64,000 nucleotides of DNA, taken from Dendrobates tinctorius (Eukaryota). The stretch lies in NCBI RefSeq assembly GCF_039654945.1, contig NW_027361768.1:5704001-5768000 (forward strand). Reading direction: 5' to 3'. A model generated the notes under the pieces. The model was not told where the DNA came from and made no database searches. It saw only the letters and a program-made list of their open reading frames with translations. This document shows positions 1 through 64,000 of the stretch, piece after piece (within the stretch, counting starts at the first letter, position 1; the number at the start of each line of letters is the position of its first letter). A program made the translations under genes and the position numbers.

Positions 1-721
1 TGCAGGGGTAAATATGACCCCAATAATATATGGTGGAAAAAAAAAAGAAAATCTGCTCAGCTATGCTTCTGATTTCAGCTCTGATGGAAGCTGAGTGAGT
101 AAGCTAAGCTCTGAGGATGGTGCTGTATGCACTGTAAGGCTGCTCCTGCCTTTCTCCCTGCCTACAGTCCTCTACAGTACTACTCCGTCCTGGTAGTTCT
201 GAAAAGAACTTTTGTGTTATATGTGAGGAATCTTGAGGTCCTACACTGACTAACAGTCCCTAGATCTGCTCTATGTCTCCAACTCGCCCTGCACTAGCTC
301 AGATCGTCACAGGAATGTGCCCAAAATGGCGGGGGCAGGGTTTATATACAGCCTTGCCTGTGATACATGACATAGGCATCACGACGGACAGCAGCCAATC
401 ATAGTAGTGCTCTTCACAGTTTTCTCACCTAACAAACTAGGCTGTCTCTGAAAATTAACATATTCTGTATTCTGCGAGTCCCGAATACATTATATAGGAG
501 TCCTAGAATCGCTAAGACTCGCTGCTGACAGCGGTACACAAAATCGCTAAGAAACTAGGATTGCTTGTATTAAACTCTGAAAAAACTAGGATTGCCATTG
601 ATTTGCATTGGACTCGTTACTGTGCGAGTAATCGCTTGGAAACTCGTAGAGTACCGACTCCTACGAGTCCCCTACTACTCGCAGAGTAACGAGTCCTAAC
701 GAGTAGATTCGCCCATCCCTA
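1..721. mobile_element. End of a hAT-type (Ac-like TIR) non-autonomous DNA transposon, cut by the window start
   Basis: Ends in gattcgcccatcccta (revcomp TAGGGATGGGCGAATC, Ac/Ds-like terminus). Subterminal cluster of gactcg/cgagtc motifs at ~470-705. The other end is not visible. Confidence 0.5.
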
Positions 722-1400
722 GCCCCCAGCTGTCAGTTTTTCCTGGCTGGTTAAAAAATACAGGGGAACCCAAGCTGTTTTTTTCATTTATTTATTTGTT
801 TATAGCGCGGTTGAGGAATACTTCCATCAGCACTCCTGCTGTCACTATTATTAGCAGCAGCAGGTGTAGGCTGATGGGAGTAATAGTCCCAAAAGCTGCC
901 ACCTGCTGTCATTGTTTTCACTTGAATACAAATCTCATCATTCTCCACTGCTCGTGCTGATTGCCAGCAGAGTAGGGGAAAATGATTAGAGTCGTCTTCA
1001 GCCTTTGGTTCTTGGGAACAGCACTTACTGTACCTCTGCTTCCCTCGCACATGTTGTGTGGTACTGATGTGGCAAATGGACGGCATGTGGTTGCCACATA
1101 TGTGCCACACGTATTACACACACAGACACTGACATCTCTGGTACCGTTTTCTTCCGGTATCAGAAATATCAGAATGTGTGAAACCAGACTTAGGCTGTAA
1201 ATCGGATGCTAAGTATTAAAAATTGGATTGTACTCTCATGAAAACGTATGACACTTGTATTACACTCATCCGATTTTGCAGGAACAAAATTTAACCAATT
1301 TTAAAATTGCTAGTGTGACTCCTGCCTAAGGCTATATGCGCACGTTGAGTATTTGCTTGCAGACTTTTCTGCAAGGTTTCTGCATATCTTGGCAACAAAA
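722..1400. mobile_element. Fragments of PIF/Harbinger-like MITEs
   Basis: Termini of the gtgtgaaaccagac / gtgtgactcctgcc / ggctatatgcgcac type abut TTA/TAA trinucleotides at ~1190 and ~1327. Partner ends were not established. Confidence 0.35.
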
Positions 1401-1683
1401 ACGCTGCAGCAAAAATGCACGTTTTGCCGTTTTTTGGGGGTGTTTTTGCTGTGATTTTGTATACTTTTTTTACACCAATGAAGGCTTTTTAAGCTAAATA
1501 AAGATATTTAAAAAAACTTGTGATATAATTTTTTGGTTCAACGCCTTCTTTTTCATTCTGATGTAGTAGCATAAGGGTAATGGGATTAGGGCTTGGTGTC
1601 AGCAGCTGTCATTGACACCAAGCCTTAGATTTAGGAGTGAAAAGGTGTCAGCCAGACACCCTCATTGCTAAGCTGGTAAGTAA

Positions 1684-1727
1684 ACACACACGTGCACACA
1701 CACATGCGCACACATGCATGCACACAC
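1684..1727. repeat. Degenerate (CA)n/(TGCA) microsatellite
   Basis: acacacacgtgcacacacacatgcgcacacatgcatgcacacac. Confidence 0.7.
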
Positions 1728-2019
1728 TTTAGCCAGCCTATGTAGGAGTGTTAATAGAATGTACCTTCATAGGCTTTAACCAAACAGCAACTGTTAATTT
1801 TTAAAAAAAAAATTGTAAAAAATTGCGTGGGGTTCCGCGTAATTTTCATAACTAAGAGAGGAAAAGGAAGGAGCCAGTAGCATGGGAAACATAGGCATTT
1901 GTGTTATGTATGTTTTTGCATCCCATTGACTCTAATGGCGTTTGTCTATAATCGGCAAATATTGCAAATTCAGCGATCGTGAGCTGAACCGAATATTGAA
2001 ATATTCACTCATCTCAAAT

Positions 2020-2799
2020 TTTTATACCCTTAAACCAAACCAGAGAGTTATGTCACATAGAAAAGTTTAAAAGAATAACATTTCCCACTACTTTACATCA
2101 GCACAATTTTTGAAACATAATTTTTTTGTTAGGAAGTTAGTAAGGTTAAAAGTTGAACAGCAATTTCTCCCAAAAAACATTTTTTATGGACCACATCCCA
2201 TTTGAAGTGACTTTGGGTGGTCTAATGCAGAAAATACCCAAAAATTACACCATCCTAAAAACTGCACCCGTAACGGTCCTCAAAACCACATTCAAGAAGT
2301 TTATTAACCCTTCAGTTGCTTCACAGTAATTAATGCAATGTGGAAGGAAAAAATGAACATTTTACTTTTTTTTCACAAAATTTAGCTTTAGCCCCCCAAT
2401 TTTTTATTTAAAAAAGGGTAACAGGAGAAAATGGACCCCAACAATTATTATATTATGCAATTTCTCCTGAGTATGCCAATACCCCATATGTGGAGGAAAA
2501 CTACTCTTTGTGTGCATGGCATGGCTCAGAAGGGATTGAGAACCATTTGACTTTTTGAATATAAAAATGGCATGTGGCATTTTGAGAGTCCTTGATGTGC
2601 CTAAACTGAGAAGACTTCTTACAAGTTCCCACATTTTGGAAACTAGACCCCTGAAGAAATGTATATAGATGTGTGCTGAGCACCTTGAACCCCCAATTGC
2701 TTCATAGGAGTTTTTAACATAAAGCCGTGAAAAAAAAAGTCATCACAATTTTCCCACAAAAATGTTCTTTTAACCCCCAATTTTTTTTCACAAAGATAA
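2020..2799 (+). repeat. Dispersed repeat with ~330-bp internal units; probable large non-autonomous TTAA (piggyBac-like) DNA element; continues at 8901-9240
   Basis: Unit motifs (accccatatgtg, gctcagaaggga, cattttggaaactagaccc, gagcaccttgaacccc, ggtaacaggagaaa) recur at 8901-9240, 13530-13890 and 19246-20700. Confidence 0.6.
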
Positions 2800-3022
2800 T
2801 GTTGCAGGGATACCACGACAGAGAGTAATTGGAAGATAGCGGGGTTTGGTTTCACAAACTCCTGTACTGGTTAGAAGTACTTCACCTTGTTATTAAACAG
2901 TGCACGTTTCTTCCTTGCTCTCAGTGCAAGGATTAATCTGTTCGGTTGGGGAAGATCTACCAGGATTGTCTCAGCTGTTCTGTGTTGGCCACTCCCTTCT
3001 GCTATATATATATATATGCATG

Positions 3023-4171
3023 TGAAGCGCCCCAGGGGCCGTGGGTTACTCGGTGCCAGGCCGGTGTCTTAAAGGGATGTGTCACGGTGACAGTGACCCT
3101 GTCCGTGGCCCCAAGCATTCATGTAAAATTAAGGGAATTGAATAGGAATAAAGTTTGTGTATAAGTCGCGACGCCACCTGTGGTTTCTGGTCAGAGTTGA
3201 CCATCGCTGCAGTAAGATGCAGCATAGTCGGTAAAGCTCTCCACAGGGAGAGCAGTAGTCCCAGGTCAGCTGAGAGTAATTTAGAGATGATGTTATAGTG
3301 TGGAGTAAGCAATGTAGCAGTGCTGGGTTGGTGACGCAGGAAGAAAGCAGATGACACAGTTGAGTGCTGTTTCAAGACTTTACTTACAGTTCTGGTGCAC
3401 ACAGATGCCCACTTCAGTGCTGTGTTCGCCAGGTGATGGGTCCAGCCAACTTCCAGGCAAAATAGAGTACACCCAGCACTCCCTGTCAGTATGTACCTTC
3501 CCTGGTCATCTCCACAATGCAGCTTTTCCACTTTCCTTCCTTCCCAGCCCTTCACAGTCAGTGCTCCAGGCCAGCAGCTGCAAATCCTGTCAGACAACGG
3601 GTACAATCCACTTCTTTGATCCTATATAGCTGCCATTCTGGTGAGAATAACTGTGGTAAGTTGCTGTGGCCTATAAAGTGACCACAACTGTCAGCTTGCT
3701 AGTCGAGTTTGATGTACACTCCGCTAGGCTAGGGGCTGAGTCCCTTTTGCGACCTGGTTCCTTCCTCCACCTGACGTCGGTCAGCGTGGAACAAGACCCA
3801 CGGGGATCATGCTTTACCCGTTGCCTCTGGAAGAACCACTTTCCCTTCAGGGAGTTTTCTGTCCAAGCCGATCCATCCAGCAGCTTCTAATGACAAGACC
3901 TGCTCCAGACCTGTCCTTCTCCTTTCCTCCCTCTGAGGGAACTCAGCTCACATCCTACAATTCTCCCTGTCTCCAACTACACTCCGCACACCTCCCCTAC
4001 ACTCTTCGTGTACCAAGCAGGGGCCATAAAGGGTGCTCTGCTATTCTATGTGTGTGTGGGATGCGGGTGTGGAATGTGGTCAGGTGTCTCCATCCTACCT
4101 TGTCGTGGGATACCACACCTCTGGGTGAGGTGCAGTATCTCTGTGGTGACTGGACCCTCAGGGGCCCCACA
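3023..4171 (-). repeat. 3' LTR of the cold-shock-domain element (1149 bp)
   Basis: + strand tgaagcgcccc...ggggccccaca; colinear with 6385-7500 + 8378-8434. Confidence 0.9.
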
Positions 4172-4183
4172 TTCCCCCCCCAT
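4172..4183 (-). promoter_or_regulatory. Polypurine tract (PPT)
   Basis: Minus strand reads atggggggggaa immediately before the TG of the 3' LTR. Confidence 0.8.
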
Positions 4184-4746
4184 TGAACCCAGCATGTCCG
4201 AAGGCTGAAATAAAATACAAGATGTTACAGGAACATACAAAAAAATATTTTTGAAACATTACTACCAGTAGTTATGGTATAACAAAGTGCTTTCAATAAA
4301 CGGTAATAATCATTGGTAAATGGTGGATACTGGTCCAGCCGGAGTATCTTCAAATGTCCTTTTTGCTGGTAGAGGACATGCTCCAAACCTCCAACGGTGG
4401 TCCTGGGTTGGCTACAGGACATAACTGGTCTTCTTCTTTATACCCTGTCTTCGGCCACACCCAACAGGTTTTTGTTCAGGTCTGTCATAGTTGTGCAATG
4501 ATGAGTCCTTATTTTCCTAAAAGGTTTAGGTAAAACTAAGCGGGAGCAAGTAAAGAGGTGCGGAACTATTTACAGAAAAAGTTTTTGGATCACACATTGT
4601 TCATTATCTGTCAGGTTTTTTTTACTTTAAGGAAAATCAACAGAGAAAACTGGAAACTTGCATAGAACTTGAAACTTGCATAAGGAAATTGTGCAAAACC
4701 CTCCTGGGTTAACTATTTATAACTTGTGAAAAGTTCTGTTCACATT

Positions 4747-6150
4747 TCATTGTAGCTTGTCACTTCCTGGTGCATGGGAAGTGCTTTGTCCTCCTTGCTT
4801 CCAAGGTAAATGATCTGGATGCCCACTACAGGGAGGCATGAGGAATTGAGTGCTGTCATCTGGCTGAGCCCCTCCTGGTGGAGCTGGAATAGTGGCTGCT
4901 TGCTGGGGTGGAACTACAGCCTGTTGTCTTATTGAAGCTGGTGTCAATGCTGCTGTAACTATTGGAGCTGTTGCGGCGGCTATTGGGGCTGCTGTTGTTG
5001 CTGTCACCCCCTGGAGTTCGTACACAGCTGCCAGTTCTGCAGGGATTCTCCTGACATTCAGGGTATACCAGCCACGGGCTCCCAGATGGCGGGTGAAGGA
5101 CACGTTATTCACCAGGGAACAAATCACGCCCTGGGTGACCCCAGATAAGGTGCGCCTCCACGTCCCACCTGCTGACAAGCAGATCTGCAATTTCCTAAGA
5201 GTCCTGGATGAAGCCATACCCCTTATCATTTTCAAAATTGAGGACTTTGCCCCAGCCCAGAGGATCGCGTTGATCCACGCGTTCACCGCGGACCTGCCTC
5301 TTTGTCCTGAGATCCCGGTCTATCAGGGCCAGTCTCTGCTGGTGTCTCTCTTTTTTTTCTTTATCAAATTGTAGAAGCTGCCTGTGGCAGAACTCTTCGG
5401 TGGATAAGGGGAATCCCCTTGCTCTTGCCTCCAGCATACCTCCAGCAGGATTTTTCCACTTGTCACTGCCTGCGGGAGATGGCTGCGGTATGGGGACTGG
5501 TTGGAACATTCCAACAACAATATTGGAATATTCCCCCCTGGGTGTTGTTTACCGGTCCCATGTGATATCCATCACCACCTGCCAGACTTCGGGGTAGGTG
5601 GCAACCCGATGGGGCCTAACAGGCCCTCCCATGACTCAGGGGTGACGTGCGTACCTGTATCTTCAAGACCACAATATTCTTCCGCAGACGCCAGCAGCGC
5701 AGACACTGATGAGATGGCAGGGTCCGGTGAGGGTGGTATTAAGGGACAGGTCTCTGGTGCTGGTGACGGGGTACCTGAGCAGTGGCAGTGGGTACCGGTG
5801 GCGGTGATAGCCCGAGGGCAGACCCCTCCTGGGTTTGCTGCTTCGTTCACTGCAGCTGAGCCTGTCTCAGCTGCAAGCTTCGGTTCAGCTGCGCAATTTC
5901 ATCTTCCAGCTGCACCAAGTCAAGTTCTTCCAGAGGGCCGGAACTTGGTACTATGGAGCCAGGTGAGAGGTGTATTTCCTCACCATGCTCTGCAGGTCTC
6001 CTTCCACTCTCCATGATTGCTGCCTGGTGTTGTGGCTTCTTCCTGGCTCTTTTTCCCGCTGTGGAGCCTCTCTCCTCCTCTTGGGGGTGGTGTCTTTTCC
6101 CTTTGCCACCATACCAGGCTAGTACCCGGACTCCTCTGGGCGTTGGCCAT
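4747..6150 (-). pseudogene. Decayed ~450-codon ORF: coiled-coil/Pro-rich N-terminus, cold-shock domain (5047-5257), Ala/Thr/Pro-rich tail
   Basis: Joining frames gives GWGKVLNFENDKGYGFIQDS*EIADLLVSRWDVEAHLIWGHPGRDLFPGE/VSFTRHLGARGWYTLNVRR. RNP-1 KGYGFI, an RNP-2-like DLLV and L..GE.V.F....G.RG....NV match the CSD pattern. Stop at 5195-5197, 1-bp frameshift at ~5105. The start is uncertain. Confidence 0.8.
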
Positions 6151-6364
6151 GATGCTGTTGCATAGAAATACAGGCAAGAGAGATTCATGATGTTTTGCAC
6201 CTTTTCCTGAGTGCCACCCACGATGACACGCCTCACTGCACTGCTGTGGCGGCCATTTTCATTCACAGTTCAATTCACAGTCTAATAAATTCATTCTTTT
6301 GCACATTTTTCTCAAATCCATCAAATCTTCAGCACACAGGACGCAGTGACACCGGGCTTCATCA

Positions 6365-6381
6365 TCCTGTTCGTGATGCCA
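6365..6381 (-). promoter_or_regulatory. Primer-binding site (tRNA-type)
   Basis: Minus strand TGGCATCACGAACAGGA, 3 nt after the 5' LTR. Partly resembles the tRNA-Lys(UUU) PBS TGGCGCCCGAACAGGGAC. Confidence 0.7.
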
Positions 6382-6384
6382 AAA

Positions 6385-8434
6385 TGAAGCGCCCCAGGGG
6401 CTGTGGGTTACTCGGTGCAGGGACGGTGTCTTAAAGGGATGTGTCATGGTGGCAGTGACCCGGTTCGTGGCCCCAAGCGTTCATGTAAAATTAAGGGAAT
6501 TGAATAACAACTAAGTTTGTGTATAAGCCGTGACGCCACCTGTGGTTTCTGGTCAGTTGACCATCGCTTCAGCACAGATCCTCTGGGACAGATGGTAAGA
6601 TGCAGCAGAGTTGGTAAAGCTCTCCACAGGGAGAGCTGTAGTCCCAGGGCAGCTGAGAGTAATTTAGAGGTGGTGATGTAGTGTGGAGTGAAGGATGTAG
6701 CAGTGCCGGGTTGGTGATGCAGGAAGAAGGCAGATGACACAGATGAGTGCTGTTCCAAGACTTTACTTACAGTTCTGGTACACATAAATGCCCACTTCAG
6801 TGCTGTGTTCTCCAGGTGAGGGGTCCAGCCAACTTCCAAGCAAAATGGAGTACACCCTTCCAGCACTCCCTGTCAGTATGCACCTTCCCTGGCCATCTCC
6901 ACAATGCTGCTTTTCCACTTTCCTTCCTTCCCAGCACTTCACAGTCAGTGCTCCAGGCCAGCAGCTGCGAATCCTGTCAGACAATGGGTACAATCCGCTT
7001 CTTTGATCCTATATAGCTGCCTTTCTGGTGAGAATAACTGTGGTAAGTTGCTGTGGCCCATAAAGTGACCACAACTGTCAGCTTGCTAGTCGAGTTCGAT
7101 GTACACTCCGCTAGGCTAGGGGCTGAGTCTCTTTTGCGACCTGGTTCCTTCCTCCACCTGACGTCACTCAGTGTGGAACGAGACCCACGTGGAGTATGTT
7201 TTACCCGTTGCCTCTGAAAGAACTACTTTCCCTTCAGGGAGCTTTCTGCCCAAGCCGATCCGTCCAGCAACTTCTAATGACAAGAGCTGCTCCAGACCCG
7301 TCCTTCTCCTTCCCTCCCTCTGAGGGAACTAAGCTCACATCCTACAATTCTCCCTCTCTCCAAGTACACTTCGCCCACCTCCCAACACTCTTCTTGTACC
7401 AAGCAGAGGCCATAAAGGGTGCTCTGCTATTCTATGTGTGTGTGGGATGCGGGTGTGGAATGTGGTCAGGTGTCTCCATCCTACCTGGTCATAGGATACC
7501 TGTTATGAATGGGTCACCGAAGAGGAAAAAAACAACAAGCTAAGTCTCAGAAAACCAGAGAAGTTGGTAACTATGCAGATTTCAGATCCCTGATCTTAAC
7601 CACACAACTAGCAGCAGTCGTGGAGCATTCCTACGATGGTCGTAGATGCATCATCACAACCAGAGAGCTACATAAGCCTAAAGCAGGAAAAGAGGAAAAC
7701 TAACTGCCCCAGAGCAGACCCCAAAGGAAAGACAGCCCCCCACATGTATTGACGGTGAAACAAGATGAAAATACAAACAAAGGCAGGAAAATAGGCTGTG
7801 CAAACGATGGGGCCCGACTAACTAGAAAGGACAGGAAAGGAAAGACACTGTCTGCAATCTGCCAAAAAAAAACTACCAAAATAATGTCCAACACTTCTGA
7901 TAGCAAAATTAACCCTGAAGTCACTAGACTTCTCCCACTATATCAGCACTCTGAAATATTCTGAGACAGAGCAAAAAGAGGCCAATCTAATAAGGGACAA
8001 AAAAGGCAGATTGGCAAATACAGATAAATAGGAGTGGAAATTCAGCATAGCCCCAGCAGGGGCTGGCTGACCACACAAGAAACTGAATTGACCAACAAGC
8101 GCAAGTGTGAACATTAGCAAAAAAACAAACTTAACTTGAGAAGACTGGAAGAGAGCTGAAGTCCAAGACCTGAGAAGCAGACTGAATCACCAGCACCAGG
8201 ATAGGGCGTCGGCTGTCTTATATCCAGTCTGATACTCCAGAGATCCAATTGTTATCCTCCTCATCAGGTGGCAGATCACTACTACTTAAACCAACCTCAC
8301 TACCTGTCACCACCAGAGGGAGAACGGAAGGAGAACTCTCAACTGGTGGAGCAGAAAATGAGCTCATAATAGATACCACACCTCTGGGTGAGGTGCAGTA
8401 TCTATGTGGCGACTGGACCCCCAGGGGTGCCACA
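6385..8434 (-). repeat. 5' LTR of the cold-shock-domain element, interrupted by a solo LTR
   Basis: tgaagcgcccc start, ggggtgccaca end; homologous to 3023-4171. Confidence 0.9.
7501..8371 (-). mobile_element. Solo LTR (871 bp), family X, 6-bp TSD
   Basis: TGTTATGA...TCATAATA termini; gatacc at 7495-7500 and 8372-8377; reverse-complement homologue of 11854-12672. Confidence 0.85.
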
Positions 8435-10109
8435 CATGCCTCTGGAACTTAGTAATTGACAGTGTCAGTTCTTACTGCCTGGTTAGAAGTTGGATATAAA
8501 CTTCATGGTTTAAATTGGCATTTGGACCTTTGTTCAGGAGATTGTTGTTTGGAGTTTTTTGTGTGCACGTTCTCATTCATTCCTATTTGGTTTCTTCCTT
8601 CCTTTAACTCCACTATATTCCACTTTCTTTGGTGAGTGTATTTTGTATTATTGTTATTTTCATTTATCCCTGTCCGTCTTACCTTTTTTGTCTAGTTAGT
8701 GTCATGCTATACACTTCATTTTCCCAGCTCCCTGGTTGGGGGAGGGCACAGATACAGCTTGATATAGGAGCATAGGAAGGTACGTGAATTCAGCGTCTCC
8801 ACATTCAGAAGTAATCCAGAGGACAGGGATAGACTAGGGTACCCCTAGTTCTAGAAACATGTTTAGTACCCACAGTCCCAAGGCACTGCATGACAGATTA
8901 CAGGAGAAAATGCACAGAGCAATTTTTTGCGCAATTTCTCCTGAGTGCGCCAATACCCCATATGTGGATAAAAACTACTTTCGAGGCCCAATGCAAAACT
9001 CAGAAGGGAATAAAAGCCATATTGGGGTTCAAATCTTGCTAGAATGGATTGTGCCATGTCACATTGGCAGAGCCTCTGAGGTGCCAAAACAGCAGAAATC
9101 CCCCATATGTGACTGCATTTTACAGATTACACCTCTCAATGAATTCATCTAGGAGTGCAGTGAGCATGTTGACACCATATGTGCCTCACAGAAATTTATA
9201 CCATTGGATGGTGAAGAAAGAATAATTAAATATTTGGGGCAGAAGCAACATTTTAGGCATAAAAACATAATTTTGATAAGGTGTAAAATAATAATAATCA
9301 CACACTAAAAGATGCTTTTTTTTGCAAAAAATAGTTTCTACATCACCATATTTTGCAAGCTATAATTTTCCTATATTTCTGCCGACAGAGTCTTGTGAGG
9401 ACTTGCCTTTTGCGAGTCGAGTTCATGTTTTTATTGGTACCATATCCGGGCATATATAATTTTTTTTATCTCTTTCTATTCCGATTTTTAGAAGGCAGAA
9501 TGAAACGGCAATTCAGGAATTGTTTTTTTTTTTATACTGTTCTGTGTGTGGTAAAATTGACAGGCAGCTTTATTCTTCGGGTTAGTACAATTACAGCTAT
9601 AGCTCTTTTATGACTTATTTATGTTTTGGTGCTTTTACTCAAACAAAACTTTGATAAAAAAATTATTTTTACATTGCCATATTCTGAGATCTACAACTTT
9701 TTAATTCTTCAAGCCTTATGGCAGCATGTTTTTTGCGGGACAACATAACGTTTTCAGCGAAACCCCTTTTATTTACATTCATCATGAAATAAATTATTTT
9801 TGCATCATTATCTGGAGTGCCAAATTTCTTATACTATATTTACATTCATCTTTTTGATCACATTTTATTCCACTTGTTTCAGGGACATAATGAAAAACCA
9901 TAGTTTGCCACTTTTTTTAAGGTGTTCACTGAAGAGGTTAACTATTGAGTGACAGTTTTATAGATCTGGTCTTTCCTGACTTGGCGATACCAAGTGTGTA
10001 CTTTTTTATATAAAATGTGTATTTACTGGTGTAATATTTTTTATTATTTTGTAATTCTTTGTTAATTTTACTATTTACTTTTTACTTTAATGTTTTTACT
10101 TTGCAGTAA

Positions 10110-10290
10110 GTAATAATGCCTTAAAACATTCTCTCTCTCATTATTCTGGCATTTGGCAAATATTAATAATTATGGTAATCCTAACTGACCTAAAATGCAA
10201 ATGATTTATTCTGATTTCGTGTCAGATATTGAAAAAAACATGCATGTGTCTCTTTTTATATAGCGTATGGTAAACTTCTGCTTTCAGCTG
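10110..10290 (+). mobile_element. Isolated right inverted repeat of a Sleeping-Beauty-like Tc1 element
   Basis: cattctctct..attattctg..ggtaatcctaactgacctaa..tgtcag..gtatggtaaacttctgctttcagctg followed by TA; resembles the SB right IR/DR. Confidence 0.65.
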
Positions 10291-10299
10291 TATATAAAC

Positions 10300-10610
10300 T
10301 TTCTTCTCATCCCCATTGGGGTGGTCTTTTTTGTCCTTTCTCATTTTCGGGTCCTCTACCAGAGGGCTGGAAGTTTGATGGTTCTGCGCAGGACCTTAGT
10401 TGTTCCTAGTATTGTGCTTTTCTGGATAGAGGTCAGATGTTGCTCCTGGGATCTGTTGTAGCTATTTTCCCAACCTAGGGGGTCACTGCTCCAAGTATTC
10501 CTGGAATCACTGTTACCTTCCCCTACCACATCTTTTCCAGTTCTCCTTTGAGGCCCTGGTATTTCTCCAGCTTCTCATATTACTTCTTTCTGATGTTGCT
10601 GTCACTTGGC
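10300..10610 (-). pseudogene. 3' fragment of a Rex6/R4-Dong-type non-LTR retrotransposon (restriction-like endonuclease C-terminus)
   Basis: Minus strand translates to PSDSNIRKK*YEKLEKYQGLKGELEKMW...LGAVTP, then Q.STILGTTKVLRRTIKLPALW*, the typical R4-clade ORF end. Confidence 0.7.
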
Positions 10611-10624
10611 AAGCCGGGAAAAGA

Positions 10625-11480
10625 GGGAAAGTCGGCGACCGGGGGCAGATGTTTGTAGCCCGGGAAGGGGGTAATACCAACGGCGCTTCCCAGGCTATTA
10701 CTATCAGCTCACAATTGTACATTTAGCTTTACTGGCTATTAAAATGGGGGCCTGTAAAAAAAATGAAGTAGGGTCCCCCTATAATTAATAACCAGCAAAG
10801 GCTATGCAAACAGCTGTGGGCTGATATTAATAGCCATGGATATTGGCCCTCCCAGGCTAAAAATTTCAGCTCTCAGCCACCCCAGAAAAGGAGCATCTCT
10901 AAGAAGTGCCAATTCGGGCATGTAGCCTCATTCTTCCCACTTGCCCTGTAGCGGTGGCAAGTGGGATGATGGTTGGGGGGGTTGATATCACTTTTGTAAT
11001 ATCAGGCGACATCAAGCCCCCATTACTAACCCCATAGTCACATTGTATAAAAGCACACACAACAAGAATAAAGTCCTTTAAGTGAAAAAATAATACAGAC
11101 TCCTTTAATAATCTTAATTAAACTATACTTACAAGCTCGCCTAATTCCACCGAACCCCTCGTTCTCCTGTAATAAACCAAAAATAATAAACCACAATATT
11201 ACTCACCTGTCTGCCGTCCTGTCCCACTATGTAATCCATATCTGGGGGAGAAATAGTTTTCAACCTGGACAGTGCCAAGATGCGACCAACCATGGCTGAG
11301 AACCACTGGTGAATGAGATGCTGCGAGCGCAGCCTCAGAGATTGGTGGTGATGTCCCCCATTTTAATAGCCAGTAAAGGCTAAGTATACAATTGTGAGCT
11401 TATATTAATAGCCTAGGAAGCTCCATGGGTATTACCCCCTTCCCAGGCTATAAACATCTGCCCCAGTCGCCTGCTTTCCC
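10625..11480. repeat. ~125-bp inverted repeat pair (10625-10750 / 11356-11480) inside a non-autonomous DNA-element-like region
   Basis: ggggcagatgtttgtagcccgggaagggggtaatacc...tactggctattaaaatgggg versus its reverse complement at 11356-11480. Confidence 0.65.
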
Positions 11481-11853
11481 ACTGCTGTTTCTGAAAATTG
11501 TGAGGGCGCCCACGCCATTTATTCCCAAAAAATAATCTTTTAATAATTAAATACATGTACAGTAAGCTGCACACACACTGCACTAATTGTATTTGTCACA
11601 GACATCTATATATCTACCTATTCTATTTATATTTACTGTATGTAATCCATCTCTTCTATCCTGTCAGCTCCTGCAGTGATTTTACACGACACGGCTGCTG
11701 AATTACCGGCTTTTCTTCTATGTATCTATGTAATATAAATATATATACATATGTGTGTGTCACTGACATTTATATGAATATATGTATTCTATGTTTATAT
11801 ATCTGTTCTATTCATTCTATTCTAACCTGTCAGTGTGATTTTACTGTACGCGG

Positions 11854-12672
11854 TGTTGTGAGTTCATTTTTCCCTTCACCATTGAGGTCTGATGAACTCC
11901 CTCCTCTGGTGAAGGAAGGTAGTGAGGCTGATTACCAAACACATGGGCAGCTAGATGATGACTGGGTGGCTGGAATTGAGGACTGGATATAAGGCTGCCG
12001 ACGCCCTTCTTCCTGGCTGGTGATTTTCCTGCTGGATTCTTGGAGACCAGTCTGATTCCTGCATCTCAAAGCTAAGTTTTTCTGCTCTGCTTTGTACTCT
12101 TCAGTTTTGTTTTTGTTTTGCCTTGTTTTTTGGGAGTTCTGCCATCCCCGGCCGGGGGTGAGCTGAATTCCATTTTTGTCTCTGATCTGTTGATCTTTTG
12201 CTCTGTCTTCAGAATATACCTGAGTGCTGATATAGTCTTTTGAAGCCTAGCGACTTCAGGGCCTGTTTTTCCTATCAGTCTGTTGGCTCATTTTCATAGG
12301 GTTTTTGCGGATGGCAGACAGCAGCTTTCTTATCCTGTCCTATGTAGTTAGCTTGGGCCCCATCATTTGCTCAACCTATCTTTCTATCTGTGTTAGTGTT
12401 TTCATCTTGCTTCACCATCATTATATGTTGGGGGCTGCCTATTGCTTTGGGGTCTGCTCTGGGGCAGTTTAGTTTTTCCCCTTTCTGTCTTTAGGCTATA
12501 TAGTTCTCAGGCTGTGATCGAGGGGTCTAGGGCACCGTAGGAACCCCCACGGCTACTGCTAGTTGTTGTGGATAGGTTCAGGGGTCTGCAATCCGATAGC
12601 TGCCAACCTCTCTGGTTTTTCTGGACTTAGCTTGTATTTTGTTTTTTCCTCCTTCGGTGACTCATCATAACA
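11854..12672 (+). mobile_element. Solo LTR (819 bp), family X, 6-bp TSD
   Basis: TGTTGTGA...TCATAACA termini; perfect acgcgg at 11848-11853 and 12673-12678; TATA-like gatataagg at ~11986. Confidence 0.9.
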
Positions 12673-14696
12673 ACGCGGCACATGAATTGCCGGCTTTTCA
12701 AATGCGATTGATGTGTGAAAATCAGACAGCACTCGGATGGTTCGAGTGCTGTGTGATTTTTTTCACACCCATTGACTTCTATAGCGGGATGCGATCCGAT
12801 TTCCGATTACAATCTCAGCATGCTGCGACTTTTTTCCAGTCCGATTGTGATCCGATCCACCTGGAAAAAAAAACGCAAATGAACACACAATCATAGAATA
12901 ATACTGGTCCAAATTCAATTCAATTTTTTATCGGATTGCACTTGTCCAATTTTATCGCAAGTGTGAATGAGCCCTTAGGCTGGAGTCACACTTGCGAGTG
13001 TGAAGCGAGAAACTCGCGCAAGTCTCTGGCATCAATACCACACTCAGACACAGTGCTTTTCTCTTGGGAGCAATATAAGGCATCACAGGAAGCATTTCTA
13101 TTTAACCCCTTCACTCACGGGCCTGTTTTCACCTTCATGACTGGCCAAATTTTACAATTTGACCAGTGTCAATTTATGTGGTAATAACTCTGTAACGCTT
13201 CAATGGATCCCACTTATTCGAAAACTGTTTTCTTGTGACATATTATATTTCATTATAGTCGCAAAATTTATTTGATATGACTTTTTCGTATTTGCGAAAA
13301 AAATGGAAATTTGTCAAAAATTTTGCAACTTTCAAATTTATATTTTTGTGCACCTTAATCAGAGAGTTATATCACACAAAATACTTATTATTACTTAACA
13401 ACTTATTAATAAGTTATAAGAATAACTTATAACAAGTAATTATAACAAGTATTATAACAACAACTTGTTATATCTTATAACAAGTAATTCTTATAATAAC
13501 TTATTATTTCCTAACAAATAAGTAATTATTATAAAGGTAACAGGAAAAAATTGACCCAAAAGTATGTAGTGAAATTTCTCCTGACGATACCCCATATGTG
13601 GGGGTAAATCACTGTTTTGGTATATGGCAGGGCTCGGAAAGGAAGGAGCGCCATTTGACTTTTTGAATGTAAAATTTGCTGGATTAATTAGCTGACGCCA
13701 TGTTGCATTTGGAGAGCCACAGATGTGCCTAAACTGTAGAAAACCCCCACAAGTGACACCATTTTGGAAACTAGACCTGTCAAGAAACTTATCTAGATGT
13801 GTGGTGAGCACCTTCAACCCCCAGGTGCTTCACAGAATTTTATAACATTAAGCCATGAAAATAAAAACAATAACATTTTCAGTACAAAAATATTTTTTCC
13901 AGGACTTCCACCTGACAGCACCATGGAGGACGTCCCCCTCCTCCTTACAGGGACAGGAAAAGCACACGAGAGGTTAAAAGGTCATGTCCCACCCCCTCTC
14001 CCTCAGTGTTTTCCTGTCCCTGCACGGAGGGACACACGAGAGACCGCTGTGAACTTACCGGAGGGGCTCAGGGGATCGTGCGGCCAGTCCAATCCTTCCC
14101 CTGTCAAGAGGTCCCAGGGCCGAAACTCCCCGAGGGGGAGTCCCTCTGCTCCAAAGGCCAGGAGCAGGATGACACTCCTGGAGGGAGCCGTTCCTCCCTG
14201 TTGGAGGCTCTCTGCTCCATGATACTCCACCATAGCAGGCGAAGGTCGGCTCCCCGTAGGCGGCTGGCCGGGCGGGCGGGCACCAACAGAGAAACAGCGC
14301 AGTTGGCGCAGGCTGCGGCTCCAGCAGTCCGCCATAGCAGGCGGAGGTCGGCTCCCCGCAGGCAGCTGGCCGAGCGGGCACCGGCGGCAGATCAGCGCGG
14401 TTGGGCGCAGGCGCAGCCCGGGCAGGAAGTGGAAGGAGGCGGCCTATCGAGAAAGTTCGTGTTATGTCCGGTGACGTCGCACGCCGGGTTTGAATTCCAG
14501 CGTGCGCTCCAGAGGCCCACATCGCTCTGGAAGCACAGATCGCGCAGGATGGAAGGAAACGCTCCGGCAGGTGGAGGGGTAAGTGCGCCTGGCGCAGACC
14601 ACCCTCCCCACACCCATTTCCGTAGCCCGGGACTGAGACGGTTACCCCATCTTGTATTATTAGGATAAGGGAACCCCAGCAGAATCCCCCTCTGGG

Positions 14697-16097
14697 GTGA
14701 AGGACCCGGCTAAAGCCACCTCCAAGTCGGTCCGATGCCCCGTATGCAGGATAAAGCTGCCAGACACCTATAACAAGACCCTATGCGGGCCCTGTACCTC
14801 TAAGGTCATAGTCGAGGAACAACCATCCCTCCTTTCCGAGATGAGATCATTGATAAGGGAGGAAGTCCAGGCCTCTAGAGCCAGCCTCGCACGACGTCAG
14901 TCCCCCAGCCCAGGGCCGAGCCGCAAGCACCCAAGGTGGGAAGCAGATCCAGTTTCGGAAGCAAGCCCTAGCGAGGAGTCCGACTTCCGTGATTCAGATC
15001 AGGGGGAAGAAGGCGAGATCCCGGGGGATAGACAGGACCAGGGCAGGAAGTACCTGTTCAGACTGGAGGACATGGACGAGTTGGTCCAAGCAGTCAGAAA
15101 TACTATGCAAATGGAGGAAATCCCTAAACCGCAGTCCAGACAGGACTTAATGTTTGGAGGACTGGTGGCTTGGAGACAGGTCGTGTTCCCCGTAAGTGAG
15201 CACATCAAGACGATGGTCCAGGAGGAGTGGAAAGAGGCAGAACGTTGGTTGATTCTCTCCCGAGACTTTAAGAATAGACTGCCTTTTGATCCCGAGGAAA
15301 CACGGGCATGGGACGAAGTCCCTAAAATAGACGTTCCAGTAGCCAAGGTTACCAAGAAGACGGCCATCCCATTTGAGGACTCGTCAAGTCTCCAAGACCC
15401 AATGGATAGGAAGGCGGACGTCTTGTTAAAAAGAACATGGGAGACGTCGGCGGCTCTTATTAGGGCCAATATAGCAGCCACCTCGGTGGCCAGGTCTATG
15501 TTTTTGTGGATGGGGCAGTTGGAGGAGCACCTAACCAACAAGACCCCTAGATCAGAGATCCTAGCATCACTTCCCCTTATGAAATCGGCCACGGCGTTCC
15601 TATCGGATACGTCGGCGGAGTCAGTGAGGTTTGCAGCCAGAAACAGCTCCCTCACTAATGCAGCCCGAAGAGCAGTCTGGCTTAAATCCTGGTCGGGAGA
15701 TAACGCCTCTAAAACAAAGCTATGCGCTATCCCCTTCTCGGGCCTGAGGGTATTTGGTCAAGCCCTAGATAACATTCTAGAGCAAGTGTCCGATAAAAAT
15801 AAAGGGTTCCCAGAGGAAAAACCCAAGCGGCCCCAGTCCTTTCGGAGAGTCTCCTTCTCTAGAAGACAGACGGACTTCAGGGGTCGGGCTAGGTCCAATA
15901 GAGGCTTCTATAGGAGCTCCTACAGCCAGGGTGGGAGGAACAAGGGTTCCCTGTTCACATCAACATCCAGATCTAGGAGGCAATTACGCCATAGGTATTG
16001 GGGGAGACTGCCCCACTTCGCAGCAAACTGGTCCCGAATCACCCACAATCAGTGGGTCCTCAGAACCATCGCAGAGGGCTACAGTATAGAGCTCTAG
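14697..16097 (+). CDS. gag: DIRS Gag-like ORF1 (N-terminal CxxC...CxxC, LAP2alpha-like C-terminal domain); runs into the pol frame
   Basis: CPVC...LCGPC, PKIDVPVAKV, DPMDRKAD, AARRAVWLKSW, PFSG..FG motifs. Confidence 0.8.
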   Translation: MKDPAKATSKSVRCPVCRIKLPDTYNKTLCGPCTSKVIVEEQPSLLSEMRSLIREEVQASRASLARRQSPSPGPSRKHPRWEADPVSEASPSEESDFRDSDQGEEGEIPGDRQDQGRKYLFRLEDMDELVQAVRNTMQMEEIPKPQSRQDLMFGGLVAWRQVVFPVSEHIKTMVQEEWKEAERWLILSRDFKNRLPFDPEETRAWDEVPKIDVPVAKVTKKTAIPFEDSSSLQDPMDRKADVLLKRTWETSAALIRANIAATSVARSMFLWMGQLEEHLTNKTPRSEILASLPLMKSATAFLSDTSAESVRFAARNSSLTNAARRAVWLKSWSGDNASKTKLCAIPFSGLRVFGQALDNILEQVSDKNKGFPEEKPKRPQSFRRVSFSRRQTDFRGRARSNRGFYRSSYSQGGRNKGSLFTSTSRSRRQLRHRYWGRLPHFAANWSRITHNQWVLRTIAEGYSIEL

Positions 16098-17866
16098 TCT
16101 CCTCCCCCCGACAGATATGTTGCCCCCACCGTTGTCCTGGCGGACTCCGCAATGTGGACGGATCTTCAGGACATGGTCAACTCAAAAGTTATAGTACCAG
16201 TTCCCCCGACGGAAAGAGGAAGAGGGCATTACTCTTCCCTGTTCTCGATCGCAAAACCATCCGGCGAGGCCCGTACCATCATAAACCTGAAACCACTAAA
16301 TGCCTGGGTCAGGTACAAGAGATTCTGAATGGAATCAATCCAATCCGCAATACTCCTAATAGACAGGGACGCAGTTATGTGCACCCTAGACCTAAAGAAG
16401 GCATACTATCAGGTCCCTTTCCATCCCTCATCCCAGAGGCTACTAAGGTTTGCGGTCAGTTTGCCAGCCCGGACATGCCACTTCCAGTTTCAGTGCCTTC
16501 CATTTGGGTTAGCTTCAGCTCCCAGAATCTTTACAAAACTGGTGGTGGAGATGGTAGCCTACCTGAGGGATCAAGGTATCGTGATCATTCCATATCTAGA
16601 CGACTTCCTACTGGTGGTAAGGTCAGAAGAAGCGCTCATTCGAGACAGAAACAGAGCAACGACCGTAATGGAGTCCCTTGGCTGGGTGATCAATTGGACG
16701 AAGTCGGACCTCAGGCCAGACACAAAGAAAGTATTCCTCGGAGTCCTTCTAGACTCGGCCAGCAGAATATCCCGGCTACCCGAGAGGAAGCAGAAAACTA
16801 TTCAGGCCAGGGTCAGAGATCTGTTGGAGCGACAAGGCTCCATAAGAGAGGCAATGGAAGTTTTGGGCCTCATGACGGCCTGCATCCCATGTGTCCGATG
16901 GGTGCAGTTCCACTCGAGATCATTACAGAGGGAGATCCTCGCAAAGTGGGACAGAAGGCAGACGTTGCTCGACAAACCCCTATGGCTTCCAGAACGGGTG
17001 AAAGAGTCCTTACGGTGGTGGACACAGCCCAGAAACCTTCAGGTGGGCGTACTATGGATAAACTCTCCATACGTGATAGTCACCACGGACGCCAGTATGT
17101 GGAGATGGGGAGCCCACATAGAAGGGAAGATCTCCCAGGGAAGACGGCCAGTAGACATCAGGACCAGATCATCCAATTTCATATAGCTCTACGCGGTCTG
17201 GGAAGCGCTGCGGCAAAACCAGGCGGTACTAAGGAATCGTCACGTTCGCATATTATCCAACAATGTAACGGCAGTGGCATTCCTGAAACACCAGGGAGGG
17301 TCCAGACATCAACCACTGCAGGCCCTGGCGGGAAGAATATTTGCTTGGGCAGAACGAACAGTCCAATCAGTAACCGCAGTGCACTTAGAAGTTTCCCAGA
17401 ACGAAGTAGCAGACTACTTGAGCAGACAACAGATCCACCTGACAGAGTGGGAACTGAACGGGGAAATCTTCAACATCTCTGTCAGCGTTGGGGGACCCCC
17501 AGTATAGATCTATTTGCACGCTGAAAGATTGCAAAGGTTCCCAGATTCTGCTCCATGAATGCGGCGGACCATTCGGAGGCCGTAGATGCCCTGAGCCAGA
17601 CTTGGGGAGAGCCCCTCTCTTATGCATTACCACCACTGGCTCTCATACCGGCAGTGCTCAGGAAGATACGTGAGGACCACGCAAGAGTGATGTTGATCGT
17701 CCCATACTGGACAAGGAGAAGCTGGTTTTCCCTGCTAGGAGCCATGGCAGTAGGAAATCCAGTTGAACTACCCCGGTGGAAGGACATCATTCACCAGGGC
17801 CCGATCCACCATCCGAACCCAGCAAGACTCCACCTATCAGCTTGGATCCTGAGAGGGACATCCTGA
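15990..17866 (+). pseudogene. pol: DIRS RT - RNase H - methyltransferase-like ORF, disrupted
   Basis: LDLKKAYYQV, LPFGLASAPRIFTK, PYLDDFL, TTDAS..WGAH, IDLFAR, YALPP; stops at ~16095, 16326 and 17184 plus frameshifts. Confidence 0.9.
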
Positions 17867-18882
17867 AGGCAAAGGGGTTGTCGGATCAGGTCATTTCCAC
17901 CCTACAGGCCAGTAGGAAGCCGGTGACATCCGCAATCTATCGAAGGATATGGAAAAGATTCTGTCTGGAGGGTGGCAGGTCCGATCTTGTGGCAGGCACC
18001 CCTGACCTCCCTAGCATACTAAACTTTTTGCAGTCAGGGTTTAATAAAGGCCTTAAGCCCAGCACTCTAAAAGTCCAGATTTCGGCCTTGAGTGCCTTCT
18101 TCAATTACCAGTTAGCTTCCCATCCCTGGGTAACAAGATTCATAAGAGCCACGTAGCGCCTGCACCCCACGATTAGGCAGCTCACCCCACCTTGGGACCT
18201 GTGCCTGGTACTCAGGTTTCTCTGTACAGACCCCTACGCCCCCAGCGAGAAAATAACAATCTATTCTCTTACTCATAAGACGGCCTTCCTGGTAGCCATT
18301 ACTACGGCCTAAAGAATAGGGGAGATCCATGCCCTGTCCACTAAGGACCCATATCTCCAGATAAGAGACAACTGTATAATCTTAAGATTGGACCCGGCAT
18401 TTATCCCAAAGGTAGCCTCTTCTAAAAACATAAACCAGGAGATAGTGTTGCCATCTTTCTGCGATAATCCCCGTAATAAAAAGGAAGAGCGTCTTCACTC
18501 ACTGGATGTGAGGCGCGCAGTCCAAGACTATCTTAAGGCCACCAATAGTTGGCGCATTGACCCAAATCTGTTCATCCTTTTTGGGGGTAAAAATAAGGGG
18601 AAAAAAGCCTCTAAGGCGTCCATCACACAATGGATTACCTCAGTAATCTCTGACGCCTACCAAGCCGAAGGCGCCAGTCCACCAAATTCCTTAAAGGCCC
18701 ACTCTACGAGGGCAGTATCGGCCTCAAGGGCCGAACGGGCGGGGGCCTCGGTCGATCAAATCTGTAGAGCAGCAACCTGGGCCAATCTTAATACATTCTG
18801 TAAGCACTCTAAGCTTGATGTGTTATCTGGTCAACAGACCACATTTGGGAGAAAAGTTCTCCAGGCGGTAATCCTACCCTGA
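17850..18882 (+). pseudogene. DIRS tyrosine recombinase, disrupted
   Basis: FLVAITTA*RIGEIHAL, LDVRRA, KAHSTRA, AATW...TFCKHS; stops at ~18154 and ~18310. Confidence 0.9.
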
Positions 18883-19732
18883 GGAGGTGCTTTGGTACTC
18901 TCCATGGTGCTGTCAGGTGGACATCCTGGAAAATAGGTATTAGACCTACCGGTAATGATGTTTCCAGGAGTCCATCCTGACAGCACGGGTAGTTCCTGAC
19001 CTATTTATGTTATCTTATGATTATTTCTTGTCATATGCTGTAATATGATTGTTTCATTAAAGTGTAACTTGCATTATCCACGTTGTGGTACTTGTTAAAT
19101 CACTGAGGGAGAGGGGGTGGGACATGACCTTTTAACCTCTCGTGTGCTTTTCCTGTCCCTGTAAGGAGGAGGGGGACATCCTCCCTGGTGCTGTCAGGAT
19201 GGACTCCTGGAAACATCATTACCGATAGGTCTAATACCTATTTTTATCCCAAATTTTGCATTTTCACAAAGGTAACAGGAGAAATTGCATTCCATACAAT
19301 TTGTTGAGCAATTTCTCCTGAGTATGCAGATACCCCATATGTAGGGGTAAAATGTTCTTTAGGTTCACGACTTGGCTCAGGATAGAAGGAGTGATATTTT
19401 GGAATGCAGACTTTGATGGAATGGTCTGGTCATGTCTTATTTTGAGGGCCTCTGATGTACCTAAGCAGTGGAAAACCCCACAAGTGATCCCATTTTGGAA
19501 GCTAGACCCCTTAAGGAATGTTTCCAGATGTGTGGTGAGCACCTTGAACTCCCAGCTGCTTCACAGAAGTTTATAACGTAGAGCAGTGAAAATAAAAAAC
19601 ACATTTTTCCCACAAAGATATTATTTTAGCCCCAATGTATTTAGTTTCACAAGAATAGCAGGAGAAAATTTATTGTGCAGTTTTTCCAGAGTACATTTAT
19701 ACCACATATGTGATCGAAAAACTACTTTTGAG

Positions 19733-19968
19733 TAGAGATGAGCGAATTTGTTCAGATTTTGGTCTCAAATTTGATTTTGACATATTCGACCCATATTCGA
19801 GCACTATTCGTGCTGAATGTATGTCTTATGATCGATTCTGAACATATTCTGTAATTTCTACTCCCATTGACTCTAATGGTGTTCGGCTGTGTTCGACGAA
19901 TAATGAAAAATCAAAATTCGAATCCGATCATATTTGGACCCGAATCCAAGCAAATTCGCTCATCTCCA
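19733..19968. mobile_element. hAT MITE (236 bp)
   Basis: TIR tagagatgagcgaatttg / caaattcgctcatctcca; perfect 8-bp TSD cttttgag (19725-19732, 19969-19976). Confidence 0.95.
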
Positions 19969-21736
19969 CTTTTGAGGCACAGTGCAAAGCTCAGAAGGGA
20001 AGAAGCGCCATGTTTGAGTTCACATTTTGCTGGACTGGTTTGAGGATGCCATGTCACACCTGAGGTGCCAAAACAGCAGAACTCCCCCATAAGAGACCCC
20101 ATTTTACAAGCTACACCTCTCAATGAATTTATCTAGAAGTTCAGTGATCATATTAACACCACAGGTGAGTAACATAATTTTATACCTTTGGGCAATGAAG
20201 AAAAAATTAATTATATTTTTGAAACCAAAACTTTGTTTTATCCCCAGATTTTACATGTTCACATGGTAAAATGGGCAAAAATGGAACTAAAATGTGTCCC
20301 ACAATTTTTGCTGAATGTAGAAATGCTACAAATGTGTCTGTACCGTACTGCGTAGCCATACAGTGAGACTCAGGATGGAATGGAGCGCTCTTGGCAAATA
20401 GCGCTCCATCCTTCCCGAGTCTCGCCATATGGCTAAGCAGTGCTGTTATACAAGAGGCATGCTGGAGCGCAGAATTTTCTATAACAGCTTGCAGACTCAA
20501 TGTACAGAGCCCCTAAATTCTAGAAGAGCAAAACACCCCTCAAATGACATAATTTTGACACACTGTGGGACTCAGAAGGGAGGAAGCATTTGGATTTGGG
20601 AGCACAGAATTTGGTGAACTTCTTTTTGGGGGACAAGGGCCATTTCACTTTTCAAGAGCCTTTGTGCTAGTAGTAAAGTGGAAACCCCCTATCTTTCCAT
20701 TAACAAATGATGGACCTGAGTGAGGACTTGCTTTTTTGTGGATTGAATTGAAGCTTTTATTGGGAACATTTTACATAATGATTTGAATTACATTTATCCG
20801 GCGCTCTACACTGAGCACTTACATCAGGGTTTCCCTTTAAATCTTCAAGTAATGCAATTCAGATGAAACCCCCAAGGGAGCCACTCATTATAATGAGACA
20901 ACAGGCTTACTCTGGACTGGATAGCTTTTTGGTCCTCATTGCAATCTCTAGGCTGCAGCCCAGTGCATCACGTGTCTCTGACTTCACACAGGTCCTGTGC
21001 TGACAAGCATAGTGTGAAGTTCAGGCACCTAGTTCAGTGTGTTTTCCCACCCAGCCTGCCATTAGAGCGACTGCTGCCACCGGCCGGGGTAGCATCGCTA
21101 ACAGGATTACTGCAGTTCTTAAGCAGGAAGCATTTAATCGGCAACCCACTGGAGGAGTGTTATTATTTACAGAAGGACTTTTGGGACCTCCAAACACAGA
21201 ATCAGTGTTCACTTGTGAGACTGAGCCCGCCCTCCCCCTCTGTGGCTGTTAACCCCTACTGCTTTACAAGGTAATCTTGGTTTCTTGCACTACAATTGGC
21301 ATTAGCATCCAAAGGGATATATATTACTTTTTTAGTGTTACTTATTGTTGTTCTCTGCCCAAACCTGGTTCTTTTATTGTGCTCCAGACTTTGATTTTTT
21401 TTTTTTCCTCTTCAAATTCATTTGAGTAAGACAATAGATACCAGTGACTCTAAGCACAGTAGTAATTCATTTATCTATACAGATTTTCCCTTTGACATCT
21501 ATGGTGACTGGTGTCTTTCTACTTTTGCTGCTGGAGTCCCTATACATACTTGAGCGACACTGAGGTTTTTATATTATATTACTCTGGAATTTGTCTGGCC
21601 ACTGTTTTTTTCAGAGGTGCAGAAAACTCTGGCTCACTGCATTTTTATGCACTCCTAATAAAAAGACTGCCTCTCTCTGCCTCATTATAGGGAATCTTCT
21701 ATGGGGGTCCATCTGAATCATGTATTTCAGAGATTT

Positions 21737-22147
21737 ACACCAAAATCACGATGTATGCACTCAGGGCATAGTCAGGTAACGTTTCGAGGTCAGAATACCA
21801 GGAGGATAACAGATCAGTGCAGAAAGGGTTAAACATACGGATGGTCAGAATGAGGTCCAAGGTCAGGCAACAAAAGATCAACATACAGAACGCAAGGCAC
21901 AGAGGAACAAACCACACTTAGCTGAATGTACATCTGACAGAGGTCTTGGAGAAACAGCTCAGTTAAGTAGCATGGCAATCACCTGGGATAATGAACACTT
22001 GGAGTCAGTCAGCAGCCCCCAGTCTCAGATTGGATTGTCAAGCTGCTGATCAAAGCACCGACAGCTTCAGCACACCCCTGTACCAAATTGAATGTCCGAG
22101 CTGTTAATAACTGTATTTCAGACACACTGAGGGGTAGAACTGTGACA
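21737..22147 (-). mobile_element. Probable Gypsy LTR fragment
   Basis: Ends in tgtgaca; ggtcagaat/aggtcaggcaac motifs typical of reversed LTR U5 regions. No TSD seen. Confidence 0.35.
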
Positions 22148-22552
22148 ATAACACCAACACATTTTTAAACAAGACTTTTGAGGGTTATATACCACCAAAA
22201 TGTACCAAATAGCAATAATACTTTATGGATAAGCAATATAATATTGAAAAATTTTTGAGCAATTGTTTGGTGGGTTAGAGACCACCAAAATACACCAAAG
22301 AAGATGTAATACCCTATGGATGAACAATATAATAACATTTTTTACCAAGTTTTATGAAGGATATATAGCTATGAAATGTACCTTAGAACTCGTTATATTG
22401 TATGGATGAGCAATATAATATTGATATATTTTTTAACAATTTTGAAGGGTTATTTACCACTAAAATGTACCCACCAATATGTTAAAATATATGTGTAAGC
22501 AATATAAAACCAATACATTTTTGAACAATTTTTTTGAGGGTTATATAGCAAC
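22148..22552 (+). repeat. ~88-bp degenerate tandem repeat, segment 1
   Basis: Unit gagggttatataccaccaaaatgtacc...tatggatgagcaatataat recurs at ~22181, 22271, 22357, 22446 and 22537. Confidence 0.85.
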
Positions 22553-23291
22553 TAGTGATGAGCAAGCATAGTCGGTAATGCTCAGTACTGTCCCAAGCAT
22601 CACTGTACTCGCCGTGCTCAATTTCCAGGATTATTTGTCAGAAGCTTGGCTCCCTGCCCTGCATGTTTGATGCTCTTTAGAGCACCAATCAATATGTAGG
22701 GATTGTCTGCCATGCACTGTAATGTCACAGTGATCTTTGTTTTGGTATACAGTGATTGGCTGGCCACACAGCGTCATCCGATCTATAAGAGACCTGGTGC
22801 CACCATGCTCGTCACGTCACCTCCGGAATCGGCAAGTGTAGGGAGAGCTGCTGCCGAGATAGGGTCAGATTTAGGGGTTTATAAATTAGTGTGGGTATAC
22901 CTTAATAGAATACACAAATCCAGCTAAATCAAAAGTCCTTCTAAGGACTAATTACGGGGTATATAGATTGTAGTGATAGGTAGGCAGGGAGTGTATATGG
23001 GTATATACATATCAGTATAAGGCATGGATGCACTGTGTGTGGGTATATAGATATCACTGCTAGTCAGGCAGGCATTGTATATGGCATACTTCATACATCA
23101 AGAAGGCCCATTCCATTACAGTCTGCTGCTGCCTATTACATATATTGAACATATATACATAGCCCCAGGTATCAGTGGCCAGGAATAATTTTCTTGCATC
23201 TTAATCCTGATTATTTTATTCAAATGAAATCCAGAGCACACTTTTTTCTCCATTTGCTTGTTGACACTGCAGAACACAGCCAGATCCCTTA

Positions 23292-23574
23292 AATAATAAT
23301 CTTTATTTTTATATATCGCTAACCATATTCCGCAGTGCTTTACAGTTTGCACACATTATCATCACTGTTCCCGATGGGGCTCTATATTCCCTATCAGTAT
23401 GTCTTTTTGGAAAGTGGGAGGAAATCAGAGTACTCAGAGGAAACCCACACAAACAGAGGAAGAACATACAAACTTCTTGCAGATGTTGTCCTTGGTGGGA
23501 TTTGAACCCAGGAGATTTGAACCCAGGACTCCAGCACTGCAAGGCTGCAGTGCTAACCACTGAGCCACCATGCT
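23292..23574 (-). mobile_element. tRNA-derived V-SINE
   Basis: A box ggtggctcagtggttagc, B box gggttcaaatc (duplicated), V-domain gtttgtatgttct...tgggtttcctc...ttcctcccac, L2-like tail tgtaaagcactgcggaatatg...aataaagattattatt. Confidence 0.85.
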
Positions 23575-23926
23575 AAGTGTATACAGTGTGAAAATCCAGC
23601 TATTTTAAATGGGATTGCCCGTCCCAGTGATCACATCTGAGTGCGCAGAAAATTCTGACATTTTTGTGATACTGTAAAAATTTTTTGGAGTGCCTTATAC
23701 AATTTCTTGATACCATTTTGCAGCCAAAAATTATTTAGCTGCCAAAAACATATTTAGCTACAGAACAGATATTTTCCATGGGGTTTGGTCCACCACACGG
23801 ATCGCATATCATTGCGGTCAAAATTGTGCCATTTCAGGCCTCCATAGAATTGTTTTTGTTGTGTCTCAGCCTACTTATTGACACAATTTTACTGGCCAAA
23901 AAAAAATATAGGTCAGATATTTGAAA

Positions 23927-24482
23927 GTAAATCAAGAGCCGCGGAGACACCATCACATGTTTCTCAACGCAAGCAATGACTAGCCAGGTCTTTCACCGGG
24001 AAGGAACAACTATGGGAAGGGCAGTCTCCAATGAAGGAAACCACCTATGCCAAAACATGGTATCCATCCACAGACAGCTGTTTCGGGGTATTGCCCCTCA
24101 TCAGTGTGGAGTAGGAAACTGGCTAGCAGGATCAATGCCTAGTAAAAGACTGTGAAAAATGAGGATGAATGAACTCATGGAGATCAACATCCAACACTGC
24201 GGAGACACCATCACATATTTCTCAACGCAGTGATGCTAGAGCATTGCCTCCATCCCTTATGGGAAATATGCAAAAACATGTAAATCAAGAGCCACGGAGA
24301 CACCATCACATGTTTCTCAACGCAAGCAATGACTAGCCTGGTCTTTCACCGGGAAGGAACAACCACGGGAAGGGCAGTCTCCAATGAAGGAAACCACCTA
24401 TGCCAAAACATGGTATCCATCCACAGACAGCTGGAAAATACCCTGAAACAGTCTGTAGATGGATACCATGTTTTGGCATAGG
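23927..24482 (-). mobile_element. Retrozyme-like tandem repeat (353-bp unit, ~1.4 copies) with a short inverted terminal piece
   Basis: gtaaatcaagagcc repeats at 23927 and 24280; contains a canonical hammerhead; 24437-24482 is an inverted copy of ~24044-24092. Confidence 0.85.
24067..24110 (-). ncRNA. Minimal type I hammerhead ribozyme
   Basis: UCCACA CUGAUGA GGGG-caaua-CCCC GAAA CAGCUG UC UGUGGA: full catalytic core, 6-bp stem I, 4-bp stem II, palindromic stem III, GUC cleavage triplet. Confidence 0.92.
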
Positions 24483-24487
24483 AAAAT

Positions 24488-24811
24488 ACTCAGGTATTTT
24501 CTGAAGACAGAGCAAAAAGGAATTCAGCACACCCCAGCAGGGAATGGCAGAAATCAAGGAAAACAATGCAAAACAAAACCAAAACACAAATGCAAAAGTA
24601 GAGCAGAAAACTTAGCCTTTGAGGAGCAGGAATCAGACTGGTCTCCTAGAATCCCTCAGAGAGATCACCAGCAAGGCAGAAGGGCGTCGGCTGCCTTATA
24701 TCCAGTCAGTAATTCCCGTCACCCAGTCATCATCATCAATCACTACCTTCCTTCACCAGAAGATGGAGTTCATCAGACCTCAATGGTGAAGGGGAAAATG
24801 AACTCACAACA
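24488..24811 (-). mobile_element. Truncated LTR, family X
   Basis: Reverse complement of the first part of 11854-12672; ends aaaatgaactcacaaca. Confidence 0.8.
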
Positions 24812-24899
24812 CTACGGATTGTCATTTGAGGCCTCCATTCAACTGTTTTTGCTGTGTGTTACCCTAGTAAAAAAATAAAAATACAAGCCACATATTTTA

Positions 24900-25690
24900 C
24901 AGTGTGGTATCAACGTCACACGCCTCACCTATCTGTGGGCTAAAAATGTGGGCGATGACGCCATAATTAGAGTCACCAGGCCACTTATCTGTGTTCTGAA
25001 ATGCTCTCTGCTCACAATCATAGAGGATGCATTGCAGGTGGAAATTGATGAGACGGAGCAAGGTGATTACACACAGCCCAGCCTCATCTCATCCCAACGT
25101 GGATTCGGTGACAATGAGAAAGAGGAGGAGGAAGAAGAACAGGAGTTACTTTCATGCGCTCTAGATGGTACTACAAGCACAACTGTCATACTGTCTGTTC
25201 AGTGTGGATGGCCTGAAGACAGGGAGGAGCAGGAGTAGGAGGAGGAGTAAGAGAGCATAGTCAGTCATCCTCTTGGTGAGGACACAGAAGTCTTGCCTAT
25301 TAGAAGTCTGGCACACATGGCTGAGTTTGTTACGCTGCCCTTCCCATGACCCTCGTGTTCTCAAAATTTTGGGTGTTAGTCATTACTGGATGGTGACACT
25401 TCTAGACCTGAGCTACAAGGAGAACTTTCTATCTCTTATTCCAGAGGCAGAAAGGTCTACTAAAATGGTGCAGTACCAGAGGGCCCTTGTTGTGGAATTA
25501 TTAAAAAAATTCCCATCTGAAAACATTGGCGGCAGAGGTCACAGATCGTTGGACAACCAAGGAGTACAGGCGAGAGAAACACAACTCCAATCCAGCAGAG
25601 GCAGGGGAACACTGGCAAAGTTCTGGGAGTGTTTTCTCAGACCCTCCCATTGCAGTGGACCTGAGGCATGGGGTACTCTCACAAGGAGTG
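24900..25690 (+). pseudogene. hAT transposase remnant, central part
   Basis: DDAIIRVTRPLICVL, acidic insert, DPRVLKI...YWMVTLLDLSYKENF (LDPRYK-type motif). Confidence 0.75.
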
Positions 25691-27287
25691 TGTTCTGCCT
25701 TCTTCCACATATGACGCTGTGTGGATTCCAGCATACGGTTTAACTTTTCATCCACTCCCAGAAACAAGACTGTATGGGTGCTTAAGTCTATATTTATTGG
25801 GATGACATGGACAACAATGGGAGATGATAACAGATGGTAAAGTAGAACAGTAGTAGATATCATCAGAGGTTGTTGAACACAGATATGTATGATTTAGTAG
25901 ATTGATGTACAAAATGTGAATGATTCAGGTAAAAACGACAAGAGACAGATAATACAGCATGTCAGTACTGGTAGACAGTATACAATACACAAATACTGGC
26001 AGTTAATAACAATGCAACACACTCATTTTCAAGCTAATTATAGCTAAAAAGACCTCCAGTTTTTTTAGGAAAATATAAACAATTTTATTGAAACATATTA
26101 AAATTACATCAATAAACAGAGTTTCCCACTAAGCAGGCATGTAACACTGGGTAAATCCAAAATTAATACAATAGATATCACAATTTTACACGGCTATAAA
26201 AAATAACTACCATCCTGCAAGTGTCCCAAATAGAGTATATTACATATCAATGCTAACATATAGATTACTAATATTTCATCTCATAAGTCAGGCTCACTGC
26301 AAATCTGTGTACTTAGTGATTGTAGTGCTAAAGTGCTAGATAATATAAATCAGGCTCATTATAAACTACAAAATATGTCCTATGAGTCTATATCAAGATC
26401 CAGTGCTAGCAATAAATGCAATACTAACTAGATACTATATATAAAATTCACTACATGTGAAGTTATTTTATATTTCACTATTCGTGTATAACGAGAATCT
26501 AAGCAGAAATTCCATATTGGAGCTTGGCACCATACTTACAGAGGATGCTTAACTAGAGGATATTTATAACAAACATGCAGTGAAATAACATCACAGGAGC
26601 TGAGCATGCATTGCAAGCATCATGGGGGGCTGCATTATGGCCAGCTAACAGAGATGCATAACTAATAATTGCATTATCCTTACCAGAATCCACTTGTTAT
26701 AGCAATGGTTTTGCAAAGAGCTGAGCAGGTGCAAGCTACTTAGTGTTAGGGCTGGCGGAACGCACCAAATTATAAAATAATAGTAGGTGCGTTCGCAGCC
26801 CAGGGTCCATCGTGCAGAGGTGGTACACTGTTGCTAGGTAATGGAGGATGCTCTATATGGCGGTACAATGGCGGAACACACGCGGGTTAAACGTCACCGG
26901 TGTGCACAGGGCGAAATCTGTTGCTCCACAGAGCAGCACTACCGCTAAACACAAATACCGAGCCTGTTAAAGCTCACAGAGCTCGAGGAGATAAAACTCA
27001 GTATATGGTCACAGGACTTGTGCCCAAGAACACAGGGCCAGCGTCCATCTAGACCTACAGAGCGTGCGTCTTCGCGACCGCAAATGCCGCTAACTGAGGC
27101 TGACTGCAGCGTAGCGACACTGACTGCCGTGGTACGATAGTGCCCTATAGTAGGCGACACCATCGAACGCTAGTGCTGTGGACTGATGTGCATTGTGGCC
27201 TATAGCTTAGCCACTGACTCTCATACTATTGCCCTAACCACATGCGTAATATCCAAGGGAGGGGAATCTTAATAAGTCATTCACCAG

Positions 27288-29129
27288 ACTTTAAAGGGGC
27301 CAATGTAGCGAGGAGCAAACTTAGTGGACTCGACTCACAGCCTGATGTTACGGGCGGAGAGCCACACTAAGTTGCCAGGGGAGAAGGTTGGAGCAGGATG
27401 CCGATGTGCGTCCGCGGAGGACCTCATTCTCTCCTTAGAGGCCAGAATGGCAACCTGGGTGTGGTCCCAAATATCACTTGCCTCCACCGCCCAGTCTGCC
27501 ACCCTAGAGACAGTGGATGACACGGGCATGGGCACAGGAACACGAGGATGCTGGCCGTAGTTAAGGAGGAATGGTGTCTGGCCAGTGGAATCAGCCACAG
27601 TGTTGTTCAAGGCAAACTCTGCCCACAGCAACAAAGATGCCCAGTCATCATGCCTGGCCGAGACAAAATGTCGGAGATATGTGACCAGTGTCTGGTTGGC
27701 CCTCTCTACCAACCTGTTCGTCTCGGGATGATAGGCCGAGGAGAGATTCAGTTCAATACTGAGCAAGCGACAGAGCTTTCTCCAGAAGCGATACGCAAAC
27801 TGGGGGCCCCGGTCACTGACAATCTTGTCAGGCATGCCGTGTAAGCGGAAACCATGCTTGATGAACAGCACTGCTAAACCCCGTGCGGAAGGTAGCTGAG
27901 AGAGAGGCACCAAATTTTAGAAAAATGGTCGGTGACGACCCACATAACTGTGTTGCCACTGGACTTGGGTAGGCCCACCACAAAGTCCATGCACCATCTC
28001 CCAGGGCCTGTCCGCAACCGGTAAGTGGTAGAGTAACCCAGCAGGTCGTTGCTGGGAAGGCTTATTCTTGGCGCAGGAGACGCATGCCTGTATGTAGTCT
28101 TTGATGTCACAAGCCATATGCGGCCACCAGTATGTCCTTGCCAGAAGCTCAACTGTCCACTTAGTACCAAAGTGTCCACCCACCCTGGACGCGTGAGCCC
28201 AAGAGAGGACCTCTGGATGCAAACGGGCAGGAACAAAAGTCTTGCCAGGGGGGTACAGACTCAAGGGCGACTGGAGCCACTGTCCTCAGACTCTCCGATG
28301 GTTCGATTAACCGAGGCTCCTCCTTTTCCGCTGATGCCACGGAGCGAGAGAGCGCATCGGCTCAGACATTTCTTCTCACCAGAAAGGAAATGTAGGGTGC
28401 AGTGGAACCGGGAGAAGAAGAGAGACCATCGAGCTTGGCGAGAATTTAACCGCTGGGCGGTTTGGAGATAGACCAAATTTTTGTGGTCAGTGTAAACTTG
28501 GAAGGGATATCGAGCCCCCTCCAGGAGGTGTCTCCATTTAGAGAAGGCCAATTTCATGGCTATCAAATTCCTGTCCCCAATGGAATAGTTCCTCTCCACC
28601 AGAGAGAAGGTATTGGAAAAGAAGAAGCAAGGATGCTTTCGACCTTGAGCATCGTTTTGGAACAGGACTGCTCCAGCACCAACGGACGAGGCATCCACCT
28701 CTAAAATAAATGGCTTATCCACATTGGGGCGATGTAAAATGGGAGCACTAGCGAAGTGAGACTTGATGGAGAGGAAGGCCTTAGATACCTCCTCAGACCA
28801 CAATTTAGGATTCGCTCCCTTCTTGGTGAGGGCAACCAAGGGAGCTACCAAGTCGAGAAGTGCGGGATGAATTGGCGGTAATAGTTAATAAATCCCATAA
28901 AGCGCTGCACTGCTTTAAGGGAGTGAGGCTCCTGCAATCCATTACCGGCTGCAGTTTGGCAGGATCCATGGCCAACCCTTAGGCCAAGATGATATAGCCC
29001 AGGAAAGGCAACGATTCCTGCTCAAACACGCACTTCTCCAACTTGGCATATAGGACGTTTGCCCATAGGAGATCGAAGACTTTGCAAACCTCTCTCCAGT
29101 GGGACTCCAAATCTCGAGAGAAGATGAGA
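27288..29129 (-). pseudogene. pol: Gypsy A pol, 3' part (end of RT, RNase H, integrase)
   Basis: LEVDASSVGAGAVL, YTDHKNL, HASRVGGH..CVSC, MDFVVGLP, SDRGPQF, KFAPRYIGPF; frameshifted. Confidence 0.92.
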
Positions 29130-29422
29130 ATATTTGTGGCTATGCCTGCCGATGCCCCTCCAGCAGCAGCGCACGCCGCAACGTCTCCTTACCTACGCGC
29201 CCCCGTCCAGGCGCGCGCCCGTCCTGCGTTCCTCCTCACAGCTGCTCCTGGCACCCGCTCCCTGTTGCGCGCGCGCCCCCTCCCGCTCTCTCCCTCCAGC
29301 GGTGGGCGGCGCTGAGGGGCAGGACAGGGGGACGCACTTCCGGGTGCTGGGATACTTCAGGCGTCCTCGCTATGTGGAGGACGCCTGATGATCGTGTAGT
29401 CTCCTGCACCCTCTGGCCGCTA

Positions 29423-29670
29423 CAGTCCTCTGTAGTTCCTCTTGTCCCTTCTCTGCCCCCCTGCCGTGCCCTCTGTCACAGTCCTCTGTTGTTCCTCCAG
29501 TCCATGCCCTGCCTCCCTACCGTGCCCTGTGTCACAGTCCTCTGTTGTTCCTCCAGTCCATGCCCTGCCTCCCTGCCGTGCCCTGTGTCACAGTCCTCTG
29601 TTGTTCCTCCAGTCCATGCCCTGCCTCCCTGCCGTACCCTGTGTTACAGTCCTCTGTAGTTCCTCTTGTC
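29423..29670 (+). repeat. 56-bp tandem repeat inside LTR B (mirrored at ~36110-36350)
   Basis: cagtcctctgttgttcctccagtccatgccctgcctccctgccgtgccctgtgtca, ~4.5 copies. Confidence 0.85.
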
Positions 29671-29953
29671 CACTCTCTATCTCACTGCCTTGTCCTGTGT
29701 CTCATTCCTCCGTCCGTCAGTCCCGGGTTCGTATCAAAGCCATCCTTCTCCCTAGTCCTTATTTGTCTGTGGAGCCGTCCCTCTTGGTTCCGGCTGTTGC
29801 GCTTCCGCCCCCTGTGGTCCTGCCCCAAACGATCCCTGTATAGGGCTCAGTCTTCACCTGGAGTCCTCGGCCCAGGGGCTCCGGATCCGTGATCCAGAGG
29901 GTCCACTCTCCGACGTAGCTCTTACCTAAGAAACGTCACAGTATCATCAGGAC

Positions 29954-30979
29954 ATGGACCCCGCCGGTGCCGCGGCTGCCACTCAAAAGGAACTACTGTT
30001 CTTAAGGGAAAATCAGACCCGGATTATGTCCTTCATGAAATCCAAGGACACCCGGCTTTCCGCCCTGCAAACCGCTGACCCTGGGCACGCCCCCCTCTTA
30101 GCCAGTCTCCATCAGGAGCTCGCACAGCAGCGTGACGCTCAATCTCACATTCTGGGGTACATGGCGTTCGTAGATGATCGGCTGCTTGCCCTGCAGTCCT
30201 CCGCGGCCGCCTCTACCCAACCCCGGGACGCTGTCCCAGCTCCCCCTCCCCGCCTTGGAAAGCCGCCCAGGTATGATGGGGACCCGAAGTTGTGTGGGGG
30301 ATTTTTAAACCAGTGCAGACTGCACTTTGAGCTCCTGCCCCAACAATATCCCACGGACCGCGCTAAGGTGGCCTTTATTGTGTCCCATCTTGAGGGAGAG
30401 GCACTGGCTTGGGTGAATCCCTTATGGGAGAGAGATGACCCGGTGGTCACCAGTATCCAGAGTTTTTTGGAAACATTTTGCAAGGTATTTGATGAGCCCG
30501 GGCGCCTTGCTTCCACTACGGAGGCCCTCTTTAACCTTCGCCAGGGATCCCTGACGGTAAGGCAGTACGCCATCCATTTCCGGACCCTGTCCTCGGAGCT
30601 AGGGTGGAATAATGAAGCTCTTGTAGGTGCCTTTTGGAGAGGTCTTTCTAGTAAAATCAAGGATGAGCTGGCCTGGCGTGACTCTCCAACCACCCTGGAA
30701 GATCTCATCTCTCTGGCTACTCGTATTGATCTGCGCTTTCAGGAACGCGCCAGAGAGTCAGCCAGGGAGAGAAGGCCCTTTAGGTTATACCAAGCCCCCA
30801 TTCCGCGCGCTGTTGCACCCTCTAGTAACTCCGCTCCTGAGCCTATGCAGGTGGATCGCGTCAGGCTGTCCGAACAACGGCACAGGGAGAGGATGACTAA
30901 TGGACTCTGTTTATATTGTGGAGGGGCCAACCACTTCGTACGCACTTGTCCTGAGAGACCGGGAAACGCATCCACCTAG
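29954..30979 (+). CDS. gag: Gypsy B Gag (341 aa, uninterrupted; PEG10/sushi-type capsid plus CCHC knuckle)
   Basis: YDGDPKLCGGFLNQC, LEGEALAW, LRQG, PEPMQVD, CLYCGGANHFVRTC. Confidence 0.92.
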   Translation: MDPAGAAAATQKELLFLRENQTRIMSFMKSKDTRLSALQTADPGHAPLLASLHQELAQQRDAQSHILGYMAFVDDRLLALQSSAAASTQPRDAVPAPPPRLGKPPRYDGDPKLCGGFLNQCRLHFELLPQQYPTDRAKVAFIVSHLEGEALAWVNPLWERDDPVVTSIQSFLETFCKVFDEPGRLASTTEALFNLRQGSLTVRQYAIHFRTLSSELGWNNEALVGAFWRGLSSKIKDELAWRDSPTTLEDLISLATRIDLRFQERARESARERRPFRLYQAPIPRAVAPSSNSAPEPMQVDRVRLSEQRHRERMTNGLCLYCGGANHFVRTCPERPGNAST

Positions 30980-31006
30980 GCCAGGTAGGAGAGGGCTCCC
31001 TAGGTG
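30961..31006 (+). promoter_or_regulatory. -1 ribosomal frameshift signal (G GGA AAC plus downstream stem)
   Basis: gggaaac followed by cacctagg...cctaggtg pairing, as in PEG10/sushi elements. The same heptamer occurs in Gypsy C at ~40930. Confidence 0.8.
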
Positions 31007-34000
31007 ATCAGACCCCCTCTCTTCCACTTACTCTTTCAGCTCTGCTTATTACAGGTCGGGGGCGTGGCTCCATGGAGGCGTATGTGGACTCGGGCGCAGC
31101 GGGCAACTTCATCCACCAAGAAGAAGTGGACAAACTCCAGATTCCCGTGGTTGTCCTAAGAAATCCGCGAGCAATCACCTCTGTCAATGGCAAACCTCTG
31201 CCCGGACTCGTCACCATGGTTACCACCGAAGTTGAGTTACAAATTGGTGCACTTCACTTCGAGAAGATTGCCTTTTATGTCCTGCCTCAACTATCCCACG
31301 CCATTCTCTTAGGGTTACCCTGGCTCAGGCGGCATGAGCCAGTTGTCGACTGGCGCTCCGGGGAGATCTTGCGCTGGGGCACGCCTGCCATGCACGCTGT
31401 TTGCGGGCCTTTGTTCGTCCCCATTCTCTGCCTAGGCCAACCGATCTCCCGGGCCTTCCTGTTCCATACCACGCCTACGCTGATGTTTTCTGCAAGAAGG
31501 AAGCGGTTTCCCTGCCTCCACATCGGTCCTATGATTGCCCTATCGACCTGATTCCCGGAGCTGTCCCTCCCAGAGGAAGAACGTACCCTCTTTCGCCAGC
31601 CGAGACCTCTGCCATGACGGAATACATTCAGGAAAACCTGACCAAGGGGTTTATCCGGAAGTCCTCTTCCCCTGCGGGCGCAGGTTTTTTCTTCGTCCGG
31701 AAGAAGGACGGATCCCTGCGGCCTTGTATAGATTACCGGGGCCTAAACAATATCACCGTTAAAAACCGATATCCCCTTCCGTTGATTCCTGAGCTCTTTG
31801 ACCGGCTGAGGGGAGCTCGGATCTTCACAAAGTTAGATCTGCGGCGGAGCTTACAATTTGATCCGGATCCGTGCAGGGGATGAGTGGAAAACGGCCTTCA
31901 ATACCCGTGACGGGCATTATGAATACTTAGTCATGCCATTTGGTCTTTGCAACGCACCAGCTGTATTTCAAGAAATTATCAACGAGGTGTTCCGTGATCT
32001 GCTCTATTCCTGTGTGGTGGTGTATTTAGACGACATTCTCGTTTTCTCGCCCGATCTGTCCTCCCATCGCAGGAGCGTACGCTTGGTCTTGCATTGCCTT
32101 CGAGAGAATCGACTCTACGCCAAGATTGAGAAATGCCTTTTTTAGCAGACGTCATTGCCCTTCTTGGGATATATCGTCACCGATTCCGGTCTGAAGATGG
32201 ATCCCGAAAAACTCAGTGCGGTACTCAAGTGGCCCCGTCCAGTGGGGATAAAGGCCATCCAGCGGTTCCTTGGGTTCGCAAACTATTACCGTCAATTCGT
32301 GCCTTATTTTTCTACGGTTACCAAACCCATCACGGCCTTGACCCGTAAGGGAGCAAAACCCAACATCTGGTCCCCCGAAGCTGAAGACGCCTTCCTGGCT
32401 CTGAAACGTTCTTTTGCATCTGCACCCATCTTGCACCGGCCAGTGACCAGCAGGCCCTTCGTCCTAGAGGTGGACGCCTCCTCCACTGGAGCAGGGGCGG
32501 TCCTGTCCCAGCAGGCTTCATCTGGGCGCCTGGTTCCCTGCGGTTTTTTTTCTAAAACCTTTTCGCCTGCGGAGTGCAACTACTCCATTGGAGACCGGGA
32601 ATTACTTGCCATTAAGATGGCCTTGGCTGAATGGCGATATTTACTCGAGGGGGCTGTACATCCTTTCACCATCCTTACGGACCACAAAAATCTGGCTTAC
32701 CTGCAGTCTGCCCAAAGACTCAATGCCCAGCAAGCCAGGTGGGCCCTGTATTTCTCCCGCTTTGACTTTCAACTTCACTTTCGACCTGGTAATAGGAACA
32801 TCAAGGCCGATGCCCTTTCCAGGTCGTTACAGTCACCGGAGAGGGATGAAGACCCATCCTATATTATCGAGCCTGCTAAGATGATCACCGTGGCTCCTGT
32901 GAATTTCTCCACTCCCCCGCCAGGTAAAACTTTCGTCCCTCAAGGCAGACGTTCAGAGGTGCTGCGCTGGGGGCATTCCTCCAAAGTTGCTGGGCACATT
33001 GGGACTAAGAAGACTCTCTTTCTGCTTTCCCGGTATTACTGGTGGCCCACGCTTCACCAGGATGTGATGGACTATGTAGCCTCGTGCACAACCTGTGCCC
33101 AGAACAAGGTGGCTAGGGCTTTGCCCTCCGGTCTTCTTCACCCATTACCAGTTCCTGAGGCTCCTTGGCAGCAAATTGCTATGGATTTGGTGACTGATTT
33201 ACCCTGCTCAGCTGGATGTACCACCATCTTAGTCATAGCAGATCGTTTTTCCAAGATGGCCCACTTTGTTCCCTTACCGGGACTGCCGTCCGCCCCGAAG
33301 TTGGCCGAGATCTTCATCCACCAGATCTTCAGGCTGCATGGTCTTCCTCAGCGGATTGTGTCAGATCGGGGGGTCCAGTTTACCTCTCGCTTCTGGAGGG
33401 CTCTCTGTCGGCTTATGGGTACATCTCTCGACTTCTCCTCTGCATACCATCCTCAGACCAACGGGCAAGTGGAGCGAATTAATCAGGTGTTAACTACCTT
33501 CTTACATCACTTCTCCAACGCCCATCAGGACAATTGGGTCGCGCTCCTACCTTGGGCTGAATTCTCGCACAATAACCATCCCAGCAAATCTACCGCCAAG
33601 TCACCATTCTTTGTGGTAACCGGCCAAAATTCAGGTGTTCCGCTACCCTTCTCCACGTCTACGGGAGTGCCCGCAGCAGATTCACTCGCAATGGAATTCT
33701 CGCAGATTTGGAGGGAGACCAGGGAAGCGCTCAAGAGTGCCAATAACCGAATCAAGAAACATGCGGACAAAAGACGAAAGGAAGTGCCTCCGTACCATCC
33801 GGGTGACAAAGTCTGGCTTTCAACTCGACATATCCGTCTGAGAGTTCCCTCTTACAAGTTGAGCCCTCGGTACATTGGACCGTTTGAAGTGATCGGACGC
33901 ATTAATGAGGTGGCTTATAAGCTGAGGTTGCCTGCTTCGCTCCGGGTTCCCAACGCCTTCCATGTCTCGCTCTTGAAACCCGTAGTCCTGAACCGGTTCC

Positions 34001-34229
34001 AACCAGTTTCCATCACCCCTCCATCACCAGTTGCTTCGGACGACGTCTTTGAGGTCAAAGACATCTTGGCTATGAAAAAAGTCAAGGGAAAGACCCTTTT
34101 CCTTATCGATTGGAGGGGTTTTGGCCCTGAGGAAAGGTCCTGGGAGCCCCGAGAGAATATCAATGCCCCCCGGATTCTGAAAACGTTTTTGGCCAATCTC
34201 AGTAGGGGAGGACGTAAGGAGGGGGGTAC
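30980..34229 (+). pseudogene. pol: Gypsy B pol (protease, RT, RNase H, integrase, chromodomain), few lesions
   Basis: VDSGA, YLDD, DAS, HHCC, D-D-E, FEVKDIL..WRGFGPEERSWEP; frameshifts at ~31380 and ~31845, stop at ~32143. Confidence 0.93.
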
Positions 34230-36645
34230 TTGGTCAGGTTTTCCTGAATGTATTCCGTCATGGCAGAGGTCTCGGCTGGCGAAAGAGGGTACGTTCTTCC
34301 TCTGGGAGGGACAGCTCCGGGAATCAGGTCGATAGGGCAATCATAGGACCGATGTGGAGGCAGGGAATCTGCTTCCTTCTTGCAGAAAACATCAGCGTAG
34401 GCGTGGTATGGAACAGGAAGGCCCGGGAGATCGGTTGGCCTAGGCAGAGAATGGGGACGAACAAAGGCCCACAAACAGCGTGCATGGCAGGCGTGCCCTC
34501 AGCGCAAGATCTCCCCGGAGCGCCAGTCGACAACTGGCTCATGCCGCCTGAGCCAGGGTAACCCTAAGAGAATGGCGTGGGATAGTTGAGGCAGGACATA
34601 AAAGGCAATCTTCTCGAAGTGAAGTGCACCAATTTGTAACTCAACTTCGGTGGTAACCGTGGTGACGAGTCCGGGCAGAGGTTTGCCATTGACAGAGGTG
34701 ATTGCTCGCGGATTTCTTAGAACAACCACGGGAATCTGGAGTTTGTCCACTTCTTCTTGGCGGATGAAGTTGCCCGCTGCGCCCGAGTCCACATACGCCT
34801 CCACGGAGCCACGCCCCTGACCTGTAATAAGCAGAGCTGAAAGAGTAAGTGGAAGAGAGGGGGTCTGATCACCTAGGGGGCCCTCTCCTACCTGGCCTAG
34901 GTGGATGCGTTTCCCGGTCTCTCAGGACAAGTGCGTACGAAGTGGTTGGCCCCTCCACAATATAAACAGAGTCCATTAGTCATCCTCTCCCTGTGCCGTT
35001 GTTCGGACAGCCTGACGCGATCCACCTGCATAGGCTCAGGAGCGGAGTTACTAGAGGGTGCAACAGCGCACGGAATGGGGGCTTGGTATAACCTAAAGGG
35101 CCTTCTCTCCCTGGCTGACTCTCTGGCACGTTCCTGAAAGCGCAGATCAATACGAGTAGCCAGAGAGATGAGATCTTCCAGGGTGGTTGGAGAGTCACGC
35201 CCGGCTAGCTCATCCTTGATTTTACTAGAAAGACCTCTCCAAAAGGCACCTACAAGAGCTTCATTATTCCACCCTAGCTCCGAGGACAGGGTCCGGAAAC
35301 GGATGGCGTACTGCCCTACCGTCAGGGATCCCTGGCGAAGGTTAAAGAGGGCCTCCGTAGTGGAAGCAAGGCTCCCGGGCTCATCAAATACCTTGCGAAA
35401 TGTTTCCTAAAAACTCTGGATACTGGTGACCACCGGGTCATCTCTCTCCCATAAGGGATTCACCCAAGCCAGTGCCTCTCCCTCAAGATGGGACACAATA
35501 AAGGCCACCATAGCGCGGTCCGTGGGATATTGTTGGGGCAGGAGCTCAAAGTGCAGTCTGCACTGGTTTAAAAATCCCCCACACAACTTCGGGTCCCTAC
35601 CATACCTGGGCGGCTTTCCAAGGCGGGGAGGTGGAGCTGGGACAGCGTCCCGGGGTTGGGTAGAGGCGGCCGCGGAGGACTGCAGGGCAAGCAGCCGATC
35701 ATCTACGGACGCCATGTACCCCAGAATGTGAGATTGGATTTCATGAAGGACATAATCCGGGTCTGATTTTCCCTTAAGAACAGTAGTTCCTTTTGAGTGG
35801 CAGCCGCGGCACCGGCGGGGTCCATGTCCTGATGATACTGTGACGTTTCTTAGGTAAGAGCTACGTCGGAGAGTGGACCCTCTGGATCGCGGATCCGGAG
35901 CCCCTGGGCCGAGCACTCCAGGTGAAGACCGACCCCTATACAGGGATCGTTTGGGGCAGGACCACAGGGGGCGGAAGCGCAACAGCCGGAACCAAGAGGG
36001 ACGGCTCCACAGACAAATAAGGACTAGGGAAAAGGATGGCTTTGATACGAACCCGGGACTGACGGACGGAGGAATGAGACACAGGACAAGGCAGTGAGAT
36101 AGAGGGTGGACAAGAGGAACTACAGAGGACTGTAACACAGGGTACGGCAGGGAGGCAGGGCATGGACTGGAGGAACAACAGAGGACTGTGACACAGGGCA
36201 CGGCAGGGAGGCAGGGCATGGACTGGAGGAACAACAGAGGACTGTGACACAGGGCACAGCAGGGCATGGACTGGAGGAACAACAGAGGACTGTGACAGAG
36301 GGCACGGCAGGGGGGCAGAGAAGGGACAAGAGGAACTACAGAGGACTGTAGCGGCCAGAGGGTGCAGGAGACTACACGATCATCAGGCGTCCTCCACATA
36401 GCGAGGACGCCTGAAGTATCCCAGCACCCGGAAGTGCGTCCCCCTGTCCTGCTCCTCAGCGCCGCCCACCGCTGGAGGGAGAGAGCGGGAGGGGGCGCGC
36501 GCGCGACAGGGAGCGGGTGCCAGGAGCAGCTGTGAGGAGGAACGCAGGACGGGCGCATGCCTGGACGGGGGCACGTAGGTAAGGAGACGCTGCGGCGTGC
36601 GCTGCTGATGGAGGGGCATCGGCGGGCACAGCCGCCGATGTCACA

Positions 36646-38583
36646 ATATCATCCAGATAGACAACCACCGAAGAGGAAAGCATATCTCGAAAGATATCGT
36701 TTACAAAGTCTTGAAAGATGGCTGGGGCATTACATAGGTCAAAGTGCATGACCAGACACTCATAATGGCCATCCCTGGTATTAAAAGCCGTCTTCCACTC
36801 GTCTCCCTCATGTATGTGTATCAGGTTGTAGGCTCCCCGCAGATCGAGTTTGGTAAATACTCTTGCTCCTCACAACCTATCGAACAGCTCCGATATCAGG
36901 GGCAGAGGGTACTTTTTCTTAACGGTGATGGCATTAAGACCCCTGTAATCGATGCAAGGTCGCAATTCACCGCTCTTCTTCTGCACAAAGAAGAATCCCG
37001 CCCCTGCTGGTGACACCGACTTCCTAATATATATCCTGGTCAGATTCTCCTTGATGTACTGTGACATGGCCTCCGTCTCCGGGAGAGACAGGGGATACAC
37101 ATGACCCCGGGGAGGCTCTGCACCAGGCAAGAGGTCTATAGGACAGTCGTAGGGGCAGTGCGGCGGGAGAGTCTCTGCCGCTTTCTTGGAGAACACATCT
37201 GCGTACTGCTGATAGTGTTTAGGGAGCGAAGAGAGATCTGCAGGAGCCGCAGTGGCGGCAACCTGAACGCACTTGCTCAGACATCTACCCTCACAGGACT
37301 TACTCCAACTAAGAATTTTCCCCGAGGACCATTCAATATGGGGAGAGTGGCAATGCAACCAGGGAACTCCCAAGAGAACCTGATCGATACCCTCGGGCAT
37401 AATAAGGAGGGACACTGTCTCGTGATGGGACGAAGACAATGATAGTCTTAATGGAGCAGTCTGATGGGTAATCTGCGAGGGTAATGTCGAGCCGTTCACC
37501 ACTCTGATGGTGACCGGCTGAGGTAGCATAACCAAGGGGATTGCGTGCTGGAGAACGAAGGCTGAGGACATAATATTACCCTCCGCTCCGCAAGCCTCCA
37601 CCACCAGAGTGGAGGAGCTGAACTCCAGCACCCCCTTGAAGGTTAGCTTGGAGGAAAATGGTGTGGTGTCTCGTAACCCTCCTGCTGTTGCCACTAGACA
37701 CAAGCGTTTCTCCGAGCGCTGTGGGCACCTATTGGCAAAGTGACCAGACTGTCGGCAGTGGGAATGAGGTATGGGAGTTCGAGCAGGACGGAACTTAGAG
37801 CATGTGCGAGGCACCTCCATAACCACCGATCACTTGGACGCTCGATCGGGTGGCTCCAGATGTTTAGAGAAAGTTGGAGCCAACCTAAACCTCTGTCTGG
37901 ACTGGAAGTGCTCCAACCCTCGCTCTAAGAAGCAGAGATTAATGAAGGTGGAGATGGTAATAAGCTCCTCCAGAGTACCGGGAACCTCCCGAGTGGCCAG
38001 AGCATCCTTATCGTGGTCAGCCAAACCCCTCCAAAAGATTGGTATTAGGGCCTTATCTGACCATTCCAACTCGGAAGCCAGTGTCTGAAAACGAATGGCA
38101 TACTGGCTGACCGGAGTACGAACCCTGTGTCAGGGCCAACATCTGGAGCGCGGTATCGAGTGTGACCCTTGGTCCCAGAAAGACCTGCTTCAGATAATCT
38201 AGGAATGGAGAGGCTCTCTGAACCGCAGGGTCACCACGCTCCCACAGTGGGGTGGCCCACTCCAGAGCCCTGCCAGCCAGAAGGGAAATGATTAATCCGA
38301 CCTTAGCCCGCTCAGAGGAGAATCGTGCGGCCAGCAGCTCTAACTGAATAGCACACTGGCTCATGAATCCCCTACAGGAGGCACTATCGCCCGAGAACTT
38401 CTCGGGCAGCGGGAGGTGGGATAACATCGGTGCAGGGATGGAAGTGGAAATACGGGAAACAACCTCCGTGGCTGCCTGAGCAGCGGCCGCAGTAAAATTC
38501 ACAGATGAGGTTGAACGCTCGAGAGCCGCCAACCTGACTCCCAGCTGCCGAATGTGCTACAGTAGCGGCTGTTTATCCGCCAT
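36646..38583 (-). pseudogene. Gypsy A gag, protease and 5' RT
   Basis: [54 protein letters not shown]. Confidence 0.9.
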
Positions 38584-40047
38584 TACTAGCCAGACCCTGG
38601 CGCTAGTATAATGTTAGGGCTGGCGGAATGCACCAAATTATAAAATAATAGTAGGTGCGTTCGCAGCCCGGGGTCCACCATGCAGAGGTGGTACACTGCT
38701 GCTAGGTAATGGCGGACACTCTATATGGCGGTACAATGGCGGAACACACATGGGTTAAACGTCACCCGGTGTGCAGAGGGCGAACTCTGTTGCTCCACAG
38801 AGCCGCACTACCGCTAAACACAAATACTGAGCCTGTTAAAGCTCACAGAGCTCAAGGAGATAAACGCTCAGTATATGGTCACAGAACTCGGGCCCAAGGA
38901 CACAGGGCCAGCGTTCCTCTAGACCTACTGAGCGTGTGGCATCGCAACCGCGAACGCCACTAACTGAGGCTGACTGCAGTGGAGCGACAGTGACTGCCGC
39001 GGTGCGATAGTGCCCTATAGTAGGCAACACGATCAGTGCTGTGGACTGATGTGCATTGTGGCCTATAGCTTAGCCACTGACTGGCGCTGACTCTCATACT
39101 ATTACCCTAACCACATGCGTAATATGCATAATATCCAAGGGAGGGGAATCTTAATAAGTCATTCACCAGGTAGATGCATCCATCATCATCCACACATATA
39201 GCAACTAGAGTCTATACTAGCGCATGGCCGAGCGGCCATGCGAGTCTTTTAAGGCCAAGATCTCCCGGAACCTTCCAGATCCCCCTGATGGACCAATCAG
39301 AACTGGAGAAGGACCTGAGCATGTGACTCCCGATCCCCAATGGGGAATCGTCCTATGAGCATGCTCAGTGGAGCAACGGAAGGACTTAGATTCTGGAGTC
39401 TTTTGCTGCTGGCCAGGCTGCATGTCATGATCCCAGTGCAGGTTTTTGAGCTGCACACCTGGGGTTAATGTCTGGAGCTCGGTGCAGGTTTTGACCTGCA
39501 CACCTGGGGTCAATAATTGTGGCCTCTTTCTGGTTCTGGGAGAGCTTCTTAAACCCCTGGGAAGCTTCAATCCCCGCCAGTTAAACTTTTGCCTTTGGCC
39601 TAGTGTGCTGACCCCCGTGTGCCTGTTTGTTGTTATAGCTTGTTGCTAGTATCTCTGTGTATGACTCATTGCCTGTGACCTGACTACTCTCTGCTCGCCC
39701 CTCCTGTACCTATGCAGCTATCTCTGTGTGTGACTCATTGGCTATGTCTTGACTATTCTCCCTGTCTATGCCCCCTGGTTACTTTGTCTCGCAGTTACCC
39801 TGCTAGGAGTTATCTTGCAGCTCCTAGCTCTGTGGAGTTTAGGCCATGCCCCTAGCAGTCACGTGCTTCAGGTCCTTTGGCTCTGAAGTAAGCATCTACT
39901 CGGCTGCTGCCCGCTCCACAGGTATCTTTGAGCACTGTTCGCTTTACTCAGGACCCGCGCACTGGCTCAGTGATCAAGTTCAGTGCGGTGTTCCTGACAT
40001 AACTGGTCTACAATTTTTTTTTTTTCTTCTCTCCTCACTTCTGCAGC

Positions 40048-40941
40048 ATGGACCCAATGTGTGCTTTATCTGAGCAGGTGAAATGCTTGACTCAGTCACT
40101 GCAGAAGCTTAGTTTGGAACACCAAGCTCTGGCCCAGTCCCAAGGGCGGGTTGAGGACTCAGTTCAGGGGGTACTTTCCGCAGGCTTCCAGCAGGTGGGG
40201 AATAGAGATATCATTTTAGTCCCACCCGAATCCCCGGTTAAATTGCCAGATAAATTTTCTGGTAACAAGGATGATTTCAGGGCATTTACGGAGGGCTGTA
40301 AGCTCTTTTTCTCTTTGAGACCCCGCTCCTCTGGGGATGAGAAACAGAGGGTGGGGGTGGTGATGTCCCTACTTTGAGGGTCCCCACAAGCCTGGGCATT
40401 TTCGCTTTCCTCTTCTGCCCCTGAGAGAATGTCTGTGGATGCGTTTTTTGAAGCCTTAGCACATATTTATGATGAGCCTGATAGAGTGCGGTTGGCTGAG
40501 GACAAGGTGATGAGTGTCTGTCAGGGGGAGCACTCGGCCAAATGGTTCTGTACTGAATTCAGACATTGGGCAGCCGAGATTTCCTGGAGTGATGCCGCCC
40601 TTCGGGGGCTGTTCCACAGAGGCCTGTGTGAACGTCTGAAGGATGCTTTGGCACTTCATCCTCCACCTGACTCCCTGGAGGATGCCATGATCCAAGCAGT
40701 TCGCATGGATCGCAGGCTGCGGGCTAGAGGCACTATGCAATGGGAAACACCATTATTCTTCAGTGGAGATGAGACCCGGACACTTCCTATGGCTATGGAG
40801 GTGAGCGCTGTCACCTGTGAGGGAAAGGAAAGAAGACGCCGCCGGGAAAAGCAGTTGTGCTTCTATTGTGGGAAATCTGGACATTGGAAGAAGGACTGTC
40901 CCTCCTGTCCGTCATCCTCCAAGATGGCGGGAAACGACTAA
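40048..40941 (+). pseudogene. gag: Gypsy C gag (one internal stop)
   Basis: LPDKFSG, CFYCGKSGHWKKDC; stop at 40375-40377. Confidence 0.9.
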
Positions 40942-43900
40942 GCCTGGGTAGTAGTCGAGGAGGCTACCCAGACCTTCAGGTACAATTTTCCTCATGTGCA
41001 AAAATGGTGCTGCAGATGGAACTGGAACTTGGTTATGGTCCTGTTCAGACTACTGCTTTTATTGACTGCAGTTCTGCTGTGAACCTGATTGATACCAAGG
41101 TTAGGACTCTTAATAAGATAGGGACAGTCAGGCTTCACGATCCTGTTAAACTTGTGGCAATTGACTCGTCTCCTCTTACCCAAGACGGTATCTGTTGCAG
41201 GTCTGAACTTTTTTCTCTCAAAGTGGGTTCCACTCATGTGGAAAAACTAAGTTGTCTTAGATAACTTGCCTGCAGTCCTGGTACTGGGGATGCCTTGGCT
41301 TCAATGCCATAATCCTACCATTGATTGGGTTACAGGGGAAATCACTCAATGGGGATGCAATAATAAATGTGGTAACCTAGGACATCTTGTTAACGCTGTT
41401 AAATCCGTGTCTGTGTCATCTGTCGGTCTGGAAGGTATTCCGGAGTACCTGAAGGATTTCAAAGATGTTTTTTCTGAAAGTGAGGCTGAGGCACTGCCAC
41501 CACATAGACCCTACAATTGTGCCATTGATTTAGTACCCAGAGCCAAGTTACCTAAGGCTCGATTGTTCAATTTGTCTGGGCCTGAGCGCCAAGCCATGAA
41601 GGAGTACATAGCTGAGAGCCTCCACAAAGGGCATATCAGGCCTTCTGTGTCACCTGTGGCAGCAGGGTTCTTCTTTGAAGAAAAAAGATGGTGGTTTGCG
41701 GCCGTGCCTCGACTTTCGGGAGCTGAACAAGATAACGGTTAGGAACTCATACCCGCTTCCCATCATCCCAGATTTATGTAACCAGTTAGCGGGGGCCCAA
41801 TGGTTCTCCAAGTTAGATCTGCAGGGGGCCTACAATCTGATAAGGGTTCGGGAAGGGGACAAGTGGAAAACGGCATTCCTCACATTAGAAGGACTCTATG
41901 AGAACCTGGTAATGCTGTTAGGGTTAACTAATGCACCCGCTATTTTTCAAAATTTCATCAATGTTGTGTTTTCTGATCTGATAGGCCATTTTGTTATTGT
42001 TTATTTGGATGACATTTTGGTGTATTCTCCGGACAGTCAATCTCACTTGCAACATCTTAAGACAGTTCTCCAGAGACTCAGGGAGAACCAATTGTTCGCT
42101 AAATTGGAAAAATGTTTGTTTTTTGTACAGGAGCTGTCTTTTTTGGGGTTGAATGTGTCCTGTGAGGGGTTTCGTATGGATCCTAAGAAGGTGCTAGCGA
42201 TCGCTGACTGGGTTCAGCCTCGAGATCTCAAGGGACTCCAGCACCTCTTAGGATTTGCAAACTATTACCGGAGATTCATTAAAGGTTTCTCACAAGTGGT
42301 TAAACCACTCACAGATCTTACCCAGAAGGGCGCTGATGTAAAAAATTGGTCTGTACTCGCTAAGGAATCCCTCTCAGCAATTAAGAAATGTTTCATGTCT
42401 GCCCTGGTGTTGGTACAACCTGACCCGTCCAAACCATTCATTATGGAGGTGGATGCTTCTGAAGTGGAGGTGGGGGCTGTGCTGTCCCAGGGTCCGGCCA
42501 CCCTTACCAATCTCAAACCCTGTGCCTTCTTCTCCAAGAAGTTCTCTTCAGCTGAGAAAAACTATGATGTAGGCAATAGGGAACTTCTTGCGGTCAAGCA
42601 GGCGTTTGAGGAATGGAGGCACTTTTTGGAAGGTGCGGCTCACCCTATCACGGTTGTCACGGATCACAAAAATTTGGCATACCTTGAATCTGCTAAGAGG
42701 CTTACTCCTAGACAAGCCCATTGGTCACTTTTTTTTTCGCGATTTCAGTTCTCCATTACTTTTTGACCGGGGTCCAAAAATGTTAAAGCAGATGCCCTGT
42801 CCAGAAGTTTTGATCCAGTGTCTCCCCCTGAGCCACCATCCTCCATTCTTCCCCCAGGGGTGGTAGTGGCGGGGGTCTCAACTGAGTTGGAACAAGAAAT
42901 TCTAAGGGCTCAGGCCCTAGCTCTGGCAACCAGGCCAGGGGATAAACTGTTTGTTCCAGATTCATTGCGGCCTAGACTTCGGCAGGAGTTTCATGAGTCT
43001 AGGCTGAGTGTTCATCCAGGTATCACGGCCACTAGAGAGGCAGTAGCCAGGGGTTTTTGGTGGCCTTCATTAAGGTCCGATGTCAAGGAATTTGTTTCTG
43101 CTTGTGGCATGTGTGCCCGTTCCAAAAGCTCGCATAACCGACCAGCTGGGGAACTCATACCTTTACCGGTTCCTGATAGGCCATGGACTCATCTTTCCAT
43201 GGATTTTATTACTGGCCTTCCACCTTCCAGGGGCAATACCGTGATCTGGGTGGTGGTGGATAGGTTTTGTAAACAGGCCCATTTCATTCCCTTGGCAGCA
43301 TTACCCTCAGCGGAAGCATTGGTTGTTTGTGCAGCATGTGGTCCGATTGCATGGGGTACCCCTGAATGTTGTGTCTGACAGAGGTGTGCAGTTTGTGGCC
43401 AAATTTTGGAGGGCATTCTGTATGAAATTGGGCATCTCACTCTCCTTCTCGTCGGCATATCACCCGGAGAGTAATGGTCAGACTGAACGCACCAATCAAT
43501 CCCTGGAACAAATTCTCAGGTGTCTGACCTCCGCCAGACAGGAGGATTGGTGTGATGCGTTACCGTTGGCTGAATTCGCTTTTAACAACCGGGTGAGTCA
43601 GTCCACTGACATGTCCCCATTCCTGATTAACTATGGGTTTAGTCCGCATTTTGGGGAGTTTTCTCGGGTGGATTCCGGTTGTCCAGGGGCAGAGGGGTCC
43701 GTTCAACGGTTAAAAAACCTCTTGGCTGAAGTCCGGCATAATATCTCTCGGCCCCAGGGGAGATACAAATATTTTGCTGACAAAAAGAGAGCCTCGGGAG
43801 ACATGTTTAAGGTGGGAGAGAAGGTTTGGCTCTCCACAAGTAACATCAACTTAAAGGTACCATCAGCTAAGTTGGGACCAAAGTTCATTGGGCCGTATGA

Positions 43901-44249
43901 GATTATGGAGTTAGTCAACCCAGTGGCATATAGGTTGCGTCTCCCCGCCTCCTTAAAAATATCCAATGTGTTCCATAAATCTCTGTTGAAACCCGCAGGA
44001 TCTGTCAAAGAGAACTCTGAGTCTGTTGTTCCTCCAGTGCTGGTGGAGGGTCAATTGGAGTATGAGGTCGGACATATTGTGGACTCTCGGCGGGTGCGCC
44101 GCTCTTTACAGTACCTGGTCCACTGGAAGGGATATGGACCAGAGGAGCTCTCATGGGTCCCCGCTCGCTCGGTACATGCAGATCGCCTGGTTTGGGCTTT
44201 CCATGCCAAGTACAAGGGGAAGCCTGGGGGTCCAGAGGCCCCCCATTGA
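40942..44249 (+). pseudogene. pol: Gypsy C pol with chromodomain, disrupted
   Basis: FIDCSS, YLDD, EVDAS, SMDFITGLP, SDRG, GQTER, YEVGHIVDSRR..QYLVHWKGYGPEE. Confidence 0.92.
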
Positions 44250-45152
44250 GAGGGGGGTACTGTCATGATCCCAGTGCAGGTTTTTGAGCTGCACACCTGG
44301 GGTTAATGTCTGGAGCTCGGTGCAGGTTTTGACCTGCACACCTGGGGTTAATAATTGTGGCCTCTTTCTGGTTCTGGGAGAGCTTCTTAAACCCCTGGGA
44401 AGCTTCAATCCCTGCCAGTTATACTTTTGCCTTTGGCCTAGTGTGCTGACCCCCGTGTGCCTGTTTGTTGTTATAGCTTGTTTATATGGTTCTGACCCGG
44501 TTCTGTTTCCCGTTGTGAGTTTGACTGTTGATTTTGTACTGTGTTAGTATCTCTGTGTATGACTCATTGCCTGTGACCTGACTACTCTCTGCCTGCCCCT
44601 CTTGTACCTTTGCAGCTATCTCTGTGTGTGACTCATTGGCTATGTCTTGACTATTCTCCCAGTCTATGCCCCCTACTCGGCTGCTGCTTGCTCCACAGGT
44701 ATCTTTGAGCACTGTTCGCTTTACTCATGACACGCGCACTGGCTCAGTGAGCAAGTTCAGTGCGGTGTTCCTGACACTGCATTGTCATACCTGAACCAGA
44801 GGTGGCAGTTGCATCCGTTCCCTCACTGCTGGTCTGGACAGAGCACTGGGACCGATGAGTCTGCTGAGCAGGCTCCACTGCAGCCTAAGGAGAATGGGGC
44901 ATCGCCGAGTGCAAGGCTCTGGATTCCTGCTGTGCAGTGGCAGGAACCTGACACTTAGGAGATGGCTGGAGAATGGTTACATGTTGTTGACCTGGGCAGA
45001 AAGAAGGGGCGGTTCTGAACAATTAACCATTTGTGAGAACAGAAGATTCCAAAGACATGAATAAAAGAGAAGGGCAACTTATGACACCTAATGGCCATAG
45101 CTGTAACAGCACTTAAAAATATCTAGCTACACAGAATGGGCAGAACAGAGTG

Positions 45153-45460
45153 CAAAGGTTTGAAAGATGCTGAGGTAGTACCTTGTTGACCTTACCAACG
45201 TCCTCCTTGATTCCTCTGTGCCTTATAATTATTAGAAATCCAAGCTGGACATGTGGCATGAACTGGCTCTCTGCGCCTTGGAGGTCCTGGCCTGCCCTGC
45301 CGCTAGTGTTTTGTCAGAGTGGGTTTTTAGTGCCGCTGGTGGAATTATAACTGATAAGCGCATCCGCTTGTCAACTGAAAATGCTGACTCTCTTACAAAA
45401 AATGAACAAGGGCTGGCTGGATTGGGCCAGACTTCTCTACACCATCGCATGATCACAGCG
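45153..45460 (+). pseudogene. hAT transposase C-terminal dimerisation domain remnant
   Basis: WHELALCALEVLACPAASVLSEWVFSAAGGIITDKRIRLSTEN; continues 24900-25690 once the gagtg-flanked insert is removed. Confidence 0.88.
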
Positions 45461-45829
45461 AATCATAACTTCAAATACAGTATCTTTTTTTGGGAGGTAT
45501 ATTCCCATGCACTTCTTCACATCCACAAATAGGTATACGCTTGCTGATTTTTGGCTACTTGCTGTTATCCACCTCCTTCTCCTCATCTTCATCATCCACC
45601 ACCATTAGATCATCAGGGTGAACGTGTTCCGTGATGCAACAGCCACGTTATTGTTTTCAAGGGTGTTTATGATGCCAGTACAAAAAATGTTTACATAGTA
45701 TGTTGAAGTGTACCCCCCAGGGGGAAATTTTGTCAGCCAATACACTTTGTGTATGGGCATTACAAGTATAGGAAACCGGCTCCTTTAAACTGGGAAAACA
45801 TTTTTCAGAGGTCATCCTCCACATTTATT

Positions 45830-46900
45830 CCAAGGGGGATTGGGATGTGTGCAAATTTGGGGCAGGTCTTGCATTCACTTCATGTGCAAACTTTATGGGA
45901 GCACCAAATGACTAATATTGGGAACTTTGGTTTCATGTGACCAAGACGTCATTTCAAAGGCTTATTGGGATGCATGTAACTTTTGTGCAGGGCAGGTCTT
46001 GTATTCAATGCACAGGCAAACAGTATGGGAGTACCAAATGAATAAAGGGAACTTTGTTTTCATATGGCCATCCAGTACCTCAGATGCACTTTTTATCATA
46101 TCATTTTTCGCAGGATACAGCTAGGCCTCTTTTTATTGGCTTGGTTTACTGTGGCGTCTGTCCCTATGTGTTGCATACTATAGTGCTGGTACAGCCCGCC
46201 TGAAAATACTATGGGCTTCATTAATAGGCTGCAAGCCAGACACTTTGCATCACACTTATCTGTGTGACTGGCATCATATGCAAGCCATATCAATGTGCAA
46301 TTTTTTCTATTAGGCAGCCAACCCCTCCATAGTCTGGTAGGTGTGGCTGTTTTTATCAGTAGTTTGCACCTGTGCTGCCCCTTGACTTTATTAATGGAGG
46401 CCTGCTGCATCCTGCTAGATGTGCATTAGTCATCAGACAGGGTTTTGGGATTGCCATATCACATGGTATGTTTTTTTTAATTTTTTCTATGTTAGCCAAC
46501 TTTGGTGCAGGGCAAGCTTTGCATTCAATACATAAGCAAAAAGTATGGGAGTACCAAATATATAATGGGAACTTTGGTTTCATGTGGACATCCAGGACGT
46601 TGGTTCAAAGGGTTATTGGGGTGTGTTACTTTGGGGTAAGTTAGGCCTTGCATTTAATGCATAGGCAAACAGTATGCGAGTACAAAATGAATAATGGGAA
46701 CTTTGGTTTCATGTGGACATCCAGGACATCGGTTCAAAGGCTTATTGGGGTGCATGTAACTTTGGTGCAGGGCAGGCCTTGCATTCAATGCATAAGCAAA
46801 CAGTATGGGAGTACCAAATTAATAATTGGAACTTTGGTTTCATGTGGTCATCCAGGACGTCTGTTCAATGGGTTATTGGGGTGTGTCCAAATTTTGGGCA
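45830..46900 (+). repeat. ~128-bp tandem repeat in the hAT 3' subterminal region (two blocks, ~5-6 units)
   Basis: gggaactttggtttcatgtg at ~45920, 46047, 46567, 46696 and 46828. Confidence 0.85.
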
Positions 46901-47636
46901 GCCCTGCCACTCGTACACAGTAACAGTATAAGAGACCCACTGTTTAATAATGAGATCAACAAAGCTTAGCCGGCTGATGACTCTCTAAGAATACTGAGGG
47001 CCGACTGCTGGCTTTATAGAAATAGGCTTTGTGACTTTCAGAGTCCCTCTTTCATAAATGAAACAAGATGTGTTTGATGATGTATCACACACCACATGGC
47101 CAGACAAGGTTGGAATATGTTCAAATGACATTTCTCAGTGAATGCATTTCTTTTGTTTGAAAGCAATGCTATTGTTGAAAAACGCATCAAAAACACTATG
47201 TGTGAACATAGCCCAAGTGGAGGAACATTTTTGTTTAGTGTTATTTATTTTGCCTTACATACCAATCATTACCCTGGAAAGGAAGTTCCTTAACATATTT
47301 CCAAGGAAAATCCATTTTGGATTCGTTTTTGTATGTTTTAGTGTGCGCCTCTAAAAGCATCATAACCCTCTGACAACGTTTTTCACAGCAGTAACCTAGG
47401 AGTCATAAATGCTTCCAGGGGTCTTCCACATGATGTTTCCATATCATTTGAGCACTGTTCCCATTGATTTCAATTGTTTTTAGACCTTAAAAGAACCCCA
47501 GGGTGGTCGCGGCAAACATGCTCGGTTTTCCCATAGACTTACATTGGGCTCGTTGCTCGTATCGAGCACCCGAGCATTGCAATTTGCTCGACCCGAGTAA
47601 CGAGCACCCAAGCATTTTAATGCTCACTCATCATTA

Positions 47637-48046
47637 ATAGCAATGACATGTACCCAAGACCAAGTTATATTGTATGAATGAGCAATATAATACAGATAAA
47701 TTTATGAAATTTTTTGGATGACCAGTATAATACTGAAAGCATTTTGAACAATATTTTGGAGGGTTAGATACCACTGAAATGCACCCAAGAAGATGTAATA
47801 CCCTTTGAATTAGCAATTTGATGAGGGTTTGTTAAGGGTTATATAGCAAAGAAACATACCCAAGAAGACGTTGCACTGTATGGATGAGCAATATAACACC
47901 GATACATGTTTGAACAATTTTTAAAGGATTATATACCATCAAAATGTACCTAAGAACACGTTATAATATATGGGTTAGCAATATAACACAAATATGCTTT
48001 TAAACAACTTTGAGGATTATATACCACGTAAATGTACCCAAGAGCA
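47637..48046 (+). repeat. ~88-bp tandem repeat, segment 2
   Basis: Same unit as 22148-22552. Confidence 0.85.
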
Positions 48047-49359
48047 CATAGAATCGTAGAGTTGGAAGGGACCTCCTGGTCCAACCCCCTGCTCAAAGCA
48101 GGATTTGCTAAATCATCCCAGTCAGATGTCTGTCCAGCCTCTGTTTGAAGACTTCCATTGAAGGAGAACTCACCACTTCTCGTGGCAGCCTGTTCCACTC
48201 ATTGATCACTCTGTCAAAAAGTTTTTTCTAATATCTAATCTGTGTCTCCTCCCATTCAGTTTCATCCCATTGCTTCTAGTCTTTCCTTGTGCAAATGAGA
48301 ATAAAGATGATCCTTCTACAATGTGACAGCCCTTTAGATATTTGTAGACAGCTATTAAGTCTCCTCTCAGTCTTCTGTTTTGCAAACTAAACATTCCCAA
48401 ATCCTGCAAACTTTCCTCACAAGACAGGGTTTGCAGACCGGTCACCATTCTGGTCGCTCTTTTCTGAACTTGCTCCAGTTTGTTGATGTCTTTTTTAAAA
48501 TGTGGTGCCCAAAACTGGACACAATATTCCAGATGAGGTCTGACCAAAGAGGAGTAGAGGGAAATAATGACTTCACGTGATCTAGACTGTATGCTTCTGT
48601 TAATACATCCTAGAATTGCATTTGCCTTTTTTGCTGCTGCATCACACTGTTGACTCATATTCAGTCTGTGATCTATTAGTATACCCAAGTCTTTTTCACA
48701 TGTGCTGTTGCTTAGCCCCATTCCTCCCATTCTGTATATGCTTTTTCATTTTTATTGCCCAGATGTAGTACTTTGCATTTTTCCCTGTTAAAAACCATTC
48801 TGTTAGTTGCTGCCCACTGCTCCAGTTTATTTATATCTTTTTGAATCCTCTCTCTCTCTTCTCTAGTATTAGCTATCCCTCCTAGCTTTGTGTCATCAGC
48901 AAATTTAATCAGTTTACCCTCAATTCCTTCATCTAAATCGTTGATAAAGATGTTGAACAATTAGCATATCAAAAACCAGGCTCATCATAAGCTGCAGCAG
49001 GTGTTCACACACCTAATAAGTGCATTTAACCACTCCACTGAAGGATCAGGAAAAGCAAGAGAACAACAGGAGTTTTTAAGATAAAAGCATGAACAATCTT
49101 TATTGTTGTATACAAAGATAAAAGGACATTACAAAAATAGATAATGCATAGAAATTGACACCAAAAAGACCAGAATATAAACCGCCAGGCTGTAAAGTAA
49201 TACTAGGTAATACAGATGGTTAGCACTCGGCCAGGGGGTTCCAGTTCGCGGTGCCAGTGAGAAGGAACGGATAGTCCCAGAATCGCATAAACAATGTATA
49301 GTCACTGCACACACTGATTGTACTTAATGTGAAGTAAATTTATTGCTTGACAGTGAGGA

Positions 49360-49411
49360 AGCGACATCAAACGACGTTTCGGCCACATCAGCCTTTATCA
49401 CAAAGTCGCTG
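49360..49411 (-). ncRNA. Hammerhead-like motif of PLE 2 (variant core)
   Basis: AGCGAC uuug UGAUAAA GGCU-gaugu-GGCC GAAAC GUC GUUU gau GUCGCU; inverted copy at 51953-52003. Confidence 0.55.
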
Positions 49412-51220
49412 TAATAAAATACATACATAAAAATATCCAAAAATTGTAAACTTTATACAAAATATATACACATAGTATCCAGAGAGCATGGAATATAAGC
49501 ACTAGAATTATTTAGAAAGATGTGGAGACATCAAACACGTGAAACTGAGAGATAACGCGGTAGATAAGAAACATGAAGGAGCGTGGTCATACCCTTTTCA
49601 ATTGAATGTAGGGTCTGTTTTCACCAAATCGATAGTGTCACTGCTAGGCATAAATGAGTTGATAGCATATTCTGTAAGTAGGGATAGATGAACATATCGT
49701 TAGGGTGACAAATAAAGAAAAAAAATAAAAAAATAAATAAAAAATAAAGAGTAAAAAATCAAGTACTGAACTGGGTGTCTGGAGGACAGATGGATAAAAC
49801 AGATTAACCAGCATAAGTGGCGTAGCTAGGTGTATACAAAAAAGACAGTGAGGGACTGTAAAAATATGCCCAGGTATCTAGCTGTCCAGACAAAAGCTGT
49901 ATTCTATTTAGGGAAAACAAAGAAATATACCAAAGTTGCCGCTAAATCCTGTTCCTTGAAGAGGTGGTGGACTGGTAAATATGCCACTGCTAAACAAAGA
50001 AAAAGGGGGTACATTAGAGATGTGGCAGGATTGGTGGTCCTGGATTGGGACCATACAAAAGTTGGTGATGCAGCGGTGGTCCTGGGTAGGGACCATGGTA
50101 AGGTTGGTGGTACAGCAGTGGTCCCAATGGGACAGTACTTACTATTATTGGTGGCTCAGTGGAGTGTGAAGTCTGCACAATGGTGCCAGAGCAGTGAGTG
50201 AGCGCTGGATCACAGGCTGTGCTGTGCTTTTTATCCTGTCTGGTCCGGTCATGTGACCGGAAGTGACATCAGACGCCGGGGCGTGTGCATTGGAGCACGG
50301 CCGTAGTGTCTCACAGTGATCCCCACCAAAAAGATGGCGCTGGCTGTTCACACATGCGCAGTAGAGCGCAATCAAAGAAAACCTAATGAGGCCATGCAGA
50401 GACTGCTGTAGCTCTGAGTGGGACACACGCATCAGGGGGGGAGGTGCAGTGTGCTATATATAAAGAGACTGGGCAATTAACATATGGAAACAAATATAAA
50501 CGAACAGTATTATTGCAAATCATGCATGTAAATATACAGCATTTGAATTGCGTAGGAGTCCAAACTTAAACAAACATAAAAAATAAAAGAAATGAAAAGA
50601 GTGATGTCAGACCTAGGGGAGAGAATGGAGAAGGTTATGAACTCAAATCAAATGAATTATGAAGATTAGAAAGAAGGAAAAATAATAAAGGGAAAAATAA
50701 AGATATAAAATGAGAATAGTAGAAAATAAAAAATAAAAATAAACAAAAAATAAAAAATAAAAAGTAAAAAATAAAAAATAAAAAATAAGAAAATAAAAAA
50801 TAAAGAGAAAAAGGAACAAGGGGGGAAAAAAAAGAAAAGAAGAAAAAAAGGAAAAAAAAGGGGGGGAAAAAAAACCTGCAAGGAACAAAATATAAGGGGA
50901 AAAAATTTTTTATGAAAAGTAAATAAAAAGACCAAATTTGTAAAGAAAAGGTGAAAATAAATTGTACGGCAAAATGCCTTCAAACAGAGGAAGGGAAAAA
51001 AAAGGGGGGGGGTTGTGGAAAACTTTTTTGCAAACTTGAAAAAGAAAAAGAAAAAACAAACAAAAACAAAAAAGAAAAAGAAAAAACAAAAAACAAAAAC
51101 ACATTATGTTTCATTATCTTACCGCTTGGGTTAGATGTAAAAAGGGGAGACTCAAGAAGGCAACCAATCAATGGGTCTAGGGAAAGAGGAAGAGAAAAAA
51201 AGGAATTTTTATAAAAATTA

Positions 51221-51475
51221 TTAGATTAGCCAATCGATTTCTCGATTGAGACCCCTCGGATGTAAGGTGTCTAGTGTGTGGATCCAGAATGTCTCCCGTT
51301 GCTTTAAAAGGCGAACATGGTTCCCACCTCTTTTGGGTCTAGGGACTTTTTCAATAATTTGGAACCGTAGTTGTGATACGTTGTGTCGGGCTTCCTTGAA
51401 ATGGGCAGGAAGTGGGAGCCATGTTTTCCCGCATCTAATCGTAGACTTGTGACTGGATATTCTGTCCCTGATTGC
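51221..51475 (-). pseudogene. GIY-YIG endonuclease C-terminal half (PLE 2)
   Basis: IRDRISSHKSTIR...HF...H...LRFQIIE...RETFWIHTLDTLHPRGLN. Confidence 0.88.
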
Positions 51476-51952
51476 CTGGACAGCTAGATACCTGGGCATA
51501 TTTTTACAGTCCCTCACTGTCTTTTTTGTATACAACTAGCTACGCCACTTATGCTGGTTAATCTGTTTTATCCATCTGTCCTCCAGACACCCAGTTCAGT
51601 ACTTGATTTTTTACTCTTTATTTTTTATTTTTTTATTTTTTTTCTTTATTTATGTCACCCTAACGATATGTTCATCTATCCCTACTTACAGAATATGCTA
51701 TCAACTCATTTATGCCTAGCAGTGACACTATCGATTTGGTGAAAACAGACCCTACATTCAATTGAAAAGGGTATGACCACGCTCCTTCATGTTTCTTATC
51801 TACCGCGTTATCTCTCAGTTTCACGTGTTTGATGTCTCCACATCTTTCTAAATAATTCTAGTGCTTATATTCCATGCTCTCTGGATACTATGTGTATATA
51901 TTTTGTATAAAGTTTACAATTTTTTGATATTTTTATGTATGTATTTTATTAC

Positions 51953-52003
51953 AGCGACTTTGTGATAAAGGCCGATGTGGCCGAAACGTCGTTTGATGTC
52001 GCT
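51953..52003 (+). ncRNA. Hammerhead-like motif of PLE 2, inverted copy
   Basis: agcgactttgtgataaaggccgatgtggccgaaacgtcgtttgatgtcgct. Confidence 0.55.
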
Positions 52004-52289
52004 TCCTCACTGTCAAGCAATAAATTTACTTCACATTAAGTACAATCAGCGTGTGCAGTGACTATGCATTGTTTAGGCTGTAAAGTAAGGCAAAGAAAGC
52101 CTCCAATAAATGGTACACCTCCCATAAAAACAAGGAATGTAAAGCCTCATTCATTACCAATAGAGCGCCCCATAGCAATATACTGAAGGTCAAACAGCCA
52201 TATAGTCCTGCTCTATATTATTTATCCATAATCACTGAGGGACAAGTAGCAAGCCCTTGATAAAGGAGGAAAGGAGGAAGAGTAAATCC

Positions 52290-54863
52290 TCTTAAGAGCG
52301 TTTGACCTTGGGATTATTAGTAAGAAAGTGTTGGAGGGACTAATTGTTTCTTTTCCAAAGGTACCAACATTTTATCTACTTCCTAAAGTCCACAAAGACT
52401 CCGTCAACCCCCCAGGATGTCCGATTGTCTCAGGAATTGATGGGTTATGTGATCCCATTTGCAAATTTATAGATCACTATCTCAAGGGACTGGTGGAGAC
52501 CCTGCCGTCCTTTGTGAAAGACACAATGGACATCCTAGCTAGGGTTGACAGAGTCTGTTTTGATGCAGGAACACTTATGGTCACCGCCGACGTAGAGGCA
52601 TTGTATACCTGCATCAAACATGAAGACGGTATACGGGCAGCATTATAATTGTGTTTTCTGTGTTTTTCACAGTTTATTCCAGCAATACTTCTATGGATTT
52701 TAGAGCCCGCGACGGTGCATGGCGCTCCCAATTAGATAATGTATTTAAAGACACCAATGATATGAATGTGGAGGAAAATAATAAAGATTTGCAGGAGGTG
52801 ATCCTCAATTTTAAGGATCTCCTCAGAAAAAGAACGAAAATATTGTGGAATCACGCTTTTCTTGACAGATATCTGCAGAAGGGGTTAATACCTAGGGGTT
52901 TAAGGGTTCAGGTTTTTCCCTCATTCCCGGTTGAAAGTCTCGAAACTAAGGAAAATTGGGAGGGACATGCTAATACCTGTTCCTATGGCTTCACGGAGAT
53001 ACTTAAAGGCATGAATGCAGAATCCCTCAAGAAAATTGAAGGAGAGATTGAAACCCTTCAAAGTTTGATTAAGAAGGACATGTCTAATGAGGCTTTAAAG
53101 AAATGTAATTCTGAGATTGAGGACTTAACACAAACATGGGCTGACGAAATACAGCAGATTAAGTCCAAAAAATTCCAATGTGATGTGAATGACAAACAAC
53201 AAAACAAGATGTACAGATGGAGACATTAAAGTCCACAAAGACTCCGTCAACCCCCCGGGGCGTCCGATTGTCTCAGGGATTTATGGGTTATGTGATCCCA
53301 TTTGCAAATTTATAGATCACTATCTCAAGGGACTGGTGGAGACCCTGCCGTCCTTTGTGAAAGACACAACGGACGTCCTAGCTAGGGTTGACGGAGTCTG
53401 TTGTGATGCAGGAACACTTCTGGTCACCGCCGACTTAGAGGCATTGTATACCTGCATCAAACATGAAGACGGTATACTGGCAGCACGCTTTTTTCTTGAG
53501 GCCTCCGACCTGGACGGCCCTCTATGTGAACTAGTCCTTGAACTGCTGCACTTTGTCCTAACACACAATTTTTTTGTTTTTAAAGATGATTTTTACCAGC
53601 AGAAACGTGGCGCGGCCATGGGGGCGGCCTGTGCACCAACGCCAACCTCTTCTTGGGGTATTGGGAGAGGTTGGTGTTTGGGGATGCGGGTGTGGAGGCC
53701 ACTGACCATGTGCTGCACTGGCTACGTTATATTGATGATATTTTGTTATTTTGGGGAGGGACGGTGCAGCAGTTGGAGGACTTTATGGCTATTTAAACAC
53801 CAATTCTTTTAATATACATCTTACATATAAGTATGATGTTGCTAAAATTTATTTTCTGGACATCAGTCTGGAGGTGGACTCTTCGTTTTTGGTCCAGACT
53901 GATGTTTTCTGCAAGACAACATCTGTTAATTCATTATTATATGCAAAATCTGCACATAGCCATGCCACGGTGAGGGCCGTCCCAGTCGGACAGTTTCTGA
54001 GGATACGGCGCATCTGCTCCACTGACCAAAAATTTGAAAGGCAAGCTTTGGATATGAGGGAGAGATTTATACAACGCGGCTATAGTAAGAGAACCATTAA
54101 GAATTGGTATAATAGGGCAAAATCCACAACACGTGACCAGCTGTTGTATTCTAAAAAAAGGCCAAAGAAGGAAGATGGAACTGTACGTTTTATTTCTGAG
54201 TACAATCATGAATGGGATAACATGAGGGACATTCTCCAGAGATATTGGCCTATTCTTTATACTGAGCCCTCCCTGAAATCTTTCTTAACCGTCCGACCAC
54301 AGATGACACCTCGGAGGTCCAAAAGTTTAAAAGATATACTCACTAAAAGTCACTATGTGCCACCTAAAGAAAGTCTTTTTGGACATACGAGGCATGTGAG
54401 GGGATGTTTTAAATGTGGGCATTGTTTGGCATGCAACAATATCCTCTGCACTGCCTCATTTTCCTCTGCTGATGGCTCAAAAAGCTATACGATCAATGAG
54501 TAGATCTCTTGTAACAGTGTCAACGTTATTTATTACGCCACATGCGGGTGTTCTTTGATATATATAGGCCTAACTTCAAGGGAACTGCGAGTGCGTGTTA
54601 GGGAGCACGTCAGAGACATCGTAGCGGCAAAAAAAGTTGAGAATGATTTGGACCTCAAAACGATCCCCCGACATTTTCGAGCAGTACATAATTGTGACCC
54701 ATCTGGGTTTTTGGTAAGGGGGATTGAGATTGTACATATGGGGATAAGAGGTGGTAATATAAAAAGACTGCTCGCGCAGTGAGAATTAAAATGGATTGTG
54801 TTGTTGGGTACTATGAAACCTGCTGGCCTGAACGATTCTCTTAATTTTGGCCCCTTCCTGTAA
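52290..54863 (+). pseudogene. PLE 1 ORF (RT, Cys-rich linker, GIY-YIG), rearranged and disrupted
   Basis: LPKVHK..PPGRPIVSG, ADVEALYT, GAAMGA, RYIDD, CFKCGHCLAC, YIGLTSREL..R..EH, PAGLND. The N-terminal LIPRGLRV domain is displaced to 52651-53226. Confidence 0.9.
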
Positions 54864-55794
54864 TGTTCTGTGGCATAATTTGTTTAAATCCAATGCTTTT
54901 AATGTTTTTAGTTGTGTGTGTGGAGTTATTTGTTTTCACGTTTTTAACTATTTTGTGTGCTTTCTTTTTTATTTAGTTTTTTGTCATTTATGTCTTCATT
55001 CGTGAGCAAAATTATATGGCACTATGAGATGACGTATTCTTGAGCAGGATTAAAACAACTGGAGACCACTGGAAATGACCATTTCGACACATTAATTTGA
55101 GATTATTATGATACACTCATTGTGTGGATTGGAAATTATCGGCAAAAACCCTTACAACTTGTCAATGAGACTGTGGTAGCACCTGCATTAGAGATAACAG
55201 CAATGAATTATTATGATATGTTTTGGTGTCTGAGTTATGACACATATATATAGTACTGACTGGGGACTATTCGAAATAATTATTATAAATTGTTAAGGGG
55301 ATTTCGTTATGACCAACCTTCTGTATGGACCACAGATTACTGAAATGATTGTTATAATGTGTCTGTGGGATCCAACTATTATCCATCTGTTGTATATTCT
55401 GGAGGTCATCTCTAATTATTATTAGAATATGTTTGTATAGTCTTGCCATGATCTGTTCATCTCATTTTTCTGTATGCACTACTGCTTTGTATTCTTTATG
55501 GACCGGGTATCGTCATTATGTTTCTGTGCCCGGCGCTGCTGTGGTGCGCCTGCGTCGCTCGCCCGGCTTCCTCTGGCCTGGATCATCCGGTACGGCCCGG
55601 GCTGGCATGTGACTGGGGATATTTTGTCCCCGCTCGCCTGCCGGCAGGGCGCCGCCGGGTTGTCGGGGCTTGTGGACGCCGGGGACCGGCGCATGAGCCG
55701 ATTATACACAAGCGCTACAAGTATGGGCCAGCTGATGGTCACATGACCTTTCATCATGAGGATATAAGGTCCTGTGCACTGACTTACCACACTT

Positions 55795-55838
55795 CCCCTG
55801 GATAAAGCTACCTGTGAGTAGCGAAATGCGCGTCGGGG
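55795..55838 (+). ncRNA. Hammerhead-like motif of PLE 1 (variant core)
   Basis: CCCC UGGAUAAA GCUAC-cuguga-GUAGC GAAA UGCGCG UC GGGG: stem I, 5-bp stem II, GAAA, palindromic stem III, GUC. Confidence 0.65.
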
Positions 55839-56857
55839 TGTCCCGGGTAGACGCCGCTGTGCTGTCTATGTGAGTATTTACTCTTCCTCCTTTCCTCCTT
55901 TATCAAGGGCTTGCTACTTGTCCCTTGGTGATTATGGATAAATAATATAGAGCAGGACTATATGGCTGTTTGACCTTCAGTATATTGCTATGGGGCGCTC
56001 TATTGGTAATGAATGAGGCTTTACATCCCTTGTTTTTATGGGAGGTGTACCATTTAGGGGAGGCTTTCTTTGCCTTACTTTACAGCCTGGCGGTTTATAT
56101 TCCAGTCTTTTTGGTGTCTATTTCTATGCATTATCTATTTTTGTAATGTCCTTTTATCTTTGTATACAACAATAAAGATTGTTCATGCTTTTATCTTAAA
56201 AACTCCTGTTGTTCTCTTGCTTTTCCAGATGTTGAACAATACAGGGCCCAGGACAGAGCCCTGTGGTACCCCACTTGAGACATTCTTCCAACTGGATGTG
56301 CAGCCATTTACGACCACTCTTTCGGTCCGATCACTAAGCCAGTTATGAATCCACCTAACAGTTGCCTTGTCCATTCCATACTTAATCATTTTTTCAATAA
56401 GGATTGTATTAGATACTTTGTCAAATGCTTTGCTGAAGTCAAGATATACTATATCTACAGCATTTCCTTGATCCACCCAATCAGTGATTCCGTCATAGAA
56501 GGAAATTAAGTTAGTCTGACATGACTTATTAGTTACAAACCCATGCTGACTCTGTTTAATCACTTCATTCTTATCCAGGTACTGACATACATGTTGTTTA
56601 ATAATTTGTTCAAAGATCTTTCCTGGTATAGAAGTCAGACTCACTGGCCTATAGTTGCCTGGGTCCACCTTCTTCCACTTTTTGAAGATAGGATCAACAT
56701 TTGCTCTTCTCCAGTCTTCTGGGATTTCTCCTGTTCTCCAAGAATTTTCAAAGATTTTGGAGAGGGGTTCAAAAATTTCTTCTGCTATCTCCTTCCGTAC
56801 TCTGGGATGCAATTCATCTGGACCTGGAGACTTGAATTCATTTAGGTTAGCTAAATA

Positions 56858-57085
56858 CATACAGTGTATTGCCCATCCATAATATTGTATGGATGGGCAA
56901 TACAATACAGATAAATTTATGACATTTCTTTTGAGGGTTATATACCACCAAATGTACCCAATAACATGTAATACTCTATGATTGAGCAATATAATTCTGA
57001 AAAAAATATGAATTTTTTTTGAAGAGTTAGATACCACAGAAATGCACACAAGGAGATGTAATACCCTATGGATGAGCTATATAAT
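56858..57085 (+). repeat. ~88-bp tandem repeat, segment 3
   Basis: Same unit as 22148-22552. Confidence 0.8.
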
Positions 57086-57364
57086 TGTCATGGCTCTCTT
57101 GTCGGGTGTCCCGGGACCAGTAGCTCCTTCCCTGTCCCTAATGCTAGGGGTGCCCTAGCTCACCCTGCCCCTGGATTACTTCTGATGATGAAGACGCCGG
57201 GGCCACATACCTTGCCTTAGCTCCTGAATACACCCTCAGTCTGTACCCTTCCCTCACCCAGGGAAAAGGGAAGTAGTAGTGCACCATAGTATACCAACCA
57301 GATTAACAATGTAATATGAACGGGGTGACAAAAAATACCAAACATATAAATATACTCACACATA

Positions 57365-58970
57365 CAGTGGGGAAAAAAAGTATTTAGTCAGTCAGCAATA
57401 GTGCAAGTTCCACCACTTAAAAAGATGAGAGGCGTCTGTAATTTATATCATAGGTAGACCTCAACTATGGGAGACAAACTGAGAAAAAAAAATCCAGAAA
57501 ATCACATTGTCTGTTTTTTTTTCATTTTATTTGCATATTATGGTGGAAAATAAGTATTTGGTCAGAAACAAGCAATCAAGGTTTCTGGCTCTCACAGACC
57601 TGTAACTTCTTCTTTAAGAGTCTCCTCTTTCCTCCACTCATTACCTGTAGTAATGGCACCTGTTTAAACTTGTTATCAGTATAAAAAGACACCTGTGCAC
57701 ACCCTCAAACAGTCTGACTCCAAACTCCACTATGGTGAAGACCAAAGAGCTGTCAAAGGACACCAGAAACAAAATTGTAGCCCTGCACCAGGCTGGGAAG
57801 ACTGAATCTGCAATAGCCAACCAGCTTGGAGTGAAGAAATCAACTGTGGGAGCAATAATTAGAAAATGGAAGACATACAAGACCACTGATAATCTCCCTC
57901 GATCTGGTGCTCCACGCAAAATCCCACCCCGTGGGGTCAGAATGATCACAAGAACGGTGAGCAAAAATCCCAGAACCACGCGGGGGGACCTAGTGAATGA
58001 ACTGCAGAGAGCTGGGACCAATGTAACAAGGCCTACCATAAGTAACACACTACGCCACCATGGACTCAGATCCTGCAGTGCCAGACGTGTCCCACTGCTT
58101 AAGCCTGTACATGTCCGGGCCCGTCTGAAGTTTGCTAGAGAGCATTTGGATGATCCAGAGGAGTTTTGGGAGAATGTCCTATGGTCTGATGAAAACAAAC
58201 TGGAACTGTTTGGTAGAAACACAACTTGTCGTGTTTGGAGGAAAAAGAATATTGAGTTGCATCCATCAAACACCATACCTACTGTAAAGCATGGTGGTGG
58301 AAACATCATGCTTTGGGGCTGTTTCTCTGCAAAGGGGCCAGGACGACTGATCCGGGTACATGAAAGAATGAATGGGGCCATGTATCGTGAGATTTTGAGT
58401 GCAAACCTCCTTCCATCAGCAAGGGCATTGAAGATGAAACGTGGCTGGGTCTTTCAACATGACAATGATCCAAAGCACACCGCCAGGGCAACGAAGGAGT
58501 GGCTTCGTAAGAAGCATTTCAAGGTCCTGGAGTGGCCTAGCCAGTCTCCAGATCTCAACCCTATAGAAAACCTTTGGAGGGAGTTGAAAGTCCGCGTTGC
58601 CAAGCGAAAAGCCAAAAACATCACTGCTCTAGAGGAGATCTGCATGGAGGAATGGGCCAACATACCAACAACAGTGTGTGGCAACCTTGTGAAGACTTAC
58701 AGAAAACGTTTGACCTCTGTCATTGCCAACAAACGATATATCACAAAGTATTGAGATGAAATTTTGTTTCTGACCAAATACTTATTTTCCACCATAATAT
58801 GCAAATAAAATGAAAAAAAAACAGACAATGTGATTTTCTGGATTTTTTTTTCTCAGTTTGTCTCCCATAGTTGAGGTCTACCTATGATGTAAATTACAGA
58901 CGCCTCTCAACTTTTTAAGTGGTGGAACTTGCACTATTGCTGACTGACTAAATACTTTTTTTCCCCACTG
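57365..58970 (+). mobile_element. Intact Tc1-family transposon (1606 bp, IR/DR type)
   Basis: TA TSD; ~205-bp near-perfect TIRs starting cagtggggaaaaaaagtatttagtcag, with an inner direct repeat. Confidence 0.97.
57732..58754 (+). CDS. Tc1 transposase, 340 aa, DD34E
   Basis: Paired-like [29 protein letters not shown] with exactly 34 residues between the second D and E; no stops. Confidence 0.97.
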
Positions 58971-59377
58971 TATAACAGAGGAATGCTCTGGGAGTGGAAG
59001 ATGGGGTTAAACCAAAGCTGAAGAAGTAAGGGAATTATCACACACTGAAAACCTAGAAACAGTCACAGATCATTCCACCAAATGCCTTCTCCAATAATAA
59101 CCAACAACAATCTCCAGCCATACAGCATAAGCTTGCTCTGACAATGTATGGAAGCCAGGACTCCGTTTATATAGGAGGTGGGAGTGAACAGCTGAAAGAC
59201 TTAATGCTTTAGGAGCTCTCAACTGAGCACATTAACCTCTGCACTGCTAAAAGAAATTTACACCATTTAATATGAAGATAAAGTGCTTTTAATCAGTGAA
59301 AGAGTAGGAGAAATCAGACTCTGAGGTCTTCTGGTTCCTCTCTGTCGCGGTAAATCCACGACAGTACCCCTCCTTCT

Positions 59378-61042
59378 ATGATGGACCTCCGGAACCTCAG
59401 AAATGGGTTTATCAGGGTGTGTCACGTGAAAAGACCAGATCAGCCTGGCCACATGAATGTCAGATGCTAAGTACCCACATCCTCTCTTCAGGAACATATC
59501 CCTTCTAGTGTACCAGATACTGAAGCGACCGACGAACTAAGCAAGTGGGTCGCCCTCCCAGGGCCGTTGGGTACTCGGTACCGGGCCGGTATCCGCGGGA
59601 TGTGTCACAGCAGCGGTGACCCGGACCTTGGCCCTGGGCGCTCAAGTAATTGGGGGAATTGATCTGGTGGTGGAATGTAGTTAGATGAATAGTTTGTGAC
59701 GCCACCTGTGGTGTTCGGCAAGTGAGGTGTTAGTCCGACACTGCATGCAGATCCTCTGGGACTGATGGTGTGTTGCAGCCAAGATGGTGAAGCTCCCCAC
59801 AGGTGGAGCTGTAGTCCTAGGGCAGTGTAGATGTGGAATTAGAGGAGAGGCACCAGCGATGTAGAAGCTGGTACCCAGATGTAGCGGTGTTGGCGCAAGA
59901 ATGAATGGAGGACACTAGGGCTTGTAGTTCCAAGCTTTACTCAGTCTGTAGTACATACAGGTGCCTGCCTCCGTGCCGTGTCCTCCGGGTCAGGGACTCA
60001 GCCAACCTCCAGGCAAGATGGAATGCTCCCTTCCAACGCTCCGCCAACATGTGCCTTTCTGAACGTCTCCTCTATAGTGCCTTTAAGTGTGAAGTACTCC
60101 CAGTACTGAGTTACACTGGAGTGCATCCTGACAGATGTTCCCAAGAACTCTACTTGTACGGCAGACAGCTGTAGCCTGCTTCGGGGACTCCTTACTCCTG
60201 AGTCCCGGCTCACTATCCGAGTTGCTGTTGTGCCCCCAAGTCTTAGATGGGAGTAGTGCATTAACAGCCCACTACTCCACCAGTGTCTACTGCAGAACCA
60301 TTAGTGTCCATACAACCTCGGGGACCGGGCCCCGGCCATGCGCTTAGAACTTCTAGGCAGGGTTCGTCCTCTAACCCACATCCTCTCTGTTCCCTTTTAC
60401 TCCTACGTTCCGTACTATTCTTTCCTTCTTATGGAAGATCAGGTTTCAGTTCAATGTCTTTCTCCTTTCCTTTCCCATGCCAGCAGACCCGGGTCACTCA
60501 GGTCTGCTGCAGCACCTCCTTCCTCCATCACTCTCTCAGGGATCTTCTTTCCTCACTCCTCTCTGAGTGGCTTTCTCTCTCAGACTGACCTTTAATCCTA
60601 AGCCTTCCAGCTCTTTCATGTATTCTCAACTCCACCCGCCTCCCAGCACGTTTAGTGTTCCAAGCAGGGAACCACCAAAGGTGCTTTGCTACTCTCGAAG
60701 CAAAGAGCCGCAATGTGACTTTGCTGAACTACTCTGTTGTGTGGCGTGCGAGTGTTGGAGCGTGGTCAGGAGCCTCCAACTAACCTGGATGGTGGGGCAC
60801 CACACCTCAGGAGGAGGTGCAGTACCTCTGTGGCGACAGAGCCTCAGGGGCGCCACACAAGAAAGTGAGTAGAAAAGCAAAGTGGAATGCTATGGGATTA
60901 ATAACGGACACAATCTTATAAGGACTCATAAGCCTGGGACCAAGTTTCCAAGAGAGAACCTTCAACTTATTGTTCCTTGAGGACAACTGCACCAAGCCAT
61001 GAACACACAGGTCCAGGCCCACCAAACATCTCCAATCAGCCA
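59378..61042 (-). pseudogene. pol: Gypsy D integrase C-terminus/chromodomain remnant, split by a solo LTR
   Basis: LSSRNNKLKVLSWKLGPRLMSPYKI (60862-61040); LVRRSLQYLVH*KGYVPEERMWV (59378-59545). Confidence 0.8.
59546..60857 (-). mobile_element. Solo LTR (1312 bp) related to the cold-shock-element LTR
   Basis: TSD caag (59542-59545 / 60858-60861). Shares gggccg..ggtactcggt, gggatgtgtcac, gacgccacctgtggt and caccacacctc..aggtgcagta..ggggcgccaca with 3023-4171. Confidence 0.9.
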
Positions 61043-64000
61043 GACTCAAAAATGCAATTGACTGCAGGTTCTTCAGCTTCAATATTGCAATTCTCCACTG
61101 CAGAGTCTTTAACCTCAAAACAACGATTGACTGCATGTTCTTCAGCTTCAATATTGTAATTCTCCACTGCCGAGTTTTCAGCCTCAACACTGCGATTGAC
61201 TGCATGTTCTTCAGCTTCAATATTGTAATTGTCCTCTGCCATGCCTTCAGCCTCAACACGGCAATTGACTGCAGGTTCTTTAGCTTCAATATTGCAATTC
61301 TCTACTACCAAAACTTCAGCCTTAACACTGCAATTGAATGCAGGTTTTTTAGCTTCAATATTGCAATACTCCCCTGCCGGGTCTTCAGCCTCAACAATGC
61401 AATTGACTGCAAATTCTTCAGCTTCATTATTGCAATTCTCCACTGCTGGGGCTTCAGCCTCAACACTACAATTGACAGCAGGTTCTTCAGCTTCAATATT
61501 GCAATTCTTCACTGCCGGGTCTACATCCTCAACACTTCAATTGGCTGCAAGTTCTTCAGCTTCAAAATTGCAATTCTCCACTGCCGAGTCTTCAGCCTCA
61601 ACACTGCAATTGACTGCAGGTTCTTCAGCTTCAATTGTGCAACTCTTCACTGCTGGGTCTTTAACCTCAACAATGCAATTGACTGCAGGTTCTTCAGCTT
61701 CAATTGTGCAATTCTTCACTGCCGGGTCTTTAACCTCAACACTGCAATTGACTGCAGATTCTTCAGCTTCAATATTGCAATTCTCCACTGCCGAGTCTTC
61801 AATCTCAACACTGCGATTGACTGCATGTTCTTCAGCTTCAATATTGTAATTCTCCACTGCCGAGTCTTCAGCAATTCTCCACTGCCATGTCTTCAGCCTC
61901 AATATTGCAATTAGCTGCAAGTTTTTCAGCTTCAATATTGCAATTCTCCATGGTCTGGTCTTCAGCCTCAAGACTGCAATTGACTACAGGTTCTTTAGCT
62001 TCAATATTGCAATTCTCCACTGCCGGATCTTCAGCCTCAACATTTCAATTGACAGCAGGTTCTTCAGCTTCAATATTGCAATTCTCCACTGCCAGGTCTT
62101 CAGCCTCAACAATGCAATTGACTGCAGGTTATTCAGCTTCAAAATTGCAATTCTCCACTGCCGGGTCCTCAGCCTCAACACTGCTATTGAATGCAGGTTC
62201 TTTAGCTTCAATATTGCAATTCTCCACTTCTGGGACTTCAGTCTCAATATGACAATTGACTGCAGGTTCCTTAGCTTCAATATTGCAATTCTCCATTGCT
62301 GGTTCTTCAGCCTCAACACTGCAATTGACTGTAGGTTCTTCAGCTTCAATATTGCAATTCTCTACTGCTGGGATTTCAGCCTCAACACTGCAATTGGCTG
62401 CAGGTTTTTCAGCTTTAATATTGCTATTCTGCACTGCTGGGTCTTCAGCCTCAACACTGCAATTGACTGCAGGTTCTTCAGCTTCAAAATTGCAATTCTC
62501 CACTGCCTTGTCTTCAGCCTCAACACTGCAATTGGCTGCAGGTTCTTCAGCTTTAATGTTGTAATTCACTACTGCCTGTACTTCAGCTTCAACACTGCAA
62601 TTGACTGCAAGTTCTTCAGCTTCAATAGTGCAATTCTTCACTGCCGGGTCTTCAGCCTCAACACTGCAATTGACTGCAGGTTCTTCAGCTTCAATATTGC
62701 AATTCTCCACTGCCGAGTCATCAACCTCAACACTGCGATTGACTGCATGTTCTTCAGCTCCAATATTGTAATTCTCCACTGCCATGCCTTCAGCCTCAAC
62801 ACTGCAATTAGCTGCAAGTTTTTCAGCTTCAAAAATGAAATTCTCCCCTGCCGGGTCTTCAGCCTCAACACTGCAATTGACTGTACTTTCTTCAGCTTCA
62901 ATATTGCAATTCTCCACTGTCGGATCTTCAGCCTCAACACTGCAATTGACTGCAGGTTCTTCAGCCTCAATATTGTAAATCTCCACTGCCGGGTCTTCAG
63001 CCTCCACACTGCAATTGACTGCAGGTTCTTCAGCTTCAATATTGCAATTCTCCAAAGCCAGATCTTCAGCCTCAACACTGCAATTGACTGCAGGTTCTTC
63101 AGCATCAATATTGCAATTCTCCACTGCCGGTTCTTCAACCTCAACACTGCAATTGACTGTAGGTTCTTATCTTCAATATTGCAATTCTCCACTGCTGGGT
63201 CTTCAGCCTCCACACTGTGACTGACTGCAGTTTCTTCAGCTTCAAAATTGCAATTTTTCACTGCTGGCTCTTCAGCCTCAACACTGCGATTGACTGCAGG
63301 TTCTTCAGCTTCATTATTGCAATTCTGCACAGCTGGTTCTTCAGCCTCAACACTGCAATTGACTGCAGGTTCTTCAGCTTCAATATTGCAATTTTGCACT
63401 GCCGAGTCTTCAACCTCAACACTGCAATTGACTGCAGGTTCTTCAGCTTTAGTATTGCAATTCTCCACAGTAGGGTCATCAGCCTCAACACTGCAATTGA
63501 CTGCAGGCTCTTGAACTTCAGTTTTGCATTTCTTCTCTGCCGGTGCTTCACCCTCAATACTGGAGTTGACTGCAGGCTCTTCAGCTTCAATATTGCAATT
63601 TTGTACTGCCGGGATTTTTGCCTCAACACTGCAATTGACTGCAGGTTCTTTAGCTTCAAAATTACAATTCTCCACTGCCGGGTCTTCAGCCTCAACACTC
63701 CAATTGACTGCAGGTTCTTCAGCTTCAATATTGCAATTCTCCACTGCCGAGTCTTCAGCCTCAGCACTCCAATTGACAGCAGGTTCTTCAGCTTTAGTAT
63801 TGCAATTCTTCACTGCTGTGTCTTCAGCCTCAACACTGCAATTGACTGCAGGTTCTTCAGCTTCAATATTGCTATTCTCCACTGCCGGGTCTTCAGCCTC
63901 CACACTGCAATTGATTGCAGGATCTTCAGATTCAATATTGCAATTCTCCACTGTCAGGTCCTTAGCCTCAACACTGCTATTGACTGCAGGTTCTTTAACT
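61043..64000. repeat. 69-bp tandem array (~43 units, 33+36-bp subunits), runs off the window
   Basis: Unit cagcctcaacactgcaattgactgcaggttcttcagcttcaatattgcaattctccactgccgggtctt; minus frame reads EAEEPAVNCSV-EAEDPAVENCNI. Confidence 0.95.

Follow-up and report, generated by a model that had tools for sequence, protein, structure and literature searches.

A frog LTR retroelement family lacking gag and pol carries a cold-shock-domain gene under purifying selection

Results

An LTR element with a single decayed reading frame

The window, meaning the whole stretch of DNA analysed here, comprises 64,000 nt of the Dendrobates tinctorius genome (GCF_039654945.1, NW_027361768.1, positions 5,704,001-5,768,000, forward strand). 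An LTR element lies on its minus strand (Table 1). A preliminary description, made from the sequence of the window, had read it as a provirus-like unit with paired LTRs, CATG target site duplications (TSDs), a primer binding site (PBS), a polypurine tract (PPT) and a ~2.2-kb interior; this stands, save that the end of the 3′ LTR is corrected to 4171, and a search of the interior for gag and pol found neither. The two LTRs are 93.1% identical (1011 matches and 75 mismatches in the main part, 58/63 in the tail), and the R/U5 part of the 5′ LTR is about 70-74% identical to the LTR of the candidate helper element described below. The 871-bp insertion that splits the 5′ LTR is bounded by a 6-bp GATACC duplication and matches window positions 12196-12672 at 78%. 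A tRNA-Ser(CGA) gene in the genome (L092) matches the PBS.

The single ORF has its homologous start at the ATG at 6306, ~60 nt past the PBS, and is broken. The one stop and one frameshift bridged in the preliminary description are both present, as a TAG at 5195-5197 and a shift near 5105 that split the peptide resembling a cold-shock domain (CSD), but they understate the damage: at least five frame segments were found, and the ORF therefore has at least four frameshifts plus stops. With an X at the stop, the peptide matches the Pfam CSD at E=0.0049, under the cut-off, so the window copy alone is weak evidence for a CSD. The coiled coil and charged segment described ahead of the CSD were both located in the window and are helices in models of relatives.

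Table 1 Features of the LTR element in the window
Feature	Position	Strand	Basis
TSD CATG, 5′ side of element	8435..8438		direct reading
TSD CATG, 3′ side of element	3019..3022		direct reading
5′ LTR (TGTGG...TTCA), split by unrelated insertion	6385..8434	-	93% identity to 3′ LTR
Secondary insertion, solo-LTR-like (TGTTATGA...TCATAATA), 871 bp	7501..8371		inside 5′ LTR
PBS	6364..6381	-	17/18 match to family PBS; complementary to tRNA-Ser(CGA) 3′ end
Decayed single ORF	4747..6306	-	tblastn vs natural relatives L042, L057; alignment A1; ~500 aa when unbroken
Coiled-coil helix (LEDEIAQLNRSL segment)	5850..5933	-	helix 129-157, pLDDT 95, in relative's model
Long charged helix ahead of CSD	5270..5398	-	structure models and dN/dS of relatives
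CSD, broken in window copy	5053..5251	-	Pfam, structure, dN/dS of relatives
3′ non-coding region	4182..4746	-	relatives: no codon-position signal, dN/dS about 1
PPT	4172..4181	-	similar G-run before 3′ LTR in relatives
3′ LTR	3023..4171	-	LTR comparison

The element belongs to a multi-copy family

The CSD is not peculiar to this copy, being found in 150/150 scored genome hits. Full-length frames occur in 7 of 50 family B copies and 2 of 44 family A copies, leaving 85 of the 94 without one. Retrotransposition has occurred many times, as shown by the distinct 4-bp TSDs (CATG, GAAC, TATC, CACG, GATA) that flank paired TG...CA LTRs at different loci; the LTR pairs of relatives are 92-98% identical, as in young insertions. 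Interiors span 1.8-2.7 kb and lack pol; where pol lies near a copy, it falls beyond the element's ends or belongs to a nested element. A candidate autonomous CSD-bearing element (L190) was rejected on this ground, as the adjacent pol is enclosed by its own nested pair of LTRs (97.7% identical).

Unbroken relatives encode ~500 aa arranged as a basic N-terminus, a coiled coil, a Pro/Ala linker, a charged helix and the CSD. The N-terminus (aa 31-95, pI 11.5) holds conserved Arg/Lys-rich motifs, among them WYGG-RRRRP in 9 rows of alignment A1; these look NLS- or ARM-like, and a nuclear role would fit them equally well. In family F the same architecture recurs with a different LTR, PBS and likely helper. 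Families A/B and F have the CSD in common but not the N-terminus, and family F carries a Cys motif (dN/dS 0.13).

Four of eight PBS-selected members with both LTRs (L103, L108, L109 and L110) are CSD-less. L108 and L110 have one common CSD-less interior that has spread with its frame still conserved (dN/dS about 0.4), and the CSD is thus not needed in cis for mobilisation. That such members spread too is counted against the explanation favoured below.

Homologues exist in poison frogs and in Bufo. Several have gene annotations in frog assemblies, each forming a singleton cluster and together no conserved orthologue set. Word-index protein searches gave two Bufo proteins with P0007 and no match with P0001 aa 130-325; L187 had no match against longer proteins, which is weak evidence, and every lead from the ESM Atlas was below 0.9. 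In three runs guessed to be RNA, contigs on the family B stretch cover just the 3′ non-coding part, and contigs from one run of uncertain kind cover part of the family B CSD, which has no bearing on expression.

A cold-shock domain probably captured from a Y-box mRNA

All 11 natural unbroken frames match PF00313, five of them over the curated cut-off, which none of the four family F frames reaches. Since natural unbroken relatives match, chance resemblance is excluded. The AF2 model of the CSD (pLDDT 73) is a five-stranded OB barrel with 47 Foldseek matches at E<=0.001; the matches listed are all cold-shock-type, with TM-scores of 0.86 to CspA and 0.76 to YBX1 (6ktc). Together these results confirm the CSD identity first proposed from the broken copy. 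The full-length model had no Foldseek match at E<=0.001.

Among A/B copies the RNP1 Phe is retained in 34/34 and the RNP2 Phe in 33/34. By contrast, the equivalents of YBX1 W65 and H87 are replaced in all 34, and 32 have a new β5 Trp. Because both equivalents are lost, affinity or specificity may differ from that of YBX; CSDs bind single-stranded DNA as well. The fold is common to YBX1/2/3 (FRGY2) and the element, whereas the domains flanking it in YBX are unrelated to those of the element. The host YBX CSD is spread over four exons in the D. tinctorius genome, whereas the element CSD is intronless.

The least derived element CSDs (L187 and the Bufo protein P0007) align to YBX1/2 without gaps, have them as best PDB hits (E=6e-13 and 1.5e-8) and keep the YBX-length long loop after RNP2. 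A/B and F CSDs match bacterial Csps best, with E between about 1e-2 and 1e-5. A bacterial horizontal origin was nevertheless rejected, as these bacterial hits are weak and YBX is by far the better match for the least derived CSDs. In a tree of 76 columns only, element-type CSDs fall together on one side (SH-aLRT 94, unstarred), and the AU test does not reject placing them as sister to YBX (p-AU 0.52). Taken together, the sequences suggest that the CSD was likely captured from a host Y-box mRNA. The loss of the W65/H87 equivalents, the nearness of A/B and F CSDs to bacterial Csps and a tree that leaves the YBX origin undecided are also counted against the favoured explanation.

Purifying selection on the reading frame

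On variants shared between copies, dN/dS lies well under 1 (0.25-0.32 for the ORF), while private variants are neutral. Shared against private changes number 153S/102N and 152S/453N in family B (p=6e-22), and 142S/122N and 94S/338N in family A (p=1e-17). The CSD and the helix next to it, rather than the basic N-terminus, are the most strongly constrained parts: CSD dN/dS on shared variants is 0.06-0.07 in relatives and 0.05-0.07 across three families (family B, 39S/8N shared and 15S/42N private), as compared to 0.17-0.22 for the coiled coil and 0.15-0.18 for the charged helix, and helix plus CSD of family F give 0.05. The signal persists beyond the search query (family B aa 1-160, p=1e-6) and in six copies picked by PBS alone (CSD dN/dS 0.07, from the 6 of 15 pairs that were unsaturated). 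Shifted frames and the 3′ UTR have no comparable purifying signal. Changes inherited along active lineages thus preserve the protein, the CSD above all, while inserted copies decay neutrally, which places the selection in the mobile phase of the element.

Among distant pairs, divergence at four-fold sites is 0.18 for the N-terminal half, against 0.30 for the CSD and 0.39 for the 3′ UTR, and the N-terminal half is thus constrained at silent sites as well. Apparent third-position divergence is higher in the CSD than elsewhere. A special swapping of CSD modules is unsupported, as region trees agree on the deep split and differ just shallowly.

A likely gag-pol helper

The genome holds 4,785 PBS sites. 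Thirty sampled sites comprised 18 of the CSD-ORF family, 11 with gag-pol and one unclassified; the CSD class and the helper stand at 18 vs 11 and 17 vs 7 at sampled primer sites. The search for an autonomous partner thus found a gag-pol Ty3/Gypsy element with the same PBS and LTR ends, encoding a PNMA-like Gag, protease, RT, RNase H and integrase in PR-RT-RH-IN order. It shares R/U5, PBS and leader with family B (79% over 346 nt), and no CSD was found in 10 helper loci. For tRNA-Ser-primed reverse transcription the frog element possesses the cis signals but not the enzymes, its LTR termini resemble those of the helper, and the gag-pol element is likely to act as its helper in trans; family F likely has a helper of its own. 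Modelled as a complex, ORF aa 30-445 and helper Gag aa 35-345 scored 0.02, which gives no answer either way.

Discussion

The preliminary reading of a parasitic retroelement family with its own cold-shock protein is supported by these comparisons. We favour, at a probability of roughly 0.55, a high-copy LTR family without gag and pol that is served by a likely Ty3/Gypsy helper and whose selected ~500-aa gene encodes a protein with a probably Y-box-derived CSD that would bind the element's own RNA and aid its survival and its uptake by helper particles. For the selected protein of a multi-copy element, the benefit would have to be biased to its own RNA, in cis or by sequence specificity. The protein is predicted to bind that RNA: the CSD and basic N-terminus would coat or chaperone it, and the coiled coil would serve either in self-association or in contact with helper Gag, actions that would offset the packaging advantage of the helper's own mRNA. 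In keeping with this, YB-1 is reported to stabilise the RNA of HIV and to aid the production of MLV and MMTV (PMC6040738).

More tentatively, the element types may represent a satellite class, in which at least two independent frog Ty3/Gypsy helper systems are each parasitised by non-autonomous elements with one gene alone, a repurposed Y-box CSD joined to a coiled coil, the protein being an adaptor that would load parasite RNA into the helper particle. Such an adaptor would be comparable to the proteins with which satellite viruses and phage satellites hijack packaging.

It is less likely, though possible, that the protein is a family-specific nuclear regulator rather than a packaging aid: either a Rev/Rec-like RNA export or stability factor, or one that recognises specific sequences in the family's own LTRs to counter silencing or drive transcription. 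Such a role would suit the Arg/Lys-rich motifs, the oligomerisation-type coiled coil and the Cys motif of family F, and would account for the persistence of CSD-less derivatives with a conserved N-terminal half. VANC of VANDAL elements is a precedent for an accessory protein of this kind. Another is Rec of HERV-K (PMC13269885). However, constraint peaks on the CSD and its adjoining helix, and it is the CSD, not the N-terminus, that A/B and F have in common.

Selection at the level of the host, with a few source loci providing an oocyte Y-box-like RNA-masking protein and thousands of copies as by-products, is improbable. The CSD is host-like, some homologues are annotated as frog genes, and ERV Gag proteins are described as required in zebrafish development (PMC13269885), but constraint is seen on many parallel lineages (A, B, F and CSD-less) with different LTRs and young insertions, and the annotated homologues are not conserved orthologues.

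It is less probable still that the ORF is a highly diverged Gag, its zinc knuckle replaced by the CSD, that forms its own particle as in Gag-only elements. It is the sole ORF, begins just past the PBS and is of Gag-like size, and Xenopus 1a11 has a Gag-like single ORF by its description (PMC4585706). Nonetheless, HHalign found no homology to helper Gag (probability 0.08%), no Gag or capsid Pfam family matched, and the full-length model, poor overall (pLDDT 49), is made up of long helices, disordered stretches and the CSD, and lacks a capsid helical bundle. That the CSD is a functionless passenger, as the broken window copy and the scarcity of full frames might suggest, is refuted by its low dN/dS on shared variants against neutral private ones and by the lack of signal in shifted frames and 3′ UTR, unless the alignments are grossly wrong.

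The usual view of non-autonomous LTR elements is that they lack coding capacity or retain Gag alone; those mobilised in trans include LARD, ETn, VL30, MaLR and TR-GAG. Known examples either have no coding sequence, contain sequence derived from small RNAs or retain Gag, whereas the frog element keeps a non-Gag protein; to our knowledge, no other keeps a host-derived, non-Gag protein under selection. TRIM, Cassandra and Helenus/Ajax have LTRs, PBS and PPT and lack pol, as does the frog element, and are mobilised in trans by a partner (PMC10886601). Xenopus 1a11, xretpos and lambda-olt 2-1, with 15-30 ORF copies (PMC4585706), and zebrafish Bhikhari (PMC13269885) likewise have a single ORF and no pol. 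By their descriptions the ORFs of 1a11 and Bhikhari are Gag-like, which sets them apart from the frog ORF, and the available descriptions of all four mention no CSD.

The preliminary description knew of no such vertebrate LTR family. Our literature search, with Repbase, Dfam and subscription papers outside its scope, returned no description of this family, but the claim needs narrowing, since 46 bird ERVs with CSDs, identified through RT and falling in ERV-A/B and ERV-G groups, were published by He et al. 2025 (PMC12287698). These are the closest precedent: vertebrate LTR elements that also captured PF00313, repeated capture being read as adaptive (PMC12287698). They are RT-bearing with a CSD of varying position, whereas in the frog elements the CSD gene is the sole gene; the frog family also has thousands of copies, measured purifying selection and a likely Ty3/Gypsy helper.

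Thus, one non-autonomous LTR class has kept a host-derived, putative RNA-binding protein under strong selection in several lineages, and poison frogs and Bufo have homologues. It offers a testable case of a retroelement parasite competing for the machinery of another element, and of how the diffusible protein of a multi-copy element can come under selection. CSD elements may have added to these very large genomes, and frog gene models labelled 'uncharacterized' or 'YBX2-like' are explained as element-type proteins.

The copy in the window

The minus-strand element in the window is bounded by a CATG duplication at both ends and carries two LTRs (93.1% identical), a primer-binding site (PBS) and a polypurine tract (PPT) around an interior of ~2.2 kb, as the preliminary description had proposed. 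Its further claim, that the interior lacks recognisable gag or pol, agrees with the absence of gag or pol matches in Pfam for eight interior frames. The proposed cold-shock domain (CSD) peptide is real but broken in this copy: with X at the stop it gives a Pfam E of 0.0049, below the cut-off, and alignment to unbroken relatives places the ORF between an ATG at 6306 and ~4747, spread over at least five frame segments. The solo-LTR-like insertion in the 5' LTR ends in near-perfect inverted repeats of 8 bp, has a 6-bp duplication and is related to sequence at 12196-12672.

Table. Features of the CSD-bearing LTR element (window positions)
Feature	Position	Strand	Remark
5' LTR	6385-8434	minus	carries an 871-bp secondary insertion
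Secondary insertion within 5' LTR	7501-8371		871 bp
PBS	6364-6381	minus
PPT	4172-4181	minus
3' LTR	3023-4171	minus

A large family encoding a cold-shock protein

The CSD-element family is large. In the 6.36-Gb genome, a 117-aa segment of the ORF in the window returned 3,248 candidates, and all 150 that were scored had E<1e-18; the CSD is thus not unique to the window copy. A query from the younger subgroup B found 4,519 candidates (150 scored, 78-100% identity) and a PF00313 search 5,472 (150/150 scored above the cut-off); the top 30 inspected from the latter comprised 27 element-type domains and three host exons, which we take to be CSDE1-like. Full-length copies, surveyed at 50 loci of which several had no complete LTR pair in the stretch examined, show paired LTRs (94-97% identical in clean B pairs), interiors of 2.3-2.5 kb and differing 4-bp TSDs. 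Repeat fetches of one place, short partial hits, one near-identical twin and four near-identical copies of a cluster on contig C126 were dropped before counting. Intact ORFs do exist among the relatives, as uninterrupted frames of at least 480 aa including the CSD were present in 7 of 50 B copies and 2 of 44 group A copies. The near-identical clusters (L022, L023, L025, L026 and L029 at G000 C126 17.4-19.3 Mb; others on C63, C161 and C172) are probably segmental duplications, and one adjoins a C2H2 zinc-finger array (L059).

The protein begins with a short Cys-containing start, an Arg/Lys-rich segment (pI 11.5), a coiled coil and a Pro/Ala-rich linker, followed by a long charged helix, the CSD, a low-complexity tail and a short terminal helix. 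The fold assignment was upheld: all 11 natural frames matched PF00313, five above the cut-off, and the helix-CSD structure model (pLDDT 73, pTM 0.60) gave 47 Foldseek matches at E<=0.001, all cold-shock-type domains among the matches listed, with TM scores of 0.86 against CspA of E. coli and 0.76 against YBX1. The RNP1 and RNP2 Phe residues are kept in 34/34 and 33/34 copies, respectively, while the equivalents of YBX1 W65 and H87 (our presumed numbering for the aligned positions) are substituted in 34/34 and a new Trp stands in CSD strand 5 in 32/34. The protein shows no similarity to the profile of the helper Gag.

Selection on the ORF

Variants were scored per codon column, leaving out codons in CpG context, and divided into private variants (one copy; mostly post-insertion decay) and shared variants (at least three copies; mostly inheritance from active lineages). 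Private, shared and CSD dN/dS values were 1.13, 0.25 and 0.07 for group B (50 copies) and 1.32, 0.32 and 0.06 for group A (44 copies, one of them the window's), placing shared variants below 1 in both. Controls gave 1.07-1.96 in shifted sense frames, 1.16-1.72 in two antisense frames, 0.44-0.55 in the antisense frame that shares third positions and 0.78-1.02 in the 3' UTR. Private and shared variants differed by Fisher test in B (p=6e-22) and A (p=1e-17), with p=0.43 for the B 3' UTR. Residues 1-160 of B, which were not in the search query, gave p=1e-6, and six copies picked by PBS alone had dN/dS of 0.39 in the N-half, 0.14 in the helix and 0.07 in the CSD (the last from 6/15 pairs, the remainder being saturated); ascertainment by protein search is therefore not the explanation of the signal. 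Some regions are under weak or no constraint (A linker, 0.95; A 81-125, 0.81).

In codons 1-160 of the family B ORF, silent-site divergence is below that of the CSD or 3' UTR, as expected with an overlapping packaging signal, which suggests that an RNA signal overlaps this part. Region trees of family B show shallow incongruence, consistent with recombination.

Likely helper elements and CSD-less members

The exact family PBS, which matches the 3' end of genomic tRNA-Ser(CGA), occurs at 4,785 genome sites (reversed control, 0). Among the first 30, a non-random sample from a single contig with three near-identical pairs, 18 led to the ORF family, 11 to gag-pol elements and one to neither. The gag-pol elements (interiors 5.6-5.9 kb where uninterrupted; LTR pairs 92-97%) encode a PNMA-like Gag, protease, RT, RNase H and integrase, and the CSD was absent at 10/10 loci. 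Judged by sequence, these are the likely helper, the autonomous partner that had been sought. Sequence in common with the CSD family is confined to R/U5, the PBS, ~50 nt of leader and short U3 patches; across R/U5, PBS and leader, identity is 79% to a B copy and 70% to the window copy. The family therefore did not arise by simple deletion from the present-day helper.

Four of the eight PBS-selected members with both LTRs have no CSD, and two of them (L108 and L110) possess one common alternative CSD-less 3' half in which the reading frame remains conserved (dN/dS ~0.4), which argues against a strict cis requirement for the CSD. Intact LTR pairs were seen in L108 and L110, and also in L103 and L109.

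Other lineages and origin of the CSD

Lineage C has LTR pairs 87-91% identical together with the family PBS at 3/8 loci. Lineage D is old (79-82% at two loci), and its PBS sequences, presumably tRNA-Ser types, differ from the family PBS. Family F (L296-L301, L308-L337) is a second non-autonomous family, also young (93-98% at 5/6 loci), with a different LTR of 0.7-0.8 kb and a second PBS. Its single ORF combines a Cys-rich motif with a Pro/Ala linker, a helix and a CSD that is shorter and under purifying selection (helix-CSD dN/dS 0.05; 11 usable pairs, 6 copies). Its PBS pattern occurs at 3,545 genome sites; of the first 30, 17 are of F type and 7 of gag/pol type, the other 6 being weak or unclassified. 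Family F likely has its own gag-pol helper as well. The counts (18 vs 11; 17 vs 7) thus point to two helper systems, each with a CSD-bearing parasite that appears to outnumber its helper in these samples.

Screening 1.84 billion representatives with a protein profile yielded 51 matches at E<=0.001. Uncharacterized proteins of Ranitomeya variabilis, R. imitator, Anomaloglossus baeobatrachus and Phyllobates terribilis make up the top five (E<=1e-23); Bufo bufo proteins were also matched (20/51 looked up). The host is thus probably a frog related to these species. For the least derived CSDs, Y-box proteins are the top matches and align gap-free (L187, which has no clear LTR pair: YBX1 E=6e-13 vs best bacterial match 2e-5; Bufo P0007: YBX2 E=1.5e-8); for CSDs of derived lineages the top scores, which are weak, are to bacterial Csps. 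In a tree of 76 columns, built without three long branches and one row that was incomplete, 36/36 element-type CSDs fell on one side (SH-aLRT 94), and placement as sister to YBX was neither supported nor rejected (p-AU 0.52). The host YBX CSD is divided among four exons and the element CSD is intronless, indicating capture via RNA if YBX was the source. P0007 and P0059, named 'YBX2-A-like', group with the element CSDs, and the gene model P0017 (Bufo bufo XP_040296155) joins an element-type CSD to a serine protease, either an annotation chimera or exonisation.

Possible function and known systems

For the CSD family, our data establish that it has been mobile, that it carries cis signals and lacks enzymes, that it has a likely helper and that selection acted on its protein while it propagated. 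Because the protein is made by a multi-copy element, we infer that its benefit must favour the element's own RNA. In the simplest reading, a Y-box-like coat or chaperone would stabilise that RNA and aid its competition for helper particles; action in nuclear export or anti-silencing is a serious rival. YB-1 is reported to stabilise HIV RNA and to support MLV and MMTV production (PMC6040738), and Gypsy RNA to be abundant in poison-frog ova (PMC6278860).

The view that no such vertebrate LTR family had been described stands in part: full-text literature searches turned up no report of the CSD family, nor did passages of PMC13583293, PMC12822217 and PMC10886601 describe it, but there is precedent for LTR elements capturing a CSD, namely 46 bird ERVs that were identified through RT (PMC12287698). 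Pol-less elements of Xenopus and zebrafish have a single ORF, which, where described, is Gag-like (PMC4585706, PMC13269885).

Other repeats in the window

A diverged LTR at 59557-60859 is related to the CSD family (69-84% in pieces) and adjoins a 69-bp tandem array that begins near 60930 and extends in the direction of the window end. At 14664-17524, long ORFs overlap one another, contain RT-like motifs and look DIRS-like. A large inverted duplication at 29138-36633 (arms 98% identical) surrounds Ty3/Gypsy-like gag and pol frames, with additional pol-like frames at 36870-37829 and 41612-44249. Several nested inverted repeats (150-470 bp, 96-97%) occupy 49045-56230, and a Tc1-like element at 57362-58973, whose 366-aa transposase frame is open and whose inverted repeats (210 bp) are 99% identical, looks very young.

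What the first reader, a model, noticed from the sequence alone, without database searches (positions are those of the whole stretch)
29130..36650. Fold-back Gypsy provirus integrated with two U3 ends
After a near-complete gag-pol, the sequence switches exactly at the PPT/3'-LTR boundary (34229) into an inverted copy of LTR-gag-protease-5' RT (revcomp of 29135-31646). The whole 7.5 kb is still bounded by TG..CA and a 5-bp TSD, so integrase appears to have used two left ends. The arms differ (a ~100-bp gag deletion in the right arm, a 9-bp deletion in the left, scattered substitutions), which argues against a read artefact. Inference: a template switch during plus-strand completion. The result is two convergent LTR promoters and 2.4-kb arms able to form long dsRNA, a potential siRNA/piRNA source against its own family.
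Basis: partly seen in the sequence, partly recalled or inferred. Interest (0 to 1): 0.75.

Follow-up and report, generated by a model that had tools for sequence, protein, structure and literature searches.

The report
Retrotransposon inserted with two left ends
A dead jumping-gene copy whose right end is a mirror image of its own left third, most likely because two unfinished DNA copies were joined tail to tail before insertion; if transcribed it would fold into long double-stranded RNA, but no transcription is shown.

Summary
The structure is real in the sequence. A Tf1/sushi-type chromodomain Gypsy retrotransposon (29135-36645) sits in the RT of an older Gypsy. Where its 3' LTR should start (34229/34230) lies an inverted copy of 29135-31646, so both outer ends are U3 ends. 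Corrections: the target-site duplication is 4 of 5, the left end has a 9-bp gap two bases in, and pol is broken. The arms differ at 39 of 2407 columns, CpG-enriched eightfold, 9 versus 9 by side, with no synonymous excess. That looks like decay in place of arms that began near-identical, not like read error. Both flanks continue one host RT. Public contigs neither show nor exclude the junction, because this locus's own alleles were also unseen. Best reading (0.6): two unfinished reverse-transcription products were joined through a 2-nt overlap at the PPT boundary and integrated by two U3 ends. Rivals: tail-to-tail double insertion with central deletion, a later replication template switch, or an artefact. 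The copy cannot replicate; small-RNA output is untested. I found no published natural case in ten library searches.

The parts
29130..29134 (.). left copy of target-site duplication (ATATT)
   Evidence: 4 of 5 match with the right copy
29135..29940 (+). 5' LTR, TG..CA, 806 bp; U3 about 29135-29383, R/U5 from about 29384 (inferred from the self-primer); 9-bp gap near 29137 relative to the right copy
29384..29392 (+). predicted self-primer, 9 nt complementary to the primer-binding site
   Evidence: pair probability 0.9-1.0 in a fold of 29384-29975 and 28 of 5000 LTR shuffles reach 9 nt
29422..29710 (+). 56-bp tandem repeat, 5.2 copies, inside the LTR (mirrored at 36069-36349)
29941..29951 (+). 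primer-binding site (self-priming type)
29954..30979 (+). gag, 341 aa, open
   Evidence: Pfam Retrotrans_gag 1.6e-14, Ty3_capsid, DUF4939
30980..34215 (+). pol: protease, RT, RNase H, integrase, SH3, chromodomain (about 34048-34188); broken near 31376, 31845 and 32143
   Evidence: Pfam; frames
31647..34228 (+). single-copy spacer between the arms, 2582 bp
34216..34226 (+). polypurine tract
   Evidence: same motif before the 3' LTR of the neighbour at 44261
34229..34230 (.). junction; two letters (CT) fit both the normal PPT/LTR continuation and the inverted RT piece
34229..35838 (-). inverted internal arm: PBS, gag (stop near 35408, 97-bp gap at 35736/35737), protease, 5' part of RT up to the equivalent of 31646
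35839..36645 (-). inverted LTR, 807 bp, its U3 start facing the right flank; 8-bp gap in the tandem repeat
36646..36650 (.). right copy of target-site duplication (ATATC)
26744..44953 (-). older host Gypsy element, flanked by CTTAG on both sides; its RT is interrupted just after the YxDD motif by the fold-back element
   Evidence: LTR pair 38 of 536 columns differ (7.1%)

Best explanation
Before integration, two unfinished reverse-transcription products of one Gypsy sub-lineage were joined tail to tail. One plus-sense strand ran from U3 to the PPT/LTR boundary, where plus-strand synthesis must begin displacing the PPT-primed LTR strand and where RNase H cuts. The other had reached only the 5' part of RT. 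Their 3' ends paired by two bases and were copied through, by an RT jump or by host end joining, giving a linear duplex with a U3 end on each side. Integrase inserted it as one unit with a 5-bp stagger into an older Gypsy. The arms have since decayed under CpG methylation. The copy has no direct R repeat and so cannot complete first-strand transfer: a dead end. Shown: anatomy, boundary, host continuity, decay pattern. Inferred: the joining step, which polymerase did it, and whether one or two RNAs were involved.
For: Junction within 0-1 nt of the PPT/LTR boundary defined by a neighbouring element; a random deletion end would hit a 5-nt window 0.1-0.6% of the time for spans of 5000-806 bp. Both flanks are adjacent parts of one RT: query residues 22-137 on the right, 134-199 on the left; both neighbours have 5-bp duplications. 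Arm differences: CpG columns 20 of 277 versus 19 of 2130 elsewhere, p=8e-10; CpG loss 9 left, 9 right; 5 of 23 codon changes synonymous against 31% expected under neutrality. Arms (1.6%) are closer than the host's LTR pair (7.1%), as nesting requires. Both arms share the window letter at 13 of the 18 right-arm rows shown, 7 of them against at least 94% of laid depth. RTs including Tf1 RT clamp 2-nt 3' overlaps with a C or G in vitro (PMC3035444, passages). RSV integrase performs concerted integration with U3 oligonucleotides alone (PMC7955051, passages). Template-switch complexes flanked by one TSD are known in grasses (PMC1950507, whole text).
Against: The duplication is 4 of 5 (chance about 4% at the non-CpG rate) and sits beside a 9-bp gap and further changes, so the left end is not a clean integrase joint. 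A 2-nt overlap arises in 16% of random joins. The clamp assay needs an adjacent annealed strand, and Tf1 RT clamped mainly in Mn2+. No junction-spanning contig was listed. One copy only; no genome was held to look for others. The shared alleles show a common sub-lineage, not a common template: the long contigs laid carry 1-9 other letters per 100-150 nt, mostly 7-9, and may be a sister subfamily.
Confidence: 0.6

Rival explanations
1. Two sister copies inserted tail to tail at one target site during a burst, forming a long palindrome; an asymmetric central deletion then removed both 3' LTRs and 2.6 kb of one copy.
For: It gives the same outer duplication and two outward U3 ends with normal integrase chemistry. 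Inverted LTR tandems with a target-like spacer exist in Drosophila, e.g. Rover (PMC5932611, passages). Sister copies from one burst would share sub-lineage alleles and be about 1.6% apart today. Instability of long palindromes is recalled knowledge.
Against: The deletion end must fall on the PPT/LTR boundary by chance, 0.1-0.6%. No remnant of either 3' LTR lies at the junction.
Confidence: 0.15
2. A normal insertion was rearranged later by a replication or repair template switch that replaced the 3' LTR with an inverted copy of the 5' part.
For: The LTR's terminal inverted repeat offers 6 nt of homology at the right end: the U5 end and the reversed U3 start both end in GTCACA. The G-rich PPT could stall a fork (inference). 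It explains arms that began identical.
Against: It needs two switches, both exactly at LTR borders, and the inner one has only 2 nt of overlap.
Confidence: 0.13
3. Assembly or library artefact joining two family copies, or skipping the centre of a palindrome.
For: The family is highly repeated (summed depth in the hundreds to tens of thousands per bin), and no contig spanning the junction was listed.
Against: Arm differences are CpG transitions spread evenly over both arms, not read errors. The host RT and the host's own duplication are intact across the insertion. A misjoin would need overlaps of only 2 and 6 nt. At 8 of the 40 rows shown, no laid contig in any of the four runs carried the window's letter, so the locus is not visible in those data.
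Confidence: 0.07

Closest known systems
Tf1/sushi group of chromoviruses (Ty3/Gypsy; sushi-ichi, Tf1)
   Same: gag, PR-RT-RH-IN order, C-terminal chromodomain, self-primer complementary to the PBS, TG..CA ends with a short inverted repeat, 5-bp duplication
   Different: No 3' LTR in direct orientation; the copy is a non-replicating rearrangement. Phylogenetic placement was not run.
Template-switching complex insertions of grasses (Sabot and Schulman 2007, PMC1950507)
   Same: Two element bodies fused, by the authors' model during reverse transcription, and inserted once with one TSD
   Different: Those are direct, three-LTR, U3/U5-ended and joined through R homology; this one is inverted, U3/U3-ended and joined at the PPT with 2 nt
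Inverted TE tandems by double insertion (McGurk and Barbash 2018, PMC5932611)
   Same: Two oppositely oriented LTR element parts at one site
   Different: Their example keeps a 6-nt motif at the tandem junction; here both inner LTRs are absent and the break is at the PPT boundary
Autointegration inversion circles (SISYPHUS, Ty1; PMC7197481)
   Same: Inverted retrotransposon DNA made inside particles
   Different: Those are circles with LTR-end junctions made by integrase; this is a linear, integrated product whose inner junction has no LTR end
DIRS retrotransposons with inverted terminal repeats (search listing)
   Same: Inverted terminal repeats and scope for convergent transcription
   Different: DIRS use a tyrosine recombinase and replicate in that form; this element encodes a DDE-type integrase and has a target-site duplication

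Membership tests
Tf1/sushi chromovirus (Ty3/Gypsy) | Domain order gag, PR, RT, RNase H, integrase | tested here: met
   Pfam
Tf1/sushi chromovirus (Ty3/Gypsy) | Chromodomain at the integrase C-terminus | tested here: met
   PF00385, 6.5e-11; definition in 10.1101/2022.12.06.519325 (passages)
Tf1/sushi chromovirus (Ty3/Gypsy) | Self-primer in the LTR complementary to the PBS | tested here: met
   9-nt complement, pair probability at least 0.9, 28 of 5000 shuffles; transcript start is inferred
Tf1/sushi chromovirus (Ty3/Gypsy) | 5-bp target-site duplication and TG..CA ends | tested here: inconclusive
   TG..CA present; duplication 4 of 5, or 4 bp plus one extra base; both neighbours have perfect 5-bp duplications
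Tf1/sushi chromovirus (Ty3/Gypsy) | RT-IN phylogeny places it in the group | not tested
   No tree run; Atlas feature neighbours include chromodomain clusters from fungi, chordates and plants, a lead only
Canonical LTR retrotransposon insertion | Two LTRs in direct orientation | tested here: not met
   LTRs are inverted; no LTR follows the PPT
Template-switching complex (Sabot and Schulman) | One flanking TSD and near-identical outer LTRs | tested here: met
   4 of 5 duplication; LTR copies differ at 16 of 798 columns
Template-switching complex (Sabot and Schulman) | Third internal LTR, all in direct orientation | tested here: not met
   No internal LTR
Double-insertion inverted tandem | Element ends and a target motif kept at the inner junction | tested here: not met
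   Inner junction is PPT to RT; a later deletion cannot be excluded
Hairpin small-RNA locus | Transcribed across both arms, with small RNAs from the stem | not testable with these tools
   No RNA holder listed; contigs cannot show small RNAs
DIRS | Tyrosine recombinase, no DDE integrase | tested here: not met
   rve and H2C2 integrase domains

The most novel reading that the evidence does not exclude
U3/U3-ended insertions broken at the PPT boundary are a recurrent by-product of Gypsy reverse transcription, missed by LTR finders that need direct repeats, and each one is a ready-made hairpin or convergently transcribed locus that lets an active family seed small RNAs against itself in a single step.
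Probability: 0.15. Interest if true: 0.78.

Novelty: new variant of a known kind. Interest (0 to 1): 0.47.

Why it matters
If the reading holds, this is a genomic record that a Gypsy integrase inserts DNA with two U3 ends in a germline, and that the PPT/LTR boundary is a point where unfinished copies get mis-joined. It defines a simple searchable signature (inverted LTRs, one TSD, break at the PPT) that standard LTR annotation would miss. It also suggests a one-step route to a long dsRNA against gag and protease of an active family. As a single dead copy without expression data its biological weight is modest.

Tried and rejected
Whole genome: none held, so no search for other copies, for U3 start variants or for the family's usual TSD. 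Sequencing runs: 24 listed, best share of words 0.31, no RNA holder listed. Contigs of 4 of those 24 runs (one sample) were laid on 31647-36060: no joint at 34229 among the 9 joints listed and none among the 24 loose ends shown (524 not shown); one deep contig of run X1 fits 34229-34337 and has 23 letters left over, as a normal RT copy would. This is uninformative for the junction, because the window's letters were unseen at 8 of 40 rows shown (122 rows not shown). The flanks and the U3 ends were not in the stretch laid. Integrase autointegration rejected: the inner junction has no LTR end. Ectopic recombination between two distant inverted copies rejected: it would swap the flanks, yet the host RT is continuous. 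Two diverged active templates not supported: no synonymous excess. The higher U3 divergence (9 of 249) is not significant once CpG content is allowed for, P=0.11. Earlier scan notes: nothing found. Ten library searches showed no natural U3/U3 insertion; two returned nothing; most hits were seen as listings only, subscription journals are largely missing, and supplements were not read (Supplemental Table S2 of PMC5932611 lists inverted tandems and may bear on this). No homologue search or tree was run.
Full report
Observation. The region 34229-36645 is the reverse complement of 29135-31646. A global alignment gives 39 substitutions in 2407 columns, 30 of them transitions, and four gaps: 9 bp missing on the left near 29137, 8 bp missing on the right in the LTR tandem repeat, 97 bp missing on the right in gag, and 1 bp near 31376/34499. 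The spacer is 2582 bp. The outer ends are TG at 29135 and CA at 36645. The flanking 5-mers are ATATT and ATATC, so the duplication is 4 of 5, or 4 bp plus one extra base. The window holds no N.

What the element is. The left part is a Ty3/Gypsy element: LTR 29135-29940, open gag of 341 aa, protease, RT, RNase H, integrase, SH3 and chromodomain. Eleven bases after the LTR include a 9-nt complement to 29384-29392; these pair with probability 0.9-1.0 in a fold of the leader, and 28 of 5000 LTR shuffles do as well. Chromodomain plus self-priming defines the Tf1/sushi group (10.1101/2022.12.06.519325, passages). Pol is broken near 31376, 31845 and 32143 on the left; the right arm has stops in gag and at the end of protease. 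Both arms are broken at the same codon near 31376/34499, in different ways, which may mean the source was already defective there. The host species was not determined; a vertebrate, perhaps an amphibian, is my inference from the element mix.

Surroundings. The element lies in the RT of an older minus-strand Gypsy (26744-44953, flanked by CTTAG twice). A third Gypsy (39423-44776, flanked by CTGCA twice) sits in the host's 5' LTR. With the third element's RT as query, the right flank matches residues 22-137 and the left flank 134-199, so the flanks are adjacent parts of one RT. LTR pairs differ by 7.1% (host, 38 of 536) and 3.1% (third, 14 of 456), the arms by 1.6%: the fold-back element is the youngest, as nesting requires.

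The junction. The third element ends its PPT with a G-tract and TAC, then its LTR starts. In the fold-back element the same motif ends at 34229 and the inverted arm starts there; 34229-34230 fit both sides. A 2-nt overlap is unremarkable alone (16% of random joins). The position is what matters: a random end would hit a 5-nt window 0.1-0.6% of the time. The exact RNase H cut site in this family is unknown.

Real or artefact. Columns in a CpG in either arm differ at 20 of 277, others at 19 of 2130 (p=8e-10). CpG loss is 9 on the left and 9 on the right. Of 23 changed codons 5 are synonymous, 17 missense and 1 a stop, against 31% synonymous expected under neutrality. This is how two copies decay in a methylated germline, not how reads err, and it fits arms that were near-identical at insertion. 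Contigs of four runs of one sample, laid on 31647-36060, show a very abundant family and no listed joint at 34229. That blank carries no weight: at 8 of the 40 rows shown the window's letter had no depth in any run. Of the 18 rows shown inside the right arm, 13 have both arms agreeing against the contigs' letter (7 against at least 94% of depth) and 5 have the left arm agreeing with the contigs. So the arms share a sub-lineage. The laid depth may come mostly from a sister subfamily, so this does not prove one template.

Mechanism. Read on either strand, the element is two plus-sense pieces, both starting at U3, joined at their 3' ends: one ends at the PPT/LTR boundary, the other in RT. The simplest origin is that two unfinished products paired by two bases and were copied through, giving a duplex with two U3 ends. 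The PPT-side partner could be a plus strand stalled where displacement synthesis starts, a second RNA cut at the PPT, or an opened one-LTR intermediate joined by host repair; I cannot separate these. A fold-back of one strand on itself is possible but needs a further priming to open the hairpin. RTs, Tf1 RT among them, extend 2-nt 3' overlaps in vitro under stated limits (PMC3035444, passages). RSV integrase assembles and integrates with U3 oligonucleotides alone (PMC7955051, passages). Against a clean story, the left end is untidy: a mismatch in the duplication (about 4% by chance), the 9-bp gap and nearby substitutions. I give this reading 0.6, tail-to-tail double insertion with central deletion 0.15, a later replication switch using the 6-nt terminal inverted repeat 0.13, artefact 0.07.

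Consequences. With no direct R repeat, a transcript cannot complete first-strand transfer, so the copy is a dead end and further copies with this junction are not expected except by duplication of the region (inference). A transcript from either LTR would enter the opposite arm. The only AATAAA on each strand lies at 35497 (top) and 30379 (bottom), which would still leave a stem of about 1.3 kb; a read-through would give about 2.2 kb. Whether either LTR fires is unknown; no RNA holder was listed, and the CpG decay points to methylation.

Comparison and novelty. Template-switch complexes with one TSD are known in grasses but are direct and three-LTR (PMC1950507, whole text). Inverted LTR tandems by double insertion are known in Drosophila, and the same paper notes unexplained internal inversion junctions (PMC5932611, passages). 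Autointegration gives inversion circles with LTR-end junctions (PMC7197481, passages). HIV proviruses with inversions or asymmetric LTRs are reported (PMC9278108, passages). Passages of PMC6894440, PMC12789967, PMC10069891 and PMC7166211 added no matching case. Ten searches showed no natural U3/U3 insertion broken at the PPT, within a library that lacks most subscription journals. That Ty1 integrase accepts two U3 ends in vitro is recalled and was not found. Verdict: a real-looking, unusual single copy; a new variant of known aberrant LTR insertions; interest 0.47, rising to about 0.78 if it proves a recurrent class that yields small RNAs.

Noticed in passing
window 57362-58973: Tc1/mariner element with 210-bp terminal inverted repeats at 99% and an open 366-codon frame (HTH_SB, HTH_Tnp_Tc3_2, DDE_3); looks young.
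   Followed up: partly
window 13889-19244: DIRS-like element: LAP2alpha and RT frames, inverted ends 13896-14012/19097-19213 and an internal complementary stretch 18930-18986/19188-19244; no recombinase hit was found in the frames tested.
   Followed up: partly
window 39423-44776: Third Gypsy with chromodomain inside the host's 5' LTR, CTGCA duplication, LTRs 3.1% apart with different internal gaps; also has a 7-nt PBS complement in its LTR.
   Followed up: partly
window 26744-27287: The host's 3' LTR is cut to about 540 bp and abuts integrase sequence; its PPT and part of U3 appear deleted.
   Followed up: no
window 49045-56230: Interleaved inverted repeats at 96-98% (49045-49200/56075-56230, 49285-49893/51472-52078, 52075-52291/55872-56088) around frames of 120-254 codons with no Pfam hit; unexplained, perhaps nested DNA transposons.
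   Followed up: partly
window 61041-63995: 69-bp tandem array, over 40 copies at 85% match, running to the window end; the unit is a multiple of three and gives long open frames.
   Followed up: no
window 56183-57076: Minus-strand RT fragment (RVT_1, 8.6e-22) next to the Tc1 element.
   Followed up: no
window 31376 and 34499: Both arms have their pol frame broken at the same codon in different ways (frameshift left, stop right); either two hits at one site or a defect already in the source.
   Followed up: partly
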